From NCBI GenBank assembly GCA_965195195.1, contig CBDAFF010000083.1, positions 4,225 through 68,224 on the forward strand: a stretch of DNA of 64,000 bases. The letters run 5' to 3'. This DNA is from an uncultured Anaerolineales bacterium (GTDB lineage: Bacteria > Chloroflexota > Anaerolineae > Anaerolineales > E44-bin32). Position 1 is the first letter of the stretch; the number at the start of each line of letters is the position of its first letter. The notes beneath the pieces are model-generated. The model ran no database searches. It was given only the letters and a program-made list of their open reading frames with translations, and was not told where the DNA came from. Both the position numbers and the translations under genes were made by a program. Positions 1-64,000 of this stretch are shown piece after piece.

Positions 1-34
1 TGCTGGCCATCGCTGTCGTTGTGGCGAGCATGGA

Positions 35-241
35 TTATATAAGTTCAACCTTGCGTAAACGGCTTGTATAAAAACCATAGACGCAAGCTTTGGAGGACCG
101 TAATTTATACCAAGCTGTAACCAGAAGAATCGTCCCCCACTGGGGATGATTCTTTATATTTGATGGCTTCTCGCCTGTCCACTTAATAATATCTTTTGTG
201 GACTTTCCTCGAAATTCCCTGGAGGGAATAAGCGATTCCAT
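35..241 (-). CDS. Small hypothetical protein (68 aa); function unknown
   Basis: Open frame divergent from the 253..822 ORF. No motif recognised. It could be spurious. Confidence 0.25.
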   Translation of the reverse strand: MESLIPSREFRGKSTKDIIKWTGEKPSNIKNHPQWGTILLVTAWYKLRSSKACVYGFYTSRLRKVELI

Positions 242-252
242 CCTGCTCGTAT

Positions 253-822
253 ATGGGAATTATTATGGATGGTTCTAATTTGATTGGGTCAAACTCAGGC
301 GAGGAAGATGATTTCCGCCGTATATTTGTGCTTCACTGTAAACGCTATCCCCTCATGGAAGTGCAAGATATTTACAAACTCATTCATCAGGCATCTATGG
401 GCAGTGAACACGCTGTTCAAGATTTAGATGTCACTCGCTCTTTTCTCGAGCGTGAGGTGAATGAATTAGCTGACGGTCCTGAGGAGCCTATCCAAGATAT
501 CATCTCCGCGGATGGTCGAATGGCCAGAATAAATCTTCGTCCATACCTCGCCTCGAATGCGAGTCTTGAACATCTATTTCAGGCATTTGTTCGCACGGCA
601 AATGAATTCAAAGGCAGCACAATGAGGCTTAAGCGCTATCGTTCCTATGCTGAGCGGTTGACAGGCGAGTGTTCTTTAACTTTATCTCGCACTGAAATTC
701 GAACTTTCTTCGACCAGATGGAGGCCGCAGGATTTCCCGCCGTCCACCACTCCGCTTCATACGCTGCAGCTTACCAACCTGCCTACCGAGTCGTCTTGTA
801 CGAATTTTTAGATAACCCATAA
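253..822 (+). CDS. Hypothetical protein (189 aa)
   Basis: Uninterrupted ORF with an ATG start and ordinary, non-low-complexity composition. No family recognised. Confidence 0.6.
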   Translation: MGIIMDGSNLIGSNSGEEDDFRRIFVLHCKRYPLMEVQDIYKLIHQASMGSEHAVQDLDVTRSFLEREVNELADGPEEPIQDIISADGRMARINLRPYLASNASLEHLFQAFVRTANEFKGSTMRLKRYRSYAERLTGECSLTLSRTEIRTFFDQMEAAGFPAVHHSASYAAAYQPAYRVVLYEFLDNP

Positions 823-932
823 ACATCGCGCGGTTGCAGCGACGCTCGTAAACCCACCCAACACTTTTAATTACGTGGCTGAAGGAGAACCAAGTCTGGT
901 ATATAATCATAGGCTGATGAGGACATCCTGAT

Positions 933-1436
933 ATGCACCAGCCGGTACTGGTTCTGAATGCTAATTACGAACCGCTCAACGTCTGCTCGACGAAGCGGGC
1001 AATTGGGCTATACATGACCGGCAAAGCGGAGATGCTATTAAACGGTCGTGGCTATATTAGAACGGTTCGCCAGAATTACCCCAGGCCCTCGATCATTCGC
1101 CTGGGATATATGATCAAACGCCCTTACCCCCGGGTCTGGCTGACGAAGAAAGAGGTTTTTCGCCGTGACTCTCACACCTGCCAATACTGCGGAGAGAACG
1201 GCAGCCACCTGACCATCGATCATGTAATTCCCCGTCACCGCGACGGGGAGTACAGATGGAATAATCTTGTAACTGCATGTCCAAAATGCAATCTGAGGAA
1301 GGGTGGGAGAACGCTGCGCGATGCAAACATGCGCCTTAAACGCGAGCCTGCTGAACCTCGCGCAACGGCAATTTACCTCTATGGCACTTATCTAAAACAG
1401 AATGAAGAGTGGGAACCTTATCTCCGAGGCTGGTAA
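933..1436 (+). CDS. HNH endonuclease family protein
   Basis: Carries CQYCG...IDHVIPRHRDGEYRWNNLVTACPKCNLRKG, a classic HNH beta-beta-alpha-metal motif flanked by Cys pairs. Confidence 0.85.
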   Translation: MHQPVLVLNANYEPLNVCSTKRAIGLYMTGKAEMLLNGRGYIRTVRQNYPRPSIIRLGYMIKRPYPRVWLTKKEVFRRDSHTCQYCGENGSHLTIDHVIPRHRDGEYRWNNLVTACPKCNLRKGGRTLRDANMRLKREPAEPRATAIYLYGTYLKQNEEWEPYLRGW

Positions 1437-1437
1437 C

Positions 1438-2577
1438 CTATAGCGTTTCAAGAAGTGCAAGCAACCCCCCGGCAACAACCCCATGACCCCCAGCGACCAC
1501 CGGAATCGGCGATTCCATAATCGCGACTGTGAGGTTGCGGAGCGCTTCGTCGGAGATTTGTCCAGTCCAACCAAGGTCGGCAGCAAAACGATCAGCAGCG
1601 CTCGGGTAGCTGCCCCTCGAACCCATCCACACCCTGGTATCCCAGATGACCGCTTCTGACATTTGGCTCAGCCTGGCGAGAAAGCCGCTGGGCTGTAATT
1701 CATCAACCATATCTGCGATCAACGATTGCACCTCCCCCCGAGCCAATCGCTGACTTGCGACCATCCCCCGTTCTTCTACATAGATCCGCACCCAGATTTT
1801 TGTCCGCTCTTCCAGTTCTTTCCAAACTGCTGAGGATGCTCGTCCGATAATGGTTAAAGTGCTTGCTGGTGATTGGAGAACGCGTCGCAGGTTGGAAATG
1901 CTATCCAGCAAGGGTAGGTTTGTTTGCTTGAGAAAGTCACGACAATGCCTGCCAATCCCGGGATGACCGTGTAGAAGTATTAAATCCGCAGGTGTGTCTA
2001 TATCCAGCCGAGAACTCGCAGATGGCGGCATTGCGCGGACATCGAATTGCGCTTCTTGCTGCATCACCCACCCCAGTGGATTATCACTTGGAAGTTTTCC
2101 CTTTATCCCTTCAATGACACTTGTTTGGTTAAAGACCGCCCAATCTGAAGAGTACAGGTTATTAACAATGGCAGTTGGCGTTTTCTGCCGCAGGACCTGC
2201 TCGAAGACTTGCTGTAAATCTTTTTCCCCCATCAGTGGCGCACTCGCTCCTCCAAAGTACGCGAGCCTATCTAGATGATATTCTGAGATTATCTCGGCTA
2301 ATACCTCTCCAAAATGAAATGGTTTTACTGATGATTGAATTTGATCAAATCCCAATTCCTGCAACGCCAGTCGATCATCTTCTTCATGAGCAAGAACGAA
2401 GCATCGACCTGCAAGAGGATTCGCCTTAACTCGCTCAGCCAGATCACAAGCTGCAGCGAGTCGACCAGCAGCGACCCAGGCTTCCGCTTCAGATGAACCC
2501 TTGGGCGGCAGCATGAGAAAAACGGGGATTTTATCATCCATAGGATAGTCAGTAATAATCAACGGAGGAAATGTCAA
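1438..2577 (-). CDS. Hypothetical protein, possibly with a nucleotidyltransferase-like N-terminal half
   Basis: 379-aa ORF. The DIDTPADL motif recalls MobA/CofC-like NTP-transferases. The C-terminal half is unrecognised. Confidence 0.55.
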   Translation of the reverse strand: MTFPPLIITDYPMDDKIPVFLMLPPKGSSEAEAWVAAGRLAAACDLAERVKANPLAGRCFVLAHEEDDRLALQELGFDQIQSSVKPFHFGEVLAEIISEYHLDRLAYFGGASAPLMGEKDLQQVFEQVLRQKTPTAIVNNLYSSDWAVFNQTSVIEGIKGKLPSDNPLGWVMQQEAQFDVRAMPPSASSRLDIDTPADLILLHGHPGIGRHCRDFLKQTNLPLLDSISNLRRVLQSPASTLTIIGRASSAVWKELEERTKIWVRIYVEERGMVASQRLARGEVQSLIADMVDELQPSGFLARLSQMSEAVIWDTRVWMGSRGSYPSAADRFAADLGWTGQISDEALRNLTVAIMESPIPVVAGGHGVVAGGLLALLETL

Positions 2578-2594
2578 CTCTCAAAGAATTACCG

Positions 2595-3170
2595 TTATTT
2601 GTTCTCAGTTTCGATGAGCCCCAGAGTTCCATCCCTTCGTCGATAGAGCATATTAACCTGATTGTTTACAACGTCGAGGAAAATAAAGAAATCTTCATGC
2701 CCTAAGAGTTGCATCTGCTCAACCGCTTCGCTCTCATCCATCGGGATTAGGAAATGATGTTTTCGCCGTACAATCAAATCTGAGGGAGATTCCTCCTCTT
2801 CCGTAATCATCGGTTCATAAGAAGCTACTTCTGCTGCCGATCTGCCATCCCCGCGGCTTCTCCAATGGCGACCCTTGTAGCGCTCAATCTGACGATGGAT
2901 CTTATCCAGCACAAGATCAACGGAGGCGAACATATCTTCCGTTCTCTCTTCTGCCCTCAGCACCACTCCCTTGCCCCGAATGGTTAATTGTGCGACCTGG
3001 CGATCCTTTGCGTTACGAGCGGTTTTCTCATGAGTCAAATCAACTTGGGCTTGGTCAATGATATCCAGATATCGATCCAGCTTCGCAACCTTTGTCTCGA
3101 CGTAATCACGCAACTTGTCGCTGAGCTCCATGTTTTTGGCGTTGATTTCAATTTGTACAGCCATTAGCAA
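2595..3170 (-). CDS. hpf: Ribosome hibernation promoting factor, long form
   Basis: The N-terminus (IEINAKNMELSDKLRDYVETKVAKLDRYL...) is typical of HPF/RaiA, and a C-terminal dimerisation-type extension is present. The start could also be the ATG two codons downstream. Confidence 0.9.
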   Translation of the reverse strand: MLMAVQIEINAKNMELSDKLRDYVETKVAKLDRYLDIIDQAQVDLTHEKTARNAKDRQVAQLTIRGKGVVLRAEERTEDMFASVDLVLDKIHRQIERYKGRHWRSRGDGRSAAEVASYEPMITEEEESPSDLIVRRKHHFLIPMDESEAVEQMQLLGHEDFFIFLDVVNNQVNMLYRRRDGTLGLIETENK

Positions 3171-3206
3171 CCCCTTTCATGTCGTTGACGTACACGGATC
3201 TGCATA

Positions 3207-3923
3207 TCATGCTCTTCCTACAGTTAAACAAAAAACCTGCGCTGCCCCCGCGTTGAGGAGAGCGATTGCGCAGTTTTTTAGCGTTGCTCCGGATGTCAGC
3301 AAATCATCTATGAGAACAACTGATTGATCTTGAACGATGCGTGAGTCAGCCCGAAAAGCTCCTTCGACATTGATATGGCGCTCTTGACGGCCCAAGCCCA
3401 CTTGCGACTGGATCTCCCGCATCCGTTCGAGTGCGTTAGTGAATAAATGTAACTTCAATTCTTTTGCGAATGAAGTAGCGATCAAAGTAACCTGATTATA
3501 CCCCCTTTGCCGTAGCCGCACATCAGCCAGGGGGACCGGAATCACGCAATCTGCCATCCATCCCGTTCGACGGTAAACGCTGACCAACCAGGATGCCATC
3601 GTGTTGGCAAGCGCTTGATCAGGTCGGTACTTCAATTTTAATATTGCGGAAGAAAGTGGTTTCTTGTAATGAGCGAAAGGTTGGACGTGGATGCGATTTG
3701 GCCAATCCTCACATATGGTGCAAAGTGTTCCTTTCTCGAGGGGAAACCCACAAGCAGAGCAAAAGCGGCCTTTAGGTGGAGTGATGTGATCATTGCATTC
3801 TTCACACCATACAGTGCCATTCGCATTGCAGCCTGTACAACGCGGAGGAAAGATCAAATCGATGGTTTGCTTGAGCCAGTATGAAAACCAGCCCAGGCTT
3901 TGATGAGGAATGGGTCGCTTCAC
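3207..3923 (-). CDS. ComF-family phosphoribosyltransferase-like protein
   Basis: N-terminal Cys-rich double zinc ribbon (CTGC...CEEC...CSACG...CTIC) plus the PRPP-binding loop VVLIDDLLTSGATL. Confidence 0.85.
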   Translation of the reverse strand: MKRPIPHQSLGWFSYWLKQTIDLIFPPRCTGCNANGTVWCEECNDHITPPKGRFCSACGFPLEKGTLCTICEDWPNRIHVQPFAHYKKPLSSAILKLKYRPDQALANTMASWLVSVYRRTGWMADCVIPVPLADVRLRQRGYNQVTLIATSFAKELKLHLFTNALERMREIQSQVGLGRQERHINVEGAFRADSRIVQDQSVVLIDDLLTSGATLKNCAIALLNAGAAQVFCLTVGRA

Positions 3924-3965
3924 CGGGCACCCCTCCCCGAGTTAGCAGAAGCGAGTGCGGTGTTC

Positions 3966-4904
3966 CTAAAACATAGCCGCCATTGGGGAAGTTATGAGCA
4001 GCAACGCAGCCGGACCAAGCAGGATCAACATGATCGAGGGAAAGATAAGTAACGCAATCGGGAAGATCATTTTGATCGGCGCACGGTGAGCTTCCTCTTC
4101 CGCCATCTGCCGCCTGCGCACACGCATCTGATCCGATTGGATCCGGAGAACCTTCGCCATGCTAACACCAAGCTGTTCAGATTGAATGACGGCTGCCACG
4201 AAGCTTGTGAACTCCGCGACATCAAGCCGATCTGCCATATCCCGCAATGCTTCTCTTCGCAATTTGCCAAGCCCGATTTCTTGAATTACCCGCCCAAACT
4301 CCAAAGCGAGTTCGTCTTCCCATTTCTGGTTCACCTTGCGCATCGCTGCATCAAAACCAAGACCAGCTTCAACACAAATCGTCAACAAATCAAGCGCATC
4401 CGGAAGTCCTCTGAAAACAGCTTTCTGCCTGGCTGCAACTTTGCTTGAAAGCCACAGATCCGGTAGAAAGTATCCGAGCGCCATAAAGAGCGCCGAAATT
4501 CCTAAACCCTGAAGCCAATTACGCCCTGAGATCGAGAAAACCAAGAATAGACCGCCGCCCAATACTACTGCCAGAACGAAACGCAGGGCGATGAAAAAAG
4601 ACGGGTCCATTTGCATGGGGTTGCCAGCTTTAATGAGTTTTAACCGCGCAGATTCTAGCGTCGCCTGCGGAGTGAAGCGGGCGGCGATCATGCCAATGCT
4701 ATTAAAGAGCGGCAGCATAATTCGTTCATAAAAGCGCTGTGAAAGCTCGATCTCCTCGAGCGTCATCGCCTCCTCGCGAACGCTGTACTCCGCCAGGCGA
4801 CTGGAGATGGGATCAGAAGCTTGCGGCGCTCTTATCCCAGCGATAACCAGGAAAACAGCCAAGACGAGGATGCCAATGATGGCGGCAATTGTCAATAAAG
4901 GCAT
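3966..4904 (-). CDS. tadC: Tad pilus platform protein TadC (T2SS F-domain)
   Basis: Polytopic membrane protein of TadB/C size and topology, lying directly downstream of tadB and cpaF. Confidence 0.85.
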   Translation of the reverse strand: MPLLTIAAIIGILVLAVFLVIAGIRAPQASDPISSRLAEYSVREEAMTLEEIELSQRFYERIMLPLFNSIGMIAARFTPQATLESARLKLIKAGNPMQMDPSFFIALRFVLAVVLGGGLFLVFSISGRNWLQGLGISALFMALGYFLPDLWLSSKVAARQKAVFRGLPDALDLLTICVEAGLGFDAAMRKVNQKWEDELALEFGRVIQEIGLGKLRREALRDMADRLDVAEFTSFVAAVIQSEQLGVSMAKVLRIQSDQMRVRRRQMAEEEAHRAPIKMIFPIALLIFPSIMLILLGPAALLLITSPMAAMF

Positions 4905-4954
4905 TATTTCGCTCCTTGTTCTCCCGTGACGTTTATTCAGCCGCGGCCAAAACT

Positions 4955-5926
4955 TTAGATGTCGATATCCACGATTTTCTGCGTGGCTATAAAACCAGTG
5001 ATGATCATGACCGCTGCAAGAACGATGATTGGGATGCCGCAGCTTCGCGTCTCCGGATTGAAAAACTGCATAATATAGGACCGGTTTATCAAGAAAAGTA
5101 AAGCCACGAGTGCGATGGGCATAGCGGAGATTACCCAGGCTGTCGCTCGCCCCTGAGCGGTCAGTGCTTGGATTTCACCTTTGATTCGCACACGTTCTCG
5201 GATCGTGAATGAAATCGAATCCAGAATCTCGGCCAGGTTACCCCCGACCTCCCGCTGAACATTTATAGCGGTGATCACTAGATCGAGGTCCTCACTATTG
5301 ATTCGACGGAGGAGATGCTCGAGGGCATCCTCCATCATGATACCAAGCTGCATCTCCTGTACCACACGGTGGAATTCTTCGTTAATCGGTTTTGGAAGCT
5401 CGCGGCTGACAGCTTCCATCGCCTGAAGAGTTGAGAACCCGGCTCGCAAGCCATTCACCATCAAGTTGAGCATATCGCTCAACTGATTGTCGAATTTCTT
5501 CAGCCGGTTTTTCTCCTGCCGCTTTACATACATTCGCGGTACAAAAGCACCGAGGATCATCCCAACAACCGCGAATATCATCGAGCTGCTGATAATAAAG
5601 CCAATAACTCCAAAGGCGATTATCGAGATCACAATTACAGCAATGTATTCAGCCGGCCGGAGCTTCAGGTCTGCTCTAGCGAGGTCTCGAGAAAGATTAT
5701 TAAAGAGATCTGAGCCTTCACCAGCCCGTTCCAGGTAATCGGCGATGATCGAGCCACGCTGTTTTTTTGCTTCGTCACCTGATGTGGAGACAACCTGCCC
5801 CTCAGTGTAACGGCCCAAGCGTTCCTCAACGACCGATCGCTCACCCAGTAACGTCATTGCCAGACCAACTACCAGGAGCAGAAGCCCCAGACCGCCACCA
5901 ATGATGAGAACCGTTTGTGGATTCAT
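4955..5926 (-). CDS. tadB: Tad pilus platform protein TadB (T2SS F-domain)
   Basis: N-terminal TM segment, a cytoplasmic helical domain and C-terminal TM segments. Lies adjacent to cpaF. Confidence 0.85.
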   Translation of the reverse strand: MNPQTVLIIGGGLGLLLLVVGLAMTLLGERSVVEERLGRYTEGQVVSTSGDEAKKQRGSIIADYLERAGEGSDLFNNLSRDLARADLKLRPAEYIAVIVISIIAFGVIGFIISSSMIFAVVGMILGAFVPRMYVKRQEKNRLKKFDNQLSDMLNLMVNGLRAGFSTLQAMEAVSRELPKPINEEFHRVVQEMQLGIMMEDALEHLLRRINSEDLDLVITAINVQREVGGNLAEILDSISFTIRERVRIKGEIQALTAQGRATAWVISAMPIALVALLFLINRSYIMQFFNPETRSCGIPIIVLAAVMIITGFIATQKIVDIDI

Positions 5927-5929
5927 CGC

Positions 5930-7357
5930 CTAGTACCCCTTTGACCTGGTGCCTACGCCGAAGATTGCTGCAGGCAAATTAATGCCACTCGCTTCAATCT
6001 TATCGATGAATCTTGGTCGTAAGCCCGTTGGGCGGAGCCGTCCGATAACCTTGCCGTCCTCAAATCCGGTTTGCTCAAAGATGAAAAGATCCGTCATCGT
6101 GATCACATCACCTTCCATCCCCTGAATTTCGGCAATATGAGTCAATTTTCGAGTACCGTCACGAAGTCGCTCAAGATGGACAACAAGCTCAAGAGCGGAT
6201 GAAATTTGCTCCCGAATGGCGCGGATGGGAAGTTCCACACCTGACATAAGCGTCATGGTTTCAATACGAGCCAGTGTGTCCCTCGGGCTATTTGAGTGCG
6301 CTGTCGTCATTGACCCTTCATGGCCGGTGTTCATCGCCTGGAGCATATCGAGCGCCTCTTTTTCGCGGATCTCTCCTACGATAATCCGGTCGGGCCTCAT
6401 TCGCAGCGAGTTGACTACGAGGTTCTGAATCGTCACTTCACCCCGGCCTTCGATATTAGGTGGCCTGGATTCAAGGGTGATAACATGCTCCTGCCTCAAC
6501 TGCAGCTCGGCCGCATTCTCAATCGTTATGATTCGCTCATCACCAGGGATGTATTGTGAGATGATATTCAACATAGTGGTTTTTCCGGAACCGGTACCAC
6601 CGGAAATAACCATATTTATTCTCCCGATCACACACGCTTTAAGGAACTCAACGGCTTCAGGAGTTATCGTGCCCCATTCAATGAGTTGATCGGCTGTGAT
6701 GGGATCTCGAGCGAATTTCCGGATCGTGAGGGTGGGTCCCACAAGAGATATTGGAGGGATGATGGCGTTCACACGTGAACCATCCGGCAGTCGGGCGTCA
6801 ACATACGGGCTAGACTCATCAATCCGTCGTCCTAAGGGAGCCACAATACGATCGATGATGCGCATCAAGTGATCGTCGCTCTCGAAGGTCGCAGGTTCAC
6901 GGTAGATTTTACCGGACCGCTCGACGTATATCTGCTTGGCTCCGTTCACCATGATTTCTGTGATCGAGCCATCTGCAAGCAGCGGTTCGATGGGTCCAAG
7001 GCCCAGAATCTCAGCGACGATCTGCTCAAAAAGGCGCCTTCGCTCCGGTCTTGAGAGGACAATCCTCTCATCGGCCAGAATGTTCTCAAATAGCTCCTCG
7101 ATCGTCTGGCGAACCTCCGCTGTCTGACTGACATCCATGGAGGGATCCAATTCGCCGAGTAACTTATTTTGTACACGAGTCTTCAAATCGTGGTAAGTAT
7201 CTCGTTGCCCAGAACTTGGCGGTGCAACACGACGTGCTGAGAGGCCGCTCATACGCGATGAGCTCTGAATCTCTCCCCCATCTTGATTGTTTTCTTCGGT
7301 GAGGGCAGGTACGTTTTCTTCAGCTTGGCCTTGTTCGATTCTCTTCAATAACGACAC
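5930..7357 (-). CDS. cpaF: Tad pilus assembly ATPase CpaF/TadA
   Basis: Walker A motif GGTGSGKTT, with Asp-box and His-box regions typical of T2SS-E/VirB11-family secretion ATPases. Confidence 0.95.
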   Translation of the reverse strand: MSLLKRIEQGQAEENVPALTEENNQDGGEIQSSSRMSGLSARRVAPPSSGQRDTYHDLKTRVQNKLLGELDPSMDVSQTAEVRQTIEELFENILADERIVLSRPERRRLFEQIVAEILGLGPIEPLLADGSITEIMVNGAKQIYVERSGKIYREPATFESDDHLMRIIDRIVAPLGRRIDESSPYVDARLPDGSRVNAIIPPISLVGPTLTIRKFARDPITADQLIEWGTITPEAVEFLKACVIGRINMVISGGTGSGKTTMLNIISQYIPGDERIITIENAAELQLRQEHVITLESRPPNIEGRGEVTIQNLVVNSLRMRPDRIIVGEIREKEALDMLQAMNTGHEGSMTTAHSNSPRDTLARIETMTLMSGVELPIRAIREQISSALELVVHLERLRDGTRKLTHIAEIQGMEGDVITMTDLFIFEQTGFEDGKVIGRLRPTGLRPRFIDKIEASGINLPAAIFGVGTRSKGY

Positions 7358-7403
7358 GTTGCACGCTCCTTACTCAGCGGCGATTCGCTCCACAACACAA
7401 ATA

Positions 7404-8669
7404 TTACCGACTGAATAAACCCGTACGTTCGGCTTCAATCTCCTCTTCATCTTCCAAAACGTCAATCAGCACACGTTCTTTAATGCTTCCAAGAATACTG
7501 AAAATACTCTTTGCCGCTGGTTGACCTTTATCGCTGAGAAGGAGAGGAGAACCGCGGTTTATTGAAGTCGTTATCGCCCGTTCATCGAGAGGGATCTCCG
7601 CATCCACAGTGCACTTTAGGTTTTCTGATACCGCATCAGACGATATCCCCGAACGCTTATCGGTCTTATTCAAGACAAAGAAAATTCGTTCCTTCGGGAA
7701 TTCTAAGACACCCAGTAAATCGAACAGCAGTCTGGTGTCTTTAATCGAGGGTATCTCTGGTGTCGCAATAGTGATCAGTAGATCAGCAACATCTAACACT
7801 GCCAATGTAATGTCATCCATATTGGAACTTGTGTCAACAACGACATAGGCGAAATTCCGTTTTAAGAATTGGATGACATTACGTACTTGCCCGGCGGTGA
7901 CTTCATCTGCCACCTCCGGTCGCGGCGGCGCGGCGAGAACCCGCAATCCGGTACTGTGCCGGAGCAGGACCTCATCGACGAACTCTGCATCTAGTTCCTC
8001 CGCTCTGCTGGCTAGATCAATAAAACTGTTCTTCGCTTGCAAATTCAATGAGACGGCAACGTCGCCAAACTGCAGCGCAGCATCTACGAGCACTGTTGGG
8101 GTATCTGCGGTGTCTAAACCAACGGCGATATTTGTCGCCAGCATGGAACAGCCAACACCGCCCTTGGCGCTATAAACAACCATGACTTTTCCTTCAGGGC
8201 GCAGCGATCCAGTGTGTCCCCCTCCTGGACCTTGAACTACGACTGAAGGCAGAGATTGGCTTATCTTGTTCTTCTGTTCGTGTGCAAAAACTGCCAATGT
8301 CCTGATCGTGGATATTAGCTCGTCCGCAGATGGCGGCTTTGCTAGAAAATCCCTGGCTCCTGCTCGCATCGCCCGGCGAACATAGTCAGCGTCATTGTTC
8401 ACAGAAAGCATGACGATTTGAGCGAAGGGAACGTCTCTCACCAGCCCCTCAGTGGCTGTGATGCCGTCCATATCCGGCATATTGATATCCATGATAACGA
8501 CATCAGGCTCCGTTTCACGAGCCATTTCAATCGCTTCTATGCCGGTTCGCGCAGCACCTACGACGACGACATCGGACTCAAACTGAAGAAGTTTGCGTAT
8601 ATTTTCTCGTGTCTCGGCGATGTCATCGACGATCAGGACGCGGATCATCACCTCCGCGTTATCTGTCAT
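7404..8669 (-). CDS. tadZ: TadZ/CpaE-like ParA/MinD-family ATPase with an N-terminal receiver domain
   Basis: The receiver region has VDD...MDINMPDMDG...MLSV...LAKP. The C-terminal part has the deviant Walker A AKGGVGCS of MinD/ParA/CpaE proteins. Confidence 0.85.
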   Translation of the reverse strand: MTDNAEVMIRVLIVDDIAETRENIRKLLQFESDVVVVGAARTGIEAIEMARETEPDVVIMDINMPDMDGITATEGLVRDVPFAQIVMLSVNNDADYVRRAMRAGARDFLAKPPSADELISTIRTLAVFAHEQKNKISQSLPSVVVQGPGGGHTGSLRPEGKVMVVYSAKGGVGCSMLATNIAVGLDTADTPTVLVDAALQFGDVAVSLNLQAKNSFIDLASRAEELDAEFVDEVLLRHSTGLRVLAAPPRPEVADEVTAGQVRNVIQFLKRNFAYVVVDTSSNMDDITLAVLDVADLLITIATPEIPSIKDTRLLFDLLGVLEFPKERIFFVLNKTDKRSGISSDAVSENLKCTVDAEIPLDERAITTSINRGSPLLLSDKGQPAAKSIFSILGSIKERVLIDVLEDEEEIEAERTGLFSR

Positions 8670-8705
8670 TTATTAGCTCCATTCGAACACCAACGAGCAT
8701 ATTTG

Positions 8706-9851
8706 CTACTGCTGCGGCGGTGCAGGTGGTTGATCATTCGGCAGCTCTGGGATGATCAGATTATCAAGTCCGGGCTCCATCCCATAAGGCAATTTGGTTG
8801 GAACCGTGATCTCATACGTATCGAGCAGGTATTGCAGTGTAACACTGGTCGTTTCTGTTACCTCTCCATCGTTCGGAGCGCGCAAAGTGAACGTGAGATC
8901 TGCTCCAACTTTCATAGCCCAGTTTAATGCCAAGGCCTCCTGGGGAGTGACGATCAAGGTGATGATGTCAGGAGGTTCAATGGTTGGCGCAGGGGCTTGA
9001 CCCTCAGGCGCGGGAGCTCCAACACCTCCCTCAGGAACAGGAATCACCTCTCCTGCAACCTCACCTTCAAGCTGGAAGGTTCCTACATGCAATACGATGG
9101 CAGCTTCGATCAAGCGCTGCGATACCGTGCGCGGCCGTTGACGTTCCTGCGGAATGATATGAAACGGCTGGCCTGTCACTTCTTCCGTCTCAACCTTTCC
9201 AAAGGGAAGAGGTGGAATATTAACATCCTCTGAGGGTTCAGCTCCCACAACGCCCCCGGTGATAAAGCCCGCAGGGAATTCAGCCGTTCCTCCAGAACCG
9301 AATAGAGGCGTCGTTTGATTAGGCAGAATTGTTTGGAAGTCAGGATCAAGGTCTACAAGCAACAGCGTAATCAGGACATCGACCACATCTCCATCCTGCA
9401 TGGCAAAGGCTACACTTGAAAGTCGAGTCATGGGAATAGCAATCGCTGTATAACCCGCTGGAATCGCCAGGGCAGCATTTGATCCGCCCGCGAGTAAATC
9501 GCCAGAAGTCTCCGTAAGCATTGCCTCAGTGAGAGGAACTCCCCGGGCGATATCCTGGCGGGCGATGCGATCGACGATCCGCGAGCGGATTTCATCCTCA
9601 TCCTGGCCGCTGATCATCGTTTCGACGACCAAGTTCGCATTCATGCGGGACATGATTACGCCATCTTCAGGGATCTTCGCTCCACGCGAGATATCCTGAG
9701 CAGCAATAGCCACAAAGACGACATCGACTGGGGGTGGTGTGGCTTCACCTTCCGAGCCAGTACCGCCCCCTCTCCCTAAGAACAGATAAGCGGCTGCAGC
9801 GCCCAGGAGAAGGATTATCGCAAGCAGTATGAAGATGCGGGAACGTCGCAT
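8706..9851 (-). CDS. cpaB: Flp pilus assembly protein CpaB/RcpC-like
   Basis: N-terminal TM anchor, a SAF-like segment (VVFVAIAAQDISRGAKIPEDGV), and a position between tadZ and flp. Confidence 0.8.
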   Translation of the reverse strand: MRRSRIFILLAIILLLGAAAAYLFLGRGGGTGSEGEATPPPVDVVFVAIAAQDISRGAKIPEDGVIMSRMNANLVVETMISGQDEDEIRSRIVDRIARQDIARGVPLTEAMLTETSGDLLAGGSNAALAIPAGYTAIAIPMTRLSSVAFAMQDGDVVDVLITLLLVDLDPDFQTILPNQTTPLFGSGGTAEFPAGFITGGVVGAEPSEDVNIPPLPFGKVETEEVTGQPFHIIPQERQRPRTVSQRLIEAAIVLHVGTFQLEGEVAGEVIPVPEGGVGAPAPEGQAPAPTIEPPDIITLIVTPQEALALNWAMKVGADLTFTLRAPNDGEVTETTSVTLQYLLDTYEITVPTKLPYGMEPGLDNLIIPELPNDQPPAPPQQ

Positions 9852-9996
9852 GGGACCTCCTTAACTACACCGATGAACTTATTCTCGTGGGCAACCCACG
9901 AGTCGCGAGTATCATACGCTGATGGAAATAAAAGTCAAGTTGTGCATACTCTAACACAAGTGTGCCAGAATATTCGCTTACATTTCCCTTACACAA

Positions 9997-10021
9997 GGAG
10001 CCCTATACAGGATAGGGCTCC
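9997..10021 (-). terminator. Hairpin between flp and cpaB (candidate attenuating terminator or processing site)
   Basis: GGAGCCCTAT-cctgt-ATAGGGCTCC forms a perfect 10-bp stem, 59 nt downstream of the flp stop. The following tract is only moderately T-rich (TTGTGT). Confidence 0.4.
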
Positions 10022-10079
10022 TGGGTGATCCGTGTTTTTAGAAAACTCTTTCCCCCTCTCATTCTCACCATATTATCGA

Positions 10080-10226
10080 TTATATGGCGTTAACGATGCC
10101 ACTAAACACGTTTCCGATGGCAGGGCCGAGCAACGCAAGAATGACAATCACAACAACAGCCACTAGAACAAGAATTAAGGCGTACTCGACGAGGCCCTGT
10201 CCTTTCTCTTTTGGGGCAAATAACAT
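10080..10226 (-). CDS. flp: Flp-family type IVb pilin (48 aa), absent from the ORF track
   Basis: The reverse strand reads MLFAPKEKGQGLVEYALILVLVAVVVIVILALLGPAIGNVFSGIVNAI. This gives the G/QGLVEY prepilin processing motif followed by a hydrophobic helix. AGGAGG lies 7 nt upstream of the ATG. Confidence 0.85.
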   Translation of the reverse strand: MLFAPKEKGQGLVEYALILVLVAVVVIVILALLGPAIGNVFSGIVNAI

Positions 10227-10282
10227 AGCAGTTTCCTCCTTTCGTTAATATTTCGCCTGTTTTATGTTACAGGCTTGTAATC

Positions 10283-10311
10283 ATTATATTCAGGTGGAAT
10301 AGAAGATTCAA
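10283..10311 (-). promoter_or_regulatory. Candidate sigma-70-type promoter for flp
   Basis: The minus strand reads TTGAAT-N17-TATAAT, placing the -10 element about 57 nt upstream of the flp ATG. Confidence 0.5.
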
Positions 10312-10387
10312 TAGGACCAATATCCGGGGGAAGAGAGAACTATTCGTTTTTCAAAGGGTATTGGTGTGTATAAAAGCCGGGTTTCTA

Positions 10388-11455
10388 TTATTCCACCTGA
10401 TCCTCTGTAGATAATCGCACGACGATCCTTGCACCCTCGCCAGGTTTGCTGTCTATCTCCACCATTCCCCCGAGGCGTTCAATCTGGTTGCAGAGTACAT
10501 TGAGCGATCGCGATTCGTACTCCTCAGTCTCGATAATTTCAGGATCAAAGCCTACGCCATTATCCTCAATAGAAGCTCTCGCGTTCTTCTCGTCAAGATC
10601 GATCGTGATTTTTACCTGCGTAGCCTGTGCATGGTCGCGTACATTAGCAAGCAATGTCTGGATTGCACGGAAAAGCACAACCTCGTGATGAGATTCTAAA
10701 CGACGCTCAATGCCCGTGTTCAGTACAACGACATCTAAGCCCGTTTTTTCTTTAAACGCTTCAGCATAACGTTTAATAGTGGGCACCAACCCGAGATCAT
10801 CCAACATCATCGGGCGCAATTCGAAAATAAAATCGCGAATTTTTACAAAACTTGAGTTTGCCGCCTCCTTGAGATTTTCAAGCTCTTCGCGTGCTAATTC
10901 GACATCCGTGTCAAATAACCTGGCAGCAATCTCAGTTTGCAGGATAAAATTCGTCAGAACCTGAGCAGGGCCATCATGCATTTGACGCGAAATCTTACGT
11001 CTTTCATCCTCCTGGGCTTGAATGATTTTCCCAAACACGGTTTCCGAACCCCCCAATGGACTTTCCGCTTCTTCAACACCGATATCAGGTTTCTCCCCGA
11101 GGATTTTCAGCGTGCGCGTCAAGTACTCCGAGAATGTTTGAAGATGCTCCTCATCACTCTGCAGCTTCTCAAGCTGTCCGCGCATCGTGTAAAGGCGCTG
11201 TTGAGCATCAAGTGCGTCATCATAGGCCGTGCGGATATCCTCACGCGGGACAGTGTCGAAATGAGCCTGCAGTTGATGGATGCGGCTTGTGATATTAGCG
11301 TTGCGTTTCGCTAACTTTTCAACCTCGCCATGGCTTTGCTCGACAAGAAGCCTAATTTCCGTAATCCCTCGCTGCGCCTTGTCAAGGTGAGCGTGGGACT
11401 CCTCAAGGAAGGCTTCGAGGGGAGTGAGTTCTACAGCACCTTCATTCTCGGTCAT
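10388..11455 (-). CDS. Cytoplasmic sensor histidine kinase, HisKA_3/DegS-like
   Basis: No TM segment. A coiled-coil N-terminus is followed by the H-box ISRQMHDGPAQ and a C-terminal HATPase (DNGVGF). Confidence 0.85.
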   Translation of the reverse strand: MTENEGAVELTPLEAFLEESHAHLDKAQRGITEIRLLVEQSHGEVEKLAKRNANITSRIHQLQAHFDTVPREDIRTAYDDALDAQQRLYTMRGQLEKLQSDEEHLQTFSEYLTRTLKILGEKPDIGVEEAESPLGGSETVFGKIIQAQEDERRKISRQMHDGPAQVLTNFILQTEIAARLFDTDVELAREELENLKEAANSSFVKIRDFIFELRPMMLDDLGLVPTIKRYAEAFKEKTGLDVVVLNTGIERRLESHHEVVLFRAIQTLLANVRDHAQATQVKITIDLDEKNARASIEDNGVGFDPEIIETEEYESRSLNVLCNQIERLGGMVEIDSKPGEGARIVVRLSTEDQVE

Positions 11456-11467
11456 AACTGCTCCGGA

Positions 11468-12160
11468 TTATTTCCTCGTATCCTGTAGCCGTACCCATCC
11501 ATGCCTGAGGGCATACACAGCAGCCTGGGTTCGGTCTTCGACGTCTAACTTATGAAGTATAGCTGTCATATGGTTCTTTACAGTTTGATGGCTGATTCCC
11601 AATTTGGCTGCGATCTCCTTGTTACTCATGCCTCGTGTGACATATTGCAGAATCTCCATCTCGCGGGGTGAGAGCGGCGTGAAGGCTTCAATATCACCAT
11701 CTAGATGTGGTCGCCGTACGGCTTCAACACCACGAGAAAGCCAATCTTCAAGACCCTCTGCATCAAATACCTGGTCACCCACAATATAGAATCCACGGGC
11801 GACCTGCCGGACAATATCGACCAACTTCCCCGCCTCAACATCCTTCGAACAATATGCGGAGGCGCCCGCACTGAAAGCATGCAGGACTTGCTCAACATCG
11901 TCGTATGCCGTCAGGAGCACAATGGATGTATCTAAACGCTCAGCTTTTATCTGCCGCGTGACCTGCATACCATTCATGTTGGGCATATTAATGTCGATCA
12001 ATGCCACACGGGGGCGCAATTCACGCACCAATTGCAGCGCTTGATCGCCACTTGTCCCTTCCGCCAGAACATTCAAATCATCCTCAGCATCAATGACGCT
12101 TCGGACCCCCTCACGGAAAAGCGGATGATCATCGACAATGATGATACTGAATTTTTCCAT
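11468..12160 (-). CDS. NarL/LuxR-family response regulator (DegU-like)
   Basis: Receiver domain (IIIVDDHPLF...LIDINMPNMNG) plus a LuxR helix-turn-helix (LSPREMEILQYVTRGMSNKEIA). I chose the ATG at 12160 because GGTGG lies upstream. The open frame extends to 12202. Confidence 0.9.
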   Translation of the reverse strand: MEKFSIIIVDDHPLFREGVRSVIDAEDDLNVLAEGTSGDQALQLVRELRPRVALIDINMPNMNGMQVTRQIKAERLDTSIVLLTAYDDVEQVLHAFSAGASAYCSKDVEAGKLVDIVRQVARGFYIVGDQVFDAEGLEDWLSRGVEAVRRPHLDGDIEAFTPLSPREMEILQYVTRGMSNKEIAAKLGISHQTVKNHMTAILHKLDVEDRTQAAVYALRHGWVRLQDTRK

Positions 12161-12227
12161 AATATCGCCACCTTTAATATTTGACCGCGGGGAGTATAGC
12201 ATACTCAGATGATGCCGGGCAAACTCG

Positions 12228-13700
12228 TCAACGCCATCGGTAGATGGCCATATTTTCCCCGCCCGCTTGAGGTGAGAACTCCGAGTCCGTGGAGTATATC
12301 AACTCGCGGCCGCTGACTAAACGTGGATACCATCCCGGGAAAGTCATTAAGTAATCAGCGTAATGTCGATCAAGGAAGGAATCAAGAGCAACTTCACTGC
12401 GCATGATAGGTATCACCTCTGGCGTCACCAGGCCGGCAAGGTCGATGATCCCTCGCTTTCCAAAGTAACCGAGGGCTCCGATATCATGAGCTGCGATGGA
12501 CGAATCTGATTCCGTGTTCTCCGCTATCCAACGGGAAGCTCTTACCATCTCTGTTTCAATGATGGCGACATCAAGAGCATATGCCTGAGAACCCTGCCAC
12601 CAAAAAGTAACCACGACTGCTCCGAGCGAAATAATCCAAAAGCGATGGATGAAACGTCTTACCCTCGATTCCTCATACTGTGAGTACCAAATCCGGATCC
12701 CCTCGAAACCGACAACCAGTAGAATTGGTATTGTTGGGATGGCGTAACGGCCGTGCTGGTAGGTGGCGGGGAGTCGGAAAGCGTAAGCACCTATATAGGC
12801 ACCTGCCCAGATGATCGGAGCTAGCCGTTCCCATGAACGGGATTTAATCGCCTGGCTAATATAAAACAGAATACCCGGCAGCAGAATGATTAAAGCCCCG
12901 GCGGCGATCGCATTAAGTTGATCGAAGTAACGATAGAGGAAGGGTGACTGCTGAAGGACGCTGTACTCCACTTGCTTGGCGTAGAAAGTGCTTGGCCAAA
13001 CCGAGCCTGCCACGGACCAGTTCAAGGTCAAGTAGATCAGAAATGGTCCAGCTATGCCAACGATAACTCGCAGCAATGCGGCTCCAATTTGCCGTAGATT
13101 CCCTTGATGCATGATGAAAATAATCCAGGCTGCCGGAAGGAGAAGAGTCAACGCGTCCGGACGGACCCAGATACCGATGCCAATCAACACCCCCAAGCTA
13201 AAGAAGCCAAACACCCCCTTCGCCAATATCCAAAAAAATAGAACGGAGATAAATGCAAGAAGAATGGTCTCCATTCCTGACAACGCTGCCCAAACAAGAT
13301 GCCACTCTAAAAGAAGTAGTGCTGCCAATCCAATTCCCCACACACTGAAGGAACGATCCCTGGTTCTAACCCAGTCGACAGCTAGCCAGGCGGTCGCAAT
13401 CAATGCAGTTACACCAAGCCCATAAGTCCACCATTTGTATGGGATCTTTAATACATATCCGAGGGCAATTAGGGCGCTCCACAATGGAGCCGTCGAACCA
13501 GCGCTTGCTTGACCCGGAATGAACGACCACTCCCCCATTTCCCCGAGGTTACGGGCATATGTTTGATGAATCCACGCGTCGTCTAGAGGGAAGCCAAGAG
13601 AAATTTTTTGCGCGCATATGATAAGGAAAGCCCCAGCGGAGAGAGCCCCCACTGCGATGACAGCAAATAAAAATAACTTTCGTTTAGTGGAACCCTTCAC
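12228..13700 (-). CDS. Polytopic membrane protein, GT-C-like glycosyltransferase candidate (1 of 7)
   Basis: 490 aa with more than 10 predicted TM helices. The acidic motif PLDDAWIHQTYARNL follows TM1, and a soluble C-terminal domain is present. Confidence 0.65.
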   Translation of the reverse strand: MKGSTKRKLFLFAVIAVGALSAGAFLIICAQKISLGFPLDDAWIHQTYARNLGEMGEWSFIPGQASAGSTAPLWSALIALGYVLKIPYKWWTYGLGVTALIATAWLAVDWVRTRDRSFSVWGIGLAALLLLEWHLVWAALSGMETILLAFISVLFFWILAKGVFGFFSLGVLIGIGIWVRPDALTLLLPAAWIIFIMHQGNLRQIGAALLRVIVGIAGPFLIYLTLNWSVAGSVWPSTFYAKQVEYSVLQQSPFLYRYFDQLNAIAAGALIILLPGILFYISQAIKSRSWERLAPIIWAGAYIGAYAFRLPATYQHGRYAIPTIPILLVVGFEGIRIWYSQYEESRVRRFIHRFWIISLGAVVVTFWWQGSQAYALDVAIIETEMVRASRWIAENTESDSSIAAHDIGALGYFGKRGIIDLAGLVTPEVIPIMRSEVALDSFLDRHYADYLMTFPGWYPRLVSGRELIYSTDSEFSPQAGGENMAIYRWR

Positions 13701-13719
13701 ACCCTCACCTTTATTTCGC

Positions 13720-15276
13720 TCATTGGATTTCGAAAATCAGCACCGGCTCGTTATTGTGATCAAAGAACCTCACCCGCTCCTTCATCCATGGCACCTTTAT
13801 CTGGCCATGGTAAAGATCCGCCAGTCCTTCTGGGTGATTTACATCAAGTATGACCCACTCGACTGCGAAACGATCCACTACCTGATGTAATTCAGCTTCC
13901 CCACCATTCGGTATTACGACCGAACCCCGCAAAGATGAAAGATAGAAACCCGGCGGATTGTTGATGGCCACGATGCTGTCGTCAGAATCGAAGTTATTCA
14001 ATGTTGCTGCTGCTGCATCATAGGTTCGCTTCGGTCCCATCCAGAGAAGAGTATTCGTTTGAATTCCTATCACCTTCGTTACAAAGAGACCTACAGTGAG
14101 CATGGCCGCCATTGCAAATACCGTGACCGCAAACACCCGCTGCGCCTGCGCTTCATCCCAGCGACGGAGATGGCTCAGCCACTGAATAGCTCGATGAAGC
14201 CCGGCAGGAACGAGTACCCACAGCAGCGGCATCAACGCCGCGCTGGAATGGAAGAGTCCTCCAAGAGACCCGGCAAAAGGGAAAACGAAGCTCATCGTGA
14301 GGAATAAAACCACGAGATAGATCGCAGCCAGGCGGGTTTCAAACGCCTGCCACAATTCACGGAAACCAAGGATCATAAATGGAGCCAGTATGACCAAGCC
14401 ATTTTCGCCAATGAGCCGTTGTAGGTTTATCCAAAGTGCAGCGAACCTCACCTGCAGAATTGCGGATAAACCTTGTGAGATGAAGTGCTGGAGGGTCAAA
14501 ATGCTGCTAGGGTAGCTGAACAGTTCTGGATACGATCTCAACCACAGTGTCTTTGCTCCTGTCGAGGAGAGAAGTGATCCCACGATCAGATAATTTCGCA
14601 AAAACCACGGGGCCATAACTAGGAAGTAACCGGAGACCATCAATGCGAAGCGCTGAAGTTTCCTCTCACTTGAATAAGAGACGGCAGCAAGCGCAGGCAG
14701 GAAAAGGAGAAGCCCATCGGCGCGGGCGAGATGCGCCAGACCGATCATCATTCCTGAGACGAGCCAAGCACCGTTCCTTCCGCTACGTAAACCTTTCCCG
14801 GTAAAGTAGAAAAAAACGGCTCCAATTAGAGCGTAGACAATAAAAACATCCGTGGTCAGAAAGTATGGAAAGTAAAACCCTGGGACGAGAGCCAGCAAGC
14901 CCGAATACCATGCCCAGCTTCGATTGCCATGAACCTGGAGAGCAAGTGCAGCAGTGACCAAAGGAAGCGACGCACTCATCATGATGAATGGAATCTGCGC
15001 CACTCTAAATGCCTGCCCTAAGAAAGCCATCGGCAAAGCTGCGATAAGCGATGTGAGTGGCAGCCAATAAAGATGTGACGGATGCGGTAATCCAGTCGGA
15101 TCATCCAGATAATTCCAGAGAAATGGTTCGATGAACCCATGGCCTCGTGATAATTCTTGACCCGTAGCAAAATAGTAATCTGCATCCATGTAGCCAGGGC
15201 TTTGAATCCAAATGGCCCCAAGCCCTGCCACAAAAAGTCCAAGAACAAATAGCGATATCCAACGCCAGGTCCGCAT
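13720..15276 (-). CDS. Polytopic membrane protein, GT-C/GT39-like glycosyltransferase candidate (2 of 7)
   Basis: 518 aa and multi-TM. YMDADYYF follows TM1, and a soluble C-terminal domain is present. Confidence 0.65.
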   Translation of the reverse strand: MRTWRWISLFVLGLFVAGLGAIWIQSPGYMDADYYFATGQELSRGHGFIEPFLWNYLDDPTGLPHPSHLYWLPLTSLIAALPMAFLGQAFRVAQIPFIMMSASLPLVTAALALQVHGNRSWAWYSGLLALVPGFYFPYFLTTDVFIVYALIGAVFFYFTGKGLRSGRNGAWLVSGMMIGLAHLARADGLLLFLPALAAVSYSSERKLQRFALMVSGYFLVMAPWFLRNYLIVGSLLSSTGAKTLWLRSYPELFSYPSSILTLQHFISQGLSAILQVRFAALWINLQRLIGENGLVILAPFMILGFRELWQAFETRLAAIYLVVLFLTMSFVFPFAGSLGGLFHSSAALMPLLWVLVPAGLHRAIQWLSHLRRWDEAQAQRVFAVTVFAMAAMLTVGLFVTKVIGIQTNTLLWMGPKRTYDAAAATLNNFDSDDSIVAINNPPGFYLSSLRGSVVIPNGGEAELHQVVDRFAVEWVILDVNHPEGLADLYHGQIKVPWMKERVRFFDHNNEPVLIFEIQ

Positions 15277-15333
15277 CTTGAGAACTACCTCGTTAATCTC
15301 TATTAGCTTTAAAAGGTGTCCCTATCCAAAAGA

Positions 15334-16866
15334 TCAATCTAGGTTTACATTTTCTCTGCTTTCAAACCTGTAAAGGGATAAATCATCCCAGGCGGTTTGT
15401 TCAACCAGGCTATAGTGTTCTTCCAGCCATGAAAGGTGGGGATGTTTTTTCGCTCCAAGCGCATCATAATCGTCGAGCTCGCGCCCGAACATCACGAAAA
15501 ATACCTGCCGCGCGTCCCCAACCGCGTGGATCGCATCCGGTTGGGCAATAAGACCCAGTACTTCTTGTGTCGGCAACGCGAGGGTATCGCTCCCTGATCC
15601 AGGTGGATCGGCAATATAAGTATGCGGAAGCGACTCATCATAGTAATAAGCTGGGAGCATTGTGATTTTATTCGAGTGCAAGACAACCCCTCCCTCTTCT
15701 ATCTCGGAGTTGATGTAATCATTCACATTTTCAAATGGAGCATAAGGAAATCCCCGATAGGCTACACGAGAGAATAACCCAATCGCAAAAGCTAAAGCTA
15801 AACAACCGATCATGAGGTACGACTCCACGCGTCGCCCCGCACGGGGTGCAATAACCCACGCGATCCAGAGTAGAAAGATGACGCCGGAGGGCACTAAGCC
15901 CCGCACGACAAACAGGGGCCGAATCTGCGAGACAAGAAAAAGAAGAAGAACTGGGGCAGCGCTTAAATAAATCAACCAAATTACCCGCTCTGCGCGAGGA
16001 TCCCCCTCTCGAACCGCCCGGAATGTAATTACTCCCGCAAGAACAATCACAAGCAATGCACAAAAAAGAGTGACCGGAAGCCAACTTACATTGATAGGGA
16101 GACCAGAAATAAAGGACAGGACTGTTTGAACCAGGTCCACCAGCGTAGGCTTCGTAATCCAGTAAGCACGTTCGACTTTCGCAACTTGTGCAGGAAGCTG
16201 AAGTCCCCAGGGTAAATACAAAACAATCGCGATAAGCGCCGAGAGTAATGCGGGTCGAAATAATCTCACCTTGCGGAAATACAGCGGGGATAACCAGAGA
16301 GGGATGAGATAGAAGACTGCCAGGACATGCGTATACATCGCTAGAGCCGCAAAGATGCCAAAGGCGACCCATGGGAAATACTTGCCCCCTTGGATGCCCC
16401 TCCAAACGCACAGAGTGGCGAAAACGATCCATAGACTGAGAAGGCCGTACATACGCGCTTCCTGTCCGTAATGCACCTGGAAAGGCGCGAAGGAAAATAA
16501 TAACCCTGCCAATACAGCCTGCTTCAATCCAAACATCTCTTGCATCAGATACCATAGCAAGATGAGCAATGCGAGGTGAATTAGAACCGATAGGAAACGA
16601 ACGAAGATGACTTTCTGGCCAAAAAGCAGCATCCAAGCCCAGAGAAGCGTGTAATAGAGCAACGGGTGCACATCCGCGGCTGTTCCGTCTACGAGCCCCA
16701 GAGTTCCCTGCAGCATTGCCTTCGGGCCTGTGCGCGAAAATAGAATAGAGAATGCCTCGTCATACCACAGAGAGCGTGAAGCTAAGGATGGAATTCGGAT
16801 GGCGAGGACAAGCGCGAGAAGCGCGAGTAATAATATTTTCGTATTTTTCTGCAAAAATACTGTCAA
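15334..16866 (-). CDS. GT39/ArnT-PMT-like glycosyltransferase candidate (3 of 7)
   Basis: 510 aa and multi-TM. SLWYDEAFS follows TM1, a typical first-loop D-E motif of the ArnT/PMT-like family. Confidence 0.7.
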   Translation of the reverse strand: MTVFLQKNTKILLLALLALVLAIRIPSLASRSLWYDEAFSILFSRTGPKAMLQGTLGLVDGTAADVHPLLYYTLLWAWMLLFGQKVIFVRFLSVLIHLALLILLWYLMQEMFGLKQAVLAGLLFSFAPFQVHYGQEARMYGLLSLWIVFATLCVWRGIQGGKYFPWVAFGIFAALAMYTHVLAVFYLIPLWLSPLYFRKVRLFRPALLSALIAIVLYLPWGLQLPAQVAKVERAYWITKPTLVDLVQTVLSFISGLPINVSWLPVTLFCALLVIVLAGVITFRAVREGDPRAERVIWLIYLSAAPVLLLFLVSQIRPLFVVRGLVPSGVIFLLWIAWVIAPRAGRRVESYLMIGCLALAFAIGLFSRVAYRGFPYAPFENVNDYINSEIEEGGVVLHSNKITMLPAYYYDESLPHTYIADPPGSGSDTLALPTQEVLGLIAQPDAIHAVGDARQVFFVMFGRELDDYDALGAKKHPHLSWLEEHYSLVEQTAWDDLSLYRFESRENVNLD

Positions 16867-16911
16867 AGTTCCTCGCTTTTCTCTCTGAGCATAAGCACCC
16901 GTTCCATAAAT

Positions 16912-18141
16912 TCAGTCCTCCCACATTGGTAGACGAGTTGAACTTATGACCCACCAACGCGACCAGAGCAGCCCGAGCAGGGTTAGGATCGGTAGAGGCA
17001 GATACATCACAGCGTGTTCAACGTTCCCCTGCACGGTTACCAAGAATAACATCCACAACCCGACTAACAACCCCAAGAGTGTCAGCAAGGACGCGATCAA
17101 TCCGCCTTTGCCCCAACGATCTTCCCAGGTCTTGAAAATTATCAACAAAGCAGGCAGCATGACGACAAAATTCGTCGTAGCAGTCCGAAAAGCGATGAGG
17201 TTCGTGATCACAATTGTCAGCGCGGCCGCCCATTGGAACCATGGATCATCCTTGCCGGCTGCCATAATCCATTCCCATAATAAATAAAGAGATAGCAACC
17301 CGGTGAGGATCAGGTTAGCGATCCCGCCTCCTCCTGGTAGGAAGCTTGTTAGAATCGAGATCGGTGACCCCAGATCGGTGTAACTGGGATACGAAAGCAA
17401 TTGACCCAACCACCCCAACGGCCAACTCGGTAAGGCAATGAGAGAGCCGGCGATAAGAACCGTTATCACCCCAAGGAACCACCCCACGATCTTTAATCTT
17501 CGAGCGCGGAGAGACCAAATGAGGACGAAGGGGATAATTAGAAAAGACATCTGCGGCTTGGCAATCGTCAATGCCAGGACAATGCCGGCAGCCTCATCCA
17601 TCTCCCTTTGAATAGCGAGAAGAGCGATCGCGATTAAGACTGCTTCTATCACCGCAAATTGACCTATGATCACCGCCCGCGCGCCGTGATACCAGAGAAT
17701 AGAAAACAGGATGATGGCAGCCTGCACCAATCGATTCGGCGACCAGCGCGCCAAACGAAGACCTATGAGGCCTAGGACCACCAGGTATATCTCAAGGAGT
17801 GTCATCCAAATTGCGCGTGCTATCGGGAAAGGCAATAATCCGAAGGGTCCAAAAAACAACATAGCCGGAAGCGGGTAAACAAAATGGGCGATATCTTCAC
17901 CCTTTGAAGGGTCGGCTGGTCGGCCATAAATCATCGTCTGCGCGGCGAGACTAACCTCTTCATCGTATGGATTGACACCTTCAACCAGCCAGTAATGCGC
18001 GCCTGTCCATCGGGCGAGGAAATCATTACCCCCGGGAGATTGGCGCACAAAGCTGTAATTGGCGACAAACAAGCCAATAAGAAAACCGAATAGACCAATC
18101 AGAAGAGCGATTCTTAGCCAGTTTGGCAGATAGTATTTCAA
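16912..18141 (-). CDS. DUF2029/GT87-like membrane glycosyltransferase candidate (4 of 7)
   Basis: 409 aa and multi-TM. GGNDFLARWTGAHYWLVEGVNPYD follows TM1, resembling PimE/GT87-type mannosyltransferases. Confidence 0.6.
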   Translation of the reverse strand: MKYYLPNWLRIALLIGLFGFLIGLFVANYSFVRQSPGGNDFLARWTGAHYWLVEGVNPYDEEVSLAAQTMIYGRPADPSKGEDIAHFVYPLPAMLFFGPFGLLPFPIARAIWMTLLEIYLVVLGLIGLRLARWSPNRLVQAAIILFSILWYHGARAVIIGQFAVIEAVLIAIALLAIQREMDEAAGIVLALTIAKPQMSFLIIPFVLIWSLRARRLKIVGWFLGVITVLIAGSLIALPSWPLGWLGQLLSYPSYTDLGSPISILTSFLPGGGGIANLILTGLLSLYLLWEWIMAAGKDDPWFQWAAALTIVITNLIAFRTATTNFVVMLPALLIIFKTWEDRWGKGGLIASLLTLLGLLVGLWMLFLVTVQGNVEHAVMYLPLPILTLLGLLWSRWWVISSTRLPMWED

Positions 18142-18253
18142 ACTTCACCCCCGGAAACGGCTCGACAAACCATACTCTTCGAGGAACGAAATATTATCGA
18201 TTCTCTTTCGATAGTTAGTTGTTCCCCATTGTGAGATCCCATAAACATCATCC

Positions 18254-19735
18254 CTATTGAGGAAAGCTGAGAACGACCGCAAGCTCATCCTCGTAGTCGA
18301 TTTCCCAGCCTTGCGATTCAAGGCGTATCCTCAGAGGAGCCCAGGGCTCGAGCAACACTATCTCGATATCCCACGTCTCAAAGACTTGTTCCCAGCCTTG
18401 TAAGCCTCGCCAGCTAATGAGGTATTCATCCAGAATCTCGTCGTCGAAGAGATCCGTTCGACCGTCTACAAAACTAAGAAAATCGGGATGAAGCTCCCAA
18501 ATAACATAACCTCCCCAGTTATATGAATTAAAAAGGTTCTTGTTAGGCTTGACAGACCGTAGATATTCAACCGCACGAACCGGGAATTCCTCCTCGATTG
18601 CATCCTGGTTCACCTGAGAAGATAACGACAACGAGATCTTCAAGCCCGAAGCTACAACTAATAATAAAAATACAGTAAGGTTCACCCACTTGGCGGCACT
18701 TTGCGGAAGCTGCACCGCAGAACCTGAGCCGAGGTGCATATCATCCAGAATTTCATCAAGATGGCGTGTGATAACCGGCGCGGCAACGAGTGCAAATAAT
18801 GCGATATTCCGGCTAGCGAGAAGAGCAAGCGCTAGAAATACGAGAACAAGGATGATTTCCGTGGGATCACCCCTGCGGCGAGACCTGTATAAAGTTCCGA
18901 TTAGAAGCAATAACATCAGAAGAAAGGGTAAAACCTGAGCCTGATGAAAATTTGGAGATTGCCATTCCTGAATGTAATCCTGAAGAACCTGAATAGAGAC
19001 CGTCTTGAAGGGGTAAAGAAGCATCTGTGGTCCGTGCGGATTGATTGAAACCGCTAGAGCGCAAAGAAAACTGACCAAAAGAAGGTTGAATATCTCCCTT
19101 TTGTGCTGATCCCACGCGGATCGCCAATCCCCGTCACCTTGAAAAGCTTCGTGGACCAGCTGGACGGTTTCTCCGCAAAGATAAACTCCAAGGATCAAAA
19201 AGCCGATCGCGAAACCTCCATGCACATTAACCCAGAGAATCATCGCCAACGGAAGTGACCATAGCAACCACGTTCTTCGCTTCCGAGGAGGATAGAGCAC
19301 GAATAGGAAATAGCCTGCAAGAACAAAGCTGATGATCTGCGGTCGTGCGGACCAATACACTCCGGAAGCAGACGCAGCGAGCAGGATAACGAAAGCCTTA
19401 AGCAGGTCTCGACCCTCGAGCGTGCACCACACGAACGCGAAAGCAGCCACCACCATCAACGCAGTGAATAAATTTAAACCTGCGAAGCTGAAGTTCCGAA
19501 AGGCGGCATAGAGAAGAATCTGCGCAAGCCATCCGGGGTAAATCCAAGCAGAGCCCTGACGTGTAAGTGAATAAAGATCCGTTCGCAGGATCGCCCGATT
19601 GGCAAGCATCCACTCACCCGCTTTTAGATGCCACCACGTATCGTAGCCAATGGAGGCACGGACAGCCATGGTGAAAATAGCCAGGAAAGTGATACCAAAC
19701 ACCAGGCGTTTGAACGTCATAGGTGTGCCTTCCAT
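18254..19735 (-). CDS. Polytopic membrane protein, GT-C-like candidate (5 of 7)
   Basis: 493 aa and multi-TM. GYDTWWHLKAGEWM follows TM1, and a soluble C-terminal domain is present. Confidence 0.55.
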   Translation of the reverse strand: MEGTPMTFKRLVFGITFLAIFTMAVRASIGYDTWWHLKAGEWMLANRAILRTDLYSLTRQGSAWIYPGWLAQILLYAAFRNFSFAGLNLFTALMVVAAFAFVWCTLEGRDLLKAFVILLAASASGVYWSARPQIISFVLAGYFLFVLYPPRKRRTWLLWSLPLAMILWVNVHGGFAIGFLILGVYLCGETVQLVHEAFQGDGDWRSAWDQHKREIFNLLLVSFLCALAVSINPHGPQMLLYPFKTVSIQVLQDYIQEWQSPNFHQAQVLPFLLMLLLLIGTLYRSRRRGDPTEIILVLVFLALALLASRNIALFALVAAPVITRHLDEILDDMHLGSGSAVQLPQSAAKWVNLTVFLLLVVASGLKISLSLSSQVNQDAIEEEFPVRAVEYLRSVKPNKNLFNSYNWGGYVIWELHPDFLSFVDGRTDLFDDEILDEYLISWRGLQGWEQVFETWDIEIVLLEPWAPLRIRLESQGWEIDYEDELAVVLSFPQ

Positions 19736-19921
19736 CTACTAATGCTGGATGATGAATGCATGATATTTTCCTGTGGAGAACCACCCGATCCAATTTGCAG
19801 ATGTATAAACATCCACCCCAAATTATCCAGTTTCACCCTTGCATCTCCTGTGCCAATAGCAGAAGAATACTCATCAGCTTCAAACTTACCCAAGCTGCCT
19901 TGATAAGGCTGCTTGCTGCAG

Positions 19922-21541
19922 CTAATTTCCCAACCAGGCTTCGCCGATCTCCTCGGGTCGCACGGGGCGTGAGAGATTATAGAAGATTTGGTAATCCCCG
20001 ATCATTTCCTCCTCCCACACTACTCCAAGCCTACGGAAACTCGCCCTGATGCTCTCATCAAGGGCTGGATGGAATGTAGTGATGTATGCAACGCGGTCAC
20101 TTCGTTCCACGAGAACCTGGTATGGTTCATAGCGATCATCCCGAGCGGTGTATCGGAAATCCAGATGGTACGGGAGCCTGGGGATATAGATCAACTCCTC
20201 GTCTGACTCAAAGGCAAGCGGATAGGAAACCCAATAGTTAGAATACCCCCTCGTCTCTCCATGTTTGGATAGAAAATCGACAAGCTGCTCATCAAACCTG
20301 TGATTAACCCTGGTGACTGCATCAAATTGTGTGGTCATCCCAGGAGGATATTGGGCCGCTGCTTCCAGGTTGCTCCACAAGTTGAACGCTACAACAAATA
20401 CCAGGATCAACGCACGAAATCGTGCGTTGATCTTGAAAGCCGGCTGGGCGAAGAAGTCTCCTGCGAAAATTGCCAAGGTGAAATAAACAGGAAGAAAATA
20501 CCGACCTGACGGGTCGGATCCAAATGGAGTAACCACAAACATAAGGATCACCGCACCCATAACACCTGCAACCATCCAGTAAATCGCTCGCCGCGAGCTC
20601 TCATCCCGCAACCTGTGAAAAATTTGGATAAACACCAACAACCAGAAGACCAAAGCCAAGGGCACTAGTAAAAGAGCGATGGGTTCGGTCGTCCATGGGG
20701 GTCGAAATCCAAGAGTCACAGTAATTCCAAAGAGGAAAATATATTGGATATGTTTGGCTATCGTTGATAGGAACGCCGAGCCTGCATCGACCACAATTGC
20801 GGACCCAAAGAGTTCTTGAAATAAAACGCTGACACCATTTTCATAAGCCCAGATGATGAGTGGTAAAGCGCCGATAATTCCCGCAATAAAGATCAACGCT
20901 CCTTGAACCCACCATCGACTCCGCCGCGATTTAATCAAGCTGCGTACTACGATAACGGACGTCGGTAGGATGTATGCGATGGTCAACCCAAATGCCCAGA
21001 AACCGAGACCGGAAAAGAAACCCCACAACAGGTAGTTCATAGTATTGTCGGGTTGCTCATCAATTTGGACCGCCAGGAGAAGGAGCACTGCTCCAATAAG
21101 AAGCGCTTCCCCATACCCGCCAAGAGAGACGGTTGTGTAGAGGGTTAAGTTCACTGTGGGTACGGCTAAGAGCAAACCTGTTACCAGCCCCGCGAGTTGA
21201 CTCCTAAATATTCGCGCACTCAGATTTACGGCCAGAATAATCGTCCCGAGATAGAGCAGAATTTGGATCGCCCGGATGACGAAGACTTCGCTGCCGAAGA
21301 TCGTGAAGCCCAGCGCGGCGAGAGTCGCGTCCAGGCTTCCCATGTAGGTTTGTCCATAGAAGAAGACCGGCCAATTCCCTTCCAGGATATGGCGAGCCAT
21401 CAAGCCAACAATCGCTTCATCTGCGTTAAAGGGGAAAGCCCCTACGCTTAGAAGAGCTACTTTTAAAATGACGGCGAGGAAGAACAGACCAATGAGTATC
21501 CATATCAACAATTGGCGCGTTTGATCTGACTTTCCCATCAC
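19922..21541 (-). CDS. GT39/ArnT-like glycosyltransferase candidate (6 of 7)
   Basis: 539 aa and multi-TM. FPFNADEAIVGLMARHILEG follows TM1, and a soluble C-terminal domain is present. Confidence 0.7.
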   Translation of the reverse strand: MMGKSDQTRQLLIWILIGLFFLAVILKVALLSVGAFPFNADEAIVGLMARHILEGNWPVFFYGQTYMGSLDATLAALGFTIFGSEVFVIRAIQILLYLGTIILAVNLSARIFRSQLAGLVTGLLLAVPTVNLTLYTTVSLGGYGEALLIGAVLLLLAVQIDEQPDNTMNYLLWGFFSGLGFWAFGLTIAYILPTSVIVVRSLIKSRRSRWWVQGALIFIAGIIGALPLIIWAYENGVSVLFQELFGSAIVVDAGSAFLSTIAKHIQYIFLFGITVTLGFRPPWTTEPIALLLVPLALVFWLLVFIQIFHRLRDESSRRAIYWMVAGVMGAVILMFVVTPFGSDPSGRYFLPVYFTLAIFAGDFFAQPAFKINARFRALILVFVVAFNLWSNLEAAAQYPPGMTTQFDAVTRVNHRFDEQLVDFLSKHGETRGYSNYWVSYPLAFESDEELIYIPRLPYHLDFRYTARDDRYEPYQVLVERSDRVAYITTFHPALDESIRASFRRLGVVWEEEMIGDYQIFYNLSRPVRPEEIGEAWLGN

Positions 21542-21565
21542 GGATAGCCTCTGTATAATGCGCGG

Positions 21566-23071
21566 GTGCGTTTAAATAAATTCTTCAAACCCCAATGTCT
21601 CATACCGCTTCTCGCTATTGCACTCCGACTGATACCCGGAGCTCGAACCGTCGATGATGCCTTCATCACCTTCCGCTATGCCCAAAACCTCATCGCCGGG
21701 AATGGTCTTGTGTACAACCCGGGCGAATGGGTTTTAGGAACGACGACGCCCCTTTACGCTTTGTTGATTGCCGCCATAGGTTCTATCACAGGTGGCATCC
21801 AGGCTCCCTATCCAGAAATCGCAGTAGTAATTAGCGCTATTGCCGATGCGATGAGTTGCTTGATTATCATCCGTTTCTCGACGAACCTTGGATACCGCCG
21901 TGCTGGTATAGCTGCTGCATTGATATGGGCCGTTGCTCCGATGTCTGTCACTTTCGCGATTGGCGGCATGGAGACGAGCCTATTCATCCTCCTAATGTTG
22001 GGCACATTTTACATGCATTCGACCAACCAGCCAGTCCTCGCTGCCTTTATCGGCTCACTCAGCCTGCTAACCCGCCCTGATGCCCTTCTTTTTCTCCTTC
22101 CTCTAGGTCTTGAGCGCGCCTATCGAATATTCCGTTCGCACAATCGTCGCTTGCCACTTGCAGAGATCGCATCCTTCGTCATTCCAGTACTCATATGGTC
22201 CATTATTAGTACTATCTACTATGGGGATCCTCTCCCCCGCTCGATGGCGGCAAAAGCGGTTGCCTACTACCTTCCACCTGAAGCCGGAATCGTTCGACTG
22301 CTTCAGCATTATGCTACACCGTTCTTTAGCCACCTTGTTTTTGGAGCCTTCTCAATCGCGATTGGAATCATCCTATTTCCGACCCTCTTCATGATTGGCT
22401 GGTGGAGAATCATACGGGATAGAACCTGCATATGGCCCCTGGCCATCTACCCGATCCTCTATTTGTTCGTATTTTCAATCGCTAATCCGCTAATTTTTCG
22501 ATGGTACCTTACACCCCCGCTTCCCATATACTTTCTGGGGATCTTTATCGGCATTGAGGTATTAGGGCGGAATCTTCATTCACCGCTCCCTCTTACCATC
22601 TGCGGCATATTAGCGTTCGGCTTCACGCTCCACGGATGGACACTGCATCCGGATCATGGCCTGGATAGACCGGCACCGAAGATGGCCTATATTAAACTTG
22701 AAGAAGTTTATAGGCAGGTCGCATCCGATCTTCAGGGACAGATTCGCGAGGAGCAGATCCTCGCCGCTGCGGACATAGGGGTTTTGGGTTACTACACAGG
22801 ATCTCGCATTCTGGACACTGTCGGCTTAATCTCGCCTGAGAGTGAGGTTTACTACCCGCTTCCCGACGATTTCTATATCACCAACTACGCAATTCCCCCT
22901 GATCTCATCCACCAAGAAAAACCAGACTACCTTATATTCTTGGAGGTGTACGGTCGAAATGGCCTGCTTATGGATCCGCAGTTCCTGGACGAATATGATT
23001 TATTATTTCGGTACCAGACGGATATTTATGGGTCGGATGGGATGTTAGTCTACGTTCGTGTTAAACGATGA
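21566..23071 (+). CDS. Polytopic membrane protein, GT-C-like candidate (7 of 7), divergent from the other six
   Basis: 501 aa. TVDDAFITFRYAQNLIAGNG follows TM1 and resembles the motif in gene 1 of the array. GTG start. The gap to the divergent neighbour is only 24 nt. Confidence 0.65.
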   Translation: MRLNKFFKPQCLIPLLAIALRLIPGARTVDDAFITFRYAQNLIAGNGLVYNPGEWVLGTTTPLYALLIAAIGSITGGIQAPYPEIAVVISAIADAMSCLIIIRFSTNLGYRRAGIAAALIWAVAPMSVTFAIGGMETSLFILLMLGTFYMHSTNQPVLAAFIGSLSLLTRPDALLFLLPLGLERAYRIFRSHNRRLPLAEIASFVIPVLIWSIISTIYYGDPLPRSMAAKAVAYYLPPEAGIVRLLQHYATPFFSHLVFGAFSIAIGIILFPTLFMIGWWRIIRDRTCIWPLAIYPILYLFVFSIANPLIFRWYLTPPLPIYFLGIFIGIEVLGRNLHSPLPLTICGILAFGFTLHGWTLHPDHGLDRPAPKMAYIKLEEVYRQVASDLQGQIREEQILAAADIGVLGYYTGSRILDTVGLISPESEVYYPLPDDFYITNYAIPPDLIHQEKPDYLIFLEVYGRNGLLMDPQFLDEYDLLFRYQTDIYGSDGMLVYVRVKR

Positions 23072-23150
23072 AATTCGAAACCATATGAGGGGGATGTTAA
23101 GTCTCAAGTTCTGGTCTAAGGCGATACGACTGGTTAAATATAAGCTGGTG

Positions 23151-24443
23151 TCACTCCCCGAGAAAGTCAACCAAACGCTCGCGATGGTTCGGATGACGCA
23201 GGCGAGTCAGAGCCTGGGCTTCAATTTGTCTTATACGTTCACGCGTAACACCCATCTTTCGACCAACCTCTTCCAAGGTATAACTCCGTCCGTCTAAAAG
23301 ACCATAGCGTAGCTGTAAAATCCGAACCTCTCGCGGCGGGAGCGTACCTAGAGCTTCGCTGAGGTTCTCCTTAAGCAGATTTTGCGTCGCAATTTCAACA
23401 GGAGCAGGAGATTCAACATCCTGAATGAAATCGCCAAGGATTGAATCCGAATCCTCATCCGTCGGCATCTCAAGCGAGAGAGGACGGCGGGACACTTTCA
23501 TTAAATCTTCCGCTTTTCTAGGCGAAATTTGCAGCGCCTCTGCGAGATCTTCAGATGTGGGTGTGTGTCCCAATTGCTGCGTCAATTGATGAGAAACCCT
23601 CAGCATTTTATTTATTTGATCTCCCATATGGACAGGTACACGAATCGTTCTTCCTTGATCGGCAATAGCTCGGGTTACAGCTTGCCGTATCCACCATGTC
23701 GCATACGTAGAAAATTTATGCCCTCTGCGGTAATCGAACTTTTTCGCAGCCCGAATTAATCCAATATTCCCCTCCTGGATTAAATCCAAGAACGGCACAC
23801 CCCGACCGAGATATTTCTTCGCCACGCTAATCACAAGGCGCGAGTTTGCGGTAATGAGGTGCTCGCGAGCGGCCCACCCATCCTCAATCGAGACCTGAAG
23901 TTCAGCGCGTTTTTTCTGGGAAAGACTCTCTTGAGCAAGTTTCTCCCGAGCTCGCCAACCCCGCTCGATTCTCTTAGTGATTTCAACTTCTTCTTGAGCG
24001 GTAAGTAATGGGACACCACCCACTTCCCGAAGATAAAGACCAACTGAATCGTCCGTATCTACATTACTCAGGACATCCTCATCCGCTTTGTCTTTTACCT
24101 GTGCTTCAGGTTTAGCTTCTCGCTCAGTGCCTTCTTCCTCCGCACTCTCATCTACTACATTTATCCCTGCGGCGAGGAGCGCTGAATACATCTCTTCAAG
24201 CTGATCTAAATCTTGCTCGGCTTCTGGGAAGGCGCCGAGGATATCATCTAGCGTGATGTAACCACGATCTTTCCCGAGTTCGATCAGCTGGTCGATCGCG
24301 GGATTCTCTAGTTCGCTGGCAAGATTCTCATTGGAATCTATGCTCTCCTGGCGCGAGCCATTATTATTTTCGCCTAAGGGCAATTTCATTGATTTTGTAC
24401 TTCGTTTCTTATTACTCAATCTACGATACTCCGACTCCAGCAT
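23151..24443 (-). CDS. rpoD: Primary-type RNA polymerase sigma factor (RpoD/SigA)
   Basis: Region 2 ([27 protein letters not shown]), region 3, region 4 ([18 protein letters not shown]) and an acidic N-terminal region are all present. The start is uncertain: the open frame begins at a TTG at 24467, and ATG candidates lie at 24443 and 24389. Confidence 0.9.
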
Positions 24444-24840
24444 ACATTCTTCCGCCCCGCCCCGCAATACCCATCAGGTACACTCAATAGCGAGACAGTC
24501 GAACTTATATGACCACTAACGTAGGCACTGTCGCTAGTGTGAGACAATCAGTTTTCTTAAATTGTCCAATTTCCAGAAAATTAAGCGCAGACTTGGAAAT
24601 CTTGGTTTTTCAGCGGGTTCAGGTGCAAGATCAGACGTAGAAAAAGCACCGCTGCCGCGAAATGGAAGGCAACATGTGCTTTTGAAGACCAAAAAATGTG
24701 CCGAACCTCCAAAACACTATACATAAAGGGAACACCGAAGTCAATATGCAATTGACTTCAGGTGTCACCCTTCTCTGCCTGAATACTCGAAGTTTGCAGA
24801 AGCGGAAATGACAAGCAGGTTGATTTATTGAAAAATCATC

Positions 24841-24869
24841 TTGACATCACCTAGAGCGCACATTACAAT
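24841..24869 (+). promoter_or_regulatory. Near-consensus sigma-70-type promoter upstream of hppA
   Basis: TTGACA (24841-24846), a 17-nt spacer, then TACAAT (24864-24869). This implies a leader of about 205-210 nt before the ATG at 25082. Confidence 0.5.
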
Positions 24870-25081
24870 CTCTCGGCTTCCAAACCAACAATTGTAAGCT
24901 CCACTCCTCTGATACTTTAACGATGCTCATAGATGTTGGCTGACACGTTTTATGAGAGATGAGCGACAGGGATCTTGGGCGAGCCAAACCGGCTCGTATT
25001 TATATTCTGTCGCTAATTGATATTAAATCAAAAGTGAAAATTAAGCACAGTATCATGACCGATTATTAAAAAGGAGACCAA

Positions 25082-27343
25082 ATGAACGAGCTTAATCCGA
25101 TCGAGCAGACAATGTTATGGGGCGTGATGGCCGTTGCCTTCATCAGCCTTATCTATGCTTACTGGCTATGGAAACAAACAATAGGCAAAGACAAAGGCAC
25201 GCAAAAAATGCAGGATGTGTGGCTCGCCATTAAAGCGGGAGCGGAAGGCTATCTGCGCAAGCAGCTCCGAACCATTGCATTGGTCGTCGTCGCGCTGACA
25301 GTTATTCTCTTCCTGAGCGTTTACGTTATCCCACCCTCACGAGAGGCTGTTGAACGGTTCGGTGATAATGCTGTGATCATCATCGCCGTCGGGCGTACAC
25401 TCGCTTTTATCCTCGGTGCGGCATTTTCCACGATTGTCGGTCAGTTAGGCATGCGTGTGGCCATTGAAGGTAATATCCGCGTCGCTGCAGAAGCGGTACG
25501 CGAAGACTACAATGGAGCTTTGACAGTTGCCTACCGAGCCGGGACCTTCACAGGAATGCTCGTCGACGGCTTGGGTTTGCTTGGCGGAACAGCAATTTTC
25601 ATGATCTTCGGCCGCGCAGCGCCCGACGCGCTCCTCGGCTTCGGCTTCGGTGGAACCCTCGTAGCGCTCTTCATGCGCATTGGCGGCGGGATCTATACGA
25701 AAGCCGCTGACGTCGGCGCAGATCTCGTGGGCAAGGTCGAAGAGGGTCTCCCTGAGGATGACCCCCGCAATGCCGGCGTGATTGCAGATCTCGTCGGCGA
25801 CAATGTGGGTGACTGCGCCGGAATGGCGGCAGACATCTTCGAATCCTACGAAGTGACAATCGTCTCCACCTTAATCCTCGGACTCGTATTGCTTCACATA
25901 ACCGGGGATACCTTCTGGATCGTCTTCCCCCTTATCGTGCGCGCGATCGGCGTGATCTCCTCTATCATAGGGACTCTCACAGTCCCCATCTGGGAAAAGT
26001 TCCCGATAAAGTTACTTCGCGCGAAGGATGCAGAGGAAGCCATGTTCCGCTCCTACGAGGTTTCCAGCATCAACACGGTGGTGTGGACTTTCGTCTTCGC
26101 TATGCTCTATGCGGGTGAGTGGAAGCTGGCATTGCTTAGTTCTATCGGCGTCGGTTTGGCGGTAGTATTCAACCCGCTTTCCTCTTACTTCACTTCCTAC
26201 CATAAGAAGCCAGTGAAGGAAATCGTCGAGTCAATGAAGACCGGCACGGCAACGACTGTGCTGTCCGGTCTCGCAGTTGGTCTAGAAGCGAGCGTATGGA
26301 GTGTATTAGTTATCTGCGTAGCCCTGGCATCAAGCTACTTACTCTATCTAGGAGAAGCGCCGATTTATGCCTTGTACGGCGTAGCCATGGTCGGGATCGG
26401 TATGCTCTCGCACACCGGCAACAACGTTGCGATGGATTCGTTTGGACCGATTGCCGACAATGCAAACGGCATTGGTGAAATGGCTGGCGTTGGCGAGAAA
26501 GCCTGGAAAATCATGGCTGAGCTCGACGCAGTCGGTAATACCACCAAGGCAATCACAAAACAAATCGCTATTGCCTCAGCCGTCATCGCTGCCACCAGCT
26601 TGTTTTTCTCCTACGTAACCGATATCGGCCTCATGCAGGAACGGCTCGGCGTGGAGGTTCTTGATTCGATTCGAATATCGACTCTTGACACCGTAATTGG
26701 CTTCTTAATTGGTGGCGCTCTGCCCTTCCTCTTCTCTTCATACAGCATCAAAGCTGTAGCCCGTGGAGCAAACCTGGTTGTCGAGGAAGTGCGACGACAG
26801 TTCCGCATCCCCGGCGTTCTTGAAGGAAAGGTTACTCCTGACTACGCCAAGGTGGTCAGTATTACTACAGCCGCCTCTCAGAAAGAACTTCTCAGTCTTA
26901 CCGTACTCACCGTGGCGACTCCTCTACTTGTGGGTATCCTCTTCAATGTTGAGGCGCTCGGCGCCTTCCTGGCTGGGGTAATCCTCTCCGGACAACTACT
27001 GGCTGTATTTATGGCCATATCCGGCGGCGCGCTGGATAACGCCAAGAAGTACGTCGAGGATGGTCATCTCGGCGGCAAAGGCTCACCCGCTCATCGAGCC
27101 GGCGTCGAAGGTGATACGGTCGGCGATCCACTAAAGGATACGGCCGGACCCGCGCTGAATCCGATGATCAAGGTCGTCAATCTCATCAGTCTCCTGGCGG
27201 CACCTGTAATCGTGCAATACCAGGGAACAATTGGCTCATGGATCGTTGCCGGCATCCTACTCTTGATGACGATCTGGGCCATCCGCAAAAGCTCCACCCC
27301 GATGGAGCACCATGAAATCGAAAAGGCTCTTGCAGAGTCATAA
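25082..27343 (+). CDS. hppA: Membrane-integral pyrophosphate-energised cation pump (M-PPase)
   Basis: 753 aa with about 16 TM helices. Motifs include GGGIYTKAADVGADLVGK, DNVGDCAGMAAD and GDTVGDPLKDTAGPALN. GNTTKAITK has Lys at the position associated with K+-independent enzymes. AGGAG ribosome-binding site. Confidence 0.95.
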   Translation: MNELNPIEQTMLWGVMAVAFISLIYAYWLWKQTIGKDKGTQKMQDVWLAIKAGAEGYLRKQLRTIALVVVALTVILFLSVYVIPPSREAVERFGDNAVIIIAVGRTLAFILGAAFSTIVGQLGMRVAIEGNIRVAAEAVREDYNGALTVAYRAGTFTGMLVDGLGLLGGTAIFMIFGRAAPDALLGFGFGGTLVALFMRIGGGIYTKAADVGADLVGKVEEGLPEDDPRNAGVIADLVGDNVGDCAGMAADIFESYEVTIVSTLILGLVLLHITGDTFWIVFPLIVRAIGVISSIIGTLTVPIWEKFPIKLLRAKDAEEAMFRSYEVSSINTVVWTFVFAMLYAGEWKLALLSSIGVGLAVVFNPLSSYFTSYHKKPVKEIVESMKTGTATTVLSGLAVGLEASVWSVLVICVALASSYLLYLGEAPIYALYGVAMVGIGMLSHTGNNVAMDSFGPIADNANGIGEMAGVGEKAWKIMAELDAVGNTTKAITKQIAIASAVIAATSLFFSYVTDIGLMQERLGVEVLDSIRISTLDTVIGFLIGGALPFLFSSYSIKAVARGANLVVEEVRRQFRIPGVLEGKVTPDYAKVVSITTAASQKELLSLTVLTVATPLLVGILFNVEALGAFLAGVILSGQLLAVFMAISGGALDNAKKYVEDGHLGGKGSPAHRAGVEGDTVGDPLKDTAGPALNPMIKVVNLISLLAAPVIVQYQGTIGSWIVAGILLLMTIWAIRKSSTPMEHHEIEKALAES

Positions 27344-27373
27344 ACAAAACCGTAACTGAACCGCTTTCCAAAA

Positions 27374-27399
27374 AGCCCGGCATGATGCCGGGCTTTTTT
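27374..27399 (+). terminator. Rho-independent terminator of hppA
   Basis: AGCCCGGC-atgat-GCCGGGCT stem-loop followed by TTTTTT, 31 nt after the stop codon. Confidence 0.8.
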
Positions 27400-27611
27400 A
27401 CTTTCTTGTAAAACACCGCTGTTGTACAATATCGGGCAAACGTTTGATGCTCAACTGTGGTCATAGTATCCATGCAAGTCATTACACTTTGGACTGCGTC
27501 TATGATTGAGAGTTTCTCCACATGATGAAGGTTCTCGATTTACGGATTTCGTGAGCGCGGTCGGCATTATCACTATTACCGCCGAATTATGGAGAAAAAC
27601 CAATCTCATCA

Positions 27612-29984
27612 ATGCAAAATAATCGGCGCCCTCTCTACACTTATGCCTTCTCAGTTCTATTCCTGCTTGTCATCAGCCTTAGCTATGAAAGTCTAAACCC
27701 TTATCTCGAGGCTTTTGGACTGGTTTTCTCGATTAGCATGGGATTCGCATTCCTCATATTCCGTGACCGCAGCCGCCCTATCCGCATCCCAAAAGCCCTT
27801 GTAGTTATTGGCGCCTATATACTGTACTGCGGCTTACTTATACTACGCTCTCCCCAACCTCTTCCCGGCTTAGAGAAGTGGGCAATCAATATCCTGCTCT
27901 TTCTCGCTTTTTTTATCGTAAGCGACTCACTCGAGGCTGGCTGGTCAAATAATACCTGGGAAAACGCCCTGCTAAACCTTGCAGTAGTATTTTCCTTGCT
28001 TGAGATTGCCCTTGCAGGAGCATGGTACCTACGATGGGCAAACATCGCAGGGACGATCTTCTCTTTGCCACCTGTGGGTTATCGTTTATTTGGTCTTTTT
28101 ATTGGACATGCGAATGTATTCTCGGGTTATATCAACCTCCTGCTTCCAATTGTCCTCTTGCGATTAATCCAAAGTCGGAATACTCGACTGCGATTGCTCT
28201 GGGGGTTTGTCATTGGCCTCTTTATTCTGGTCCAATACTTCGCATCATCACGAGGTGGTTGGATCAGCGCCATAGCTGGTCTAGGGATTACTATCCTCCT
28301 TTTCCGTTGGCCGCGGATTCGAGCATTTCTCTTGCACGGCCGCCGGACAATGGTCCAACGTAGAACCTTAAAAAACCTTACCATTTTCGCCTTGAGTGCT
28401 GGATTAATAATTGCTCTTGGCGTAATCTTCATACTACAAGTTCAGGTTTCCCCCGGCCATGCCCCTATCACATCAGCTCGCACTGGAATTTGGTCAGCTG
28501 CATTGGAAATCATTTCACAATCGCCAATATTCGGGCATGGTCCTGGCTCTTTCTCTACACTCTTCGCCCAAACTAACCAGCTCCCACCTGGATTTTCCAC
28601 GAGTCACGCTCACAACGCCCTTCTGCAGGTCACTGCTCAGAGTGGTCTGGTGGGTCTTGGATTGATTATTGCCGCTGTTGTAATACTCGCTGTCACAATC
28701 ACTTCGATATATCGAAGAGCGGATGCGAAAGAAAGAATCCGATTATCTGCCTACATTGGAGCTGGAGCAGCAGTCGCAATCCATCATCTGTTTGATTATC
28801 TCTTTGAGAGTCCTGCCTATACAGCCGCTGTGCTTGTCATCCTTGCACTCACACTTCGTCAGTCGAGAGATCGGGGCAACATCGTCGTTTCCCCCCGCCA
28901 GGGAATATTAATTTTCCTTCCCCTACTCCTTCTCGCAGTTGGAGGATGGTCCCTGGCATCTCGAGGTGCATTCACGTATTGGCGTGGAATATCTGCCGCA
29001 CGGGCAGAAGATTACGAGCTTGCATCTGAAAATCTATGTCGAGCTGCTGATAAGAATCCTGATTTCTCCCTTTACTCTTTTCAATGTGGCCTTGCATTGG
29101 CTTACCTTGACGATCAAGTACACGATGTCCACCACCTTCAGGAAGCCATCAGAGCTTATGAGCATGGTCTTTCGATAGATCCTTTTTGGCCTCCCCACCA
29201 AGCAAACTATGCCGCCTTGCTCTGGGCAATTGGAGAACAAGAAGATGCGATTCAAGAATTGAACTTTGCGCGTGATTCTGCCCCTCGGCAAAGTATTTTT
29301 CATCAGAATGCGGGAATGTGGCTGGAGACTTTGCAGCGTCCCGTGGAAGCACAATCTGCATATCTCAAAGCGCTGGAAAGCGGACCACATTTAGCGAACA
29401 GCAAATTCTTCGAACTGTCCTCCATTCGTAAGCAAGCACTTTCAAGTTACATTGAGGAACAGAACTTACAGGCAACAGAAACGCCAATCATAGTAGGTTG
29501 GGAATTTCTGCAGGACGGTGATCTTCTCCAGGCTCATGCCGCCTTTACCAACGCATTAGATCAGAATCCCCTGAATGTGGAGGCCTATCGAGGTCTCGCA
29601 CAAACCTCTCTTCTTATGGGTGAACTTGTGGAAGCGAAAAAGTTAATTGACACGGCGTATTTCGTCGGTGGCAACTCGGCTAGGGTATCCTTCACCGCTG
29701 CGGAGATCGCACTTGCTCAAGGAGACCGACAAACTGCTGAAAACATCGTTCTACAGGGCTTCAATCAGATCTTGAATCATTCCAGCTCCTGGTCTTTCTA
29801 TGGACGCACTTATGGAAGATTTTTTCCTGAACCAGATCTTGTACCTCAACTTTACCGATTAAACCTCAGTGAAAAAGACCTGGTGACGGTATCTATAGTC
29901 ATTGACTATCTCCGTGAACAAGGCAATTACGAGGAAGCTGCCTTCATCGAGATGAAATTGTCTCAGGAAGGATACATCGACTGA
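27612..29984 (+). CDS. O-antigen-ligase-like (Wzy_C) membrane protein fused to C-terminal TPR repeats
   Basis: The N-terminal 440 aa or so are multi-TM, with FGHGPGSF...HAHNALLQVTAQSGLVG (a Wzy_C-type loop). About 340 aa of TPR-like repeats follow. Confidence 0.8.
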   Translation: MQNNRRPLYTYAFSVLFLLVISLSYESLNPYLEAFGLVFSISMGFAFLIFRDRSRPIRIPKALVVIGAYILYCGLLILRSPQPLPGLEKWAINILLFLAFFIVSDSLEAGWSNNTWENALLNLAVVFSLLEIALAGAWYLRWANIAGTIFSLPPVGYRLFGLFIGHANVFSGYINLLLPIVLLRLIQSRNTRLRLLWGFVIGLFILVQYFASSRGGWISAIAGLGITILLFRWPRIRAFLLHGRRTMVQRRTLKNLTIFALSAGLIIALGVIFILQVQVSPGHAPITSARTGIWSAALEIISQSPIFGHGPGSFSTLFAQTNQLPPGFSTSHAHNALLQVTAQSGLVGLGLIIAAVVILAVTITSIYRRADAKERIRLSAYIGAGAAVAIHHLFDYLFESPAYTAAVLVILALTLRQSRDRGNIVVSPRQGILIFLPLLLLAVGGWSLASRGAFTYWRGISAARAEDYELASENLCRAADKNPDFSLYSFQCGLALAYLDDQVHDVHHLQEAIRAYEHGLSIDPFWPPHQANYAALLWAIGEQEDAIQELNFARDSAPRQSIFHQNAGMWLETLQRPVEAQSAYLKALESGPHLANSKFFELSSIRKQALSSYIEEQNLQATETPIIVGWEFLQDGDLLQAHAAFTNALDQNPLNVEAYRGLAQTSLLMGELVEAKKLIDTAYFVGGNSARVSFTAAEIALAQGDRQTAENIVLQGFNQILNHSSSWSFYGRTYGRFFPEPDLVPQLYRLNLSEKDLVTVSIVIDYLREQGNYEEAAFIEMKLSQEGYID

Positions 29985-30128
29985 AATCAGGGACGAAGCC
30001 GAACAGGTTTATTAACTTATGTATTCTAGAGCACAGATGCGGATAGACCGGCCTATACAAGTTATACTCAGCCTTCTCGTCTACACGTCCATTGCCCGAT
30101 CATCAACTCCAGCGTATGATTGCCTGAA

Positions 30129-31157
30129 ATGACCCATCAAAAAATTGCTGTAACATTTGTCCCCTCTCCAAACCATTCTTTTCCTGGACACCCGGAAAGT
30201 CCCGGCCGTTTTCGGTTTTTCGACCAGCTTCAAAGCAGTCCCATCTCTGACTCGTTGGTCATCATCGATCCTGAACCTCTTACACCTGACAAGCTTGACA
30301 GCGTCCACTCGGAGCAATACATCCAGTCGGTAGAGGAAGCTGTAGAACGTGCACCGACCTACCTTGACTACGGCGACACCTATGCTACCCCCTCATCCCT
30401 TGGAGCTGCACTCAATGCCGCTGGGGGGACACTCTCAGTTCTAGACCAGATACTTGACGGAACTGCGAATACCGGTTTTGCGCTCGTCCGACCGCCCGGT
30501 CACCACGCAACCCAGTCCCAGGCGATGGGATTCTGCCTTTTTAACAACATCGCCATCGCCGCAAGACACGCTCAAATCCGAGGAATTGATCGGGTGATGA
30601 TTGTCGATTTCGACGTGCACCATGGCAACGGAACTCAAGACATTTTCGAGACCGATCCGAGCGTCTTATATTTCTCCACACATCAATGGGGGATTTATCC
30701 AGGCACCGGACACCAAAAGGAAACCGGGCAGGGGGATGGAGAAGGATCGATCATTAATGTCCCCCTCCCCGCTCGCGCTGGAGATCAAGCGTTTGAGCGA
30801 GTCTGGGAGGAGATCCTCCCCGCTGCTGCAGAGCGTTTTCTACCGAATATCATCCTAGTCTCAGCGGGATTCGACGCCCATTGGGATGATCCACTTGCCG
30901 GTCTTCAATTAACAACGTCGGGCTATCATCGATTAAGCAGCCGCCTGCTTGAATTGGCTGGCCGATTCTGTGAAAACCGAATGCTCTTCGTGCTTGAAGG
31001 CGGATATGCACCCGAGACGCTCGCGGATAACATTCAAGCATGTCTTCTTGCGCTGGCGCATAAACCAATAAACGAAGACCGGCTCGGCCCTGCACCTTTT
31101 GATGAACCATCTATAAATACACTTGTCGAAGGGATACGTGAAATCCACGAATTTTAA
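30129..31157 (+). CDS. Histone-deacetylase-family (class II / AcuC-like) deacetylase
   Basis: [18 protein letters not shown] and EGGY motifs. The open frame begins at a TTG at 30120. The first ATG is at 30129. Confidence 0.9.
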
Positions 31158-31300
31158 CATTTTTAGGAACCCTTTCCTTCTGGCACATTTCTTGTTACAA
31201 AGTTAGAATGATTCGGATGGTCTGTGATATGCGAGCTGGATTTTGTGTTCCTTCTTGCGCAATAAGAATAGATAAGGCATACTTTTGGTGAGGTTCTGCA

Positions 31301-34300
31301 ATGGCAGAAATGGATTTACGCGCATATATAAAAGAAATTGACGACCTTATAGAACGAAATCAGTTGGATGAGGCTATCGCACACTGCCGCCACATCCTTC
31401 AGACTTATCCGAAACATCTCGGTTCCTACCGCTTGCTGGGGAAAGCCTACCTCGAAGCGAAGCGATTCGGAGATGCCGCAGATATTTTTCAACGCGTTCT
31501 CTCTGCAATCCCCAATGATTTTGTCTCTCACATCGGCATGGCCATTGTGCGGGAAGATGAGGGTAATCTCGACTCGGCGATCTGGCATATGGAGCGCGCC
31601 TTCGAAACCAACCCCGCGAATCCTGCAATTCGCCAAGAACTCTCTCGCCTAATAGGTCGTCGAGATGGCCTCGAACCACACAAGATACGCCTTACTCGGG
31701 GGGCACTCGCCCGACAATATGCGCAAGGAGAGCTTTACTTGCAGGCAATTGCTGAACTCCGCTCCGCACTCGGCGAAGACCCCGACCGCCCTGATCTCGA
31801 AGTCCTACTGGGGAAGATGTACTGGCGAGCGGATCAACACGCGGAAGCAAAGGATGTCTTCAGCCAAATCTTGGAGAAGCTCCCATACTGCCTTGATGCT
31901 AATCGCTACATGGCTGCAATACTCCACGAGGAAGATAATGACGCGGATGCCGCAAGATATCATCGGCATTTAGCGGCGCTGGACCCGTACTTCGCATTCC
32001 TAGAAAGTACAACCGCCGACCCAAAGACTATTGACGCCAAGGCCGTTCGTATCGAACGGTCGGGTTGGGTCCCTGGCCAACCACTTCCAACTGCCGAGTC
32101 TGGCCCACCAGAATGGGTTGAATCCCTTGGTGTAGATCTAAGTGAAGCGGCGCCTACTCCCCTTGAAGCCGATGATGCTCCCCCCTGGATGGCAGAGATC
32201 GATCAAGCTACAACCCCCGGGAGCACTCCTCCTGCAGTATCAGCAGATGCCCTCCAACCCGCTGCAGAAGACGAAATACCTGAGTGGATGGAGGAAGCAG
32301 GATGGGTTCCATCCAGCGGCGAGGTTGAAGAAGCTCCTATTTCCTTCTCGGATGCTGAACTCGAATCAATCGACGCTGGGGATACTAAAGAGGAAACTGG
32401 TGAACTCGCCCCCGCGGACATCCCTGGTTGGGTCCAAGAAATCGCCCCTGAGATTCCCGACGCTTCATCTGAAACCGACGAACCGGCAGCGGCCCCAGTG
32501 GGCAAAGCAGAATTTATGCCCGAATGGCTCTCGGATATCGCCTCTGACGCGGAGCAGATTACACCTGACCCGATGCCTTCATCTACGGATGAGCCACTAG
32601 AAGAAGCTAAACCCGTTTTGAGCGCGGATCCGTCAAGCGTTGAGGGAAGTGCCGAGAAAGATCTACTTGCGGAGGATGATGCTCCTGAGGTACCCACGTG
32701 GATTGATCCACAAGCGCCAGGCGCAACATCTACCATCATCACCTGGCTCGACGACCGCCCGAGTAAGGATGCAGAACCTGAGAAAGCAGAACTCCCTACA
32801 GAAGCAGTAGAAGAAGCCATTGAAGACGCCCTTGCGGATGCGGAAGTCCCTTCTTGGCTGGACGAGATCGCAGAAGGGGATGAAGTCCCTGAATTCGAAA
32901 CCGAAGCCCCTGAACCAGAACTCGAAAGCCCATCATGGCTTGCCGGTCTAGCAGAAGCAGCATCACAACAAGACCTTGAGCCCGAGCCAGCTGTCGGTGC
33001 TGAAACTCCGGAAAAGCTAGATGAAGAAGCTGCGCCTGAGTGGCTTGAAGGGATCAGTGAACTGGAAGAGGAGCCTGCCCCCGTACCCGCCAGCGATGAT
33101 GCGCCAGATTGGCTGCAAGGCATCGCTGAACCCGAGTCAGTCGATGCGGCCAGGAGTCCGGCAGAAGATCCCGAAACTGGACCTCCTGATTGGGCCTCTG
33201 AGGTCGAGAAAGCGGCTGAGGAGCCGGCTGCTGAAGCAGCACAACCACAGGATGATGTCCCAGACTGGTTGACGGGCATCGCCGATTCGGTAGTTGAGAG
33301 GACTGTTGACGAGGATTTTCTAGCGGAAGCAGATCCAGAGCCTACAGAGAGAGCTGCGGCAGTGCCTGGAGAGGCACCTGGCTGGTTGCATGAGTTTGCC
33401 GACTCAGCTGAGGAAATCCCAGATCCTGTGAGTAAGGTTGACGAACCTGAGATTGACGTACAATCTCTCCAGCAACTTGAGGAGGAGATTAGTGCTCAAG
33501 CAGGTGAGGCATCTCCACCGGATACCCTAGGCGTTAGCGATGAAGTTGACGATGATGAAGTCTTCCGCTGGCTGGAGGATCTTGCTGAGACTCAAGAAGC
33601 TGAGGAAAGCAAACCTCTAACCCCACCTACGGAGAGACCAGTTGAAGCGACCCGGGAACCCTCTCCGACGATCAGCGAAGCGATTCCTCCTGAAGAAGCT
33701 GGTGAGAGTTTGCAATGGCTCGAGGATCTCGCCTCACAGCGAGGTATGGATGTTGATATCGCCGCAACAACTGCCCCTGACGCATCGCCTGCTGAGACGC
33801 TTGTCTCGAAGCCTCCCCCGGTTCCAACCGAGGAAATTGACGCTATAAGCGATATTGCTCCAGACGATGAGACCATCATCTCGGCAGTTGCTCAGGAGAC
33901 TCTTCAAGAAGAGCCCATGCCGGATATACCCGGTTGGCTCGATGAAGCAACGTCTGCCGCAGAGGCGGTACCCCCTGAACCGGCAAAAGAAGCTACCCCT
34001 CCTGTCATCAAAGAGGAAATTCATCCTCCGGAACCAACTCCCGTCGTGGCTGCACCTGTGGTCGAGCTCCCTCCTGTCCCTGAACCCATCGAGGAGGCCA
34101 TTTCCCCGCCAGAAGCTGCTCCTCACATCCCGGCCGCGGCCGCTGAGAAAGCCCCTCCGGAAGCCGAGAAGGTAGAACCTGCTGTAGAAGTTGCACCATC
34201 GAAATATAAGGAACCTGCTTCGCAATTACTCCAGGGCGCACGCCAGGCCCTCACCGCTGGCGATGCTGGACGAGCCTTATCAGATTATAAGAAGTTGATC

Positions 34301-34465
34301 GAGAGAAAACAGGATCTCGACACTGTGATCAGCGATTTGGAGCACGCGTTGGAGCGCTACCCGAACCTGCCGACGATGTGGCAAGTTTTGGGAGATGCAT
34401 ACATGAAGTCAGATCAACTCCAAGAAGCGATCAACGCATATCAACGAGGTATGGAGGTCGCTTGA
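31301..34465 (+). CDS. TPR protein with a roughly 750-aa acidic, Pro-rich central region carrying reiterated P-x-W-[LMIV] motifs
   Basis: TPR-like helices sit at both ends. The centre is rich in E, D, P and A, with about 16 copies of motifs such as PEWM, PGWV, PEWL, PSWL and PDWL. Confidence 0.8.
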   Translation: MAEMDLRAYIKEIDDLIERNQLDEAIAHCRHILQTYPKHLGSYRLLGKAYLEAKRFGDAADIFQRVLSAIPNDFVSHIGMAIVREDEGNLDSAIWHMERAFETNPANPAIRQELSRLIGRRDGLEPHKIRLTRGALARQYAQGELYLQAIAELRSALGEDPDRPDLEVLLGKMYWRADQHAEAKDVFSQILEKLPYCLDANRYMAAILHEEDNDADAARYHRHLAALDPYFAFLESTTADPKTIDAKAVRIERSGWVPGQPLPTAESGPPEWVESLGVDLSEAAPTPLEADDAPPWMAEIDQATTPGSTPPAVSADALQPAAEDEIPEWMEEAGWVPSSGEVEEAPISFSDAELESIDAGDTKEETGELAPADIPGWVQEIAPEIPDASSETDEPAAAPVGKAEFMPEWLSDIASDAEQITPDPMPSSTDEPLEEAKPVLSADPSSVEGSAEKDLLAEDDAPEVPTWIDPQAPGATSTIITWLDDRPSKDAEPEKAELPTEAVEEAIEDALADAEVPSWLDEIAEGDEVPEFETEAPEPELESPSWLAGLAEAASQQDLEPEPAVGAETPEKLDEEAAPEWLEGISELEEEPAPVPASDDAPDWLQGIAEPESVDAARSPAEDPETGPPDWASEVEKAAEEPAAEAAQPQDDVPDWLTGIADSVVERTVDEDFLAEADPEPTERAAAVPGEAPGWLHEFADSAEEIPDPVSKVDEPEIDVQSLQQLEEEISAQAGEASPPDTLGVSDEVDDDEVFRWLEDLAETQEAEESKPLTPPTERPVEATREPSPTISEAIPPEEAGESLQWLEDLASQRGMDVDIAATTAPDASPAETLVSKPPPVPTEEIDAISDIAPDDETIISAVAQETLQEEPMPDIPGWLDEATSAAEAVPPEPAKEATPPVIKEEIHPPEPTPVVAAPVVELPPVPEPIEEAISPPEAAPHIPAAAAEKAPPEAEKVEPAVEVAPSKYKEPASQLLQGARQALTAGDAGRALSDYKKLIERKQDLDTVISDLEHALERYPNLPTMWQVLGDAYMKSDQLQEAINAYQRGMEVA

Positions 34466-34537
34466 TCGCTTCCATCTCTCGACTATTCAAACTAAACTCG
34501 GGGTCTCCCCGAGTTTATATTTTATGGAGGTAACACC

Positions 34538-34990
34538 TTGGAGCAAACTCTTGTCCTAATAAAACCGGATGGCGTTCAACGTGGTCTCATCGGTGAGGTC
34601 ATTCACCGCTTAGAGAACCGTGGTCTCCGACTGGTCGGTGCGAACTTTCAGCAAATCTCGAAAGATTTCGCAGAACTTCATTACGCAGTGCATAAAGGCA
34701 AACCCTTTTACGATGGATTAATTGACTACATCACCTCTGGGCCCGTGATGGCGATGGTCTGGGAGGGTCCCAAAGCGATCTTAGCGGTTCGGCAAACAAT
34801 GGGGGCTACAAAACCTACTGAAGCCGCCCCAGGCTCGCTCAGGCACGATTTTGCCCTTGAAGTGGGAAGAAACCTTACCCACGCATCCGACTCATCTGAG
34901 ACAGCTCGAGCAGAGATCGAACTTTGGTTTAGGGCTGATGATCTGGTCAAGTGGGATCGTGATATGGACCGCTGGGTATTCGAAGCCTGA
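34538..34990 (+). CDS. ndk: Nucleoside diphosphate kinase
   Basis: EQTLVLIKPDGVQRGLIGEV...NLTHASDS (catalytic His region). TTG start with GGAGG 8 nt upstream. Confidence 0.95.
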   Translation: MEQTLVLIKPDGVQRGLIGEVIHRLENRGLRLVGANFQQISKDFAELHYAVHKGKPFYDGLIDYITSGPVMAMVWEGPKAILAVRQTMGATKPTEAAPGSLRHDFALEVGRNLTHASDSSETARAEIELWFRADDLVKWDRDMDRWVFEA

Positions 34991-35259
34991 CAATACCCTC
35001 ACTTCACACCCAAACTTCAGTATGGAGTTAGCCTTGAGCCGGCTCGTCGCCCTGACAGTTGCGAGGGCATCAGCTACGAGCGGAGCCCCTACCTTCGCGG
35101 CGTCGAAGGTCTCTTAGGTATATCGAACGGATTATCTCTCTGCTCTAAGTCCCCTCCATCGAGAACAACACAGAAGAAACGCCGAATAGATCTATCGGTG
35201 TAAAGCGACAATTGGATTACAGGATTAGTGGGTGGATCAATAGAGCTTTTTAGAAGAGC

Positions 35260-35577
35260 CTATTGCATATGAAGGAGCACTCTTCCTTCTTTCCATAAAT
35301 CCTCGAGAGCGTAGTATTCCCGCACAGCGGGAGAGAAGATATGGATGACTAAATCTCCATAATCGATCAGGGTCCAACCTACACCCGTCTTACCCTCGAC
35401 ACTCTGTGCCTGGATAGAATGGCTTTTCTTGAGAGACACCTGTACCTCGTCGGAGAGTGCACGGAGCATCCTTTCACTCGTCCCGGAGCAAATTACGAAA
35501 TAATCGGTAAAAGAACAGACGCCGATAAGATCGAGAAGGAGGATGTTCTCACCCTTCTTCTTGTCGAGTGTATCCAC
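35260..35577 (-). CDS. rsfS: Ribosomal silencing factor RsfS
   Basis: DKKGENILLLDL...FTDYFVICSGTSERMLRAL...WTLIDYGDLVIHIF is typical of RsfS/IojAP. The true N-terminus probably lies upstream (see findings). Confidence 0.85.
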   Translation of the reverse strand: MDTLDKKKGENILLLDLIGVCSFTDYFVICSGTSERMLRALSDEVQVSLKKSHSIQAQSVEGKTGVGWTLIDYGDLVIHIFSPAVREYYALEDLWKEGRVLLHMQ

Positions 35578-35633
35578 GATGATGTGAGCAAGTTCTAATG
35601 CGTTCTCTATCGCCGCCTCCTAGGAGTTCAATT

Positions 35634-36110
35634 TTACAGGATTCCCTCTAACGCCAGTTCTACTGCTTCTTCAGGTGTTTCTACGATTTGAATTGGCGTT
35701 CGACTCCCATCTGCAGAAAGCGGGTCCCACGTCCTCAAACCCACTACCTGCTTCCCCATCTTAAGCGCGAATGCAATCTCTGAGAGGGTACCAAACTTGC
35801 CGCCAATGGCGATCACAGCCCTCCCTGCCCGGGCGACGATCACGTTTCGCCCCTCCCCAAGCCCTGTTGGAATAGCGATTGATAAATACCGATTCCCCTC
35901 ATCCAAAGTCAATCCCGGGAGTATTCCTATCGTGATCCCTCCAGCTTCATGGGCTCCACGGCATACAGCTTCCATTACACCCCCTCGCCCGCCGCAAATT
36001 ACAGTAATGTCGTTAGAGGCAAGCAGTCTGCCCACACTCTCGGCCGCTTGGGCTTCCCATTCAGAGCATTCACCAGGTCCGATAACACTGATAACTGTTT
36101 TCCCTGTCAT
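35634..36110 (-). CDS. TIGR00725 / LOG-like Rossmann-fold protein
   Basis: VIGPG...ITVICGGRGGVMEAVCRGAHEAGG.TIGILPG fits the TIGR00725/LOG-like family as I remember it. Confidence 0.7.
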   Translation of the reverse strand: MTGKTVISVIGPGECSEWEAQAAESVGRLLASNDITVICGGRGGVMEAVCRGAHEAGGITIGILPGLTLDEGNRYLSIAIPTGLGEGRNVIVARAGRAVIAIGGKFGTLSEIAFALKMGKQVVGLRTWDPLSADGSRTPIQIVETPEEAVELALEGIL

Positions 36111-36703
36111 CCGTCGCCTTTATTCCCTAAAGTATACTCGCCCAGTGTGCAATACTCGGCTCCTGTGGGTTTTAAGATACTTTCTATGAGGTGGATATCT
36201 CTTACCTCGAACTGCCCGATCTGCCCCACAACGAAGTCCTTAACTGCATCCTGGAGTTGGGTCAAATCGGATATTGAACAATTACGCCTTAACCGCCCCA
36301 GAGTGAGGTGTGGGTGAAATGGCCTTCCCTCTTTCTCAAATCCTAAGGGAACTATTCTCTCGTCGATTGAGGATTGTACCTGCGCGAGCGTGCCCTGATC
36401 CTCGGTGATTCCAATCCATAAAACTCTTGGTCTACGGCGATTAGGAAAACAACCGAACCCGCCAACGCTCAATGTGCAGATAGGATGCTTTTCGATCTCT
36501 CGTTCAAGGATCTGACGAATCTCTCCGAGGTTGCTGCTGGAGATCTCGCCAAGGAATTTGAGCGTTAGATGGATCCCTTCGGACCGCACCCAGCGCACGG
36601 ATTCGCCACGAATGAGAGCTCGCAGTCGCTCGATCTCCATCTTGAGATTCTGCTTGATCTCCGCAGGGATATTCACCGCAACAAACGTCCGCATCATACG
36701 CAT
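36107..36703 (-). CDS. thpR: RNA 2',3'-cyclic phosphodiesterase (2H family, ThpR/LigT)
   Basis: Two H-x-T-x motifs (GIHLTLKF and HPHLTLGR). Overlaps the downstream gene by 4 nt. Confidence 0.85.
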   Translation of the reverse strand: MRMMRTFVAVNIPAEIKQNLKMEIERLRALIRGESVRWVRSEGIHLTLKFLGEISSSNLGEIRQILEREIEKHPICTLSVGGFGCFPNRRRPRVLWIGITEDQGTLAQVQSSIDERIVPLGFEKEGRPFHPHLTLGRLRRNCSISDLTQLQDAVKDFVVGQIGQFEVRDIHLIESILKPTGAEYCTLGEYTLGNKGDG

Positions 36704-36898
36704 GTTTTACCTGAAACTCACCGCCCCGTCAAAGTCTGATTTATACAAACAGTACCGGTTACTGTGGAATTTTGCTGTGCGATCCCTTCTTTGATGTGTG
36801 GCTATACGCAATTTCCCTGTGTATAGAACAAACGCCCATTCTGTCGATAAATGGGTTCTCCTATTGATCCAATCCCATTCAATAGGTAGAATTGCGTT

Positions 36899-37930
36899 AT
36901 GGTGCTCAAGCTCAAGAGGAGGGATTTCATGAAGCTGGCAGGTCTCGCTGCCGGCGTTTCCGTTATTAAACCCCCTCCTCCAACTCCGTTTATGAAACCT
37001 TACGGCCTCGGACGAGTCGCGGATACCTGGATTGGTCTTTATAAAGAACCGAGCTTCAGCGCCCCTCTGCTGACAACCATCCACCGAGATACCCTGCTAA
37101 CTTTGCTGAAACGCGAAGTCTCCGATGAAGGTCCGCTCCACAATCCGCTTTGGTATCGGGTTCCCGACGGTTATGTTCATTCAGGGAAAATCCAGCAGGT
37201 AAAATGGAATACGCAGGCACCCTGGACAAAGATCCCCGAGACAGGCGCCCTATTTGAAGTCGCCGTCCCATACACACGCAGTTACCGCGAGGCTGATCCG
37301 CAATCAGATCCACTTTATCGCCTCTATTATCAATCGATTGCATGGGTTGAGGCACTTGTTGAAGGTACGGATGGTCGTCTCTGGTATCAATTACTTGACG
37401 ACCTGCTCAAAATCAACTATTTCGTACGCGCTGAACACCTGCGCCGAATTCAACCAGAAGAGCTCAAGCCACTATCCCCCGAAGTGCCTGTAGGTGCTAA
37501 ACGGATAGACATCTCCCTCGCTCATCAGGAGTTAATGGCTTACGAGAATGATCGGCTGGTATTGCGAACAAGGATCGCAAGCGGCACCCCGAGTTCCCGT
37601 CCCCGTCCCAATGGAATCCCGACGGCGACACCACGGGGACAGTTTTACATCACCCAGAAGATGCCTCTCCGCCATATGGGGGACGGCCATATCACTGCAA
37701 ATCTCGAGGCTTATGAACTTCCGGGCGTACCCTGGGTATCCTACTTCACCAACACAGGTGTAGCCTTCCACGGCACATATTGGCACTGCGATTACGGACG
37801 ACCTCAGAGTCATGGCTGTATTAACATGCGACCTGAGGAAGCGAAATGGCTCTTCCGTTGGTCCACGCCGATCATCGAAGCGGATGTCATCTTAGCAACG
37901 GGGCATGGGACACCCGTGTATATCTATTAA
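36899..37930 (+). CDS. L,D-transpeptidase (YkuD domain) with a Tat-like signal
   Basis: KRRDFMKLAGLAAG twin-arginine-type leader. The catalytic HGCINM motif lies near the C-terminus. Confidence 0.85.
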   Translation: MVLKLKRRDFMKLAGLAAGVSVIKPPPPTPFMKPYGLGRVADTWIGLYKEPSFSAPLLTTIHRDTLLTLLKREVSDEGPLHNPLWYRVPDGYVHSGKIQQVKWNTQAPWTKIPETGALFEVAVPYTRSYREADPQSDPLYRLYYQSIAWVEALVEGTDGRLWYQLLDDLLKINYFVRAEHLRRIQPEELKPLSPEVPVGAKRIDISLAHQELMAYENDRLVLRTRIASGTPSSRPRPNGIPTATPRGQFYITQKMPLRHMGDGHITANLEAYELPGVPWVSYFTNTGVAFHGTYWHCDYGRPQSHGCINMRPEEAKWLFRWSTPIIEADVILATGHGTPVYIY

Positions 37931-38002
37931 CCAAGTGTATTTCCAACAGAAAGGAAGTCTTACCAGAGAGGAACGTATTGACGAAGGTTTCCTGTAATAC
38001 GG

Positions 38003-39301
38003 TTATCGCTTTCCATTCTCCCCCTTCACACGGTCGAACAGATCCCCAAGCTTTCCCGTCTCACCATACCCACTTGCGCCATGACTGATCGCGGCTTGCC
38101 CTTCTTCATCCGTGAGCGCATCCGCGATGACATAGATCTCCATCTCCATCTCCGCCGGTATTTGCCGCAGCTGCTTAATCAACCAATAATCTCGCTCCTG
38201 AGCAAGCCGCGCATTAGTTAGCACCAGCCCAACCCGTACGCGTTCAGCTAGAGCAACCGCCTCCCCCACTGAGCGCGCTTCAACAACGGGATACCCAAAA
38301 GCCTGGATGCGGAGGATCATGTTCTCCCGCAGAACATCATCCGGTTCGACGATGAGCACTCTCGAGGCCGGATGAATGCCGCCGTTCAGCGCAGTATGAA
38401 TTGTTGCCAGGAGAGCACCCGTGCCCTCTGCCCGGAAAAGAAAACTCGCCGTCCCCATCTGAACCTCACCTTCGGGTCCGGGATACGTGGTAAGAAACAG
38501 GACAGGGATCTCTTGAGTACGGCGGTCCCCTTTCAACAGCAAGGCCAGATCGAATGCCGAAGGAGTCCGCACACTAAGATCAAGGATGATCAGATCGGGT
38601 GTCTCAGCCAGCGCCAACGCGTTCACATCATTTGCACTAGAGGACACAATGACACGATACCCTGCCTCCACAAGATCATTCGCTAAGAGATCGCGCAAGC
38701 CTGGATCTTCGACGAAAACAAGAAGAGTGTTTACTGTCTGTGAGCCTTCCGGAATGTGCGTTTCAACCGCCCGGCGAATTTCGGAGATATCAGCCAGGGG
38801 CTCGATCGCTGCTCTGAGCGGCATCGCAATCCATAGTCGGATGTCCGAGCTGCTCGTAGTCTCTTGCCAAAGATGACCATGGAATCCTTCGATTGCAGCT
38901 CTGCTTTCCTCGATCTTGATTTCTACATGCTCAAGGACAGAAGAGTCGCCTCTTTCTCCAGATTCAGCGAAAGGAGCTTCAATATCTGAGATGGAGAGCA
39001 GCATCCATGGTCCGCTATGCAGCGTCTCGCCGGTCACTTCAGTCTGTGAGAGATGATCGAGTGAGGGACTGTCGCCAGGAGCAATCTGTGCCCGTACGCG
39101 CACTTCCGTACGCACAGTTCCCGCGATTACTTGTGAGAGTAAATCACCTAATGCGTGGACCAGGATAGTTTCGTCAGCAATTATTGCCGGTAAGTGCGCC
39201 GGGAATTCCGCAATTACTGACACCGGTCTATCCCCGGCGGTCTCCGAAATCGAAGCTATCGCTTTTTCAATTGTTTTTTGTATATACACCCAATCGGACA
39301 T
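38003..39301 (-). CDS. Signalling protein: degenerate HATPase-like N-terminus plus two receiver-like domains
   Basis: The first receiver-like domain has LIILDLSV. The second has LVLTNARL, with Asn where the phospho-acceptor Asp is expected. No DNA-binding or enzymatic output domain was recognised. Confidence 0.7.
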   Translation of the reverse strand: MSDWVYIQKTIEKAIASISETAGDRPVSVIAEFPAHLPAIIADETILVHALGDLLSQVIAGTVRTEVRVRAQIAPGDSPSLDHLSQTEVTGETLHSGPWMLLSISDIEAPFAESGERGDSSVLEHVEIKIEESRAAIEGFHGHLWQETTSSSDIRLWIAMPLRAAIEPLADISEIRRAVETHIPEGSQTVNTLLVFVEDPGLRDLLANDLVEAGYRVIVSSSANDVNALALAETPDLIILDLSVRTPSAFDLALLLKGDRRTQEIPVLFLTTYPGPEGEVQMGTASFLFRAEGTGALLATIHTALNGGIHPASRVLIVEPDDVLRENMILRIQAFGYPVVEARSVGEAVALAERVRVGLVLTNARLAQERDYWLIKQLRQIPAEMEMEIYVIADALTDEEGQAAISHGASGYGETGKLGDLFDRVKGENGKR

Positions 39302-39443
39302 ATCTAAACCCAGCTCTTGTCAAGAGCGTTGTATTTTTCACTAGCTGAATCACCATTCTACTCTACTTGATAATCCAACCAATGCACCTTGCAAAACAAT
39401 AACAAATTGGACACTGACGCCACTGCATTGTAGAATCCATTTC

Positions 39444-40148
39444 ATGGAAGCTCAAGTAGCGGTAGTAAAAGTCGGCAAATACGCAACCTCCGAAAGCGGT
39501 GACACACTTGAAATGACCGAAAGACCTGGCGGAGGATTATCCTTTGTTCTGGTTGACGGCCAACGCTCCGGTAAATCTGCAAAGCTGATCGCAAACGTTG
39601 TCGCCCGGAAAGCAATCAGCCTTCTCGCAGAGGGCGTGCGTGATGGCGCCGCTGCACGCGCCGCCTCAGATTACCTGCATACATACCGCTCCGGGAAGGT
39701 CATGGCTACATTGAATATCCTCTCCATCGATTTATCAAGCCAAACGATGGTAATCACACGAAACAATCATGCACCGGCAATTCTTATCGAGGACGAACAA
39801 ATCCGGGTTCTCGATGAGGATGTCGATCCAGTCGGAGTCCGGCGGGGAATCCGCCCTTCGATCACAGAAATTCCACTCCAAATCGGTCTTACAGCGATTA
39901 TCTTCACCGATGGTTTAATTCATGCCGGGTCGCGCTCAGGTACCGCCTTCGACGTTCTCGCGTTTGTACAAACACTCTATGAGCAAGGCCCGCCAAATCC
40001 GAGAGAATGGGCGGATCGCCTGCTCGAGCGTGCAGTCGAACTCGACCAGGGACGTCCGGCAGACGATATCAGCGTTCTCATCGCCGCGGCGCTGCCCCGA
40101 GAAGGTGATGGTGAGACTCGTCGGCTGCTGGCGCGGATGCCACTCTGA
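39444..40148 (+). CDS. Stand-alone PP2C/SpoIIE-like phosphatase domain protein
   Basis: Acidic metal-site-like motifs occur at PP2C-like spacing: SGDTLE, LVDGQRSG, IFTDGLIHAG and ADDISVL. Confidence 0.65.
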   Translation: MEAQVAVVKVGKYATSESGDTLEMTERPGGGLSFVLVDGQRSGKSAKLIANVVARKAISLLAEGVRDGAAARAASDYLHTYRSGKVMATLNILSIDLSSQTMVITRNNHAPAILIEDEQIRVLDEDVDPVGVRRGIRPSITEIPLQIGLTAIIFTDGLIHAGSRSGTAFDVLAFVQTLYEQGPPNPREWADRLLERAVELDQGRPADDISVLIAAALPREGDGETRRLLARMPL

Positions 40149-40197
40149 GATAGATTATTTAGATTCGTCCCCTTAGAAAGCACGGTAAATAATCAGA

Positions 40198-40542
40198 ATG
40201 AGGATCGCGATTGTGGGCCCCTGCGGATCTGGTAAAACCGTCCTGGTCAACGGACTGAAGCAGCACGATTATCATGCCCGTCAGATCGCACAGGAGCACT
40301 CCTTCGTACGAGATATGTGGCAGGTGCTGACGAAACCGGATATCTTAATCTACCTGGACGCGAGCTATGAAACGTGCACAGAGCGGAAGGCGCTAAACTG
40401 GAAGCAGCATGAATATACAGAGCAACTCCGTCGATTGGCGCACGCTCGAGAGCACTGCGATATCTATGTCTCAACGGATGACCTGTCACCCGAGCAAGTC
40501 TTGAAAGAGATCTTGGTCCAGCTTCAAGGGATTTCAAGCTAA
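40198..40542 (+). CDS. Small P-loop NTPase (114 aa)
   Basis: Walker A motif at the extreme N-terminus (IAIVGPCGSGKT) and a Walker-B-like ILIYLD. Confidence 0.6.
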   Translation: MRIAIVGPCGSGKTVLVNGLKQHDYHARQIAQEHSFVRDMWQVLTKPDILIYLDASYETCTERKALNWKQHEYTEQLRRLAHAREHCDIYVSTDDLSPEQVLKEILVQLQGISS

Positions 40543-40577
40543 GGCTGGTCTAATTTCCCCGCCACAGACCTTCCTGG

Positions 40578-40865
40578 CTGTCATTTCGAGTGAACCGTGC
40601 AACCGTAAGGGAATGATAGTGTGCCGCCACCTGTCATGCTGAACCCATTCGGCTTCGCTCCCCGCTCCCTCCGGTCGGGGACTTCGCCCCACAAACTGAA
40701 TGGGACTTCGCAGGCTAAACTCCGTGGAGCATCTCGTTCTTCGACATTATGGGTACTTCCCGCCGAGAACGAGCTTCTTCGCTTCCTGCGGTCGCTCAGA
40801 ATGACAATGAAGGAAGGGTTCTGCAATACCAAATGTCATTTCGAGCGATGCGAGAAATCCCTATG
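40578..40865. repeat. Intergenic modular repeat, copy A
   Basis: Shares long, near-identical stretches with 62527..62737. Examples are CATGCTGAACCC.TTCG.CTTCGCTCCCC.CTCCCTCCGGTCGGGGACTTCGCCCC, CTCAGAATGACA and TGTCATTTCGAGCGA.GCGAGAAATCCCT. Confidence 0.75.
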
Positions 40866-40916
40866 ATGTTACTCAGAATGGTCCCTTCCTTGAAACACAG
40901 CGGAATAGAATGAATA

Positions 40917-40946
40917 CGAAAAAGGCCAGACATCTGCTGTCTGGCC
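40917..40946 (-). terminator. Rho-independent terminator of the giant surface-protein gene
   Basis: GGCCAGACA-gcaga-TGTCTGGCC stem-loop followed by TTTTTCG on the minus strand, 46 nt after the stop codon. Confidence 0.7.
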
Positions 40947-40991
40947 TGATATTTCACCCTCGATTTTCGAGCCGGTTGCCGTTCGCCTCTC

Positions 40992-43900
40992 TTATCTCGG
41001 CCGTGGAGAGCGCTTCACTTTCCCCCACCAGGAGAGGATAAATGGGGTCACGAGCATCGCTACAGGGATCAGGAAGGCGATGGCTGCTTCGATGGTTCCA
41101 TCGGATTGCGTTGATGCCATTGCCCAAGATGAGAAGGGAGCCCCCAAGGCAGTAGGTCCATTAATCTCTGCAGGGCCGGTGGCAGTTGTGCCGTTCGTCG
41201 ATGTGATCGTCGCCGTGAAAGTACAAGCTACTCCCGAAGGACCCGCTTGAACGTCTGCAGTGGTGAGAAGACCATCTCCCGCATCCATCGAACCTGATGT
41301 AATGATGGGATTTGGTGTCAAGAGTGTGCAATCACCGGTTACTGCTCCGCTTATCACTATTCCATAAGCGGTTCCCGGTCCACTATTGCCAAAGAGCAAG
41401 TCAAAAGTGAAAACTTCATTTGGATTCAAAGTTACAGCAGAAGGCGAAACGCTGATAAACATTTGTGGATCAGGAACTGGATTGACTACGATCGTCACAC
41501 TCGCCGAGGAACATACAGGACTTGGATCACAGATTTCATAGGTGAACGTGTCCGTTCCGTTGTAATTGTTGTTTGGCATGTAGGTAAAGGAACCATCACT
41601 TCCGAACGCTAATGTTCCATTGCTGACATTCGAAACCAACGTGGGTGAAAACGGATCCCCATCCACATCGTAGTCGTTCGTCAGCACACCTGGAGCGGTA
41701 ATAACTAATGGGGTTAGGGTGTCTTCATCGACGTTATAAGGTCCATCATCTATTGCCACCGGCGGGTCGTTCACCGCATTCACCGTGATCGTCACAGTAG
41801 CCGCTGGGCTCGTATCCGAAGTCTCATCAGGCGCCAACGCACCACTATCCGTGATCTCATATTGGAAGGTCGTCGTTCCGTTGTAATCCGGCGCTGGCAC
41901 AAAGCTAAAGGAGCCATCATCATTCAGGTTGACTGTCCCCTCTGATGGCGGTGGCGTTGCCACCACCGATAGCGTAAGCAGTATGTCACCTAGGCCCGTG
42001 TCGTTGCTCAGCATACCCGGCGCTGATACGTTCAGCGTCACGTCCTCATCCGTGCTGTATCCAGGATCGGCGTTCGCCACCGGTACGTCGTTCACTGGCG
42101 TTACTGCCAAGTCTACTATTGCCGTATCGCACAGCGTTGGCGAAGGTACTCCAGGATCACATATTTCATACTCAAAGCTGTCCGGTCCTCGGTAGTCCGC
42201 GTTCGGCGTGTAATCGAACGATCCATCTGCATACAGCGTCAGCGTCCCATTGCTCACATCGGTCACCGGCGTGGTATTCACCACCAATGTGTCCCACAAT
42301 GGCACGGTCACATCATCCGCAGGATCGCTGTCATTTGTTCTCACCCCCGGTGCAACTTCGTTTAGAATCTCATCTTCACTGACACTATAGCTGTCACCCA
42401 CCGCGTCAGGCGGGTCGTTCACCGAATTCACTGTGATCGTCACCGTGGCCGCTGCACTCGTCTCCGATGTCTCATCAGGCGCTAACGCACCACTGTCCGT
42501 GATCGTGTATACAAAGCTGTCCGACCCGTTGTAGTTCGCCGCTGGCGTGTAGCTGAACGATCCATCATTGTTCAGTGTGAACCCGCCCGGCGCAGCATTT
42601 GTCGGCCCGCTCACCAAATTCAGTGTCAGCAGAATATCCCCTAGCCCCGTGTCATTACTCAGCACTCCGGGCGCTGATGCGTTAAGCGTCGTGTCCTCAT
42701 TTGTGCTGTATCCAGGATCGGCGTTCGCCACCGGTACATCGTTCACCGGGTCCACCGTGATCGTCACCGTTACCGCTGCACTTGTCTCCGATGTCTCCCC
42801 AGGCAGCGTTCCACTGTCCGTGATCGTGTATACAAAGCTGTCCGTACCACGATAGTCCGCCTCCGGCGTGTAGCTGAACGATCCATCATTGTTCAGTGTG
42901 AACCCGCTCGGCGCCGCATTTGTCGGCCCGCTCACCAAATTCAGTGTCAGCAGAATATCGCCCAGGCCCGTGTCATTGCTCAGCACGCCCGGCGCCGATG
43001 CGTTCAGCGTTACGTCCTCATCCGTGCTGTATCCAGGATCGGCGTTCGCCACCGGTACATCGTTCACCGGGTCCACCGTGATCGATACCGTCGCCGTGTT
43101 CGACGTCGCTCCCTGATTATCATCCACCGTATACGTGAAGCTGTCTAAGCCCCGGTAATCCGCATTCGGCGTGTAATCCACTGTGCCGTCGCTTTTTGCT
43201 GTCGCCGTGCCATTAGTCGGACCAGTTATCACCACTACCGACGTAACATCAATCGTCCCATCCACATCCGTGTCACCATCAACCACGTTGATGTTAAAGT
43301 CGATGCTGTCCTCATCCAGTGTGGCACTGTCATTATCCGCCACCGGCGGGTCGTTCACCGAGTTCACCGTTATCGTCACCGTCGCTGATCCACTCGTCTC
43401 CGATGTCTCCCCAGGCAGCGTTCCACTGTCCGTGATCGTGTAATCAAAGCTGTCCGTCCCGAACCAGTTCGCCGCCGGCGTATAGCTAAAAGATCCATCA
43501 TTGTTCAGTGTGAACCCGCTCGGCGCCGCATTTGTCGGCCCGCTCACCAAATTCAGTGTCAGCGGAATATCGCCCAGGCCCGTGTCATTGCTCAGCACGC
43601 CCGGCGCCGATGCGTTAAGCGTCGTGTCCTCATTTGTGCTGTATCCAGGATCGGCGTTCGCCACCGGTACATCGTTCACCGGGTCCACCGTGATCGATAC
43701 CGTCGCCGTGTTCGACGTCGCTCCCAGATTATCATCCACCGTATACGTGAAGCTGTCTAAGCCCCGGTAATCCGCATTCGGCGTGTAATCCACTGTGCCG
43801 TCGCTTTGTGCCGTCGCCGTACCATTACTCGGCCCAGTGGTCACCACTACCGTCGTATCATCAATCGTCCCATCTACATCCGTGTCACCCGCGGTCACGT

Positions 43901-45569
43901 CGATGTTGAAGTCGATGCTGTCCTCATCCAGGGTCGCACTGTCATTATCCGCTTCTGGCGGGTCGTTCACGGAATTCACCGTGATCGTCACCGTCGCTGT
44001 GTCACAAAGTGATGGCGGTGGCACTCCAGGATCACACACCTCATAAACAAAAGTTTCAATTCCGTTAAAGTTCAGGACTGAATCATAGTAAATGGCGCCC
44101 GTGTCATATAAAGTCAGGAAGCCACCCGCATCTGGTGTGCTTATTGGAGTTGTATTAACTGTCAGCGTATCCCAATAATCCGGTGGGACTAAGTCATCCC
44201 CATCACTGTCGTTAACACGCAAACCAGGACTCGCAAACTGAAGTGGGGGACCGTCCTCATCAATCGTGTATGAGTCATCGATTGCGATAGGTGCATCCGG
44301 AATGGATATGACAGTAATCTCCACATCCGCAATATCACACAAACTCCCTGCATCACACGCCCGATAGCTGAAAGTAACCAGTCCGTTGGTATTTAGTTCG
44401 GGTGTGAAGGTGAAAGTGCCATCCAGGTTCAGATTCAATGTTCCACTCGATGGGCCGCTTACTACTTGCGCAGTGAGCACATCCGGAGTCCCATTCCAAA
44501 GTAAATCTACATCATTCCCCAAGACGCCCCCAACCGGAGCGTCCGAATTCGGATCGGAAATAACAAGAGTTGTGTCCTCATTAATACTGTAATCGTCATC
44601 ATAAGCAGTTGGCGCCCCAGTAGGTGTGCTGGTCGGGGTCGGAGTAAAGACATAGACAGGCCTGTAAAAGACCGCAGTCTCGATATTGTCCCCCCAAGTA
44701 TGAACCTCGTTTATGAGAACCTGTCCAGCGACTGTATTCTGCGCATTCGCCTGAAAGGTGAAACTCGGCAATGTGAAGCCACCTTGCGAAATAATTAACG
44801 CCGGACTGAATTGCCAGTAAACCGCAGGGCCTGTAAGGACTCCATCGGGATCAGGACATGGTCCGAAAGTCCCACCTTGATTAGCTGAACCAGGAACATA
44901 TGTCATATCGGCTGGCAGAAAATCACAAATGAGGGTTACTTCGGCAGGTGGAATACTTCCCCAATTTATCACCATTACTTCAAAATCGACCGTGACCGGT
45001 GCGGGTCCAGGTGGGATCTTATAGGGATTGGCAATTTTGACCGGATACACACGCGGCGTCGGCGTCGGCGTATTAGTGGGCGTGGGTGTAATTGTGGGTG
45101 TGTCCGTAGTTGTCGGCGTGAAAGTTGGAATCCACGTGTTTGTTGCTGTGGGCGTATTCGTCGGTGTTGGCGTGCTCGTCGGCGTGGAAGTTACCGTGGG
45201 GGTGCTCGTCGGCAGAGCCGTTGGAGAAGGCGGGTTTGGCGTACAGTTCCCGAGCAGGAAACAGGAATCTGATGGATCCGAAGCGAGAAATATCCCGCCG
45301 CCGTTGTCACCCGCGGCCTCGGCGATGATGAGCGGATTGATGCCGCCAAAGGCGACCGGCGTCCAGATCCCGTAATCTACCGTCAGCCCTGAATGAATCT
45401 CCACATCTTCAAGACCACCGGAGTCGAACCACATGGCGGTCTGCCCGCATCCGAAGAGCACAAAGAAGATTAATAACGCCCACAGCAGCCAGAAGAGAGG
45501 CTGCCGGCGGTCGCCTTCACTCTCTTTATCAGCTCCCATGAGCGTTCTACGATCGATATCGTCGATCAT
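40992..45569 (-). CDS. Giant surface protein/adhesin candidate (1525 aa) with tandem Ig/cadherin-like repeats
   Basis: N-terminal TM segment, a Pro/Thr linker and a DUF11-like segment. At least 10 tandem domains of about 100 aa follow, each opening VNDVPVANADPGYST or VNDPPVADNDSATLDED. The protein ends in a C-terminal TM helix and a basic tail (KVKRSPRPR). Confidence 0.9.
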   Translation of the reverse strand: MIDDIDRRTLMGADKESEGDRRQPLFWLLWALLIFFVLFGCGQTAMWFDSGGLEDVEIHSGLTVDYGIWTPVAFGGINPLIIAEAAGDNGGGIFLASDPSDSCFLLGNCTPNPPSPTALPTSTPTVTSTPTSTPTPTNTPTATNTWIPTFTPTTTDTPTITPTPTNTPTPTPRVYPVKIANPYKIPPGPAPVTVDFEVMVINWGSIPPAEVTLICDFLPADMTYVPGSANQGGTFGPCPDPDGVLTGPAVYWQFSPALIISQGGFTLPSFTFQANAQNTVAGQVLINEVHTWGDNIETAVFYRPVYVFTPTPTSTPTGAPTAYDDDYSINEDTTLVISDPNSDAPVGGVLGNDVDLLWNGTPDVLTAQVVSGPSSGTLNLNLDGTFTFTPELNTNGLVTFSYRACDAGSLCDIADVEITVISIPDAPIAIDDSYTIDEDGPPLQFASPGLRVNDSDGDDLVPPDYWDTLTVNTTPISTPDAGGFLTLYDTGAIYYDSVLNFNGIETFVYEVCDPGVPPPSLCDTATVTITVNSVNDPPEADNDSATLDEDSIDFNIDVTAGDTDVDGTIDDTTVVVTTGPSNGTATAQSDGTVDYTPNADYRGLDSFTYTVDDNLGATSNTATVSITVDPVNDVPVANADPGYSTNEDTTLNASAPGVLSNDTGLGDIPLTLNLVSGPTNAAPSGFTLNNDGSFSYTPAANWFGTDSFDYTITDSGTLPGETSETSGSATVTITVNSVNDPPVADNDSATLDEDSIDFNINVVDGDTDVDGTIDVTSVVVITGPTNGTATAKSDGTVDYTPNADYRGLDSFTYTVDDNQGATSNTATVSITVDPVNDVPVANADPGYSTDEDVTLNASAPGVLSNDTGLGDILLTLNLVSGPTNAAPSGFTLNNDGSFSYTPEADYRGTDSFVYTITDSGTLPGETSETSAAVTVTITVDPVNDVPVANADPGYSTNEDTTLNASAPGVLSNDTGLGDILLTLNLVSGPTNAAPGGFTLNNDGSFSYTPAANYNGSDSFVYTITDSGALAPDETSETSAAATVTITVNSVNDPPDAVGDSYSVSEDEILNEVAPGVRTNDSDPADDVTVPLWDTLVVNTTPVTDVSNGTLTLYADGSFDYTPNADYRGPDSFEYEICDPGVPSPTLCDTAIVDLAVTPVNDVPVANADPGYSTDEDVTLNVSAPGMLSNDTGLGDILLTLSVVATPPPSEGTVNLNDDGSFSFVPAPDYNGTTTFQYEITDSGALAPDETSDTSPAATVTITVNAVNDPPVAIDDGPYNVDEDTLTPLVITAPGVLTNDYDVDGDPFSPTLVSNVSNGTLAFGSDGSFTYMPNNNYNGTDTFTYEICDPSPVCSSASVTIVVNPVPDPQMFISVSPSAVTLNPNEVFTFDLLFGNSGPGTAYGIVISGAVTGDCTLLTPNPIITSGSMDAGDGLLTTADVQAGPSGVACTFTATITSTNGTTATGPAEINGPTALGAPFSSWAMASTQSDGTIEAAIAFLIPVAMLVTPFILSWWGKVKRSPRPR
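42540..43990. repeat. Near-identical tandem DNA repeats inside the adhesin gene
   Basis: 42889..43500 and roughly 43501..43990 align base for base with few mismatches, defining a 612-nt unit that encodes two domains. 42568..42888 is a further 321-nt partial unit. Confidence 0.8.
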
Positions 45570-46657
45570 CGTTCCTTCCTGAGCGGCGGCTCACCACTCG
45601 CCGCATCTTTACTCTTCAGATCCTCTTCAACCACGACTTCAGCGGGTTCTGCCACCTTGGTCTCTTCTCCAGTATCCTTCGTTACCGAGCTCTTTGAAAT
45701 AGTCAATTCGCTCCATTGCGGTGCAAATCCACTGATGCGGACCCCTGGTCCGCCCACTTTTATCTTGAGATCTCTGAATAGATCCCGCAGCGCCTTGATC
45801 CTAGTTGAGACAGCCTCACCCACAGGCTGACGAGTAAGCCATTCCAGGCTGCCCTCGATTTCCTTCCATGGGAGATCGAGAATAGGTTGTTCTTCTTGCT
45901 TCCCCAATTCTTTAATGACCACAACTTTTCGCTCCACAGTTGTGGTTTTCGGTAAAGGCCGCATGCTGAGTTCGAGAGAAGTGCCATCCAGATCAATTTC
46001 CCACTCGGAAGAAGCCCATTCCTCATGCATTGACTCAAGGTATTTATGGATTGGGTGATCTGGATCGGAACGATCCTTCGCCAGCCAGATATCGGCGGTT
46101 GGGTTGCTCGTTACCACCCGCCCGCCTGGCTCCACAACCAGCACCCCATCCGGCAGGCTTGCGAGCAGATCCTGCAATTCCCGCCGCCTTCGCTGCAGTT
46201 GAACAACTCTATCGGTTACTTCTTCCTCCAGCATGTCGCCCCTCCGCTGCTGGATCTTCGCCAGACGCTCGTTATCCAGAAGCGCCTGCCGGAATTGCAG
46301 CGCACGGGCGACGACATTGTCGAAGACGCTGTAATGATCAAAGGGTTTCACGAGGTATGCAAAAGCGCCGTTATTCAATGCCTGTACCGCGTTTTCAAGC
46401 GTGGCCCCGGCGGTGACGATGATCACCTGGGTTTGCGGATCGCCTTCTTTCGCCTGCTGCAGCAACTCCAATCCGGTAACCCCGGGCATATAGATATCGC
46501 TCACGACCAGGTCAAAGCTTACATTCTCAAGTTTAACGAGCGCTTCACGCCCGTCTAAAGCTTGATGAATCTCAAGGCCCTGTTTCTCCAGTCTGCGGAC
46601 CATTAATTGCAGCATCGCTGCATCGTCATCAGCGACTAAAACAACTGGGTTAGCCAT
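45566..46657 (-). CDS. Response regulator: receiver plus PAS-like domain, no recognisable output
   Basis: Canonical receiver (VVLVADDD...VVSDIYMPGVTG...VKPF), then a coiled coil and a PAS-like segment. The TGA stop overlaps the adhesin ATG (ATGA). Confidence 0.85.
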   Translation of the reverse strand: MANPVVLVADDDAAMLQLMVRRLEKQGLEIHQALDGREALVKLENVSFDLVVSDIYMPGVTGLELLQQAKEGDPQTQVIIVTAGATLENAVQALNNGAFAYLVKPFDHYSVFDNVVARALQFRQALLDNERLAKIQQRRGDMLEEEVTDRVVQLQRRRRELQDLLASLPDGVLVVEPGGRVVTSNPTADIWLAKDRSDPDHPIHKYLESMHEEWASSEWEIDLDGTSLELSMRPLPKTTTVERKVVVIKELGKQEEQPILDLPWKEIEGSLEWLTRQPVGEAVSTRIKALRDLFRDLKIKVGGPGVRISGFAPQWSELTISKSSVTKDTGEETKVAEPAEVVVEEDLKSKDAASGEPPLRKER

Positions 46658-46726
46658 TCTTCACATCTTTCCTTCTCTACAGCTTTTTCCTAATCCTACA
46701 AACGGTTCAAGATATTCACCAAGTCG

Positions 46727-48190
46727 TCAAGCCAGCTCCCTTTCCCCCTCGGCAATGGGCAAGGAGATCGCGATTGTGCTTCCTACAGTGCCCTGTCCCC
46801 TAACCCAGACCTGGCCTCCCATTCGATTAACAATTGCTTTGACCATCTCCAATCCAAAACCCTCGAGCTCTTGCAGGTATTCCGCCCCCTCTAATTCATT
46901 TTCTTCCACGGTACCTGGCTTCCGTTTCTGCAAACCATCATCCGTTACTTCAATCCAGACAAGATCTTGATGCCTCTTCCCGGAAACTCTTACGGAACCG
47001 CCACGCGAACTTCGAGCGGCTGCACGATTGATGAGGCCCTGAAGCATCCTCTCGAAGACACTTTTCTCTACACGGATTTCAGGAAGATCATCCTCGATCT
47101 CGAGGGCCAAGTGTATATCGCGCTCTTTATTCAACTCGTCAAAACGTGTTTGGAGATCTTTGTTCGCAACCTCCGTAACCGCAACCTCGCCCGTCTGGTA
47201 CCCGATCCCCGCTTCCACACGGACCAAGGAGATTAATTCATCCATCCAATTTTGTATCCTGCCCAGCAACTTAGCGAGCTGATAGACCGTTGCTGATCGA
47301 TCTTCATCAGAGATTTCCGATGCATCTCCCAACTCGGCTAATCGTGATACAGCTTGTGCTAAAGGCAGACGGATTTTTCCAGCTGCTTCTGTTAACATCC
47401 GCATTTTTAATTCATCGAGATTCTTCAGATGCGTAATGTCTCGGCAGATCATGACCCAACCCCGTCCACCATCGCCTCCTTCAACGATCGAAGCCAGACT
47501 TACAAGCTGCAGCGCATCATCTGGCCAATTTAACTCGGCAACCGTCGGCTCTGAATCGCCAATCGTCTGCCATCCATCCAGCAAATCCACCAATGCCATC
47601 GGCAAGACCTCATGCGCGTTCGAGCCAATTAGATCTGATCTCCCAAACAAGTGCGCTGCGGATGGGTTGGCAACGGAGATCGTACCGGTTTGATCGACGG
47701 AGATAATGGCATCACCACTATGAGTCATCAACGCTTGCAGGCGTGAGGCCTCAGCCGTCAGTTGATCGTTCAGGCGATCACGATCGAACAGCAGGTTCCG
47801 ATGTTGTGCAGCTCGACCTACTGCTAGCGATAGCTCTCCAATCGTCTCCAGCGGCTTAAGCAGGTAATCGAAAGCACCATCTTCCCGCATCGCCGAGACG
47901 GCGTTTTCAACCTGACCTGATGCGGTAATGACAATAACCTCAAGCCATGGATCCAATTTTTTCGCCTGGCGCAGTAGATCCAGCCCTGACACTTTTGGCA
48001 TCATCAAATCGGTCACAAGGACTTCGAAGGATTCTTCCTGCAGACGCGCAAGAGCCTGCTTCCCATCACTCGCTTTTTCGACTTCGAAGCCTTTTCGCTC
48101 CAGATGGCCAGCCATCAAGGTGCTATAGGCTTCCTCGTCATCAACGACTAGAACTCGCGACATTCTTCTCAACTTCCATGGGTTGTTCAT
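46727..48190 (-). CDS. Receiver-PAS-kinase-like hybrid protein; the H-box appears to lack His
   Basis: Canonical receiver (VLVVDDEE...LVTDLMMPKVSG). The HATPase has DDG and GFGLE boxes. The expected H-box reads MLTEAAGKIRLPL rather than ..SHE.RTPL. Confidence 0.8.
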   Translation of the reverse strand: MNNPWKLRRMSRVLVVDDEEAYSTLMAGHLERKGFEVEKASDGKQALARLQEESFEVLVTDLMMPKVSGLDLLRQAKKLDPWLEVIVITASGQVENAVSAMREDGAFDYLLKPLETIGELSLAVGRAAQHRNLLFDRDRLNDQLTAEASRLQALMTHSGDAIISVDQTGTISVANPSAAHLFGRSDLIGSNAHEVLPMALVDLLDGWQTIGDSEPTVAELNWPDDALQLVSLASIVEGGDGGRGWVMICRDITHLKNLDELKMRMLTEAAGKIRLPLAQAVSRLAELGDASEISDEDRSATVYQLAKLLGRIQNWMDELISLVRVEAGIGYQTGEVAVTEVANKDLQTRFDELNKERDIHLALEIEDDLPEIRVEKSVFERMLQGLINRAAARSSRGGSVRVSGKRHQDLVWIEVTDDGLQKRKPGTVEENELEGAEYLQELEGFGLEMVKAIVNRMGGQVWVRGQGTVGSTIAISLPIAEGERELA

Positions 48191-50150
48191 CTAAGCTGTC
48201 AGCTCGTAACGGTAGAGAGACGATGAAGGTTGTTCCGATGCCGACCTCGCTCTCTACGTCGATGCGACCTCTGTGGCGCGAAACGATGCCGTAGCTCACG
48301 GAGAGGCCTAAACCCGTTCCCTCTCCCTCGGGTTTCGTGGTAAAGAAAGGATCGAAAATTCTAACGACGTTCTCTTCAGGAATCCCCACCCCGCTATCGC
48401 GCATAGTTATAACGAGATTATCATTATCTTCTTTCAACGATACGTCCAGCGTGCCTCCATCATGCATCGCTTGGACGGCATTCGTCACGAGGTTGATAAG
48501 CACCTGTTCGATTTGCTGCGGGTCATAAGTCGCCATGACCGAAGTCAGAGGTAGGTCTTGTACAAGCGTGACGTTTCCTTTTCGCACGAGATATTCGGTC
48601 AGGCGGAAAACCGACTCCAGCGTAGCGCGCATATCACGAGTCTGCATTTCAGGCGTTGATTGCCGGGCGAACTTGAGCAAGTCGGTGACGATCGTGTTCG
48701 CCTTGGATGCACTGTCACGAATGGTCTCAAGGCCATCTACAGCAAACTCATCCAGGTCACCTTCTTCGGACAACTCTTCGGCTAAGCCTTTAATAACTGC
48801 CAGCGGGTTCTTGACGTCATGAACAATGCCCGCTGTCAACTGCCCGACGGAAGCGAGCTTCTCAGACTGGATCAGCTGCGCCTGTGTCGCCTGCAGTCGG
48901 GCGTTCATCTCCTCCAACTCCTTCGCCCTTTGAATGGCTTCTTTATATAGGCGTGCAGCTTCCTCGGTACGCTCCCGCAATCGCAAAGTCATGATGTCGA
49001 ATGCATTCGCCAATTCGCCGATCTCATCCCTCCGCACTAACCCACTACTGCGCTCAAGATCCCCCCCCGCGACTGCCTGTGACATTGAGCGCAGTTGGAG
49101 GATCGGACGAGCGACGTGCTGCGCGAGCAGATAGCCGAGTACGATTACCGCTCCAGTACCGAGTGTGAAGATTAGGCTGAAGGTATTGCGGTTGGTTGAC
49201 AGAGCATTGGCGATATACTCGCTGGAGGTCACAACTCCGATGAAACCAGCTTCGGCGTCGCGGATCACTAATGGGGTGTAGAGGACTTCATAATCGCGCC
49301 CGTAGAGTTCCATCTCTCGATTTAGGGATGTCAAACCCGCATCTCTGAGCGACTCCCCATCAATCTCGAGGATGCCATAACCTCCTTCCGGTTCCACCAG
49401 CGTGGTCGTGACCAATGAACCATCCGGATTCAAGATAAGAATATCGGCGAGAGCCTGCTGTCTTAACTCATCCAGAAGAATACCGATTTTTGTCCCAATC
49501 AAGAGTGCCCCGACGAGTTTTTCGTCGGCATCCCTAACCGGTGCAATGGTGAAGATGAACTTCCCCAAGTGAGTATCCAGGATACCCGCAAACTTATCCC
49601 CAATCTCATCATACTGTCCAGAGAGAACGTCTTGAACCCATACGAAGGATGAATAATCATCCCCTGTATAGAATTCTGTGCTGCCAGCCTCGGGATCATA
49701 GGTTAAGGTGATAATCCCCTTCCCCTGATCATCAATTGCGGCAATCACATTAATATTGTTATTTATTGCCAGCCCCTCAAACGTCGCTTGGAGACTCTCA
49801 CGGTCCCGTTTCTCAATTGCCTCCGATACGCCTGCCATGTAAGTGAGCAGGCGCAGGTCTTCCAAGTGCTTTTTCTCTTTGCGAACAATTCCATCCGCCG
49901 TCACTCGGCTAGCTTCAACCATTTGATTTCCAAAACGCTCTTCAAAAGAACCCGAAACGAGGCGAGTGATAATAAACACGCCAACCATTGCAACGACGAG
50001 AGTTAACAAGGCATAGGGAACGATGAGCTTGGCGCGCAGGCTCGAGAAGATGGGGATGCGGGCAATAACGCTCTCAAAGAAGTTGTTCATCCGTTTGAGG
50101 ACGTCCTTTGGAGCTTTCTCTCTAAACCAGGCTCTAATATCCATAAGCAT
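48141..50150 (-). CDS. Membrane sensor histidine kinase (extracytoplasmic sensor, HAMP, HisKA, HATPase)
   Basis: Two TM segments flank a loop of about 270 aa. HAMP ([18 protein letters not shown]), H-box ([10 protein letters not shown]) and HATPase (DSGVGI...GTGLGL) are all present. Confidence 0.9.
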
Positions 50151-50313
50151 TCTAACGATCAGATCCGACCCTCGTTCTTACTGCTGTACGGAGTCTCAAT
50201 TTGGTGCTTCAATGGTGGAATGCTCAAAGCGATGCCTTCGCGACCGGAAAGTTTCTCGCTTCCAGGGAATGGGTTCTCTAAACCAAAATCACGATCAACA
50301 GAGGACATAGCAC

Positions 50314-51261
50314 TCACTCCACAGGACCTTGGGCCTCAGCCGCGAGAACATGGAGCCTCTCGCCCTCAGAGCGCTTGGCGAGATACATCGCCTCATCGGC
50401 TGCATGGACGAAGTCTTTCGATGTGTCAAATCCTGAGTGCCACTGCACGACTCCCATGCTTACAGAGAGCTTCCCTGACTCAAACTCTACGTTCAATATA
50501 GCCTCACGAATGCGTTTCGCGACTGCAGCCGCTTCCTCACGGTCCGCCTCCGGGAGAAGAACAATGAACTCATCACCTCCAAATCGCGTACCCAGGTCAA
50601 CTTTTCGAATCGAATGCTGGATGGATCGCGCTACAAGCTTCAGCGCTTCATCCCCGGCTGCATGGCCGTAGCTGTCATTGATGGCCTTGAGCTTATCCAT
50701 ATCGATCATGATGATGGACAGCGGCCGGCTGTATCGTTTCGCTCGTTCTAATTCCGTATCTAAGTTATCCTGCAACTTGTGGCGATTGTATAAACCAGTG
50801 AGCGAATCAGTCACCGCCAGACGCTGGATTTCCTCGAAGAGGCGCTTGTTTTCCTTCACCAGATACCTGCGTTCAAGCGCACGAGATAAGGCGAGTTCAA
50901 AACTGGTCATCGACTCCAGAGGTTTGGTGAGGTAGTCGTATACGCCTGCCCGCAGCGCCTCTACGGCGGTCTCGACGGAGGCGCTTCCCGTGAGAATGAG
51001 CGCTTGAACATCCGGATCAATCTTACGCGCAGCATCGATCACTTCCAAGCCGGTATGCTCAGGCATGTATAAATCGAGTACAAGCGCGTCGAATTCACGC
51101 TCGTTCACCGCATCCATCGCCTGTTGACCATTCGCTGCCTGGTAGACCTCGAGACCCATGCGGGAGGCGCGGCGAGAGAGGAGCCGCCGATAATCTGGAT
51201 CATCCTCAGCGATTAATATCGTTCCAACCTGCATGCTGCCTTTCTTTTTATCTTCAGTCAA
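50314..51261 (-). CDS. Response regulator with a GGDEF diguanylate cyclase output (PleD/WspR-like)
   Basis: Receiver (ILIAEDDPD...LVLDLYMPEHTG...TKPL). The GGDEF active site is intact (RFGGDEF), with an RxxD I-site (RKVD) five residues upstream. Confidence 0.9.
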   Translation of the reverse strand: MTEDKKKGSMQVGTILIAEDDPDYRRLLSRRASRMGLEVYQAANGQQAMDAVNEREFDALVLDLYMPEHTGLEVIDAARKIDPDVQALILTGSASVETAVEALRAGVYDYLTKPLESMTSFELALSRALERRYLVKENKRLFEEIQRLAVTDSLTGLYNRHKLQDNLDTELERAKRYSRPLSIIMIDMDKLKAINDSYGHAAGDEALKLVARSIQHSIRKVDLGTRFGGDEFIVLLPEADREEAAAVAKRIREAILNVEFESGKLSVSMGVVQWHSGFDTSKDFVHAADEAMYLAKRSEGERLHVLAAEAQGPVE

Positions 51262-51617
51262 GACATATCCTCCATGTGGGCTTCTCTAAAACGGAAAACC
51301 TAATGCCACATGCGGTACAAGCGTTACTTTTCACCCACATCTTACCTGAATTAGCGGGTAAAAAACCTTGCAACCGACCTACATCTAAACAGCAGCCCTT
51401 TGAGAAGGATTCATCATGCAAAAGCTCATATTTCTGCTGAAATTCCTTCTTGTAAATCGTGAACCCGTTTAAACACAAACTAAGCCAACCTCCGTCCCGA
51501 AAAAAAACGAGGTTGCCCCCTGCTCCGATAACCATCTACCGGACTGATTTCATACACTGTGTACTATGAGGATTTTATGTCATGTTGAAGTGCAAAGCAA
51601 GTATGGTTATACGAAAC

Positions 51618-51645
51618 AAGAACCCCACATCACTGCGGGGTTCTT
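51618..51645 (-). terminator. Candidate terminator downstream of the 764-aa TadE-like gene
   Basis: GAACCCC...GGGGTTC stem followed by TTGTTTCGT on the minus strand, about 30 nt after the stop codon. Confidence 0.55.
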
Positions 51646-51676
51646 CAATGGGCTATCTGCTTAATTATTCTCTCGC

Positions 51677-53971
51677 CTAACCGAAATCTGGTGGTGTACT
51701 CGTCACTGTCGGGGTGGGCGTCACCGTCGGCGTGCTTGTAAATGGCGGCGGCGTAAATGTTTTTGTGGGCGTTGGCGTAGCCGTCCAGATAGGTGTCCGC
51801 GTTGGCGTTGGCGGTGGCTCCGCCCAGTAGCTACCTACCACCTGACAGGTACCCCACCCCGGGAAATTAAACGTTAAGGTGCCGCGGTAGAAACCGTTGA
51901 AGGGCTGTCCATTCAAGTCGAAGTACGTATCCCACCAGCGATCCGCACCCGTCGAGAGAGGGATCGAAGGCGCTGCCGCAGAGACAGGAGAGCTGAACGA
52001 AGATCCGCCGTAGGAGGTGCCCTGGAACTTGAAATAGTCGAAGTTCATCGGCGGCGCATAAGTTGTGTTCCATTGCAGAGTTGAGCTCGTCAGGTACGCT
52101 GTCTGTGGGTTGTGGTTGATCAGGCGAATGCCGAAGGTATTATTCTTCAACCGGGTGCCGATGTTTTGCAGTAGATTGCAGTTCGGCGTCGGAGTAGGCG
52201 TAATCGTTGGCGTGTTCGTTACTGTCGGGGTGTTGGACGGTGTGGGCGTGATCGTCGGTGTGAGCGTAATCGTCGATGTGGGTGTAATCGTCGGCGTGAG
52301 CGTCGCCGTTCCCGTCGCCGTAGGAGAGGGCGTCGGTGTAATTGTTGGGAAGGTGATCGGCGCGGCCCCGCTAGATAGATTGCACGCGGGGTCGCTGAAC
52401 TGGATCGTGAAGCCAAAGTGGCTTGAATTGAGATTCAGCGGCGAAGAGGAAAAGTAGCCCTCAAAGCCGCCGTTGAAATTCATATAGATGTAGGTCGAGT
52501 TCGGCCCCAATGCCACTGGTTTCGGCAAGCCTGTATTTGCCGATGTTGAAGAGCTGTAGTCGTTCCCATTATGGACTTTTGATGTATACCAATACATCCA
52601 GTCGAGGTATTCATTCCAACCATATTGATTTGAAGCCTGCTCGACTGGATTCCAATTGGCCGTCACACCTACGACCTCCAGCCCTGGATAGCTGGTGTTG
52701 TTGATCCATTGGGCGACGCGAGCGTCACTGAAGAAGCGAAACTGGCCAAAGCTCACACCCTCGCAAGAAGGTGTCGGCGTCAAAGTTGGTGTCGGTGTCA
52801 ACGTTGGTGTCGGTGTCGGTGGGACGCCGATTTCAAACACCACATCAGCCCAATTACTCCAAATCCCTTCATCGTCGAGCGCTCTCGCCAAGAGTTTATG
52901 CTGACCCGACTCTATCGGTTGCCCGTTGGGCCATTTAGCACTTACCACAGGGTGACCATTGCAAGGAGCATTACCGCCAAATGCGCAGTAATCCGTTGTG
53001 TAATCCACCTCGGTATAGCGCCAAGCCCAGCCAGCACCATCCCACCAGAAGAACTGGAAATCCACTTGCATGATCCCGTCCCCATCAGGTCCAACACCCG
53101 CGCATGTCGCCGTGTCGGAGTTATCCGGGTCATACGCCTGTGCATAAGCGGGAATCTTTGAGCCCGGACCGCTGAATATATCACCTGGCGATGGTCGTAG
53201 TATGGTAATCAACGGCGGTACCTTGCAGGGTGTCTCCGTCGGCGTCGGTGTGTGCGTTGGGGGAGGGGTCATCGTAGGAGTTGCCGTTGACGTAGGGGTC
53301 GCGGTGTTTGTTGGCGTGAACGTCGGTACCGAAATCGTCGCCGGCAAGCCAACAACACGGGCAACTCGGTACTGTTCAACGATGCCTTCGCGCTTAGCAG
53401 TAAGCCGGATTTTCGGCATCCATGAGCTTATGATTGGGCTTATGATCGGATGATCGAAATCCAGCGTAACCGAAACCCGATTGCCCGAACCGCCCGCATC
53501 TTCAGTCAGCTGACAATCTGCCGATATACTGGCAGATGAATCCGAGGGGAAATAGACAATATCCTTTTTATTCGAACAGACTGTAATCTTTAAATAACCC
53601 GGCGCACCGGGAGGTGCAGAGAGGTCCCGCAGAATACCCGCTGATCCAGATAAGGCATTGTCTTTAATCGAAGGGATGCGAGCGCCATCCTCCTCCGTTT
53701 TTGAATCGCAGATCCCCCCGGGGTACCCGGCACAATAAGTCTGTTCATATTCACCTGTGACGGCGTAGCGAACACCAAAGCGAGCGCCATTCTCGATCGA
53801 GACCCAGGCGTGCAGCAATCGGGCGATCTCGATGATCGCGAAGAGAAGCAGGAGCATGACAGGCAAAATGAGTGTAAACTCGACAAGTGCCTGTCCTTTG
53901 AATTTCGAGTGTCCTTTTTCTTTCATAATTTTTTCGCCCCGCACATCCAAGTTAATCAAACAACCCGACAT
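51677..53971 (-). CDS. Giant TadE-like pseudopilin fusion, paralog A (764 aa)
   Basis: N-terminus KFKGQALVEFTLILPVMLLLLFAIIEIARLLHAW is a TadE-type prepilin-like leader and helix. Three Cys-bounded beta-rich modules follow, separated by Pro/Thr linkers. The protein ends ...TSTPPDFG. A more likely start is the ATG at 53926 (MKEKGHSKFKGQ...). Confidence 0.8.
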   Translation of the reverse strand: MSGCLINLDVRGEKIMKEKGHSKFKGQALVEFTLILPVMLLLLFAIIEIARLLHAWVSIENGARFGVRYAVTGEYEQTYCAGYPGGICDSKTEEDGARIPSIKDNALSGSAGILRDLSAPPGAPGYLKITVCSNKKDIVYFPSDSSASISADCQLTEDAGGSGNRVSVTLDFDHPIISPIISSWMPKIRLTAKREGIVEQYRVARVVGLPATISVPTFTPTNTATPTSTATPTMTPPPTHTPTPTETPCKVPPLITILRPSPGDIFSGPGSKIPAYAQAYDPDNSDTATCAGVGPDGDGIMQVDFQFFWWDGAGWAWRYTEVDYTTDYCAFGGNAPCNGHPVVSAKWPNGQPIESGQHKLLARALDDEGIWSNWADVVFEIGVPPTPTPTLTPTPTLTPTPSCEGVSFGQFRFFSDARVAQWINNTSYPGLEVVGVTANWNPVEQASNQYGWNEYLDWMYWYTSKVHNGNDYSSSTSANTGLPKPVALGPNSTYIYMNFNGGFEGYFSSSPLNLNSSHFGFTIQFSDPACNLSSGAAPITFPTITPTPSPTATGTATLTPTITPTSTITLTPTITPTPSNTPTVTNTPTITPTPTPNCNLLQNIGTRLKNNTFGIRLINHNPQTAYLTSSTLQWNTTYAPPMNFDYFKFQGTSYGGSSFSSPVSAAAPSIPLSTGADRWWDTYFDLNGQPFNGFYRGTLTFNFPGWGTCQVVGSYWAEPPPTPTRTPIWTATPTPTKTFTPPPFTSTPTVTPTPTVTSTPPDFG

Positions 53972-54136
53972 TAATCGTCGTTCGTCACCTGTTCCAAGTT
54001 TACACGCGGGAGTCTTAATTCGTCCTTACAACCAACTTACGGCTTCGGTAGCGGGAGATTGGGGAGTCTGTCTAAAGAAAGAAATCCCGGTGGCGATACG
54101 GAAAGCATTGTTCAGTCATGGGGAAATATGAGGAGT

Positions 54137-54265
54137 TGTCATTCTGAGAGACCGCAGGGAGCGAAGATTCTCGTTCCAGGCCAGGAGACCCATCAATTCT
54201 AAGAACGAGATGCTTCACTTCGTTCAGCATGACAAGTTCCTGCATGCTGTCATTTCGAGAAGAGA
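54137..54265. repeat. Intergenic modular repeat, copy B (shorter and inverted)
   Basis: GTCATTCTGAGAGACCGCAGGGAGCGAAGATTCTCGTTCCAGGCCAGGAGACCCATCA is the reverse complement of 62639..62697. It is followed by CATGCTGTCATTTCGAGAAGAGAATC. Confidence 0.65.
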
Positions 54266-54281
54266 ATCAAGCGCTAAGGGC

Positions 54282-54959
54282 TTACGTCTCCAGGCGGTAG
54301 CCGTAGCCCCGGACGGTGACCAGCCGCGTCGGATTCTCCGGGTCTGGTTCGATCTTCCGGCGTAGAAGCCAGATATAGCGTCGCAGCGCGCTGCCGCTCT
54401 TAACTCGCATCTCCCCCCAAACATCTGCTATCAGATCATCCTGCGAAACAGCTTCTCCAGAACGACGAGCGAGCGCGGCGAGAAGTCGAAATTCTGTTGG
54501 AGTGAGGTCGAGCACTCGATCCTCTATGCACGCCTCGCGTTTTAGCATATCCACTGCAATCACACCAGCGAAGAGGACATCATCCTCGCTGTCCGACTGT
54601 GTTCGAGCGAGCACAGCTTGAATGCGGGCAACGAGCTCGGCCATGCTGAATGGCTTAGTGATGTAGTCGTCAACGCCAAGACGGAAGCCGCGCAGCTTGT
54701 CTGCTTCCGCGGTCTTGGCCGTGAGTAGAATTACAGGCACATCGGCCAATTCCTTGAGGCGGGCGCAAACCTCCCAGCCGTCCATCCCGGGCATCATGAC
54801 ATCCAGAAGCACAATCGCCGGACGCTCCTTGTAGAATTGGCGCAGCGCCTTCTGCCCACGGTCTGCGATCGAAACCTGGAAACCCTCTTTCTCTAAGTAT
54901 TCAGAGACAAAGCGTAGCAGAGTTTTATCATCATCGACGACAAGCACTTTATTCGTCAT
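54282..54959 (-). CDS. OmpR/PhoB-family response regulator
   Basis: Receiver (VLVVDDDK...LLDVMMPGMDG...TKPF) plus a winged-helix domain (LTPTEFRLLAALA...VRGYGYRL). Confidence 0.9.
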   Translation of the reverse strand: MTNKVLVVDDDKTLLRFVSEYLEKEGFQVSIADRGQKALRQFYKERPAIVLLDVMMPGMDGWEVCARLKELADVPVILLTAKTAEADKLRGFRLGVDDYITKPFSMAELVARIQAVLARTQSDSEDDVLFAGVIAVDMLKREACIEDRVLDLTPTEFRLLAALARRSGEAVSQDDLIADVWGEMRVKSGSALRRYIWLLRRKIEPDPENPTRLVTVRGYGYRLET

Positions 54960-55103
54960 GGCAAACCTCGGTAAATAATCCTTTCACCAACTATGGATTC
55001 CCGATTATCGGATTGCTTCCATAGATTGAAAAACTTAAGGCTCTCTCAGTGATCCTCAATCGATGAACCTAACCAGGAAACAAGGAAACCTTCCCCCACT
55101 CAC

Positions 55104-57275
55104 TTACTTTATCGGCAGCCAAAATTCAAGGCACGTTCCCGCCATCGCTTTTTCATCCACTCGAATTCCGCCTCCCATAGCTTCCAGTAATCGTGACACC
55201 ATGGGTAAACCCAATCCGTGGCCATAGACCTCACGTGCATCGCTTGCATCTAATCGATGGAACAGCTCGAAGACATGCTCGCGCTGGTCCGCGGGGATTC
55301 CCGGACCCGAATCGACAACTGTAATAACAACCCTCTCCGATTCCTCATGAGCTTCGATGATGATGTCACCAGATGGTGCATACTTCACCGCGTTGTCCAG
55401 CAAATGGAAGAAGACGCTATCGAGTGCGCGCACATCCGCGATCGCCAGGACCAGGTCCTCCCCGATTTTCGTTTTTACTCGAGATTTGACGGTGCGGGCG
55501 GGAAAGCGTGCAATCGTCCTCTCAAGGACCTCGGCAATCGAGAGCGGCGAGAGCGTTAGCTGAAATCTCCCGGCTTCTAATGCCGATAAATCCAGGATAG
55601 TCTCAACAAATAGAGAAAGGCGCTCTGTCTCGTCTTGAACGAGCTGCAGAGATTGACTCGACTTCTTCCCAAGTTTTGAACGGTTCTTGAGGACGAGCTC
55701 TATCCCACCGCGTATGTTCGTCAGCGGCGCCCTCAGTTCATGTGATACGAGGGCTACGAATTCCGATTTGAGGTTGTCGAGCGTTTTTAACTCCTCATTT
55801 AACCTCTCGAGATCTGCGACTGTGTCCTCTAATTCTCGGGTTCTCCCCTCGACCTTCTCCTCCAGTTCAGCGTTCAATCTGGCAAGGTCGTTGCGGGCCT
55901 GAGCAATTTGCTCCATAGCATTTCGCAGGTCGGTCTCACGCTCGCGGATCATCGTCAGATCGTAAGCGGTACCCGCCAGCAAGGCACTCTGGCCGCGGGC
56001 AGCCTCTATCGGGTTGAGTGAAAGTTGCACCGGAAGCCTCGAGCCACCCTCTCCAACGATCACAACCTCCCCGCTCCAACCCCCATCGAGAGCACTATCG
56101 AGGAGCGTATCAAACGACGCCGGCTCGTCGCCTTCGATTTGGAAGAATAAATTCACATTCTGAGCTTTTTCGTCGCCTATCGCCCTTCGCAGTGCTGGAT
56201 TAGAGAGCTGTATTTCACCCGCCGGAGTGCAAATGAAAGCCAGGTCAGAGGTCGCATTGATGAGCGCCGCGAACTGCACCATCTCCTGCTGACCGGTAAT
56301 TACGCCCTGGCGGGCGAACAGAAGCAGGATCAGGATCCCTGCCGCGACGATACTTACCCAATCCAGAGCATCTGTATACCACCAATCAAAAAGGATGTAG
56401 CCAACAACGGCATAAGTGAAGGCTATAGGCAAAAGCAGTTCTATCCGCAGCCGCCACTCCCTCCGCCCGGATTCCTCTTGACGGTGGTCTGCATACCGGC
56501 CTTGTAAGATCTGATAAGCAATGCCAATAAGCACCATTCCCACCATCCAACCCGCCTCGACAAAGCTCGGCATCCCAACCCGCGCCTCGCCGCGCAGCAG
56601 ACCATTTCCTAAATCGCTTACAAAAAATACTATAAAAGCTATCGCCAAGAGCGGAAAGACCCAGCGCTCCTGGGGATGCCTACGAAGTAGATTTAATCTC
56701 AAAACAAGAACGAGCAGTATAAGGTCTAAAGTGGGAAGAACACTCAACCAAAAAGCATCCCCTAGAGAGAGCGTTCGTGCGCGGAATGTGGAGCCCAAGA
56801 AGATGAGCCAGGAGATCGTTAAGACGGAGAGGATCAAGATGGCGAGATCAAGCGTTTCCCGCAAACGCCCGAAGCGCCCCGGCTGCTCGGTAGGATAGGT
56901 GATAAATGCTGTAAGTGCAGCAAGATAACCCGCCAGTATTAATAACTCGCGAAAAGTCGGCGGGGATAGGGGTTGACCGCGTAAAAGCCATAGTAGGACG
57001 GCAAGCACATCCGCGGCAGCCCAAATCAGCAGTGCGACGGCGAGCAGCCGCCAGGAGCGCTGCTCGGATTTCAAACGGATGCCAGGAAGCGTCTTAACCA
57101 CAGCCCAGGCGACAATCAGCCTGACGCCTAAAACCAGAAACGCAGGAAACAAGCTGCCTTCCATCGTCTCTGGCGCTCGCGCTATCCAGAGGACGTAAGA
57201 TGCTGTAACCAGGGCCACAAAAACCGGCCAATGCCGACTGTATAGCTCGGAGAGATGTGAATTCTCGTTCATCAA
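55104..57275 (-). CDS. Sensor histidine kinase with a multi-TM N-terminal sensor, a PAS domain and a coiled coil
   Basis: About 8 TM helices, a PAS-like region, H-box VSHELRAPLTNI and HATPase DSGPGI...GHGLGL. Confidence 0.9.
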   Translation of the reverse strand: MMNENSHLSELYSRHWPVFVALVTASYVLWIARAPETMEGSLFPAFLVLGVRLIVAWAVVKTLPGIRLKSEQRSWRLLAVALLIWAAADVLAVLLWLLRGQPLSPPTFRELLILAGYLAALTAFITYPTEQPGRFGRLRETLDLAILILSVLTISWLIFLGSTFRARTLSLGDAFWLSVLPTLDLILLVLVLRLNLLRRHPQERWVFPLLAIAFIVFFVSDLGNGLLRGEARVGMPSFVEAGWMVGMVLIGIAYQILQGRYADHRQEESGRREWRLRIELLLPIAFTYAVVGYILFDWWYTDALDWVSIVAAGILILLLFARQGVITGQQEMVQFAALINATSDLAFICTPAGEIQLSNPALRRAIGDEKAQNVNLFFQIEGDEPASFDTLLDSALDGGWSGEVVIVGEGGSRLPVQLSLNPIEAARGQSALLAGTAYDLTMIRERETDLRNAMEQIAQARNDLARLNAELEEKVEGRTRELEDTVADLERLNEELKTLDNLKSEFVALVSHELRAPLTNIRGGIELVLKNRSKLGKKSSQSLQLVQDETERLSLFVETILDLSALEAGRFQLTLSPLSIAEVLERTIARFPARTVKSRVKTKIGEDLVLAIADVRALDSVFFHLLDNAVKYAPSGDIIIEAHEESERVVITVVDSGPGIPADQREHVFELFHRLDASDAREVYGHGLGLPMVSRLLEAMGGGIRVDEKAMAGTCLEFWLPIK

Positions 57276-57364
57276 GGCGATTGTATGTCAGCTAAATCAG
57301 GGGGGCAAGAACAGAAATAGTATCGGCCCCGCTTGTTAGCAGGGCCGATATTCATTATTGGTCG

Positions 57365-59281
57365 CTAGCCGAAATCTGGTGTTCCCGTACGCGTCGGAGT
57401 CCTTGTGGGAGTCGGACTTGGAGACGTAGGAGACGATGTAGGCGTTCTCGTGATCGTTGGTGTGCGCGTTACCGTTGGCGTTGGTGTTCTTGTCGGGGTA
57501 CGCGTGATCGTTGGTGTACGCGTTACCGTTGGCGTTGGTGTTCTTGTCGGGGTTCTTGTCGGAGTGCGTGTGATCGTCGGAGTCCGAGTTATAGTAGGAG
57601 TCCGAGTGATGGTCGGTGTTAAAGTCACAGTCGGAGTACGCGTTATCGTAGGTGAAACCGTCGGTGTTACCGACTGCGTTGGAGTCGGCGTATTGGTCAC
57701 GGTCGACGTGCTCGTCGGTGTTGGTATTGTGATCGATGAGGATACCGGACATACATAATCGAATGTCAGGGTCGTCGCGAAATTGCCATACAGTACACCG
57801 GCCGGTGTGTTATCGAAATCCGCCCGCCAGTAAATCGAGGCGCTGGATGGATGCGGGAAGGAGCTCGGAACGGCCGGTCCTTGAATTGTCGGCGAGCTGA
57901 AATCATCGCCTGGATAATACTGCATCCAGTTGAATTGTAGTTGGTTAACGAAGTGGGCGGCGCTCATCTCCGTCCAATTCGTATTGGAGCCGGTAAGGTA
58001 AATCGTCATTGGATTATCGTTTCTTACCCACATGTAGAGCTGATCGCCAGCAGTGTAGTAGTTTCTCACGACGATATTATTGCAGTCGATCGTTGGAGTA
58101 ACGGTTGGAGTTAAGGTAGGCGTGGGGGTCAGCGTTGGCGGGACATTTAACGAAAACTGCACTTCGTCAATGGGGCTCAGCTCGCCTTCGTCATCTGTCG
58201 CTATCACCTGCATGCGGTGCAGACCCGAATTCATTGTAGCTCCACCGGGCCATGATGCCGTGTTCGTCGGATGCTCACTGCAGGGCGCATTCCCAAGAAA
58301 ACCACAGTAGGCTTGTGCGACATCTGTGGACGTGTAGACCCTCACCCAAGCAAACCCATTCCAGTAATCGATGGCGAAATCTACCTGCACGATCCCCTCG
58401 CCATCGACGCCAACGCCCGCGCAGGCTACAGGATCGGCGTTATCTGGATCGTATGCTACTGCTTGGGCGGGTAATTTATCGATATATGTCCCCCCATTGG
58501 CTGGAAAGATGATTTGAACGACAGGGGGCACCTTGCACGGCGTAGTCGAAGGAGTAGGCGTCTGTGTAGTAGTTGCCGTCGGTGTGTTTGTCGCTGTGGC
58601 AGTCGATGTGAATGTCGGCACAGAGATAGTCGCCGGTAAGCCGACAACGCGGGCGACACGGAATTGCTCAACGATGCCTTCTCGTTTAGACGTAAGGTGG
58701 ATGTGGGGTAATGCCGAGCTGATGAGTGGCACGATTAGCGGGTGCTCGAAATCGACGGTCACGGAAACGCGATCGCCTGGTCCGCCTGCGTCTTCTATTG
58801 GATTTGTTGTGGCAACCTCCTCACACCACGCCGGCTGATGCAAAGGTGTGACCGAATCGTGATAAGAAAAAAGAGGTCCAGCCCCGGTTCGCTTGCTGGA
58901 GCAAAGCGTGATCTTAAAGTAACCCGGCGAAGCGACTGGGACAGTTTCGTTGCGCATGATGGCGACGGCTCCCGCTCGTGCCGCTTCTTGGATGGAGGGA
59001 ATGCGGGCAAATTCCTGCTCTGGAAGATCGTCGCAAATTCCTCCTGGGAACACTGAGCAAAAGGTATCATCAAATTCCCCGGTTACTGCATAGCGAACAC
59101 CGAAGCGCGCCCCATTTTCAACCGCGAGCCAAGCGTGCAGCAGACGCGCCATTTCTATGATTACGAACAGGACCAGCAGCATAACCGGCAGCACAAGCGC
59201 AAACTCGACAAGAGTCTGCCCGCGGAAACGCCGCTTATGTTGAGGGTCGCTGGGAGATTGGCTGGCTGGTAATACGTACAT
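57365..59281 (-). CDS. Giant TadE-like pseudopilin fusion, paralog B (638 aa)
   Basis: N-terminus RFRGQTLVEFALVLPVMLLVLFVIIEMARLLHAW. It is collinear with paralog A through the TadE module, the first Pro/Thr linker and the PCKVPP...YDPDN...CAGVG..G.GI.QVDF domain. It ends in a long TPT/TRT tail and ...GTPDFG. Confidence 0.8.
   Translation of the reverse strand: MYVLPASQSPSDPQHKRRFRGQTLVEFALVLPVMLLVLFVIIEMARLLHAWLAVENGARFGVRYAVTGEFDDTFCSVFPGGICDDLPEQEFARIPSIQEAARAGAVAIMRNETVPVASPGYFKITLCSSKRTGAGPLFSYHDSVTPLHQPAWCEEVATTNPIEDAGGPGDRVSVTVDFEHPLIVPLISSALPHIHLTSKREGIVEQFRVARVVGLPATISVPTFTSTATATNTPTATTTQTPTPSTTPCKVPPVVQIIFPANGGTYIDKLPAQAVAYDPDNADPVACAGVGVDGEGIVQVDFAIDYWNGFAWVRVYTSTDVAQAYCGFLGNAPCSEHPTNTASWPGGATMNSGLHRMQVIATDDEGELSPIDEVQFSLNVPPTLTPTPTLTPTVTPTIDCNNIVVRNYYTAGDQLYMWVRNDNPMTIYLTGSNTNWTEMSAAHFVNQLQFNWMQYYPGDDFSSPTIQGPAVPSSFPHPSSASIYWRADFDNTPAGVLYGNFATTLTFDYVCPVSSSITIPTPTSTSTVTNTPTPTQSVTPTVSPTITRTPTVTLTPTITRTPTITRTPTITRTPTRTPTRTPTPTVTRTPTITRTPTRTPTPTVTRTPTITRTPTSSPTSPSPTPTRTPTRTGTPDFG
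57450..57557. repeat. Tandem 54-nt duplication inside the Pro/Thr/Arg tail of paralog B
   Basis: 57450..57503 and 57504..57557 are near-identical, each encoding TPTRTPTPTVTRTPTITR on the minus strand. They sit within a wider low-complexity tract at about 57380..57720. Confidence 0.7.
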
Positions 59282-59296
59282 CGTGATTCTCCCTCG

Positions 59297-60916
59297 TTAG
59301 TGGACGATGCGTGTAAAGATACGTGATGCAATCGCTTCGAATACCTGAATGAGCCCTGTGCCGGTCGGCGAGAAATAGTAATTTCCGCAGGATTGACCAG
59401 TTGGTATGCTCGAGCACGGATCTGTGTGTGGATCGCCGTCGTCTCCGACAGCAGCGATATAGCGCAGCAATTGCTCACCCTGATCCGCTTCGCATCCGCC
59501 AGGGTAAGCACTGAGATCGCAATGTGTGTCGTTAATCAACTCATCACCAAGGCCGATCGTGAAGATGACCGCTCCCTGCCCTGGTCCGAGGCAAGAAGTG
59601 GTCGTCGGGTCGTACGCGTTTGCATCCGGGCAGCCGACGAAATAAGCCCGCTCAACTGCCCAGTCCTCTGCATCTTTTCCATAAGCACCCAGTGTACTCG
59701 CCTGGCCAGGCGGATCGCTGACCTCGAAGTCCTCGTCATGGCAAAAAGGCTCGACCCAGGTTGGCTTACCCGCACCAAGGGCGTTGGGGCAGATGATATT
59801 GGCGACCGGAAGAGTATCATCCGTTGCCGCATTCGCAGAGCCATCGCTTAGCAGGATGAAGATCGGAACTGCTTCTTGACGAAGGTAGGGAGGAGCGTAA
59901 AGTGCCCCTCCAACTTTTAAGCCGTCAGCGATGTTGGTATTCGTGCAACCGGTTGGATCACCAAATGCCCACCCAGCACAACTAGGCAGCTTGTACACCA
60001 ATAGGCTACCGATTGATGACTTGATTGAGGAAGCGTTGTCGCTTGGTATGAGCTGGACAACAGCATTTTTATCGAAACTAACAACCGCCATGCGATCGTA
60101 AGGGAAATACATTCGATCGACGAGTGCGAGCGCGGCCGCACGTACATGCTCGAAGGGATAGCATTCACCCTGGACACCGGCTGCAGGGTTAGGGTCATTG
60201 CAGTTATCGGGATCTCGTCCCCAATCATCAGCGAAACCGCCAACTTGGGGGACGGTCCCACCAACATTGCAATCGTCAGCCCCATCGGGAAACCCTAATC
60301 CCCCGACAAGGTTAGTTTCAGCCCAAGCATCATCATCATCGTTATCGCCGCACTCTGCATCGTAGGCCATCGACTGTGAGGTGTCGATCGCGAGCACGAT
60401 ATCCACTGAGGCGGTCTCGGAGATGGCTTCTGCACGAATATCGATCGAGCCCCAGCCAATAATGGGTAGGAAAGCGAATTCAACCGGCATCGTCGCTTCA
60501 ACGCGCACGAACTTACGCGGCGGTTCATCGTTATGAATTCCATCTCCATCTATATCCGGAGGGCAGAGATTAATATCGTGGTAGACGTTGGTGTTTCCCG
60601 CCGTCGGGTCGGTGATATCACAAATGAAAATCACGGCATTGGCTGGGTTGAGGCTGTTTAAACTGATGAATTCATCGGCGGCAGCCTCGATCTCAGCCAC
60701 CGTGCGCCCCTCACGGAATTGGTTAGCCGCGGCGAGGGATGCTGAGTCAACCGCGCGGCGCAGGTGGCCGATCTGGATGAAAAGGATCCCAACATCAACG
60801 GTCAGACCGATGAAAGCTGCCAGACCGATGAAGGCCAAGGCGATGAGTACCATCGCCTGCCCGCGCTGGAGTTTAGATGAAGCGTTACGGGGTTGGTGTT
60901 GGTTCGACATAGGCAT
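59297..60916 (-). CDS. TadG-like pseudopilin with a von Willebrand factor A domain
   Basis: N-terminus LQRGQAMVLIALAFIGLAAFIGLTVDVG...RRAVDSASLAAA is TadG/Tad_N-like. MIDAS-type DIVLAIDTSQSM. Confidence 0.8.
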   Translation of the reverse strand: MPMSNQHQPRNASSKLQRGQAMVLIALAFIGLAAFIGLTVDVGILFIQIGHLRRAVDSASLAAANQFREGRTVAEIEAAADEFISLNSLNPANAVIFICDITDPTAGNTNVYHDINLCPPDIDGDGIHNDEPPRKFVRVEATMPVEFAFLPIIGWGSIDIRAEAISETASVDIVLAIDTSQSMAYDAECGDNDDDDAWAETNLVGGLGFPDGADDCNVGGTVPQVGGFADDWGRDPDNCNDPNPAAGVQGECYPFEHVRAAALALVDRMYFPYDRMAVVSFDKNAVVQLIPSDNASSIKSSIGSLLVYKLPSCAGWAFGDPTGCTNTNIADGLKVGGALYAPPYLRQEAVPIFILLSDGSANAATDDTLPVANIICPNALGAGKPTWVEPFCHDEDFEVSDPPGQASTLGAYGKDAEDWAVERAYFVGCPDANAYDPTTTSCLGPGQGAVIFTIGLGDELINDTHCDLSAYPGGCEADQGEQLLRYIAAVGDDGDPHTDPCSSIPTGQSCGNYYFSPTGTGLIQVFEAIASRIFTRIVH

Positions 60917-61607
60917 TTGGCATTATGCTATAAGCATGAAGTGTGATCGTGTCCGGCACGAACATCGTGATCCAGGGAAGCCCCAGGACCATGTGGTAAT
61001 CGTAAAAGATTTCGACCATGACCATTCCGGTGGCCGGCGCAGCGCCATTTAGCATACTGTTGATTTTCGCTGTATCAATTTTCGAAACATGGTTGCCTTT
61101 GTAACTCCAACCATCCGCGTCCGGGAAGCGTTGAGTCACTGAGCCGCCTGCAGCCGCGATGGCTGAGATGACAAGATCATCGGTCGCCGGATTTAGAACG
61201 ACTTGCTCAGAGAGAACCTGATCGGCCATACATGGCAGCAGCCGGTAGAAGTATGTTGTATTGAAGCAATCCATAACCCCATCATCCCCCTCAAGCGGGT
61301 CCAGATTCGCGCCAAACCTTGCGATCTCCCTGGCTCCATCGATCAGATCCAGATAGTAGTTAAGCATGAAACCAAATTCGATCAAGCCTGAGAGCATCAT
61401 GACCAAGAGCGGCAGTAGAACCATGAACTCGACGATGCTTTGCCCACGCGATTTCTTGCGTGTTGTATTTGAGCGCAACCTAGGAAGGCCTCGTGTTTTT
61501 TCCATTTCCACTAATCCCATGCCATCAGCAATGGCATCCATGTGACATTCATCATTATACGCGCCGGGCTTAACTCGAGGGCTAGTACCGCGGGGCCAAG
61601 AGAGCAT
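60885..61607 (-). CDS. TadE-like pseudopilin (conventional size)
   Basis: SRGQSIVEFMVLLPLLVMMLSGLIEFGFML. The real start is probably an internal ATG, for example 61505 (MEKTRGLPRL...). Confidence 0.75.
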   Translation of the reverse strand: MLSWPRGTSPRVKPGAYNDECHMDAIADGMGLVEMEKTRGLPRLRSNTTRKKSRGQSIVEFMVLLPLLVMMLSGLIEFGFMLNYYLDLIDGAREIARFGANLDPLEGDDGVMDCFNTTYFYRLLPCMADQVLSEQVVLNPATDDLVISAIAAAGGSVTQRFPDADGWSYKGNHVSKIDTAKINSMLNGAAPATGMVMVEIFYDYHMVLGLPWITMFVPDTITLHAYSIMPNAYVEPTPTP

Positions 61608-61675
61608 ACTGTCAGGTCATTGAGACGTCTTTGTAACAATATCAAAACAAACCAAAGCTCGATACGAGTTTTCCT

Positions 61676-62467
61676 CTACATATTGAGGATATTTTCCAAC
61701 CATGCCCACCCCCAGAAATAAACCCACCAGGCGCCCAAGATGAGGAAGGGACCATAAGGAATCGGTGTAAACGCGTTGTAACGGCGGTGCATCTTCATGA
61801 ATATTAAATAGGCGATACTGAACAAACCGGCTGCCAGGATACCGCGCAGCAACGCTTCGATCACCCCTGGAAAACCAACCGCCAACCCAATGATCGTGGC
61901 CAGAGTCACATCACCAAAACCAAGAGCGACTTCATCGTCGTCCTGGTCTTGCCCCCCAGAAACATTGCGAGCGAATATACCTCCGAGCAGATAGAGCAGG
62001 AGGAACAGACCGAAGCCGACCGCCCCACCCAGAAGTATCCTGCCCAGACTCATCTGCGGATTCAATAGGCCGAGCAATATAAATAAGACAGCAGCCGGAA
62101 AAGTAACAACATGGAGGATGAGTTTATGCTCCATATCGATGACGATGATGAGCAGGAAAACCGCGCTTACAAGAAAAGCCGGCCAGAAATTCGTTGGGGA
62201 ATTGCTCCAGAAGAAAATTCCAATGGATCCGGCGATGGCCAGCATTTCAACAAGCAAAGTTCGCGTCTGCCGTCTGGTGCCGCAATACTCACAGCGCCAA
62301 ACTCGGGTAATGACCGCAGGAATAGCGAACCAGGAGATCGGTGAGAGAGGGGCTGTGCATGCAGGGCAGCGTGGCACCGCCGGTTTGCGAAAAAACGGGA
62401 GGCTGTCTGCAAGCCAGTTGATGGCGACCCCGAAGGACCAACCGAGGATAGCAACGGCAATAATCAT
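61676..62467 (-). CDS. A24-family prepilin peptidase
   Basis: Polytopic membrane protein with an N-terminal CPAC...CEYCG Cys pair motif. Conserved Asp-containing segments are VIDMEH and LGFGDV. Confidence 0.85.
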   Translation of the reverse strand: MIIAVAILGWSFGVAINWLADSLPFFRKPAVPRCPACTAPLSPISWFAIPAVITRVWRCEYCGTRRQTRTLLVEMLAIAGSIGIFFWSNSPTNFWPAFLVSAVFLLIIVIDMEHKLILHVVTFPAAVLFILLGLLNPQMSLGRILLGGAVGFGLFLLLYLLGGIFARNVSGGQDQDDDEVALGFGDVTLATIIGLAVGFPGVIEALLRGILAAGLFSIAYLIFMKMHRRYNAFTPIPYGPFLILGAWWVYFWGWAWLENILNM

Positions 62468-62526
62468 AATGACTGATTATACATTTTCTTTGGAATATCA
62501 CCGCGGTTATCCCATTCTCGATATGG

Positions 62527-62737
62527 CATGCTGAACCCGTTCGACTTCGCTCCCCACTCCCTCCGGTCGGGGACTTCGCCCCCCAAAGTACGGGGGACTT
62601 CGCAGGATAAACTCCGTGAAGCTCGTTCTTCGAACTGATGGGTTCTCCTGGCCTGGAACGAGATTCTTCGCTCCCTACGGTCTCTCAGAATGACATTAGC
62701 GAGGATCCTGTCATTTCGAGCGAAGCGAGAAATCCCT
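62527..62737. repeat. Intergenic modular repeat, copy C
   Basis: Collinear with copy A and in the same orientation (see 40578..40865). Confidence 0.75.
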
Positions 62738-62851
62738 GAATTGTATTATTTATAGTAGCTGCAACGAAGGATCCGAAAAGATTCATTCCTTTAAACCATC
62801 AGACAGCAATTAGACTAGGCATCCTCGCTTAACGAGTGCTAGAATGCTCCT

Positions 62852-63670
62852 ATGCGTAGTGACCTACCCCAACCCGACCGGGACCGTCTTAGCACGCTAA
62901 CGGCGCTGGTGATCCTGAGCTATGCCTTAATCCGAATCGTGGTCATGCCTATATTCTCGGCAGAACTCACTTTCGCAGGCTTGATCTTCGAATTCAAGGT
63001 GGATACTCGCCTGATCATGTTGACTCTTGCAGCGGCGCTCACTGTTGCCGGGGCAGACTGGTTGCTCCGTTCCCACCCATCATTGAAATCAGGCGAGCGG
63101 ACATTCGAGCATTGGATCGTTCCTGGCTTGACCGCACTAGCGGCGGGGATCATCGTGACGCGCTTGCCGGAAGGGCCTGCACTTTGGGTCGGTCTGGTGG
63201 CTGGGGCTGCACTCTTAATGGCGGTGCTCCTATCGGAGTTTTTAATCCACGATCCAGCAGACCCTCGACACGACCTCGCCGCTCTGGTCTTGAGAACCCT
63301 GGCTTACCTTCTGATGGTCGGTATTCTGTTCACGATGCATGCGGTCGATTTACGCTCGGTATACCGTGTCCCACTTTCGTTGGTTGTTGTCGCAGTCATC
63401 AGTTGGCGGCTACTGCAGCTTTCTACATCGGATGACGGCCTGGCTGCAGTTTCCGCCCTGATCGTTGGTGGAATCTCGGCACAGCTTGTTTGGGCATTGC
63501 ACTACTGGCCTTTGCCCTCATTTCGATTCGCTTTGATCGTAGGTTTGTTTGTTTATATAAGCAATGGATTGATAGAGACTTTGCGCGCTGGGGAGATGAG
63601 TAGAGCACGACTGATCGAGCTTACCTCCGTCGCGCTCGTTGGTTTAACAGGGATCCTCGTGTTTTCGTAA
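62852..63670 (+). CDS. Polytopic membrane protein of unknown function (272 aa)
   Basis: Seven or eight hydrophobic helices. No motif recognised. Confidence 0.6.
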   Translation: MRSDLPQPDRDRLSTLTALVILSYALIRIVVMPIFSAELTFAGLIFEFKVDTRLIMLTLAAALTVAGADWLLRSHPSLKSGERTFEHWIVPGLTALAAGIIVTRLPEGPALWVGLVAGAALLMAVLLSEFLIHDPADPRHDLAALVLRTLAYLLMVGILFTMHAVDLRSVYRVPLSLVVVAVISWRLLQLSTSDDGLAAVSALIVGGISAQLVWALHYWPLPSFRFALIVGLFVYISNGLIETLRAGEMSRARLIELTSVALVGLTGILVFS

Positions 63671-63731
63671 CAGCGGTTTGTTCAAGAATGCTCGCCTCGT
63701 TTTCCCAAGCAAAGCTTGTCGCGAAACACCC

Positions 63732-64000
63732 CTAAGAGTTTTCGGACTCGGTCAAGTCCGTCTCTTGTCTCGATATTCCGTGTTCCTCTTTAATTTTCTT
63801 TCGAGCACGCCACCCCACAAGTCGTTCATCGCCATTCAAAAGGCGTTTGATATTCGGGCGCAATGCCCAGATCACCAATAATTCTGCCAGAATTGCATAG
63901 CCGACATACGCCCAGGGGCCGAGGCCGAGCGCTGCCCGGATTGCGAAGATGATCCCGGCCAGGAATGATACGCTCATCGTTGTCACTGAAGCGTAGCCGA
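63732..64000 (-). CDS. plsY: C-terminal part of a PlsY-like glycerol-3-phosphate acyltransferase; the gene runs off the window
   Basis: The frame stays open to the window edge. The hydrophobic C-terminal helices followed by LRPNIKRLLNGDERLVG resemble the RH..NI.RL..G.E..IG ending of PlsY. Confidence 0.5.
   Translation of the reverse strand, partial: GYASVTTMSVSFLAGIIFAIRAALGLGPWAYVGYAILAELLVIWALRPNIKRLLNGDERLVGWRARKKIKEEHGISRQETDLTESENS

Follow-up and report, generated by a model that had tools for sequence, protein, structure and literature searches.

Seven consecutive genes in a 64-kb stretch of DNA from an uncultured Anaerolineales bacterium of the Chloroflexota (the window, meaning the whole stretch that was analysed) encode strongly diverged membrane proteins of the GT-C type, in which acidic first-loop residues are conserved among distant orthologues. 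Four of these genes come and go between lineages, and the other three form a conserved core that opens onto a two-component system and the genes of a Tad pilus. By analogy with the GT-C enzymes of mycobacterial LAM and arabinogalactan, we consider it probable that the array is an extracytoplasmic assembly or decoration line, which would transfer sugars from polyprenyl phosphate to an envelope glycopolymer.

Layout, families and folds of the seven proteins

The first-pass annotation of this DNA described six genes on the minus strand and a divergent seventh, and the seven ORFs were found exactly where it had placed them. They are given below with the starts of their first-loop acidic motifs.

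12228-13700, minus strand: G1, 490 aa, AftB-like GT-C, core member; DDAWI from residue 40
13720-15276, minus strand: G2, 518 aa, PMT_2/ArnT-like GT-C, core member; DADYY from residue 31
15334-16866, minus strand: G3, 510 aa, PMT_2-family GT-C, accessory; YDEAF from residue 35
16912-18141, minus strand: G4, 409 aa, GT87 (PimE-type) GT-C, core member; NDFLA from residue 39
18254-19735, minus strand: G5, 493 aa, member of a large unannotated GT-C-fold family, accessory; YDTWW from residue 31
19922-21541, minus strand: G6, 539 aa, PMT_2/ArnT-like GT-C, accessory, first gene of the minus-strand run; ADEAI from residue 40
21566-23071, plus strand: G7, 501 aa, AftB-like GT-C, divergent paralogue of G1, accessory; DDAFI from residue 30

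Each protein had been credited with at least ten transmembrane helices, which is roughly right: counting hydropathy peaks gives 9-13 hydrophobic segments per protein, and the models of G1 and G5 have about 11 membrane helices each, which agrees with the 7-13 TM helices expected of the GT-C superfamily. The seven had also been taken for old, diverged paralogues and not for products of recent duplication, and the BLASTP and hhalign comparisons bear this out. When the proteins were searched against each other by BLASTP, only G1 and G7 were recognizable as a pair (27% identity, E = 6e-11), with E > 0.1 for all other pairs. Profile-profile comparison with hhalign joins G1, G2, G3, G6 and G7 into a network, in which G1 and G7 are linked at 99.8% probability, G2 is linked to G1 (95%), G6 (86%) and G3 (82%), and G6 to G3 (91%). 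The seven enzymes may have seven distinct specificities.

The GT-C reading is supported for all seven proteins by profile, alignment or structure matches, and they fall into GT-C families, not into non-glycosyltransferase families such as transporters. In Pfam, where the gathering thresholds are 26.1 bits for PMT_2 (PF13231) and 25 bits for GT87 (PF09594), G3 is a PMT_2 protein at 41.4 bits and G4 a GT87 protein at 45.4 bits (residues 87-251). As single sequences G2 (23.3 bits) and G6 (24.9 bits) lie slightly under the PMT_2 cut-off; their orthologues match this family at E <= 0.01 in 8/11 cases for G2 (best E = 1.2e-8) and in 8/8 for G6 (best E = 4.5e-7). G7 matches AftB (9dlf) with phmmer at E = 3.4e-6, and its profile matches the solved AftB at E = 3e-9. 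The profiles of G1 to G6 found no sequence relative among PDB sequences. G1 had no match in Pfam, and AftB was not found by sequence in its profile search; G5 had no real match in Pfam or NCBIfam, and at E <= 1e-3 its family comprises 33,676 cluster representatives. Altogether there are at least four old sequence groups: the AftB-like G1 and G7, the PMT_2/ArnT-like G2, G3 and G6, the GT87/PimE-like G4, and the large unannotated family of G5.

AlphaFold (AF2) models of G1 (pLDDT 88.5, pTM 0.90) and G5 (pLDDT 88.0, pTM 0.88) show C-terminal alpha/beta domains of about 90-110 aa, that of G1 measuring about 90 aa; G4 has no C-terminal soluble domain. Foldseek searches with such models had been proposed as a check, and the significant matches of both were solely GT-C enzymes. 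The best 34 PDB matches of G1 (TMq up to 0.66) and the best 20 of G5 (E from 7e-9 to 9e-4, TMq 0.44-0.57) are all of this type. STT3, AglB, ArnT, AftA/B/D, PglB and ALG9 were matched at probability 1.0, with STT3, AglB, ArnT, AftA and AftD among the matches of G5, and transporters reached a probability of at most 0.15 and a TM of about 0.1. AftB gave the lowest rmsd among the significant matches of G1 (6.7 Å). The models thus support a GT-C_A fold for G1 and G5.

All seven acidic motifs lie just past the first hydrophobic segment, as originally reported. They do not vary among orthologues of 27-60% identity, and the first-loop acidic residues, which might have varied among orthologues, are kept down to 27-40% identity. 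In G1, D40, D41, E144 and R180 are invariant among 30 homologues, and in the model the DD motif (D40 D41) sits at the tip of the first juxtamembrane helix, directly preceding the post-TM1 helix H40-55. D32 of the DTWWH motif of G5, also invariant among 30 homologues, directly precedes the modelled post-TM1 helix H33-46. The catalytic aspartates of GT-C_A enzymes all stand immediately before the first post-TM1 helix (PMC12041299, PMC12041525). The sequences suggest an acidic residue at the tip of a juxtamembrane helix in G2, G3, G4 and G6 as well: PGYMDA[DE]YY (D31) is kept in 17 sequences of G2, WYDEA (D36 E37) is invariant in 13 of G3, PGGNDFLARW (D40) is invariant in 20 of G4, and PFN[AS]DEA (D41 E42) is conserved in orthologues of G6.

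Two of the groups can be set beside enzymes of known structure. In PimE the catalytic D58 at the tip of JM1 is hydrogen-bonded to Y62, four residues on (PMC12041525); the residue at +4 from D40 of G4 is Arg where PimE has Tyr, and the G4 profile had no match among PDB sequences and gave no PimE alignment across the first loop. In AftB, D62 is catalytic and E172 and R221 are phosphate-/sugar-binding (PMC12041299). The phmmer alignment pairs these with D31, E136 and R170 of G7, which together with D30 are invariant in 10 orthologues. In G1 the counterparts are D40/D41, E144 and R180, and the equivalents of R221 and E172 are kept in both G7 and G1.

Core, accessory members and neighboring genes

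Synteny of the array was seen in Anaerolineae MAGs, at 20 genome loci, and on 80 metagenome contigs, and the keeping of this ordered block marks its members as real genes. G2 lies directly upstream of G1 in 52/52 metagenome loci, at 42-88% identity, and in 23/24 loci G4 is found upstream, no more than five genes from G1. The median gap is -4 nt between G2 and G1 (69 loci) and again -4 nt between G4 and G3. Overlapping or very short gaps of this kind indicate co-translation: G4, G2 and G1 form a conserved, probably translationally coupled core, in which G2 would be coupled to G1. The remaining genes are lineage-variable accessory members. Among the metagenome loci, G3 is present in 9 of the 24 having enough upstream DNA, G5 in 12/20, G6 in 11/20 and G7 in 2/20. 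In the complete genome CP070708.1, moreover, G5 stands by itself, separated from the core by about 2 Mb. Because of this unlinked G5 and of the variable presence of G3, G5, G6 and G7, the seven genes are not an obligate unit.

The arrays of relatives hold four to nine different GT-Cs. Among their genes are additional PMT_2, GT87 and DUF2079 genes, together with genes for NAD-dependent epimerases/dehydratases, GT2, GT4, WbsX, methyltransferases and acyltransferases. At one locus (L029) a GT2 gene and an MprF-flippase-like (LPG_synthase_TM) gene lie directly upstream of G2-G1; another (L092) has the flippase-like gene in this place without the GT2. The GT2, flippase-like and epimerase genes of relatives were absent from the first-pass annotation. 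That annotation had noted no gene for sugar activation or for a cytoplasmic glycosyltransferase between the members, which is true of the array and extends to the Pfam-scanned ORFs of the 64-kb window, among which there was also no polyprenyl-phosphate GT2, UbiA-type phosphoribosyltransferase, DprE1/2 or flippase gene.

Directly downstream of the array is a conserved setting that had likewise gone unreported, made up of a two-component system, an Flp pilin gene and a Tad operon.

11468-12202, minus strand: response regulator, NarL/LuxR-type (Response_reg + GerE), 25 nt downstream of G1
10388-11455, minus strand: histidine kinase, DegS-like (HisKA_3, HATPase_c, DegS), probably cytoplasmic, 12 nt after the response regulator
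10080-10226, minus strand: Flp pilin, 48 aa, from the ORF and a sequence motif (leader ...KGQG / mature LVEYALILVLV...)
8706-9851, minus strand: rcpC/cpaB (Pfam RcpC/SAF)
7404-8669, minus strand: tadZ (Pfam Response_reg + ParA/TadZ_N)
5930-7357, minus strand: cpaF/tadA (Pfam T2SSE)
4955-5926, minus strand: tadB (Pfam T2SSF)
3966-4904, minus strand: tadC (Pfam T2SSF)

The response regulator is 96-100% identical in close relatives. The gene after G1 encodes a response regulator or a histidine kinase in 60/63 loci, and a histidine kinase lies within three genes of G1 in 45/47. Reading the kinase sequence by eye, we saw no hydrophobic segment. The Flp pilin, almost identical across about 60 related loci, follows the core array in 30/38 loci; RcpC/TadZ are downstream of G1 in 30/38 and CpaF with TadB/C in 17/23. 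The synteny of the block runs on past tadC, to a ComF-like gene in 12/14 loci and to HPF in 14/14. These genes are unrelated, and adjacency alone is therefore weak evidence for shared function. The window as a whole is rich in Tad-type surface proteins.

Proposed function and alternatives

If the array is an assembly line for an envelope glycan, the active sites of G1 to G7 would lie on the outer face of the cytoplasmic membrane and draw sugars from polyprenyl-phosphate-linked donors, for which the conserved counterparts of AftB R221 and E172 in G7 and G1 are indirect evidence. The aspartate at the tip of the first juxtamembrane helix would serve as catalytic base or nucleophile, and every enzyme would form its own linkage. 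The enzymes could act on one common product, a wall-linked polysaccharide or lipoglycan of a wall-atypical, LPS-less bacterium. Chloroflexota envelopes have no LPS/BAM genes, and their layers have been proposed to consist of polysaccharide or protein (PMC13319060). The core reads straight into the DegS/DegU-like two-component system and adjoins flp-tad, so that the adhesion pilus may be co-ordinated with the surface glycan; this regulatory link, like any functional link between the Tad genes and the array, is one that we infer. GT-C enzymes also glycosylate proteins or lipids, a role that is compatible with these data.

The main rival to an envelope glycopolymer is a role in glycosylating surface proteins, those of Tad or others, which we regard as doubtful. 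Some or all of the GT-Cs, especially the core beside flp-tad, would then O-glycosylate secreted or surface proteins, with the Flp pilin, the very large TadE-like pseudopilins, RcpC and a cadherin-like adhesin as candidate acceptors. PMT-type O-mannosylation in Actinobacteria offers a model, and loop 1 of PMTs contains a 'DE' pair, which G3 and G6 share. The family of G2, G3 and G6, PMT_2, takes its name from protein O-mannosyltransferases. The regularity with which the two-component genes, Flp and RcpC/TadZ follow the core also argues for this rival, as does the plentiful supply of Tad-type surface proteins in the window. There is a precedent in TfpW of Pseudomonas, a GT-C with a DDX motif that is encoded beside pilA and adds D-Araf to the pilin (bioRxiv 10.1101/2020.04.19.049825); G1 and G7 are AftB-like. 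However, mature Flp has about 37 residues, nearly all hydrophobic, among which a single Ser/Thr is conserved and an N-x-S/T sequon is lacking, and a TPR domain like that of TfpW had no Pfam match in G1 to G7. The flp gene lies about 130 nt from the histidine kinase gene and is probably under its own promoter, given a promoter-like site at 10311-10283, upstream of flp (a consensus match only). Five loci (L057, L071, L074, L084 and L088) have the array without downstream Tad genes. The synteny covers ComF and HPF equally, so that the Tad adjacency may be inherited gene order, and the number of GT-Cs in relatives, with their epimerases, GT2 and GT4, suits a complex polymer better.

Rather unlikely, in our estimate, is a reading in which the core, that is G4 (GT87), G2 (PMT_2-like) and G1 (AftB-like), is a dedicated accessory module of the Anaerolineae Tad pilus that is run by the intervening DegS/DegU-like system and either glycosylates pilus or pseudopilin proteins or builds a pilus-related envelope glycan. 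The latter could be a specific glycan through which or onto which the pilus assembles in outer-membrane-less, multilayer-walled bacteria. If true, this would be an extracytoplasmic glycosylation system associated with Tad that has not been described before, and the large unannotated families of G1/G7 and of G5 would for the first time gain a functional context, as new families of GT-C enzymes.

It is quite improbable that the array is a collection and not a pathway, in which independent GT-Cs with unrelated targets (for example ArnT-type lipid head groups, different wall polymers or different glycoproteins) have come together through slow genome rearrangement; the link to the two-component and Tad genes would then be meaningless. 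The variable membership, the unlinked G5 of CP070708.1, the continuation of synteny into functionally unrelated genes and a window without donor-pathway genes all fit such a collection, but the overlapping or very short gaps within the core and the unbroken adjacency of G2 and G1 across wide sequence divergence do not, and the genes inserted in the arrays of relatives are again genes of glycan biosynthesis and not random ones. Finally, that the proteins are transporters, flippases or polymerases with a superficial GT-C resemblance is scarcely credible and largely refuted, since, despite profiles of G1 to G6 without PDB sequence relatives and the lack of a Pfam family for G1 and G5, the Foldseek matches of G1 and G5, the AftB catalytic and donor-binding residues kept in G7 and G1, and the Pfam glycosyltransferase matches of G2, G3, G4 and G6 all speak against it.

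Comparison with known GT-C systems

In Gtr-type and pentofuranose systems, a lipid-linked monosaccharide donor that has been synthesized in the cytoplasm is flipped across the membrane, where a GT-C uses it on the outside (PMC11127046). The flippase-like genes of L029 and L092 and the GT2 of L029 recall the Gtr-type set of a GT2 or PPPRS synthase, a flippase and a GT-C (GT136). Here, in contrast, there are seven GT-Cs against one and no link to an O-antigen locus, and we rejected the array as a three-component system of this type on finding neither synthase nor flippase in those ORFs of the 64-kb window that were scanned. STT3 and AglB, the best fold matches of G5 and G1, reflect the common GT-C_A core; an STT3/PglB/AglB (GT66) identity was rejected for both proteins, as WWDYG is in neither sequence (YNWGGY at 405-410 comes closest in G5) and their C-terminal domains have the modest size given above. 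The array proteins G2, G3 and G6 resemble the ArnT and PMT enzymes (PMT_2; CAZy GT83/GT39) in their TM core and in the acidic motif of the first loop, but the matches of G2, G3 and G6 cover just the 160-residue PMT_2 core, and the MIR domains of eukaryotic PMTs are absent from the array proteins.

TfpW is comparable, by analogy, in being a DD(X) GT-C beside a pilin gene, the core here lying two genes from flp. TfpW of P. aeruginosa has a C-terminal TPR domain and acts on a type IVa pilin, whereas here the pilin is a 37-residue Flp; a TfpW-type pilin glycosyltransferase was rejected on account of the response regulator and kinase genes between G1 and flp and the lack of TPR in G1 to G7. AftB is the terminal beta-1,2-arabinofuranosyltransferase (PDB 9dlf/9dlh). 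Its alignment with G7 spans about 215 residues, with the DD motif (D62), E172 and R221 retained, but is confined to the N-terminal half and leaves the C-terminal domains unmatched. AftB orthology was rejected for G7, which scores 30.2 bits against a cut-off of 1050 in the NCBIfam equivalog NF041481, and G7 and G1 are distant AftB-like homologues and not orthologues.

Mycobacterial LM/LAM and arabinogalactan are assembled by PimE, MptA-C, EmbA-C and AftA-D. Unlike these mycobacterial and corynebacterial sets, the array comes from Chloroflexota, has all seven genes contiguous, lies beside a two-component system and Tad pilus genes and has no DPA/PPM synthesis genes nearby; its proteins, at 409-539 aa, are shorter and do not have the large CBM-type domains found in Emb and AftD. 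The likeness lies in several diverged, partly clustered GT-Cs that form one linkage each outside the membrane, with the AftB-like G7 and G1 and with G4 in GT87 as is PimE. The mycobacterial enzymes turn polyprenyl-phosphate sugars into a complex envelope glycopolymer, and by analogy the Chloroflexota array may do the same.

Families of the seven array proteins

The first-pass annotation had described seven neighbouring genes for GT-C-like polytopic membrane proteins in this window of an Anaerolineales bacterium (Chloroflexota), and their coordinates agree exactly with the ORF list.

Genes of the array (window positions, from the ORF list)
12228-13700, minus strand, G1
13720-15276, minus strand, G2
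15334-16866, minus strand, G3
16912-18141, minus strand, G4
18254-19735, minus strand, G5
19922-21541, minus strand, G6
21566-23071, plus strand, G7

The proteins are 409-539 aa long and contain 9-13 hydrophobic segments each, as estimated by hydropathy peak counting. All except G4 carry a non-hydrophobic C-terminal stretch of ~60-150 residues past the last peak. The acidic motif claimed to follow the first hydrophobic segment is present in each of the seven, within ~10 residues. Overlapping ORFs, including a 301-aa ORF within G3 (15731-16636, minus strand), were treated as shadow ORFs. The divergent maximal ORFs of G6 and G7 (window 21541-21566) start just 24 bp apart, so the true start codons or promoters must be inside the annotated ORFs; at the related locus L010 the two maximal ORFs even overlap.

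The proteins had also been described as strongly diverged. Only G1 and G7 are related by BLASTP (27% identity, E 6e-11) and all other pairs have E > 0.1, which bears out this view and rules out recent tandem duplication. Profile-profile comparison connects G1 with G7 (99.8%), G1 with G2 (95%), G3 with G7 (92%), G3 with G6 (91%), G2 with G6 (86%) and G2 with G3 (82%), and leaves G4 and G5 unlinked to the other array proteins.

G3 matches Pfam PMT_2 (41.4 bits, cut-off 26.1) and G4 matches GT87 (45.4 bits, cut-off 25). G2 (23.3 bits) and G6 (24.9 bits) fall just under the PMT_2 cut-off of 26.1, and PMT_2 was found in 8 of 11 G2 orthologues and in all 8 G6 orthologues of the sets scanned. G3 and G4 thus belong to existing Pfam families, and G2 and G6 are borderline members of PMT_2. 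Pfam gave no match for G1, G5 or G7. NCBIfam returned weak, sub-threshold matches only, all of them to putative or known GT-C proteins (LA_3751/2, MT1671 mannosyltransferase, AZOBR_p60025 and AftB). A weak match of G5 to CcmH (18 bits, below cut-off) was set aside as spurious.

The G1 family comprises at least 5,240 matches without a Pfam match, one of which has the source name 'arabinofuranosyltransferase'. The G5 family includes 1,921 or more close homologues, every one of them named 'hypothetical', and 33,676 representatives of 50%-identity clusters at E<=1e-3; Pfam found no match in ten distant representatives. The G1/G7 and G5 groups are thus very large yet lack a Pfam model, which makes them candidate new CAZy GT-C families.

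Predicted fold and catalytic residues

Because neither G1 nor G5 has a Pfam family, both were modelled from alignments of database homologues (G1: pLDDT 88.5, pTM 0.90; G5: pLDDT 88.0, pTM 0.88). The significant Foldseek matches of the two models in the PDB were GT-C enzymes only: STT3, AglB, ArnT, AftA and AftD for G5 (E 7e-9 to 9e-4, TMq 0.44-0.57), and STT3, ArnT, AftB, PglB, ALG9, AglB, DPY19, AftA and AftD for G1 (TMq up to 0.66). The smallest rmsd among the significant matches of G1 was that to AftB (6.7 A). Transporters appeared only at a probability <=0.15 and a TM of about 0.1, so these fold searches uphold the GT-C assignment and rule out a transporter or flippase identity for the two modelled proteins. 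An identity of G5 and G1 as STT3-like oligosaccharyltransferases was also ruled out, since neither has the WWDYG motif or the large C-terminal domain; it is further countered by an R-P motif resembling that of AftB and ArnT.

The invariant Asp of each model directly precedes the first helix after TM1, where GT-C_A enzymes are described as having their catalytic Asp (PMC12041299, PMC12041525). Among orthologues drawn from related loci, the first-loop acidic motifs show little or no variation down to 27-40% identity, as the GT-C proposal had required.

First-loop motifs conserved among orthologues
G1: PLDDAWIHQTYAR
G2: PGYMDA[DE]YY
G3: WYDEA
G4: PGGNDFLARW
G5: DTWWHL (the most distant sequence keeps the Asp only)
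G6: PFN[AS]DEA
G7: [VI]DD[AS][FY]IT

Sequence-profile searches of PDB chains with G1, G2, G3, G4, G5 and G6 gave nothing meaningful, and G7 alone among the seven finds the solved arabinofuranosyltransferase AftB by sequence search (E 3.4e-6 with the single sequence, E 3e-9 with the orthologue profile). In AftB, D62 of the DD motif, situated at the tip of juxtamembrane helix 1 (JM1), is the essential catalytic residue, and E172 and R221 contact the donor (PMC12041299). The alignment pairs D30-D31 of G7 with D61-D62, E136 with E172, and R170 with R221. These positions are invariant among G7 orthologues, and their counterparts in G1 (D40-D41, E144 and R180) do not vary across G1 and 29 homologues. 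All seven array proteins are new to the GT-C superfamily and only distantly related to its known members.

A conserved core beside two-component and Flp/Tad genes

The order on the minus strand is G6-G5-G4-G3-G2-G1, response regulator (RR), histidine kinase (HK), Flp, rcpC, tadZ, cpaF, tadB, tadC, a ComF-like gene and HPF. The other flank of the array holds rpoD, an H+-pyrophosphatase and a Wzy_C+TPR protein.

Genes adjoining G1
11468-12202, minus strand, NarL/LuxR-type response regulator
10388-11455, minus strand, soluble DegS-like HisKA_3 kinase
10080-10226, minus strand, Flp pilin of 48 aa (MLFAPKEKGQG/LVEYALILVLV...), between HK and rcpC

The Flp protein, with leader MLFAPKEKGQG and mature sequence LVEYALILVLVAVVVIVILALLGPAIGNVFSGIVNAI, is almost identical across ~60 related loci, in which the identity of the other proteins has dropped to 40-50%.

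A search with G4, limited to one genome per species, returned 20 loci. Of these, 19 belong to MAGs carrying the label Anaerolineales, Anaerolineae, Chloroflexia or Chloroflexota, and protein identity is 92-100% in the closest. One contig binned as 'Methanosarcinales archaeon' (L006, JAIWHF010000036.1) carries G4-G1, RR, HK, RcpC and TadZ, with proteins 89-100% identical to those of the window, and is probably a mis-binned Anaerolineales contig contaminating an archaeal MAG. A metagenome search with the G1 family alignment added 80 further loci (42-88% identity). Synteny from rpoD to tadZ is kept as a whole even where identity has fallen to about 40-50%.

Conservation of the neighbourhood (loci with the feature / loci with enough DNA)
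G2 as the gene immediately upstream of G1: 52/52
G4 at most five genes upstream of G1: 23/24
RR or HK as the next gene downstream of G1: 60/63
HK within three genes of G1: 45/47
Flp present: 30/38
RcpC/TadZ present: 30/38
CpaF plus TadB/C present: 17/23
G3 present: 9/24
G5 present: 12/20
G6 present: 11/20
G7 present: 2/20

The complete genome CP070708.1 retains the entire core GT87-PMT_2-PMT_2-PMT_2-G1-RR-HK-flp-tad, and a G5 homologue stands alone about 2 Mb away from it. Together with the locus counts, this divides the array into a core that is conserved (G4...G2-G1) and accessory genes that vary between lineages.

Median gaps across loci are -4 nt for both G2-G1 and G4-G3, 49 nt for G1-RR, 6-12 nt for RR-HK, ~130 nt for HK-flp and ~206 nt for flp-rcpC; in the window, the gaps within the array are 186, 112, 45, 57 and 19 nt, with 25 nt for G1-RR and 12 nt for RR-HK. 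A consensus scan for promoters and terminators over 9.8-25.1 kb gave counts not above those of shuffles and hence no usable operon boundaries, so operons were deduced from gene spacing instead. This spacing indicates that the core GT-C genes form one operon, which probably continues into the two-component genes, with flp and the tad genes probably in separate transcription units. Co-regulation of the array with Tad may occur. Synteny also runs on past tadC into ComF-like (12/14 related loci) and HPF (14/14) genes (window 2595-3923, minus strand). Their equal conservation shows that block synteny in this lineage is kept irrespective of function. Part of the Tad association may therefore be mere inherited gene order, which weakens Tad synteny as proof of function.

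A second Tad-related set occupies window 51677-62467 and 40992-45569 (both minus strand), with two very large TadE-like proteins (764 and 638 aa), a TadE-like protein of 240 aa, a TadG/VWA protein and a prepilin peptidase. Two-component and GGDEF genes are interspersed, with a cadherin/Big_9 repeat adhesin of 1525 aa encoded close by. A 1054-aa TPR-rich protein is encoded at 31301-34465 (plus strand; G+C 0.56 against about 0.50, positive AT skew); the antisense 358-aa ORF opposite its gene (32203-33279) is probably a shadow ORF.

Proposed envelope glycan assembly and its known counterparts

As first reported, no cytoplasmic glycosyltransferase or sugar-nucleotide enzyme occurs among the scanned ORFs of the 64-kb window. 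Related loci do carry additions. The L010 array comprises nine genes for polytopic proteins, among them a DUF2079 protein and a PMT_2 protein of 673 aa. L011 and L019 have additional PMT_2 and GT87 copies and, upstream of G4, genes for GT2, GT4, WbsX, methyltransferase and hexapeptide acyltransferase proteins. L012 encodes an NAD-dependent epimerase/dehydratase between G5 and G4, where L016 and L017 have an ORF of matching size, and a second epimerase adjoining G7. Directly upstream of G2-G1, L029 (3971-8317) carries GT2, FrhB-like, methyltransferase and MprF-flippase-like (LPG_synthase_TM) genes, and L092 (1604-2617) again an MprF-flippase-like gene. These inserts are candidate donor-synthase and flippase partners that the window lacks.

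In this LPS-less phylum, the window encodes a 790-aa Wzy_C protein (27612-29984, plus strand) with an O-antigen ligase/PglL-type domain and TPR repeats at its C-terminus; L008 and L009, both close relatives, keep it in synteny. It may act on the same surface glycan, as a polymerase, ligase or O-oligosaccharyltransferase.

The best-supported reading of the array is an extracytoplasmic line for the assembly or decoration of an envelope glycopolymer. Lipid-phosphate sugar donors would be made and flipped by genes elsewhere in the genome and would serve as substrates for as many as seven GT-Cs that differ in specificity, in each of which the Asp at the JM1 tip would act as base or nucleophile. Together the enzymes would build a complex envelope glycopolymer. 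The data show the fold, the families, the conserved catalytic residues, the synteny and the gene spacing, and from these we infer the donors, the acceptor and a common product. This fits a phylum in which LPS and BAM genes are absent and a layered envelope of polysaccharide or protein has been proposed (PMC13319060). The main rival is that the GT-Cs glycosylate Tad or other surface proteins, for which TfpW is a precedent and to which the PMT_2 family name and the closeness of flp also point; however, Flp is tiny and hydrophobic, the enzymes are many and diverse, and Tad-less variants of the locus exist. N-glycosylation of Flp was rejected, as this 37-residue hydrophobic pilin has no N-x-S/T sequon and one conserved Ser/Thr only.

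Multi-GT-C gene clusters are known from Mycobacteriales, and to our knowledge detailed work on multi-enzyme GT-C glycan assembly comes almost solely from this group. We found no literature description of a GT-C array in Anaerolineae or Chloroflexota, nor of its coupling to a two-component system and tad locus, in a search that covered a minority of subscription-journal papers; a paper on the Anaerolineales Tad cluster does not mention glycosyltransferases. What is new is the phylum, the unannotated families, the array size and the conserved neighbourhood, the enzymology being as expected. Few uncultured bacteria of sediments, digesters and wastewater are as abundant as Anaerolineae. The envelope of Chloroflexota is atypical, and its chemistry is, as far as we know, essentially uncharted. 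A conserved block of four to nine extracytoplasmic GT-Cs is the best genomic handle yet on the nature and making of its glycan, and makes this chemistry directly testable. The tight, conserved placement by a two-component system and flp-tad genes, whose adhesion pilus is highly expressed (PMC4877987), provides a testable hypothesis that ties surface glycan to adhesion or aggregation, which carry practical weight in granular sludge and bulking.

Glycopolymer assembly by the array would be analogous to that by the mycobacterial PimE/Mpt/Emb/Aft enzymes, and the block suggests that multi-enzyme GT-C glycan assembly also exists in a phylum distant from Mycobacteriales. G7 and G1 are alike to AftB but score far below its equivalog model (30 bits vs 1050). 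In Gtr-type and pentofuranose three-component systems, a GT2 and a flippase work with a GT-C (PMC11127046), a set that the GT2, flippase-like and GT-C genes of L029 resemble.

Follow-up and report, generated by a model that had tools for sequence, protein, structure and literature searches.

Much of eukaryotic cell biology is organized by disordered scaffolds that carry multivalent short linear motifs, as in PEX5, GW182, and the endocytic adaptors, and to our knowledge few bacterial examples have been described. In PEX5, one chain combines a TPR domain with a disordered region of Trp-anchored amphipathic mini-helices, whose motifs (WxxxF/Y) are multivalent docking sites; we know of no bacterial counterparts of its readers PEX14 and PEX13. 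In bacteria, the polar landmark proteins HubP and FimV (Vibrio, Shewanella, Pseudomonas) are large hubs that recruit several clients and possess a very acidic, repeat-bearing cytoplasmic region together with a TPR-like C-terminal module. The FtsZ C-terminal peptide, D-[IV]-P-x-F-[LM], follows a disordered linker, is read by FtsA, ZipA, SepF, and others, and folds on binding. Finally, kinesin light chain reads in its TPR groove a Trp-centered “W-acidic” motif (L/M-x-W-D/E), often present in at least two copies within an acidic disordered context. Our literature search retrieved no multivalent-motif scaffold from the Chloroflexota, which are mostly filamentous bacteria, and queries on the PxWL-type motif, Chloroflexus FtsZ/FtsA, and DUF6754/PF13941/GlmL returned nothing relevant.

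The window analyzed here (64,000 nucleotides of DNA from an uncultured Anaerolineales bacterium) encodes a protein, P0001, that resembles all of these systems in part. Its gene and domains are as follows.

31301..34465, + strand: gene for the 1054-aa TPR/acidic array/TPR protein P0001, stop codon included (open reading frame list and translation)
31301..32035, + strand: N-terminal TPR domain, aa 1-245, 14 helices (Pfam TPR_19, TPR_14, TPR_16)
32066..34180, + strand: acidic Pro/Ala/Glu-rich core, predicted to be disordered, aa 256-960 (composition, charge, AF2)
34193..34462, + strand: C-terminal TPR module, aa 965-1054, with a WQxLGDAYM signature (Pfam TPR_1, TPR_2, TPR_8 at 1026-1052)

We found 1866 homologues of P0001 (E≤1e-3), and identity over the full length reached 94% in the best match. 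Pfam TPR repeats were restricted to aa ~12-222 and ~1003-1053, with TPR_19 (E=1.8e-24), TPR_14 (E=9e-18), and TPR_2 (E=1.3e-12) above their cut-offs, and AF2 modeled helical hairpins at pLDDT 75-97, which together with the profiles places both ends in the TPR clan. Foldseek matched P0001 to the TPR domains of OGT and CTPR with a probability of 1.0 and also retrieved PEX5 TPR structures, as a generic fold; the full model had only generic TPR matches in the PDB (TMq about 0.1), and the PDB sequence search found only OGT and designed TPRs. The N-terminal domain (helices within H6-239, pLDDT mostly 75-96) was the best-conserved part of the protein, with 75% identity in distant homologues. The C-terminal module was modeled at pLDDT 90-97, and its LGDAY module was retained in distant Chloroflexota lineages. 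Given that the stop-to-stop frame begins just 3 codons 5' of the ATG and that the maximum 19-residue Kyte-Doolittle mean is 1.05, neither a signal peptide nor a transmembrane (TM) segment was recognized. Judging from its sequence, P0001 is a genuine, conserved, soluble cytoplasmic protein.

An N-terminal TPR domain of ~240 aa, a long acidic disordered arrayed region, and a C-terminal LGDAY TPR make up the frame of the family, and P0001 has them all. Members are full-length at 42-94% identity, the frame also occurs in distant Chloroflexota lineages, and a search with just the N-terminal TPR domain gave matches in 80 of the 301 Chloroflexota genomes. We take this to be an uncharacterized family, its frame phylum-wide, with no database model. 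The likeness to PEX5 is one of analogy and not of membership: PEX5 is eukaryotic, its sequence homology to P0001 is limited to generic TPR, and it has 7-8 motifs, no hyper-acidic region, and a single TPR domain, whereas P0001 has ~17 motifs in a hyper-acidic region with TPR at both ends. HubP and FimV differ in their N-terminal LysM and membrane anchor, neither of which is found in P0001 (no Pfam LysM match, no TM), and in having longer imperfect sequence repeats instead of a short Trp motif. The FimV C-terminal domain and core models (TIGR03504 and TIGR03505) were absent among the 25 listed of 28 NCBIfam matches at E≤1, those listed being of generic TPR type only and below their own cut-offs. 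As for kinesin light chain, that system is eukaryotic, with motif and TPR on separate proteins, and the residue order around Trp is different, P0001 having Leu after it.

The core comprises 705 aa (E 125, A 108, P 105, D 63, K+R 23) with a net charge of -165 and a pI of 4.05. In the AF2 model, 526 residues of P0001, including the majority of the core, had pLDDT values of <50, and of the 19 Trp residues in the core, 14 coincided with a short helix, which supports a disordered chain with short local helices. Searched alone, the core matched no family of Pfam or NCBIfam at E≤10 and no PDB sequence at E≤1, and profile searches placed it in no known repeat family. The initial annotation had described positions 32100-34200 (aa 267-967, which we assign to the core) as an acidic, Pro-rich, disordered scaffold of about 700 aa, flanked by TPR domains and not assignable to a characterized family, and all of this is borne out here.

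Within the core, we recognized the following elements.

32102..33952, + strand: arrayed mini-helix motifs, each anchored by a Trp, E-phi-P-x-W-(L/M/V/I)-x-(G/E/D)-(I/L)-A, with Trp at aa 272, 296, 329, 377, 409, 467, 519, 546, 581, 604, 631, 656, 695, and 879 (codons at nt 32114, 32186, 32285, 32429, 32525, 32699, 32855, 32936, 33041, 33110, 33191, 33266, 33383, and 33935, + strand) (shuffle test, conservation, AF2)
32333..32371, + strand: conserved Trp-less island APISFSDAELESI, aa 345-357 (conservation, AF2 helix 351-358)
32717..32761, + strand: conserved Pro-less W-L island PGATSTIITWLDDRP, aa 473-487 (conservation, AF2 helix 478-483)
33548..33610, + strand: first “DDDEVFRWLEDLAETQ” helix, a Pro-less variant motif, aa 750-770, W757 (conservation, AF2)
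33698..33745, + strand: second “ESLQWLEDLASQRG” helix, aa 800-815, W806 (conservation, AF2)

Nineteen of the 22 Trp residues of P0001 fall within the core. Thirteen are in a P-x-W-[LMIV] context, one in P-x-W-A (W631), and two in the Pro-less [FL]-x-W-L-E-D-L-A (W757 and W806); W482 lies in ITWLDD, and W256 and W335 in G-W-V-P. Representative motif peptides are DDAPDWLQGIAEP, AEVPSWLDEIAEG, and DDEVFRWLEDLAETQ. The roughly 16 motifs of the initial annotation were thus a fair estimate, and its 13 example peptides are all present. The 13 P-x-W-[LMIV] sites compare with 0.48 expected and the 9 occurrences of P-x-W-[LMIV]-x-[DEG]-[ILF] with 0.016 expected, numbers that none of 20,000 shuffles reached in either case. 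The distances from Trp to Trp were irregular (6 to 73 aa), and over the entire gene Tandem Repeats Finder reported just one match, of 25 nt and 2 copies. The array is therefore not a DNA tandem repeat, in agreement with the initial annotation.

Over 2840 Trp sites of 121 family members, the motif consensus was E-[IVA]-P-[DES]-W-L-x-[GED]-[LI]-A-E. In P0001, position +4 after Trp was I or L in 11 of the 19 sites, and AF2 placed a short helix at 11 of the 14 array Trp residues, the exceptions being W467, W604, and W631. The WxxxF/Y of PEX5 and the W-L-x-x-[IL] found here are both i/i+4 pairs; as the consensus never has F or Y at position +4, the spacing is analogous and the motif different. The residues W, L, I/L, and A at 0, +1, +4, and +5 share one helical face, and the sister family described below (P0122) is membrane anchored, as might be expected if the mini-helices were amphipathic membrane-binding helices tethering P0001 to the cytoplasmic membrane. 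However, the strongly acidic flanks and anionic bacterial lipids would repel each other, and the hydrophobic moment of the motif windows showed just a modest excess over the core mean (0.35 versus 0.27, standard deviation 0.13), making membrane binding highly improbable.

We aligned 58 homologues with identities down to 42% and evaluated 47 distant homologues (42-55%) separately. Twelve core Trp residues were invariant across the 58 and 5 more were kept in at least 90%, and replacement by Phe never occurred in the conserved sites. Among the 47 distant homologues, 97% of the core Trp was retained (0.79-1.0 per site for those of the array), identity was 55% in motif windows versus 24% in spacers, and insertions averaged 1.2 aa in the former versus 226 aa in the latter. 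These alignments reveal clear purifying selection on the short Trp motif, which is what the initial annotation had suspected. The core region is low in complexity, and the pattern could in principle be a chance or compositional artefact, or a product of recent DNA repeats. This is refuted by the shuffles, the repeat search, and the position-by-position conservation of Trp among homologues of 42-55% identity, leaving it a negligible probability.

The alignment also brought out the islands. In PGATSTIITWLDDRP, G474, A475, T478, I479, W482, and L483 were invariant among the 58 homologues; in APISFSDAELESI, F349 was invariant, and S348, S350, E353, and L354 were kept in at least 90%. The latter island is one copy of an F-S-x-x-E-L motif that makes up the entire array in Chloroflexia-like orthologues. 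There, PFSLxELGLSxEEI arrays of 5-23 copies occur instead of the Trp array (L006-L010, L015, L016, and L018), so that both TPR modules are kept while the array motif is different.

The gene lies in a strongly syntenic neighborhood (HDAC, P0001, ndk, rsfS), with ndk directly downstream in 51 of 56 loci and a gene for a PF00850 deacetylase directly upstream in 26 of 48; an rsfS match was found in 51 of 78 loci and ligT in 48 of 78. Two further elements were detected around it.

31180..31209, + strand: promoter-like site, CTGGCA, 18-nt spacer, TAGAAT, ~90 nt 5' of the ATG (consensus scan, 9/12 matches)
34493..34527, + strand: terminator-like hairpin, 11-bp stem with 6 G-C pairs, 3-nt loop, T-rich tail (consensus scan; suggestive only)

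The hairpin starts 28 nt past the stop codon, before ndk. Promoter-like sites around P0001 were no more numerous than in shuffles, so the site is weak evidence. Given that the whole neighborhood is syntenic and that these promoter- and terminator-like sites bracket the gene, we rejected an operon with HDAC and ndk and draw no functional link. A 233-aa TPR open reading frame 5' of the deacetylase gene in L002 was considered as a duplicate of the N-terminal TPR domain and discarded (25% identity, E=0.002). The Pfam family PF00850 includes acetylpolyamine amidohydrolases, and its position upstream, along with the net charge of the 705-aa core, would suit a protein that acts mainly as a polyanionic spacer (an entropic bristle) or buffers cations or polyamines, with Trp as minor structural punctuation. 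Bulk charge, however, requires neither invariant orthologous Trp nor a conservation of the motif windows that is double that of the spacers, and the recurrence of the motif in another family would be left unexplained; we therefore consider this very unlikely.

That other family is represented in the same genome by P0122, a protein with a zinc ribbon and an acidic arm followed by a TM segment, an ectodomain, and a second TM segment. The arm contains 5 P-x-W-[LM] sites and additional W-L sites, EEVPEWLSRVRER being a representative motif peptide, and the consensus over the family, for which we found 509 homologues, was E-[LVI]-P-D-W-L-x-[RE]-[LIM]-R. The P0122 family is found across the phylum as well as in this genome, and it shares with P0001 an acidic disordered arm bearing the core E-phi-P-[DE]-W-L-x-x-phi. 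The folded domains of the two families have no relationship, TPR in P0001 contrasting with a zinc ribbon and a membrane anchor in P0122. By these consensus comparisons, the E-phi-P-x-W-L core is common to two unrelated families. After the Trp, the P0122 motif has basic residues, with R at positions +3 and +5, and that of P0001 is acidic or neutral (G/E/D, then A), and the two flavors may have different readers.

The P0122 family is encoded in an operon with a PF13941 ATPase, while P0001 is soluble and encoded elsewhere, its neighborhood being separate from the ATPase operon. A P-x-W-L array protein with 7-63 copies was found one gene upstream of the ATPase in 6 distant genomes of 4 families, and G000 has the array protein and the ATPase in the same order, bringing the total to 7 of 7 inspected genomes and 5 families. 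The PF13941 product is a soluble actin-fold ATPase; among the six genes of G000 from DUF6754 to a 359-aa protein, only the ATPase and the 359-aa protein are soluble and TM free. P-x-W-L was present in the tail of every member examined of f2 (n=3) and f29 (n=5), and also in G000. Among the 301 Chloroflexota genomes, PF13941 was present in 76 of the 80 with the TPR family and in 42 without it, and likewise in 15 f29 genomes with a TPR-family match and in 19 of 19 f2 genomes (18 with a match), counts that are confounded by the shared ancestry of related genomes.

These data bear on whether the motifs could bind the TPR domains of P0001 itself, within or between molecules, giving auto-inhibition or a self-associating network of stickers and spacers, such as a condensate or gel. 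Peptide binding is a known function of TPR domains, PEX5 carries TPR and a Trp-motif array in one chain, and the N-terminal TPR/disordered region/C-terminal TPR frame is conserved across the phylum. Furthermore, the two WLEDLA helices are the only high-confidence elements of the core (pLDDT 86 for DDDEVFRWLEDLAETQ and 84 for ESLQWLEDLASQRG in the full-length model), suggesting that they pack against something. They are also well conserved, with W757, L758, E759, L761, and A762 of the first invariant or kept in at least 90%, and W806, L807, and L810 of the second invariant in the 58 homologues. However, when aa 740-1054 were modeled without the N-terminal TPR domain, pLDDT was still 87 and 78, respectively, so the confidence of both helices is independent of that domain; they may be docked on the C-terminal TPR module, docked on each other, or merely strong helices. 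The same motif is, moreover, arrayed in zinc-ribbon membrane proteins that lack TPR, and two genomes that are 98-99% complete (G148 and G076) have a zinc-ribbon array protein with 3-4 W-L motifs and no TPR-family match at E≤1e-20. The Chloroflexia-like orthologues retain both TPR modules yet have another array motif. Lastly, both TPR modules are mildly acidic (pI 5.3), and a self-attraction between them and the acidic core by simple electrostatics was rejected for this reason. On balance, binding to its own TPR domains seems unlikely.

A second type of reader is suggested by FtsZ, whose D-[IV]-P-x-F-[LM] tail resembles the E-phi-P-x-W-L of P0001, and FtsA, which reads that tail, is an actin-fold ATPase like the one encoded beside the sister family. 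Both FtsA and the PF13941 ATPase are encoded in G000, where FtsA adjoins FtsZ1. The ATPase gene spans G000:C13:22469-23833 on the minus strand, and that of FtsA lies at about 34984-36075 of G000:C10. The two FtsZ tails of this genome, LDIPAFLRRR and LDLPTFLRRR, have a D-[IL]-P-x-F-L that fits the [DE]-phi-P-x-aromatic-L core, and among 90,085 W/F sites they ranked 83 (FtsZ2) and 513 with the flank PSSM of the P0001 family and 755 and 1266 with that of the zinc-ribbon family. With ranks in the top 0.1-1.4%, the resemblance appears only moderate. The motifs might thus mimic the FtsZ peptide and engage FtsA or another tail reader, making P0001 a regulator or organizer of cell division in these filamentous bacteria. 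Against this, only the FtsZ2 rank of 83 is impressive, conserved sites never swap Trp for Phe, the residues past the aromatic-Leu pair are basic in FtsZ and acidic or neutral in P0001, and P0001 has no linkage to division genes. FtsZ also has one C-terminal copy with Phe, compared with ~17 internal copies with Trp. We regard such mimicry as rather improbable.

We consider it probable that P0001 is a multivalent docking scaffold whose motif reader belongs, most likely, to the PF13941 ATPase system. From the array and its selection, we infer that the motifs serve in binding; the reader would probably be in the ATPase system because a zinc-ribbon protein with the same motif core adjoins the PF13941 gene in 7 of 7 genomes. 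The ATPase itself is the best single candidate, put forward tentatively and by analogy: it would read the motif as FtsA reads the D-phi-P-x-F-L tail of FtsZ. P0001 has two folded TPR modules joined by a polyanionic chain of ~705 residues that is predicted to be disordered. The chain carries ~17 Trp-anchored peptides, for which the consensus is E-phi-P-[DES]-W-L-x-[GED]-[LI]-A, and upon binding each of them probably becomes a helix of 1-3 turns. A single motif would likely be a weak docking site, and many copies on a flexible chain would provide avidity, so that one molecule could gather many copies of the reader. The TPR modules at its ends would bind to one another or to additional cargo.

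A broader reading, which we offer as a speculation with a limited chance of being correct, is that P-x-W-L mini-helices form a docking code used throughout the Chloroflexota, read by this undescribed FtsA-like ATPase (PF13941), and that the TPR scaffold acquired the code in the Anaerolineae. There, the Trp array of P0001 would have replaced a PFSLxELGLS-type array. The ATPase would have its own membrane-targeting-like tail in some lineages and would elsewhere need the zinc-ribbon array protein for membrane attachment; P0001 would connect TPR-bound cargo to a membrane-associated cytoskeletal system. The motif is reused by at least two unrelated families, with an operon link to an uncharacterized actin-fold ATPase across the phylum. 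Identification of the protein that reads it would establish a new recruitment system in bacteria and perhaps also a new machine of the cytoskeleton or of membrane organization.

In the Herpetosiphon-type ATPase, the tail linker itself bears two P-x-W-[LM] motifs, a partial natural fusion. Record names from this genus, which has cultured members, suggest that it possesses both the sister system and arrays of the alternative type. A PSSM scan of the G000 proteome for single-copy motif carriers revealed no functional theme, most top matches outside the two array families being spurious open reading frames or sites buried in folded domains. The scan gave one plausible extra carrier, a GT-C glycosyltransferase whose N-terminal tail contains VLDWLKSLA.

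The protein P0001 consists of an acidic core carrying Trp motifs, flanked by an N-terminal and a C-terminal TPR module. Its gene and the adjacent features of the window are as follows.

31180-31209: promoter-like site upstream of the P0001 gene
31301-34465, plus strand: P0001, the single long ORF here, 1054 aa
34493-34527: terminator-like hairpin (11-bp perfect stem, T-rich tail) between the P0001 gene and ndk
34538-34990: ndk

Matches to P0001 in Pfam, and those listed from NCBIfam, were TPR repeats only, at aa ~12 to 222 and ~1003 to 1053, which bears out the flanking TPR domains proposed in the initial annotation. The core between them (aa 256 to 960, ~705 residues) contains 125 E, 108 A, 105 P and 63 D against 23 K+R, with a net charge of -165 and a pI of 4.05. 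Since the stop-to-stop frame extends only three codons upstream of the ATG and the Kyte-Doolittle mean was ≤1.05 in every 19-residue window, P0001 has neither a signal peptide nor a membrane segment, so that it should be cytoplasmic. Opposite the acidic core, the minus strand holds a Ser/Ala/Gly-rich ORF (32203-33279, 358 aa), most likely a shadow of the GAA/GCC-rich (GAN/GCN-rich) coding strand and not a gene.

Nineteen of the 22 Trp residues of P0001 fall inside the core, in the contexts P-x-W-[LMIV] (13), P-x-W-A (1), [FL]-x-W-L-E-D-L-A (2), ITWLDD (1) and G-W-V-P (2). When the core was shuffled 20,000 times, P-x-W-[LMIV] averaged 0.48 occurrences per shuffle, and none of the shuffles reached the observed 13; the longer form P-x-W-[LMIV]-x-[DEG]-[ILF] was found 9 times versus 0.016 expected. 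The array first noticed by eye is thus real, and all of the example peptides were found in the translated core. In line with the initial annotation, it is not a DNA tandem repeat, given that Trp-to-Trp spacing ranged irregularly from 6 to 73 residues and Tandem Repeats Finder detected nothing in the gene beyond a 25-nt two-copy match.

A search of 5.8 billion proteins returned 1866 homologues of P0001, the best of them 94% identical; all those named were “tetratricopeptide repeat protein” from Anaerolineales or Anaerolineae. P0001 belongs to a large unnamed Chloroflexota family. Across 2840 core Trp sites from 121 members, the context was E(-4), [IVA](-3), P(-2, 63%), [DES](-1), W, L(+1, 66%), x, [GED](+3), [LI](+4), A(+5), E(+6). 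Aligning 58 homologues showed 12 of the core Trp to be invariant and 5 more to be kept in at least 90%, and Trp retention was still 97% in the 47 distant rows (42 to 55% identity), so orthologues do keep the motif. Within these distant homologues, identity was 55% in ten-residue motif windows versus 24% in spacers, with 1.2 versus 226 inserted residues per sequence. Judged from the alignment, such islands of conservation amid drift are characteristic of short linear motifs that lie in disordered sequence. At E≤10 the core alone matched no Pfam or NCBIfam family, and at E≤1 no PDB sequence, so that these searches assign it to no known repeat family; the initial annotation could not assign it to a characterized one either. 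Two P0001 gene copies, on contig L027 (JAIWHF010000127.1; 90% identical) and in P0080 (43% identical), come from records labeled “Methanosarcinales archaeon” and “Candidatus Bathyarchaeota archaeon,” respectively; since the remaining homologues are all Chloroflexota, these labels are probably binning errors.

AlphaFold2 was run on full-length P0001 with the 58-sequence alignment. The TPR modules were confident (helices 6 to 239 and 973 to 1053), while 526 residues had pLDDT values of <50, and 14 of the 19 core Trp lay at, or one residue after the start of, a short helix, in agreement with the disordered scaffold originally predicted.

AlphaFold2 helices at P0001 core Trp
aa 271-275, 295-301, 328-332, 376-381, 408-418, 478-483, 518-524
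aa 545-558, 580-589, 655-661, 697-700, 751-770, 800-813, 878-888

No helix was predicted at W256, W335, W467, W604 or W631. Most core Trp helices had pLDDT values of 47 to 68, the exceptions being two that lack Pro, DDDEVFRWLEDLAETQ (86) and ESLQWLEDLASQRG (84). When aa 740 to 1054 were refolded alone, with a 33-sequence alignment from fetched loci, these two retained values of 87 and 78, indicating that their confidence is independent of the N-terminal TPR. In the models, they may be docked on the C-terminal TPR or on each other, or may simply be strong conserved helices. Foldseek and phmmer searches against the PDB retrieved generic TPR proteins only (OGT, designed CTPRs, PEX5 and LapB).

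The P0001 neighborhood was strongly syntenic at 78 fetched loci (31 to 94% identity). A co-directional ndk gene came immediately after that of P0001 in 51 of 56 loci (gaps of 52 to 259 bp), and a PF00850 deacetylase gene was immediately upstream in 26 of 48, with rsfS, ligT and an L,D-transpeptidase gene recurrent nearby. We do not read a functional link to the neighbors from context. The promoter-like site and the terminator-like hairpin bracket the P0001 gene, which for this reason may be transcribed alone.

The source genome, G000 (3.39 Mb, 95 contigs), was scanned in all six frames; three ORFs carried three or more P-x-W-[LMIV]: P0001 (13), the unrelated protein P0122 on contig C13 (5) and a polytopic-looking protein (3) in which the motifs are probably incidental.

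L005:6615-8723, within G000:C13:18000-33000 (L005), minus strand: P0122, 703 aa
G000:C13, minus strand: P0122 operon, in the order DUF6754 protein, 7-TM protein, P0122, 6-TM protein, PF13941 ATPase, 359-aa soluble protein

P0122 comprises a weak N-terminal zinc ribbon, ~400 acidic residues, a TM segment, a ~200-aa domain and a second TM segment. Its acidic arm carries EAAPNWLGRLRE, EAIPDWMDDF, EEVPEWLSRVRE, IELPDWLGES and ATLPSWLEAMR, as well as DDWLANIR and EDWITRLR. The Trp context among its 509 homologues, E-[LVI]-P-D-W-L-x-[RE]-[LIM]-R, shares the core of the P0001-family motif but is basic at +3 and +5. Only two of the six operon products are soluble, namely, the “MutL/GlmL” actin-fold ATPase (PF13941, 585 aa, E=9e-61) and the 359-aa protein, which has a weak RnfC_N-like match. 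Beyond the latter gene, L005 encodes a Pro/Thr-rich bitopic protein and then a 460-aa protein. Six distant Chloroflexota genomes of families f19, f35, f29 and f56 (L104 to L109) repeat the G000 arrangement of array and ATPase genes: in them, a P-x-W-L array protein (7 to 63 copies) is encoded one gene upstream of the ATPase.

In one sample of 301 Chloroflexota genomes, the P0001 N-terminal TPR was matched in 80 (E≤1e-20), P0122 in 39 and PF13941 in 118. PF13941 was present in 76 of the 80 TPR-family genomes and the TPR family in 31 of the 39 P0122-positive ones, counts that are confounded by shared ancestry. Most of 20 distant TPR-family genes had the frame of N-terminal TPR, long tail and C-terminal LGDAY module, the tail being acidic in most (D+E, 0.13 to 0.24). 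Arrays were of the DLPDWLKGL type (8 to 13 copies) in the sister family f2 and of the PSWLAAL and GPDWLKSLGA types in f29. In f19, f35, f56 and f65 (L006 to L010, L015, L016 and L018), P-x-W-L was almost absent and the array motif was P-F-S-L-x-[DE]-L-G-L-S-x-[DE]-E-I-A, in 5 to 23 copies; some copies are near-identical, recent repeats. P0001 has one invariant copy of this PFSL type at aa 345 to 357 (APISFSDAELESI, nt 32333 to 32371), seemingly a relic of the motif swap between lineages. The membrane-protein arrays were of the P-x-W-L type in all lineages examined.

This distribution bears on what reads the motif. The P0001 TPRs binding their own Trp motifs would be an unlikely solution: two genomes that are 98 to 99% complete, G148 and G076, encode a zinc-ribbon protein with 3 to 4 W-L motifs adjoining a PF13941 gene and had no TPR-family match at E≤1e-20, so the TPR family cannot be the sole reader of the zinc-ribbon array. 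We infer that P-x-W-L is first of all the code of the zinc-ribbon/ATPase system, and that the soluble TPR scaffold carries it in some lineages only, Anaerolineae included.

The PF13941 ATPase is the leading, though tentative, candidate for the reader. In all ATPases read (P0243 to P0261, from L104 to L109 and L110 to L119), the globular part ends in a helix with W-[LFM]-x-x-L-[GA], resembling the WLEDLA helices of P0001. Those of Anaerolineae and f29 lack a basic tail and stop right after this conserved W-x-W/L-x-x-L-G helix; those of f19, f35 (labeled Herpetosiphon) and f56 continue into a disordered linker and a basic amphipathic tail (RRNWFGRRKS, KRGFFRRK) reminiscent of the tails by which FtsA and MinD are targeted to the membrane. 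The Herpetosiphon-type linker has two P-x-W-[LM] motifs. Array type correlated with ATPase tail type, weakly, over about five lineages.

Reading by FtsA, or by other proteins that bind the FtsZ tail, seems improbable. The FtsZ tail core D-phi-P-x-F-L is read by FtsA, like the PF13941 ATPase an actin-fold protein, and it resembles E-phi-P-x-W-L. G000 has two such tails.

G000:C10, ORF from offset 36164, plus strand: FtsZ1, tail LDIPAFLRRR
G000:C43, ORF from offset 31609, reverse strand: second FtsZ paralogue, tail LDLPTFLRRR, LDLPTFLRRRATVGSRS

The FtsA gene lies directly upstream of FtsZ1; a search for SepF (PF04472) in G000, which is 92% complete, found none. Scoring all 90,085 W/F sites of G000 on their flanks only put the two FtsZ tails at ranks 83 and 513 under the matrix of the P0001 family and at 755 and 1266 under that of the P0122 family, a likeness that is suggestive, not compelling.

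Among known systems, the FtsZ C-terminal peptide is the closest analogue at the motif level, although the P0001 motif matches its core only partially. By layout, the closest is PEX5, which combines a TPR domain with a disordered region bearing Trp-anchored i/i+4 helices; P0001 has no WxxxF/Y motif, which sets it apart from PEX5-like receptors. Among bacterial proteins, HubP and FimV, which are acidic hubs, come closest; P0001 lacks their LysM domain and TM anchor, and no FimV model was among the NCBIfam matches listed, so that it is not a member. Multivalent scaffolds of short linear motifs are already known as a general kind. Our literature search found no report of the P0001 family, its motif or a link to the actin-fold ATPase operon. 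New here are the motif swap with its relic, the quantified ndk synteny, the correlation between array and ATPase tail types, and the two confident helices independent of the N-terminal TPR.

Outside the two array families, the only plausible single-copy W-L motif carrier in G000 was a 743-aa GT-C/PMT-like polytopic glycosyltransferase (G000:C29:14148-16376, minus strand), whose disordered N-terminal tail contains EPSVLDWLKSLARG.

Follow-up and report, generated by a model that had tools for sequence, protein, structure and literature searches.

A conserved gene block with a sensor kinase, three receivers and a giant surface-protein gene beside Tad-pilus genes of an uncultured Anaerolineales bacterium

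Five co-directional genes and their boundaries

The window analysed here, a stretch of 64,000 nt from an uncultured Anaerolineales bacterium, contains five co-directional genes on its minus strand (40992–51261), which encode, in 5′ to 3′ order, a REC-GGDEF protein, a dCache-HAMP histidine kinase, a REC-PAS-pseudokinase, a protein with a REC domain and a PAS-like part, and a 1525-aa Big_9/cadherin surface protein. The same order and domains (REC-GGDEF, membrane kinase, REC-PAS-kinase-like, REC-PAS and adhesin) had been put forward in an earlier note on this DNA, and they are confirmed here, the PAS of the last receiver protein as a PAS-like fold in a structural model. The first gene, RR1 (50314–51261), encodes a receiver-GGDEF diguanylate cyclase and opens with TTG; it is followed on the same strand by the sensor histidine kinase gene HK (48141–50150), the receiver-PAS-pseudokinase gene RR2 (46727–48163), the receiver gene RR3 (45566–46657) and the gene of the giant surface protein (40992–45569).

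The spacers within the block are +163, −23, +69 and −4 nt, so that the tight spacing described earlier holds for the overlaps and short gaps, but not for the gap between cyclase and kinase. This 163-nt spacer (50151–50313, minus strand) has neither a terminator-like site on the same strand nor an Rfam match, and its equivalent in some other genera measures 25–61 nt. The overlap between HK and the next gene does exist, although it comprises 23 nt and not 50, because the start of RR2 conserved in 11 orthologs (MSR[VI]LVVDDEE) corresponds to residue M10 of the window frame, at position 48163, whereas the longest reading frame extends to 48190. As for the junction of RR3 and the surface-protein gene, the ATGA stop/start overlap at 45566–45569 (minus strand, with AGGAAGG upstream) reads exactly as claimed, but as a trait it is clade-specific, occurring only in relatives with an RR3 at 85–93% identity; farther away in the genus, the spacing at well-assembled loci goes from an apparent overlap, with longest-frame starts, to ~140 nt. 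Of all overlaps within operons, the 4-nt ATGA is the most frequent, and its presence is no surprise.

Strong terminator-like hairpins were found only at both ends of the block, and none inside it; a distant species likewise has none internally. The upstream hairpin (51618–51645, minus strand; stem of 12 bp, 6 of them GC, with a T-rich tail) closes a TadE-like gene; we let it mark the 5′ limit of the unit, and 7 species keep a hairpin of different sequence at this position. The 3′ boundary is taken to be the hairpin at 40923–40947 (minus strand), a 10-bp stem with 6 GC pairs followed by TTTTCGTATT. With all genes on one strand, short spacers or overlaps between them and hairpins at the ends only, the five genes are most likely transcribed as a single unit of ~10.4 kb, which would run from a promoter with the 19-nt box described below to the hairpin behind the surface-protein gene; against this it counts that the 163-nt spacer could hold an internal promoter.

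In the promoter region lies a conserved 19-nt box, TGTAGGTCGGTTGCAAGGT (51365–51383, minus strand), which resembles a direct repeat with an 11-bp period and precedes RR1 in 5 genera. Sites scoring at least 20 bits number 2 in the genome versus 0 in a shuffled genome, and no second copy was found within the window. The hexamer TAAGAT (51339–51344, minus strand), 20 nt downstream of the box, is a putative −10 element, and TAnnAT is kept at the same distance from the box in loci of the genus and family. A standard sigma-70 promoter was discarded, since TTGCAA within the box lies 23 nt from TAAGAT, too far for such a promoter, and we accordingly interpret the box as the site of an activator, where a regulator would bind. 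A conceivable candidate is the neighbouring OmpR-type protein (54282–54959), the only response regulator with a DNA-binding domain in the Tad accessory block (40992–62467), which forms with the kinase HK2 a classical pair (54282–57275, minus strand; Pfam) syntenic across the family. Rfam searches of 40000–55200 with E values up to 1 gave no known RNA or riboswitch in the 350-nt leader or in the 163-nt spacer. A 93-aa reading frame (51254–51535) was rejected as a sixth gene: it has no family match, overlies both the conserved box and the −10-like element, and its region is 46–76% identical in relatives versus 88–93% for the flanking genes.

The block adjoins Tad-pilus genes, with an A24 prepilin peptidase, TadE, TadG and two giant TadE-like genes directly upstream, and flp, cpaB, tadZ, tadA, tadB and tadC at 3966–10226; a prepilin peptidase and TadE-/TadG-like genes are thus physically linked to the operon. 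Synteny in relatives, named by the earlier note as a check, is directly observed: the order PrepilinPeptidase-TadE-TadG-TadE638-HK2-OmpR-TadE764-RR1-HK-RR2-RR3-giant is kept across the genus at 52–68% identity, and a giant gene is present at every locus of the genus with sequence beyond RR3. With moderate confidence, we interpret the block as a signalling operon, conserved and accessory to the Tad (Flp) pilus locus, a judgement that covers this explanation as a whole, including the relay and the riboswitch readout discussed below.

The sensor kinase and its three receivers

As proposed earlier, HK has the features of a membrane kinase with a large extracytoplasmic sensor: hydrophobic segments at residues 46–62 and 323–343 flank a dCache_3 domain at 81–294 (36 bits, cut-off 25.7), and HAMP, HisKA (49.8 bits) and HATPase_c (103.6 bits) domains follow. 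All four boxes of a histidine kinase are present in its sequence, namely H444, N557, the G1 box at 585 (DSGVGI) and the G2 box at 611 (GTGLGL). HK would sense an external cue via the double-Cache domain and autophosphorylate on His444.

RR1 carries the complete set of receiver residues (the acidic pair D20/D21, the acceptor D63, T91 and K113; REC, 84 bits) and a GGDEF domain scoring 150.2 bits against a Pfam cut-off of 23.8. The intact GGDEF site and the RxxD I-site claimed for the cyclase were both located: RKVD at residues 219–222, five residues upstream of the GGDEF at 228–232, which lies within RFGGDEF, and the alignment of 9 orthologs shows both motifs to be invariant. Once phosphorylated, RR1 would be expected to make c-di-GMP, limited by its own I-site. 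WspR, PleD and DgcR likewise join a phosphorylatable receiver through a helical linker to an intact GGDEF domain with an RxxD I-site. RR1 scores nonetheless far below the NCBIfam equivalog cut-offs for PleD (211 vs 474 bits) and DgcR (170 vs 500 bits); PleD has two receivers and RR1 only one, and Wsp-type chemosensory input is replaced here by the Cache kinase.

In RR2 the fold of a histidine kinase is retained without its catalytic residues. The protein keeps the DHp and GHKL fold (HATPase_c, 38.4 bits; cut-off 26.4), and its residues 141–483 align to VicK (4i5s) with an E value of 7e-22. Aligned residue by residue with the structures of VicK and WalK (DivL is also among the matches), RR2 has Gly271 at the place of the acceptor His and the invariant Arg389 at the place of the N-box Asn that binds Mg-ATP. 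The acceptor His (replaced by Gly or Ser) and the Mg-ATP Asn are missing in 11/11 orthologs, several of which also have degenerate G1 and G2 boxes. Judged by these residues, RR2 is a catalytically dead kinase. C71, a REC-DHp-CA paralog in the same genome, retains the His. An assignment of RR2 as ‘response regulator EpsF’ was rejected, the end-to-end NCBIfam match reaching only 82.6 bits against a cut-off of 900, and no characterised protein with this architecture came up in the literature search. Among the closest known systems, DivL (PMC4211667; PDB 4q20) shares with RR2 a DHp-CA fold devoid of the acceptor His, and is a pseudokinase able to read the phosphorylation state of a partner instead of catalysing transfer (PMC4211667). 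PsmA (PMC12963549) is another histidine pseudokinase, and LvrB (PDB 8vc9) is a REC-kinase hybrid, the receiver of RR2 being likewise N-terminal to the kinase core. What sets RR2 apart from these proteins is an invariant Arg in place of the Mg-ATP Asn, a receiver of its own, a cytoplasmic location and no known partner. An invariant His254 also occurs at the PAS/DHp junction of RR2, and could conceivably be phosphorylated.

RR3 is a truncated paralog of RR2, to which profile alignment relates it over the receiver, the linker and the first half of the PAS domain. Its AlphaFold2 model (mean pLDDT 74) consists of a receiver, a long helix, a PAS-like fold, a two-helix hairpin and a disordered tail, with the strand and helix pattern typical of PAS at residues 171–251 (pLDDT ~80–88). 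The C-terminal part has no Pfam match, PAS included, and in a fold search with the model receiver-domain matches dominate, so that this part receives no name. Neither Pfam and NCBIfam nor the RR3 model gave any DNA-binding output, HTH or winged-helix, in RR1, RR2 or RR3.

The DD, D, T and K residues of a receiver are present in each of the three and do not vary among orthologs, and the paralogy of the three receivers is directly observed: among the ~35 receivers of the genome they are mutual best matches (90–109 bits vs 62–77 for the next), and the next-best receiver, their closest outgroup, adjoins the closest paralog of HK. This paralogy suggests, short of proof, one shared kinase, and HK would hand its phosphate to the three receivers. 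The opposite reading, in which only RR1 is cognate to HK while RR2 and/or RR3 are served by HK2 or the C71 paralog, or act unphosphorylated, could appeal to the ~38 kinase-core matches and ~35 receivers of the genome, to HK2 on the same strand just 5 kb upstream and to genera whose operon has no RR2 (g40 and g33). We consider it improbable: HK2 is already paired with an OmpR-type partner, the three receivers belong to a single paralog group, the sister receiver of which is found with the sister kinase, and RR3 accompanies RR1 and HK in most genera. In the one-kinase relay that we prefer, RR2 and RR3, without enzymatic or DNA-binding output, would most likely adjust the phosphate flux to RR1, either as phosphate sinks or as partners that depend on phosphorylation.

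c-di-GMP signalling in the genome

The earlier note had seen no c-di-GMP receptor or phosphodiesterase. This is correct within the window, but the genome as a whole contains three c-di-GMP-I riboswitches and one REC-HD-GYP protein, together with 4 GGDEF proteins; EAL, PilZ and MshEN domains number 0 each in this 92.5%-complete genome. The riboswitches thus appear to be the only recognisable c-di-GMP readers, and they and their targets were observed directly: one of them precedes a tadE-tadE-tadG operon, a layout of riboswitch and TadE/TadE/TadG genes that 12 genomes of the genus share, counting this one. c-di-GMP made by RR1 may reach riboswitches at other loci of the genome, where one would gate this second tadE-tadE-tadG set, and the circuit would thereby link an external cue to what the adhesive surface is made of. 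Two other cyclases of the genome, FHA-GGDEF and TM-GGDEF, are also likely active, so that the riboswitches need not answer RR1 in particular.

The giant surface protein and related adhesion circuits

The giant protein (Pfam and NCBIfam, Big_9/Cadherin_4) carries a lipobox-like LFGC (Cys41) and a conserved juxtamembrane module, continues with a Pro/Thr stalk and 10 Big_9/cadherin (‘tandem-95’) repeats, and ends in a hydrophobic helix with a basic tail. It appears to be a lipoprotein-type adhesin and not a type I secretion substrate. Its N-terminal module is kept from genus to genus and is single-copy in the genome, but conservation between genera is limited to the first ~100 residues (the lipobox, ADY and NP-I-E motifs), the distal domains being swapped; even between close species the length varies (1119–2172 aa), and so do the domains (Big_9/cadherin, DUF2341+LamG or YWTD+DUF5122). 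A giant surface-protein gene occurs in the same operon in 7/10 genera examined, at a varying position which includes, in other genera, the interval between HK or RR2 and RR3. Three genera (g28, g30 and g36) keep RR1-HK-(RR2)-RR3 without the giant gene, and the adhesin is hence not obligatory for the signalling module. A total absence of the N-terminal module from these genera was refuted, as they encode proteins with this module elsewhere. The relay had been proposed to tie an external signal directly to adhesin production; of this, co-expression is supported, but not control, because RR1, RR2 and RR3 all lack an output that binds DNA or RNA. The adhesin would accordingly be co-expressed with the sensor module and not controlled by it.

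The surface-protein gene could, alternatively, be a passenger, in a variable slot by Tad minor-pilin genes where large surface-protein genes are inserted, swapped and lost, adjacency then reflecting a shared chromosomal neighbourhood and expression timing without a functional tie. The shifting position of the gene (after RR3, or between RR2/HK and RR3), its variable length and domain content in close species and the three genera without it all speak for this possibility, which we still regard as rather unlikely: this genome has a single copy of the conserved N-terminal module, the gene stays inside or directly after the operon in 7/10 genera despite rearrangements, and its insertion between operon genes without terminators preserves co-transcription. 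A further alternative is adhesin-coupled surface sensing, in which the Cache domain of HK monitors lipoprotein load, ligand occupancy or cleavage through the juxtamembrane module, and adhesin contact would trigger c-di-GMP synthesis and a re-tipping of the Tad pili. The conserved first ~100 residues beside wholly swapped distal domains, the uniqueness of the N-terminal module to this operon in the genome and the embedding of the giant gene within the operon in several genera would fit; yet genera with an unlinked giant gene also retain the Cache domain, and the conserved N-terminus may just serve export and anchoring, which leaves this an outside chance. No better prospects are given to its ‘adhesin-as-antenna’ form, where the operon would be a self-contained surface sensor whose Cache kinase reads the co-encoded lipoprotein for its mechanical or ligand state, RR2 and the stub RR3 would shape the phosphate flux, and c-di-GMP would flip riboswitches that exchange Tad tip subunits; if it were true, exchangeable distal domains would let each species retune sensing and sticking.

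Under the accessory-operon explanation that we favour, the locus is a variation on known adhesion-control circuits, all its components being of known types, and not a new kind of system. LapA, LapD and LapG of Pseudomonas fluorescens combine c-di-GMP signalling with one giant repeat adhesin, LapD being a GGDEF-EAL receptor. The locus resembles them in having c-di-GMP signalling alongside a single giant repeat adhesin, but their mechanism is not shared, because there is no EAL domain, and hence no LapD-like GGDEF-EAL receptor, in the 92.5%-complete genome, and the adhesin gives no sign of an outer membrane or type I secretion.

In Pseudomonas aeruginosa, the genes of PprA-PprB adjoin the tad locus. 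As in our case, this two-component system is tied to Flp/Tad genes, and it co-ordinates pili with the very large repeat adhesin BapA into an adhesive, biofilm-type surface, PprB being a regulator that binds DNA and switches on the promoters of flp, bapA and cupE (PMC3510237, PMC6821963). In contrast, RR1, RR2 and RR3 have no DNA-binding output, the output here is c-di-GMP, the adhesin gene lies inside the signalling operon, and the adhesin is apparently a lipoprotein and not a type I secretion substrate. Caulobacter crescentus also has c-di-GMP upstream of Tad pilus behaviour, with a flagellar motor as input and protein effectors of c-di-GMP for the pilus that are unknown (PMC6581867), whereas the present readout, a riboswitch before tadE-tadE-tadG, would be made of RNA in a genome without PilZ, MshEN or EAL proteins.

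Among the core members of anaerobic digesters and activated sludge are filamentous Anaerolineales, whose adhesiveness there has been attributed to Tad pili (PMC4877987, PMC10746286), its regulation not being addressed in the papers found. The locus offers a concrete and conserved candidate circuit, with a kinase, a cyclase, two catalytically silent receivers and a co-expressed adhesin with swappable domains. Moreover, it is a natural test case for what receiver-fused pseudokinases do, and for specificity in a very small c-di-GMP network of three to four cyclases, one phosphodiesterase and no PilZ.

Anatomy and boundaries of the apparent operon

Five co-directional open reading frames occupy the minus strand between 40992 and 51261, and Pfam and NCBIfam scans together with the translations bore out the order proposed in the earlier note (REC-GGDEF, histidine kinase, REC-PAS-kinase-like, REC-PAS and adhesin). 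The first gene, RR1 (50314-51261, 315 aa, TTG start), encodes a receiver (D63) and a GGDEF domain in which both the active site (GGDEF, 228-232) and the RxxD I-site (RKVD, 219-222) are present as claimed. The kinase gene, HK (48141-50150, 669 aa), encodes hydrophobic segments 46-62 and 323-343 around a dCache_3 domain, HAMP, HisKA (H444) and a complete HATPase_c (N557, G1 and G2). RR2 (46727-48190, 487 aa) combines a receiver, a PAS domain and a kinase-like DHp-CA part, RR3 (45566-46657, 363 aa) joins a receiver to 250 residues without a Pfam name, and the giant surface protein (40992-45569, 1525 aa) carries ten Big_9/Cadherin_4 ('tandem-95') repeats. The stop of RR3 and the start of the giant gene do share an ATGA (45566-45569), with AGGAAGG ahead. 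The tight spacing noted before holds only in part: HK and RR2 overlap, by 23 nt and not 50, because 11 RR2 orthologs share a start equivalent to Met10 (48163), whereas RR1 and HK are separated by 163 nt.

A consensus scan of 40400-54400 found strong terminator-like hairpins on the minus strand directly after the upstream TadE-like gene (51645-51618, 12-bp stem) and directly after the giant gene (40947-40923, 10-bp stem then TTTTCG), with no comparable hairpin on this strand between 51618 and 40947. A hairpin of different sequence occupies the upstream position in seven species, and a distant congener shows a strong hairpin only 3' of its giant gene.

About 100 nt upstream of RR1 lies a 19-nt box (TGTAGGnnGGwTGmAAGGT, 51365-51383, minus strand), followed 20 nt downstream by a -10-like TAnnAT element (51339-51344, minus strand), and five genera of the family keep both in front of RR1. 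A weight-matrix scan returned only two sites of at least 20 bits genome-wide, whereas a shuffled genome gave none. The box resembles a direct repeat of 11-bp period, with its centre near -42. We infer a putative activator site, the adjacent OmpR-type regulator (54282-54959, minus strand) being the obvious candidate to bind it. The second strong copy (C64:88839-89969, locus L124) stands upstream of two tandem CheY-like receiver genes, and the two copies hint at a small regulon of signalling genes. A 93-aa ORF at 51254-51535 (minus strand) was rejected as a gene and is probably spurious: no known family matches it, its conservation is lower than that of the adjacent genes, and it spans the box and TAnnAT and overlaps the RR1 start. 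Known RNA families gave no match across 40000-55200.

A plausible one-kinase, three-receiver set and a probable pseudokinase

The receivers of RR1, RR2 and RR3 all keep the acidic pair, acceptor Asp, Thr and Lys, invariant across orthologs. Among the about 35 receiver-containing ORFs of the genome they are mutual best matches (90-109 bits, versus 62-77 for the next), and the next-best receiver, a 376-aa protein encoded on contig C71, adjoins the closest HK paralog (42% identity in the core). Since parallel duplication of a kinase and its receiver partners is typical of cognate sets, one kinase shared by the three receivers is plausible. In this adjacent pair (C71:58680-61797) both HK and the three receivers have their closest paralogs, a kinase and a REC-DHp-CA hybrid that retains its acceptor His, and the hybrid likely gives a picture of the catalytic ancestor of RR2.

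In RR2 itself, the H-box reads EAA(G/S)(K/R)(I/F)R(L/I)PL in 11 of 11 orthologs. When RR2 is aligned residue by residue with the VicK and WalK structures, Gly271 falls on the acceptor His and Arg389, which is invariant, on the N-box Asn for Mg-ATP; G1 and G2 are degenerate in several orthologs, and DivL appears among the structural-sequence matches. RR2 is thus predicted to be a conserved pseudokinase. As the His and Asn are replaced in the orthologs while the C71 paralog retains its His, it has the look of a receiver-kinase hybrid in which catalysis was lost and the inactive state then kept. Its His-less logic is that of DivL (PMC4211667) or PsmA (PMC12963549), and its receiver-first layout that of LvrB (PDB 8vc9); a conserved receiver-fused pseudokinase is one of the notable features of the locus.

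The PAS domain ascribed to RR3 escapes Pfam. An AlphaFold2 model built from 11 orthologs (mean pLDDT 74) shows a PAS-like unit. In it the receiver leads into a long helix (109-167) and then this alpha/beta unit (171-251), modelled at pLDDT about 80-88; a hairpin of two helices (264-302) and a disordered tail complete the chain. Profile-profile comparison gave 37% identity to RR2 over 195 columns and shows that the two proteins are paralogs, from the receiver across the linker to halfway through the PAS domain.

Gene order and the giant protein across the family

The relatives of the source MAG (3.39 Mb, 92.5% complete) are MAGs of uncultured Anaerolineales or Anaerolineaceae. Within the genus, 21 of 27 other genomes have a full-length RR3 ortholog (19/24 in a first draw); family-wide, such full-length orthologs are present in 16 of 24 genera, with 42-52% identity. 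The synteny check proposed earlier was run, and gene order proved the same throughout the genus wherever a locus had sufficient sequence, with the proteins of distant species 52-68% identical: prepilin peptidase, TadE, TadG, the giant TadE-like gene TadE638, the kinase HK2, the OmpR-type regulator, a second giant TadE-like gene (TadE764), RR1, HK, RR2, RR3 and the giant gene, and beyond it a divergent P-loop/PP2C pair, a HATPase-REC-REC protein and YkuD. Many short-read contigs stop less than about 1 kb from RR3, which is what a repeat gene that disrupts assembly would produce. Only species with an RR3 85-93% identical share the exact ATGA; in the others the RR3-giant spacing runs from what looks like an overlap, when longest-ORF starts are used, up to about 140 nt at well-assembled loci. 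One 5.2-kb contig with an RR3 92% identical to the one here (L043, JAIWHF010000178.1) is filed in a 'Methanosarcinales archaeon' MAG at coverage 0.2; almost certainly it belongs to Anaerolineales and was mis-binned.

Across the family the operon is rearranged yet recognisable. Genera g18 and g26 have RR1-HK-RR2-giant-RR3; g40, g33 and g24 have RR1-HK-giant-RR3, and with them goes g37, whose single contig starts within HK; g36 and g30 have RR1-HK-RR2-RR3 with no giant gene and a convergent secDF next; and g28 has RR1-HK-RR3. Seven of the 10 genera examined have a giant gene inside the operon or immediately behind it, and such shifting positions within a multi-receiver operon are notable. Four loci of other genera (L028, L029, L040 and L041) carry a convergent secD-secF pair after RR3, a spot where this genus has no secDF and the giant gene instead.

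The giant protein ranges from 1119 to 2172 aa, varying even among congeners, and its distal domains are exchanged (Big_9/cadherin, DUF2341 with LamG, or YWTD and DUF5122 propellers). Its first ~100 residues are conserved, with a lipobox-like (L/I)(L/F)(F)(G/A)C, ADY and NP-I-E motifs and then a Pro/Thr stalk. This N-terminal module is single-copy in the source genome, and the three genera without a giant gene in the operon encode module-bearing proteins elsewhere. In the N-terminal 'anchor' (45447-45569, minus strand, and loci L013-L069) the lipobox-like LFGC with Cys41 is conserved, pointing to a signal peptide of the lipoprotein type and away from an anchor that spans the membrane.

Outputs, c-di-GMP and the Tad pilus

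A relay tied directly to adhesin production, as the earlier note had it, was not sustained: RR1, RR2 and RR3 lack a DNA-binding domain, so the circuit alone cannot set transcription of the adhesin gene, and the operon structure argues for a sensor and an adhesin that are co-expressed, neither controlling the other. That reading as a whole is partly supported, its observation being confirmed. The only enzymatic output of the receivers is c-di-GMP, RR1 being a WspR/DgcR-style cyclase, yet below equivalog thresholds.

The earlier note saw no c-di-GMP receptor or phosphodiesterase; the genome has both, elsewhere. It encodes four GGDEF proteins (RR1, an FHA-GGDEF, a membrane GGDEF with an I-site and a degenerate REC-GGDEF), one REC-HD-GYP (contig C43), no EAL, PilZ or MshEN domain, no c-di-GMP-II riboswitch and three c-di-GMP-I riboswitches (70-89 bits versus a gathering score of 35), the latter class occurring in 26 of 28 genus genomes. 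One (C74:32253-34821, L121; 76.6 bits) lies about 170 nt ahead of a tadE-tadE-tadG-like operon, an arrangement also found in 11 other genus genomes; another (C81:24431-25017, L122) precedes a single-domain receiver gene, as in 13 other genomes; the third (C67:20264-20420, L123) sits at a contig end behind a box variant (TGTTAGGATATTGTAAGGT) conserved in four species, with no clear ORF downstream. From this inventory of riboswitches without PilZ or MshEN, the missing c-di-GMP receiver would be RNA, with a second Tad minor-pilin set as one conserved target, and an RNA-only readout reaching Tad minor pilins is itself notable. A Lap-type mechanism is excluded because the genome has no EAL domain.

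In function, the system that comes closest is P. aeruginosa PprAB, by which Flp pili and the giant adhesin BapA are co-ordinated (PMC3510237), although PprAB acts through a DNA-binding regulator and RR1-RR3 have no such domain. Control of Tad pili by c-di-GMP is established in Caulobacter (PMC6581867). For Anaerolineae, the literature notes only the Tad machinery cluster and its expression (PMC4877987, PMC10746286), and no regulation of this machinery is described in the literature searched.

The window's own Tad machine comprises cpaB, tadZ, tadA, tadB and tadC (3966-9851), with a 48-aa Flp pilin (…GQGLVEYALILV…; 10080-10226, minus strand) upstream of them and, ahead of the pilin, a pair formed by a HisKA_3 kinase and a LuxR-type regulator (10388-12202). 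The receiver of TadZ/CpaE is usually a degenerate 'atypical receiver'. That of the homolog at 7404-8669 (minus strand) is fully canonical (DD, acceptor Asp, Ser and Lys; REC 99.5 bits), and this protein is a possible direct target of phosphorylation within the pilus machine.
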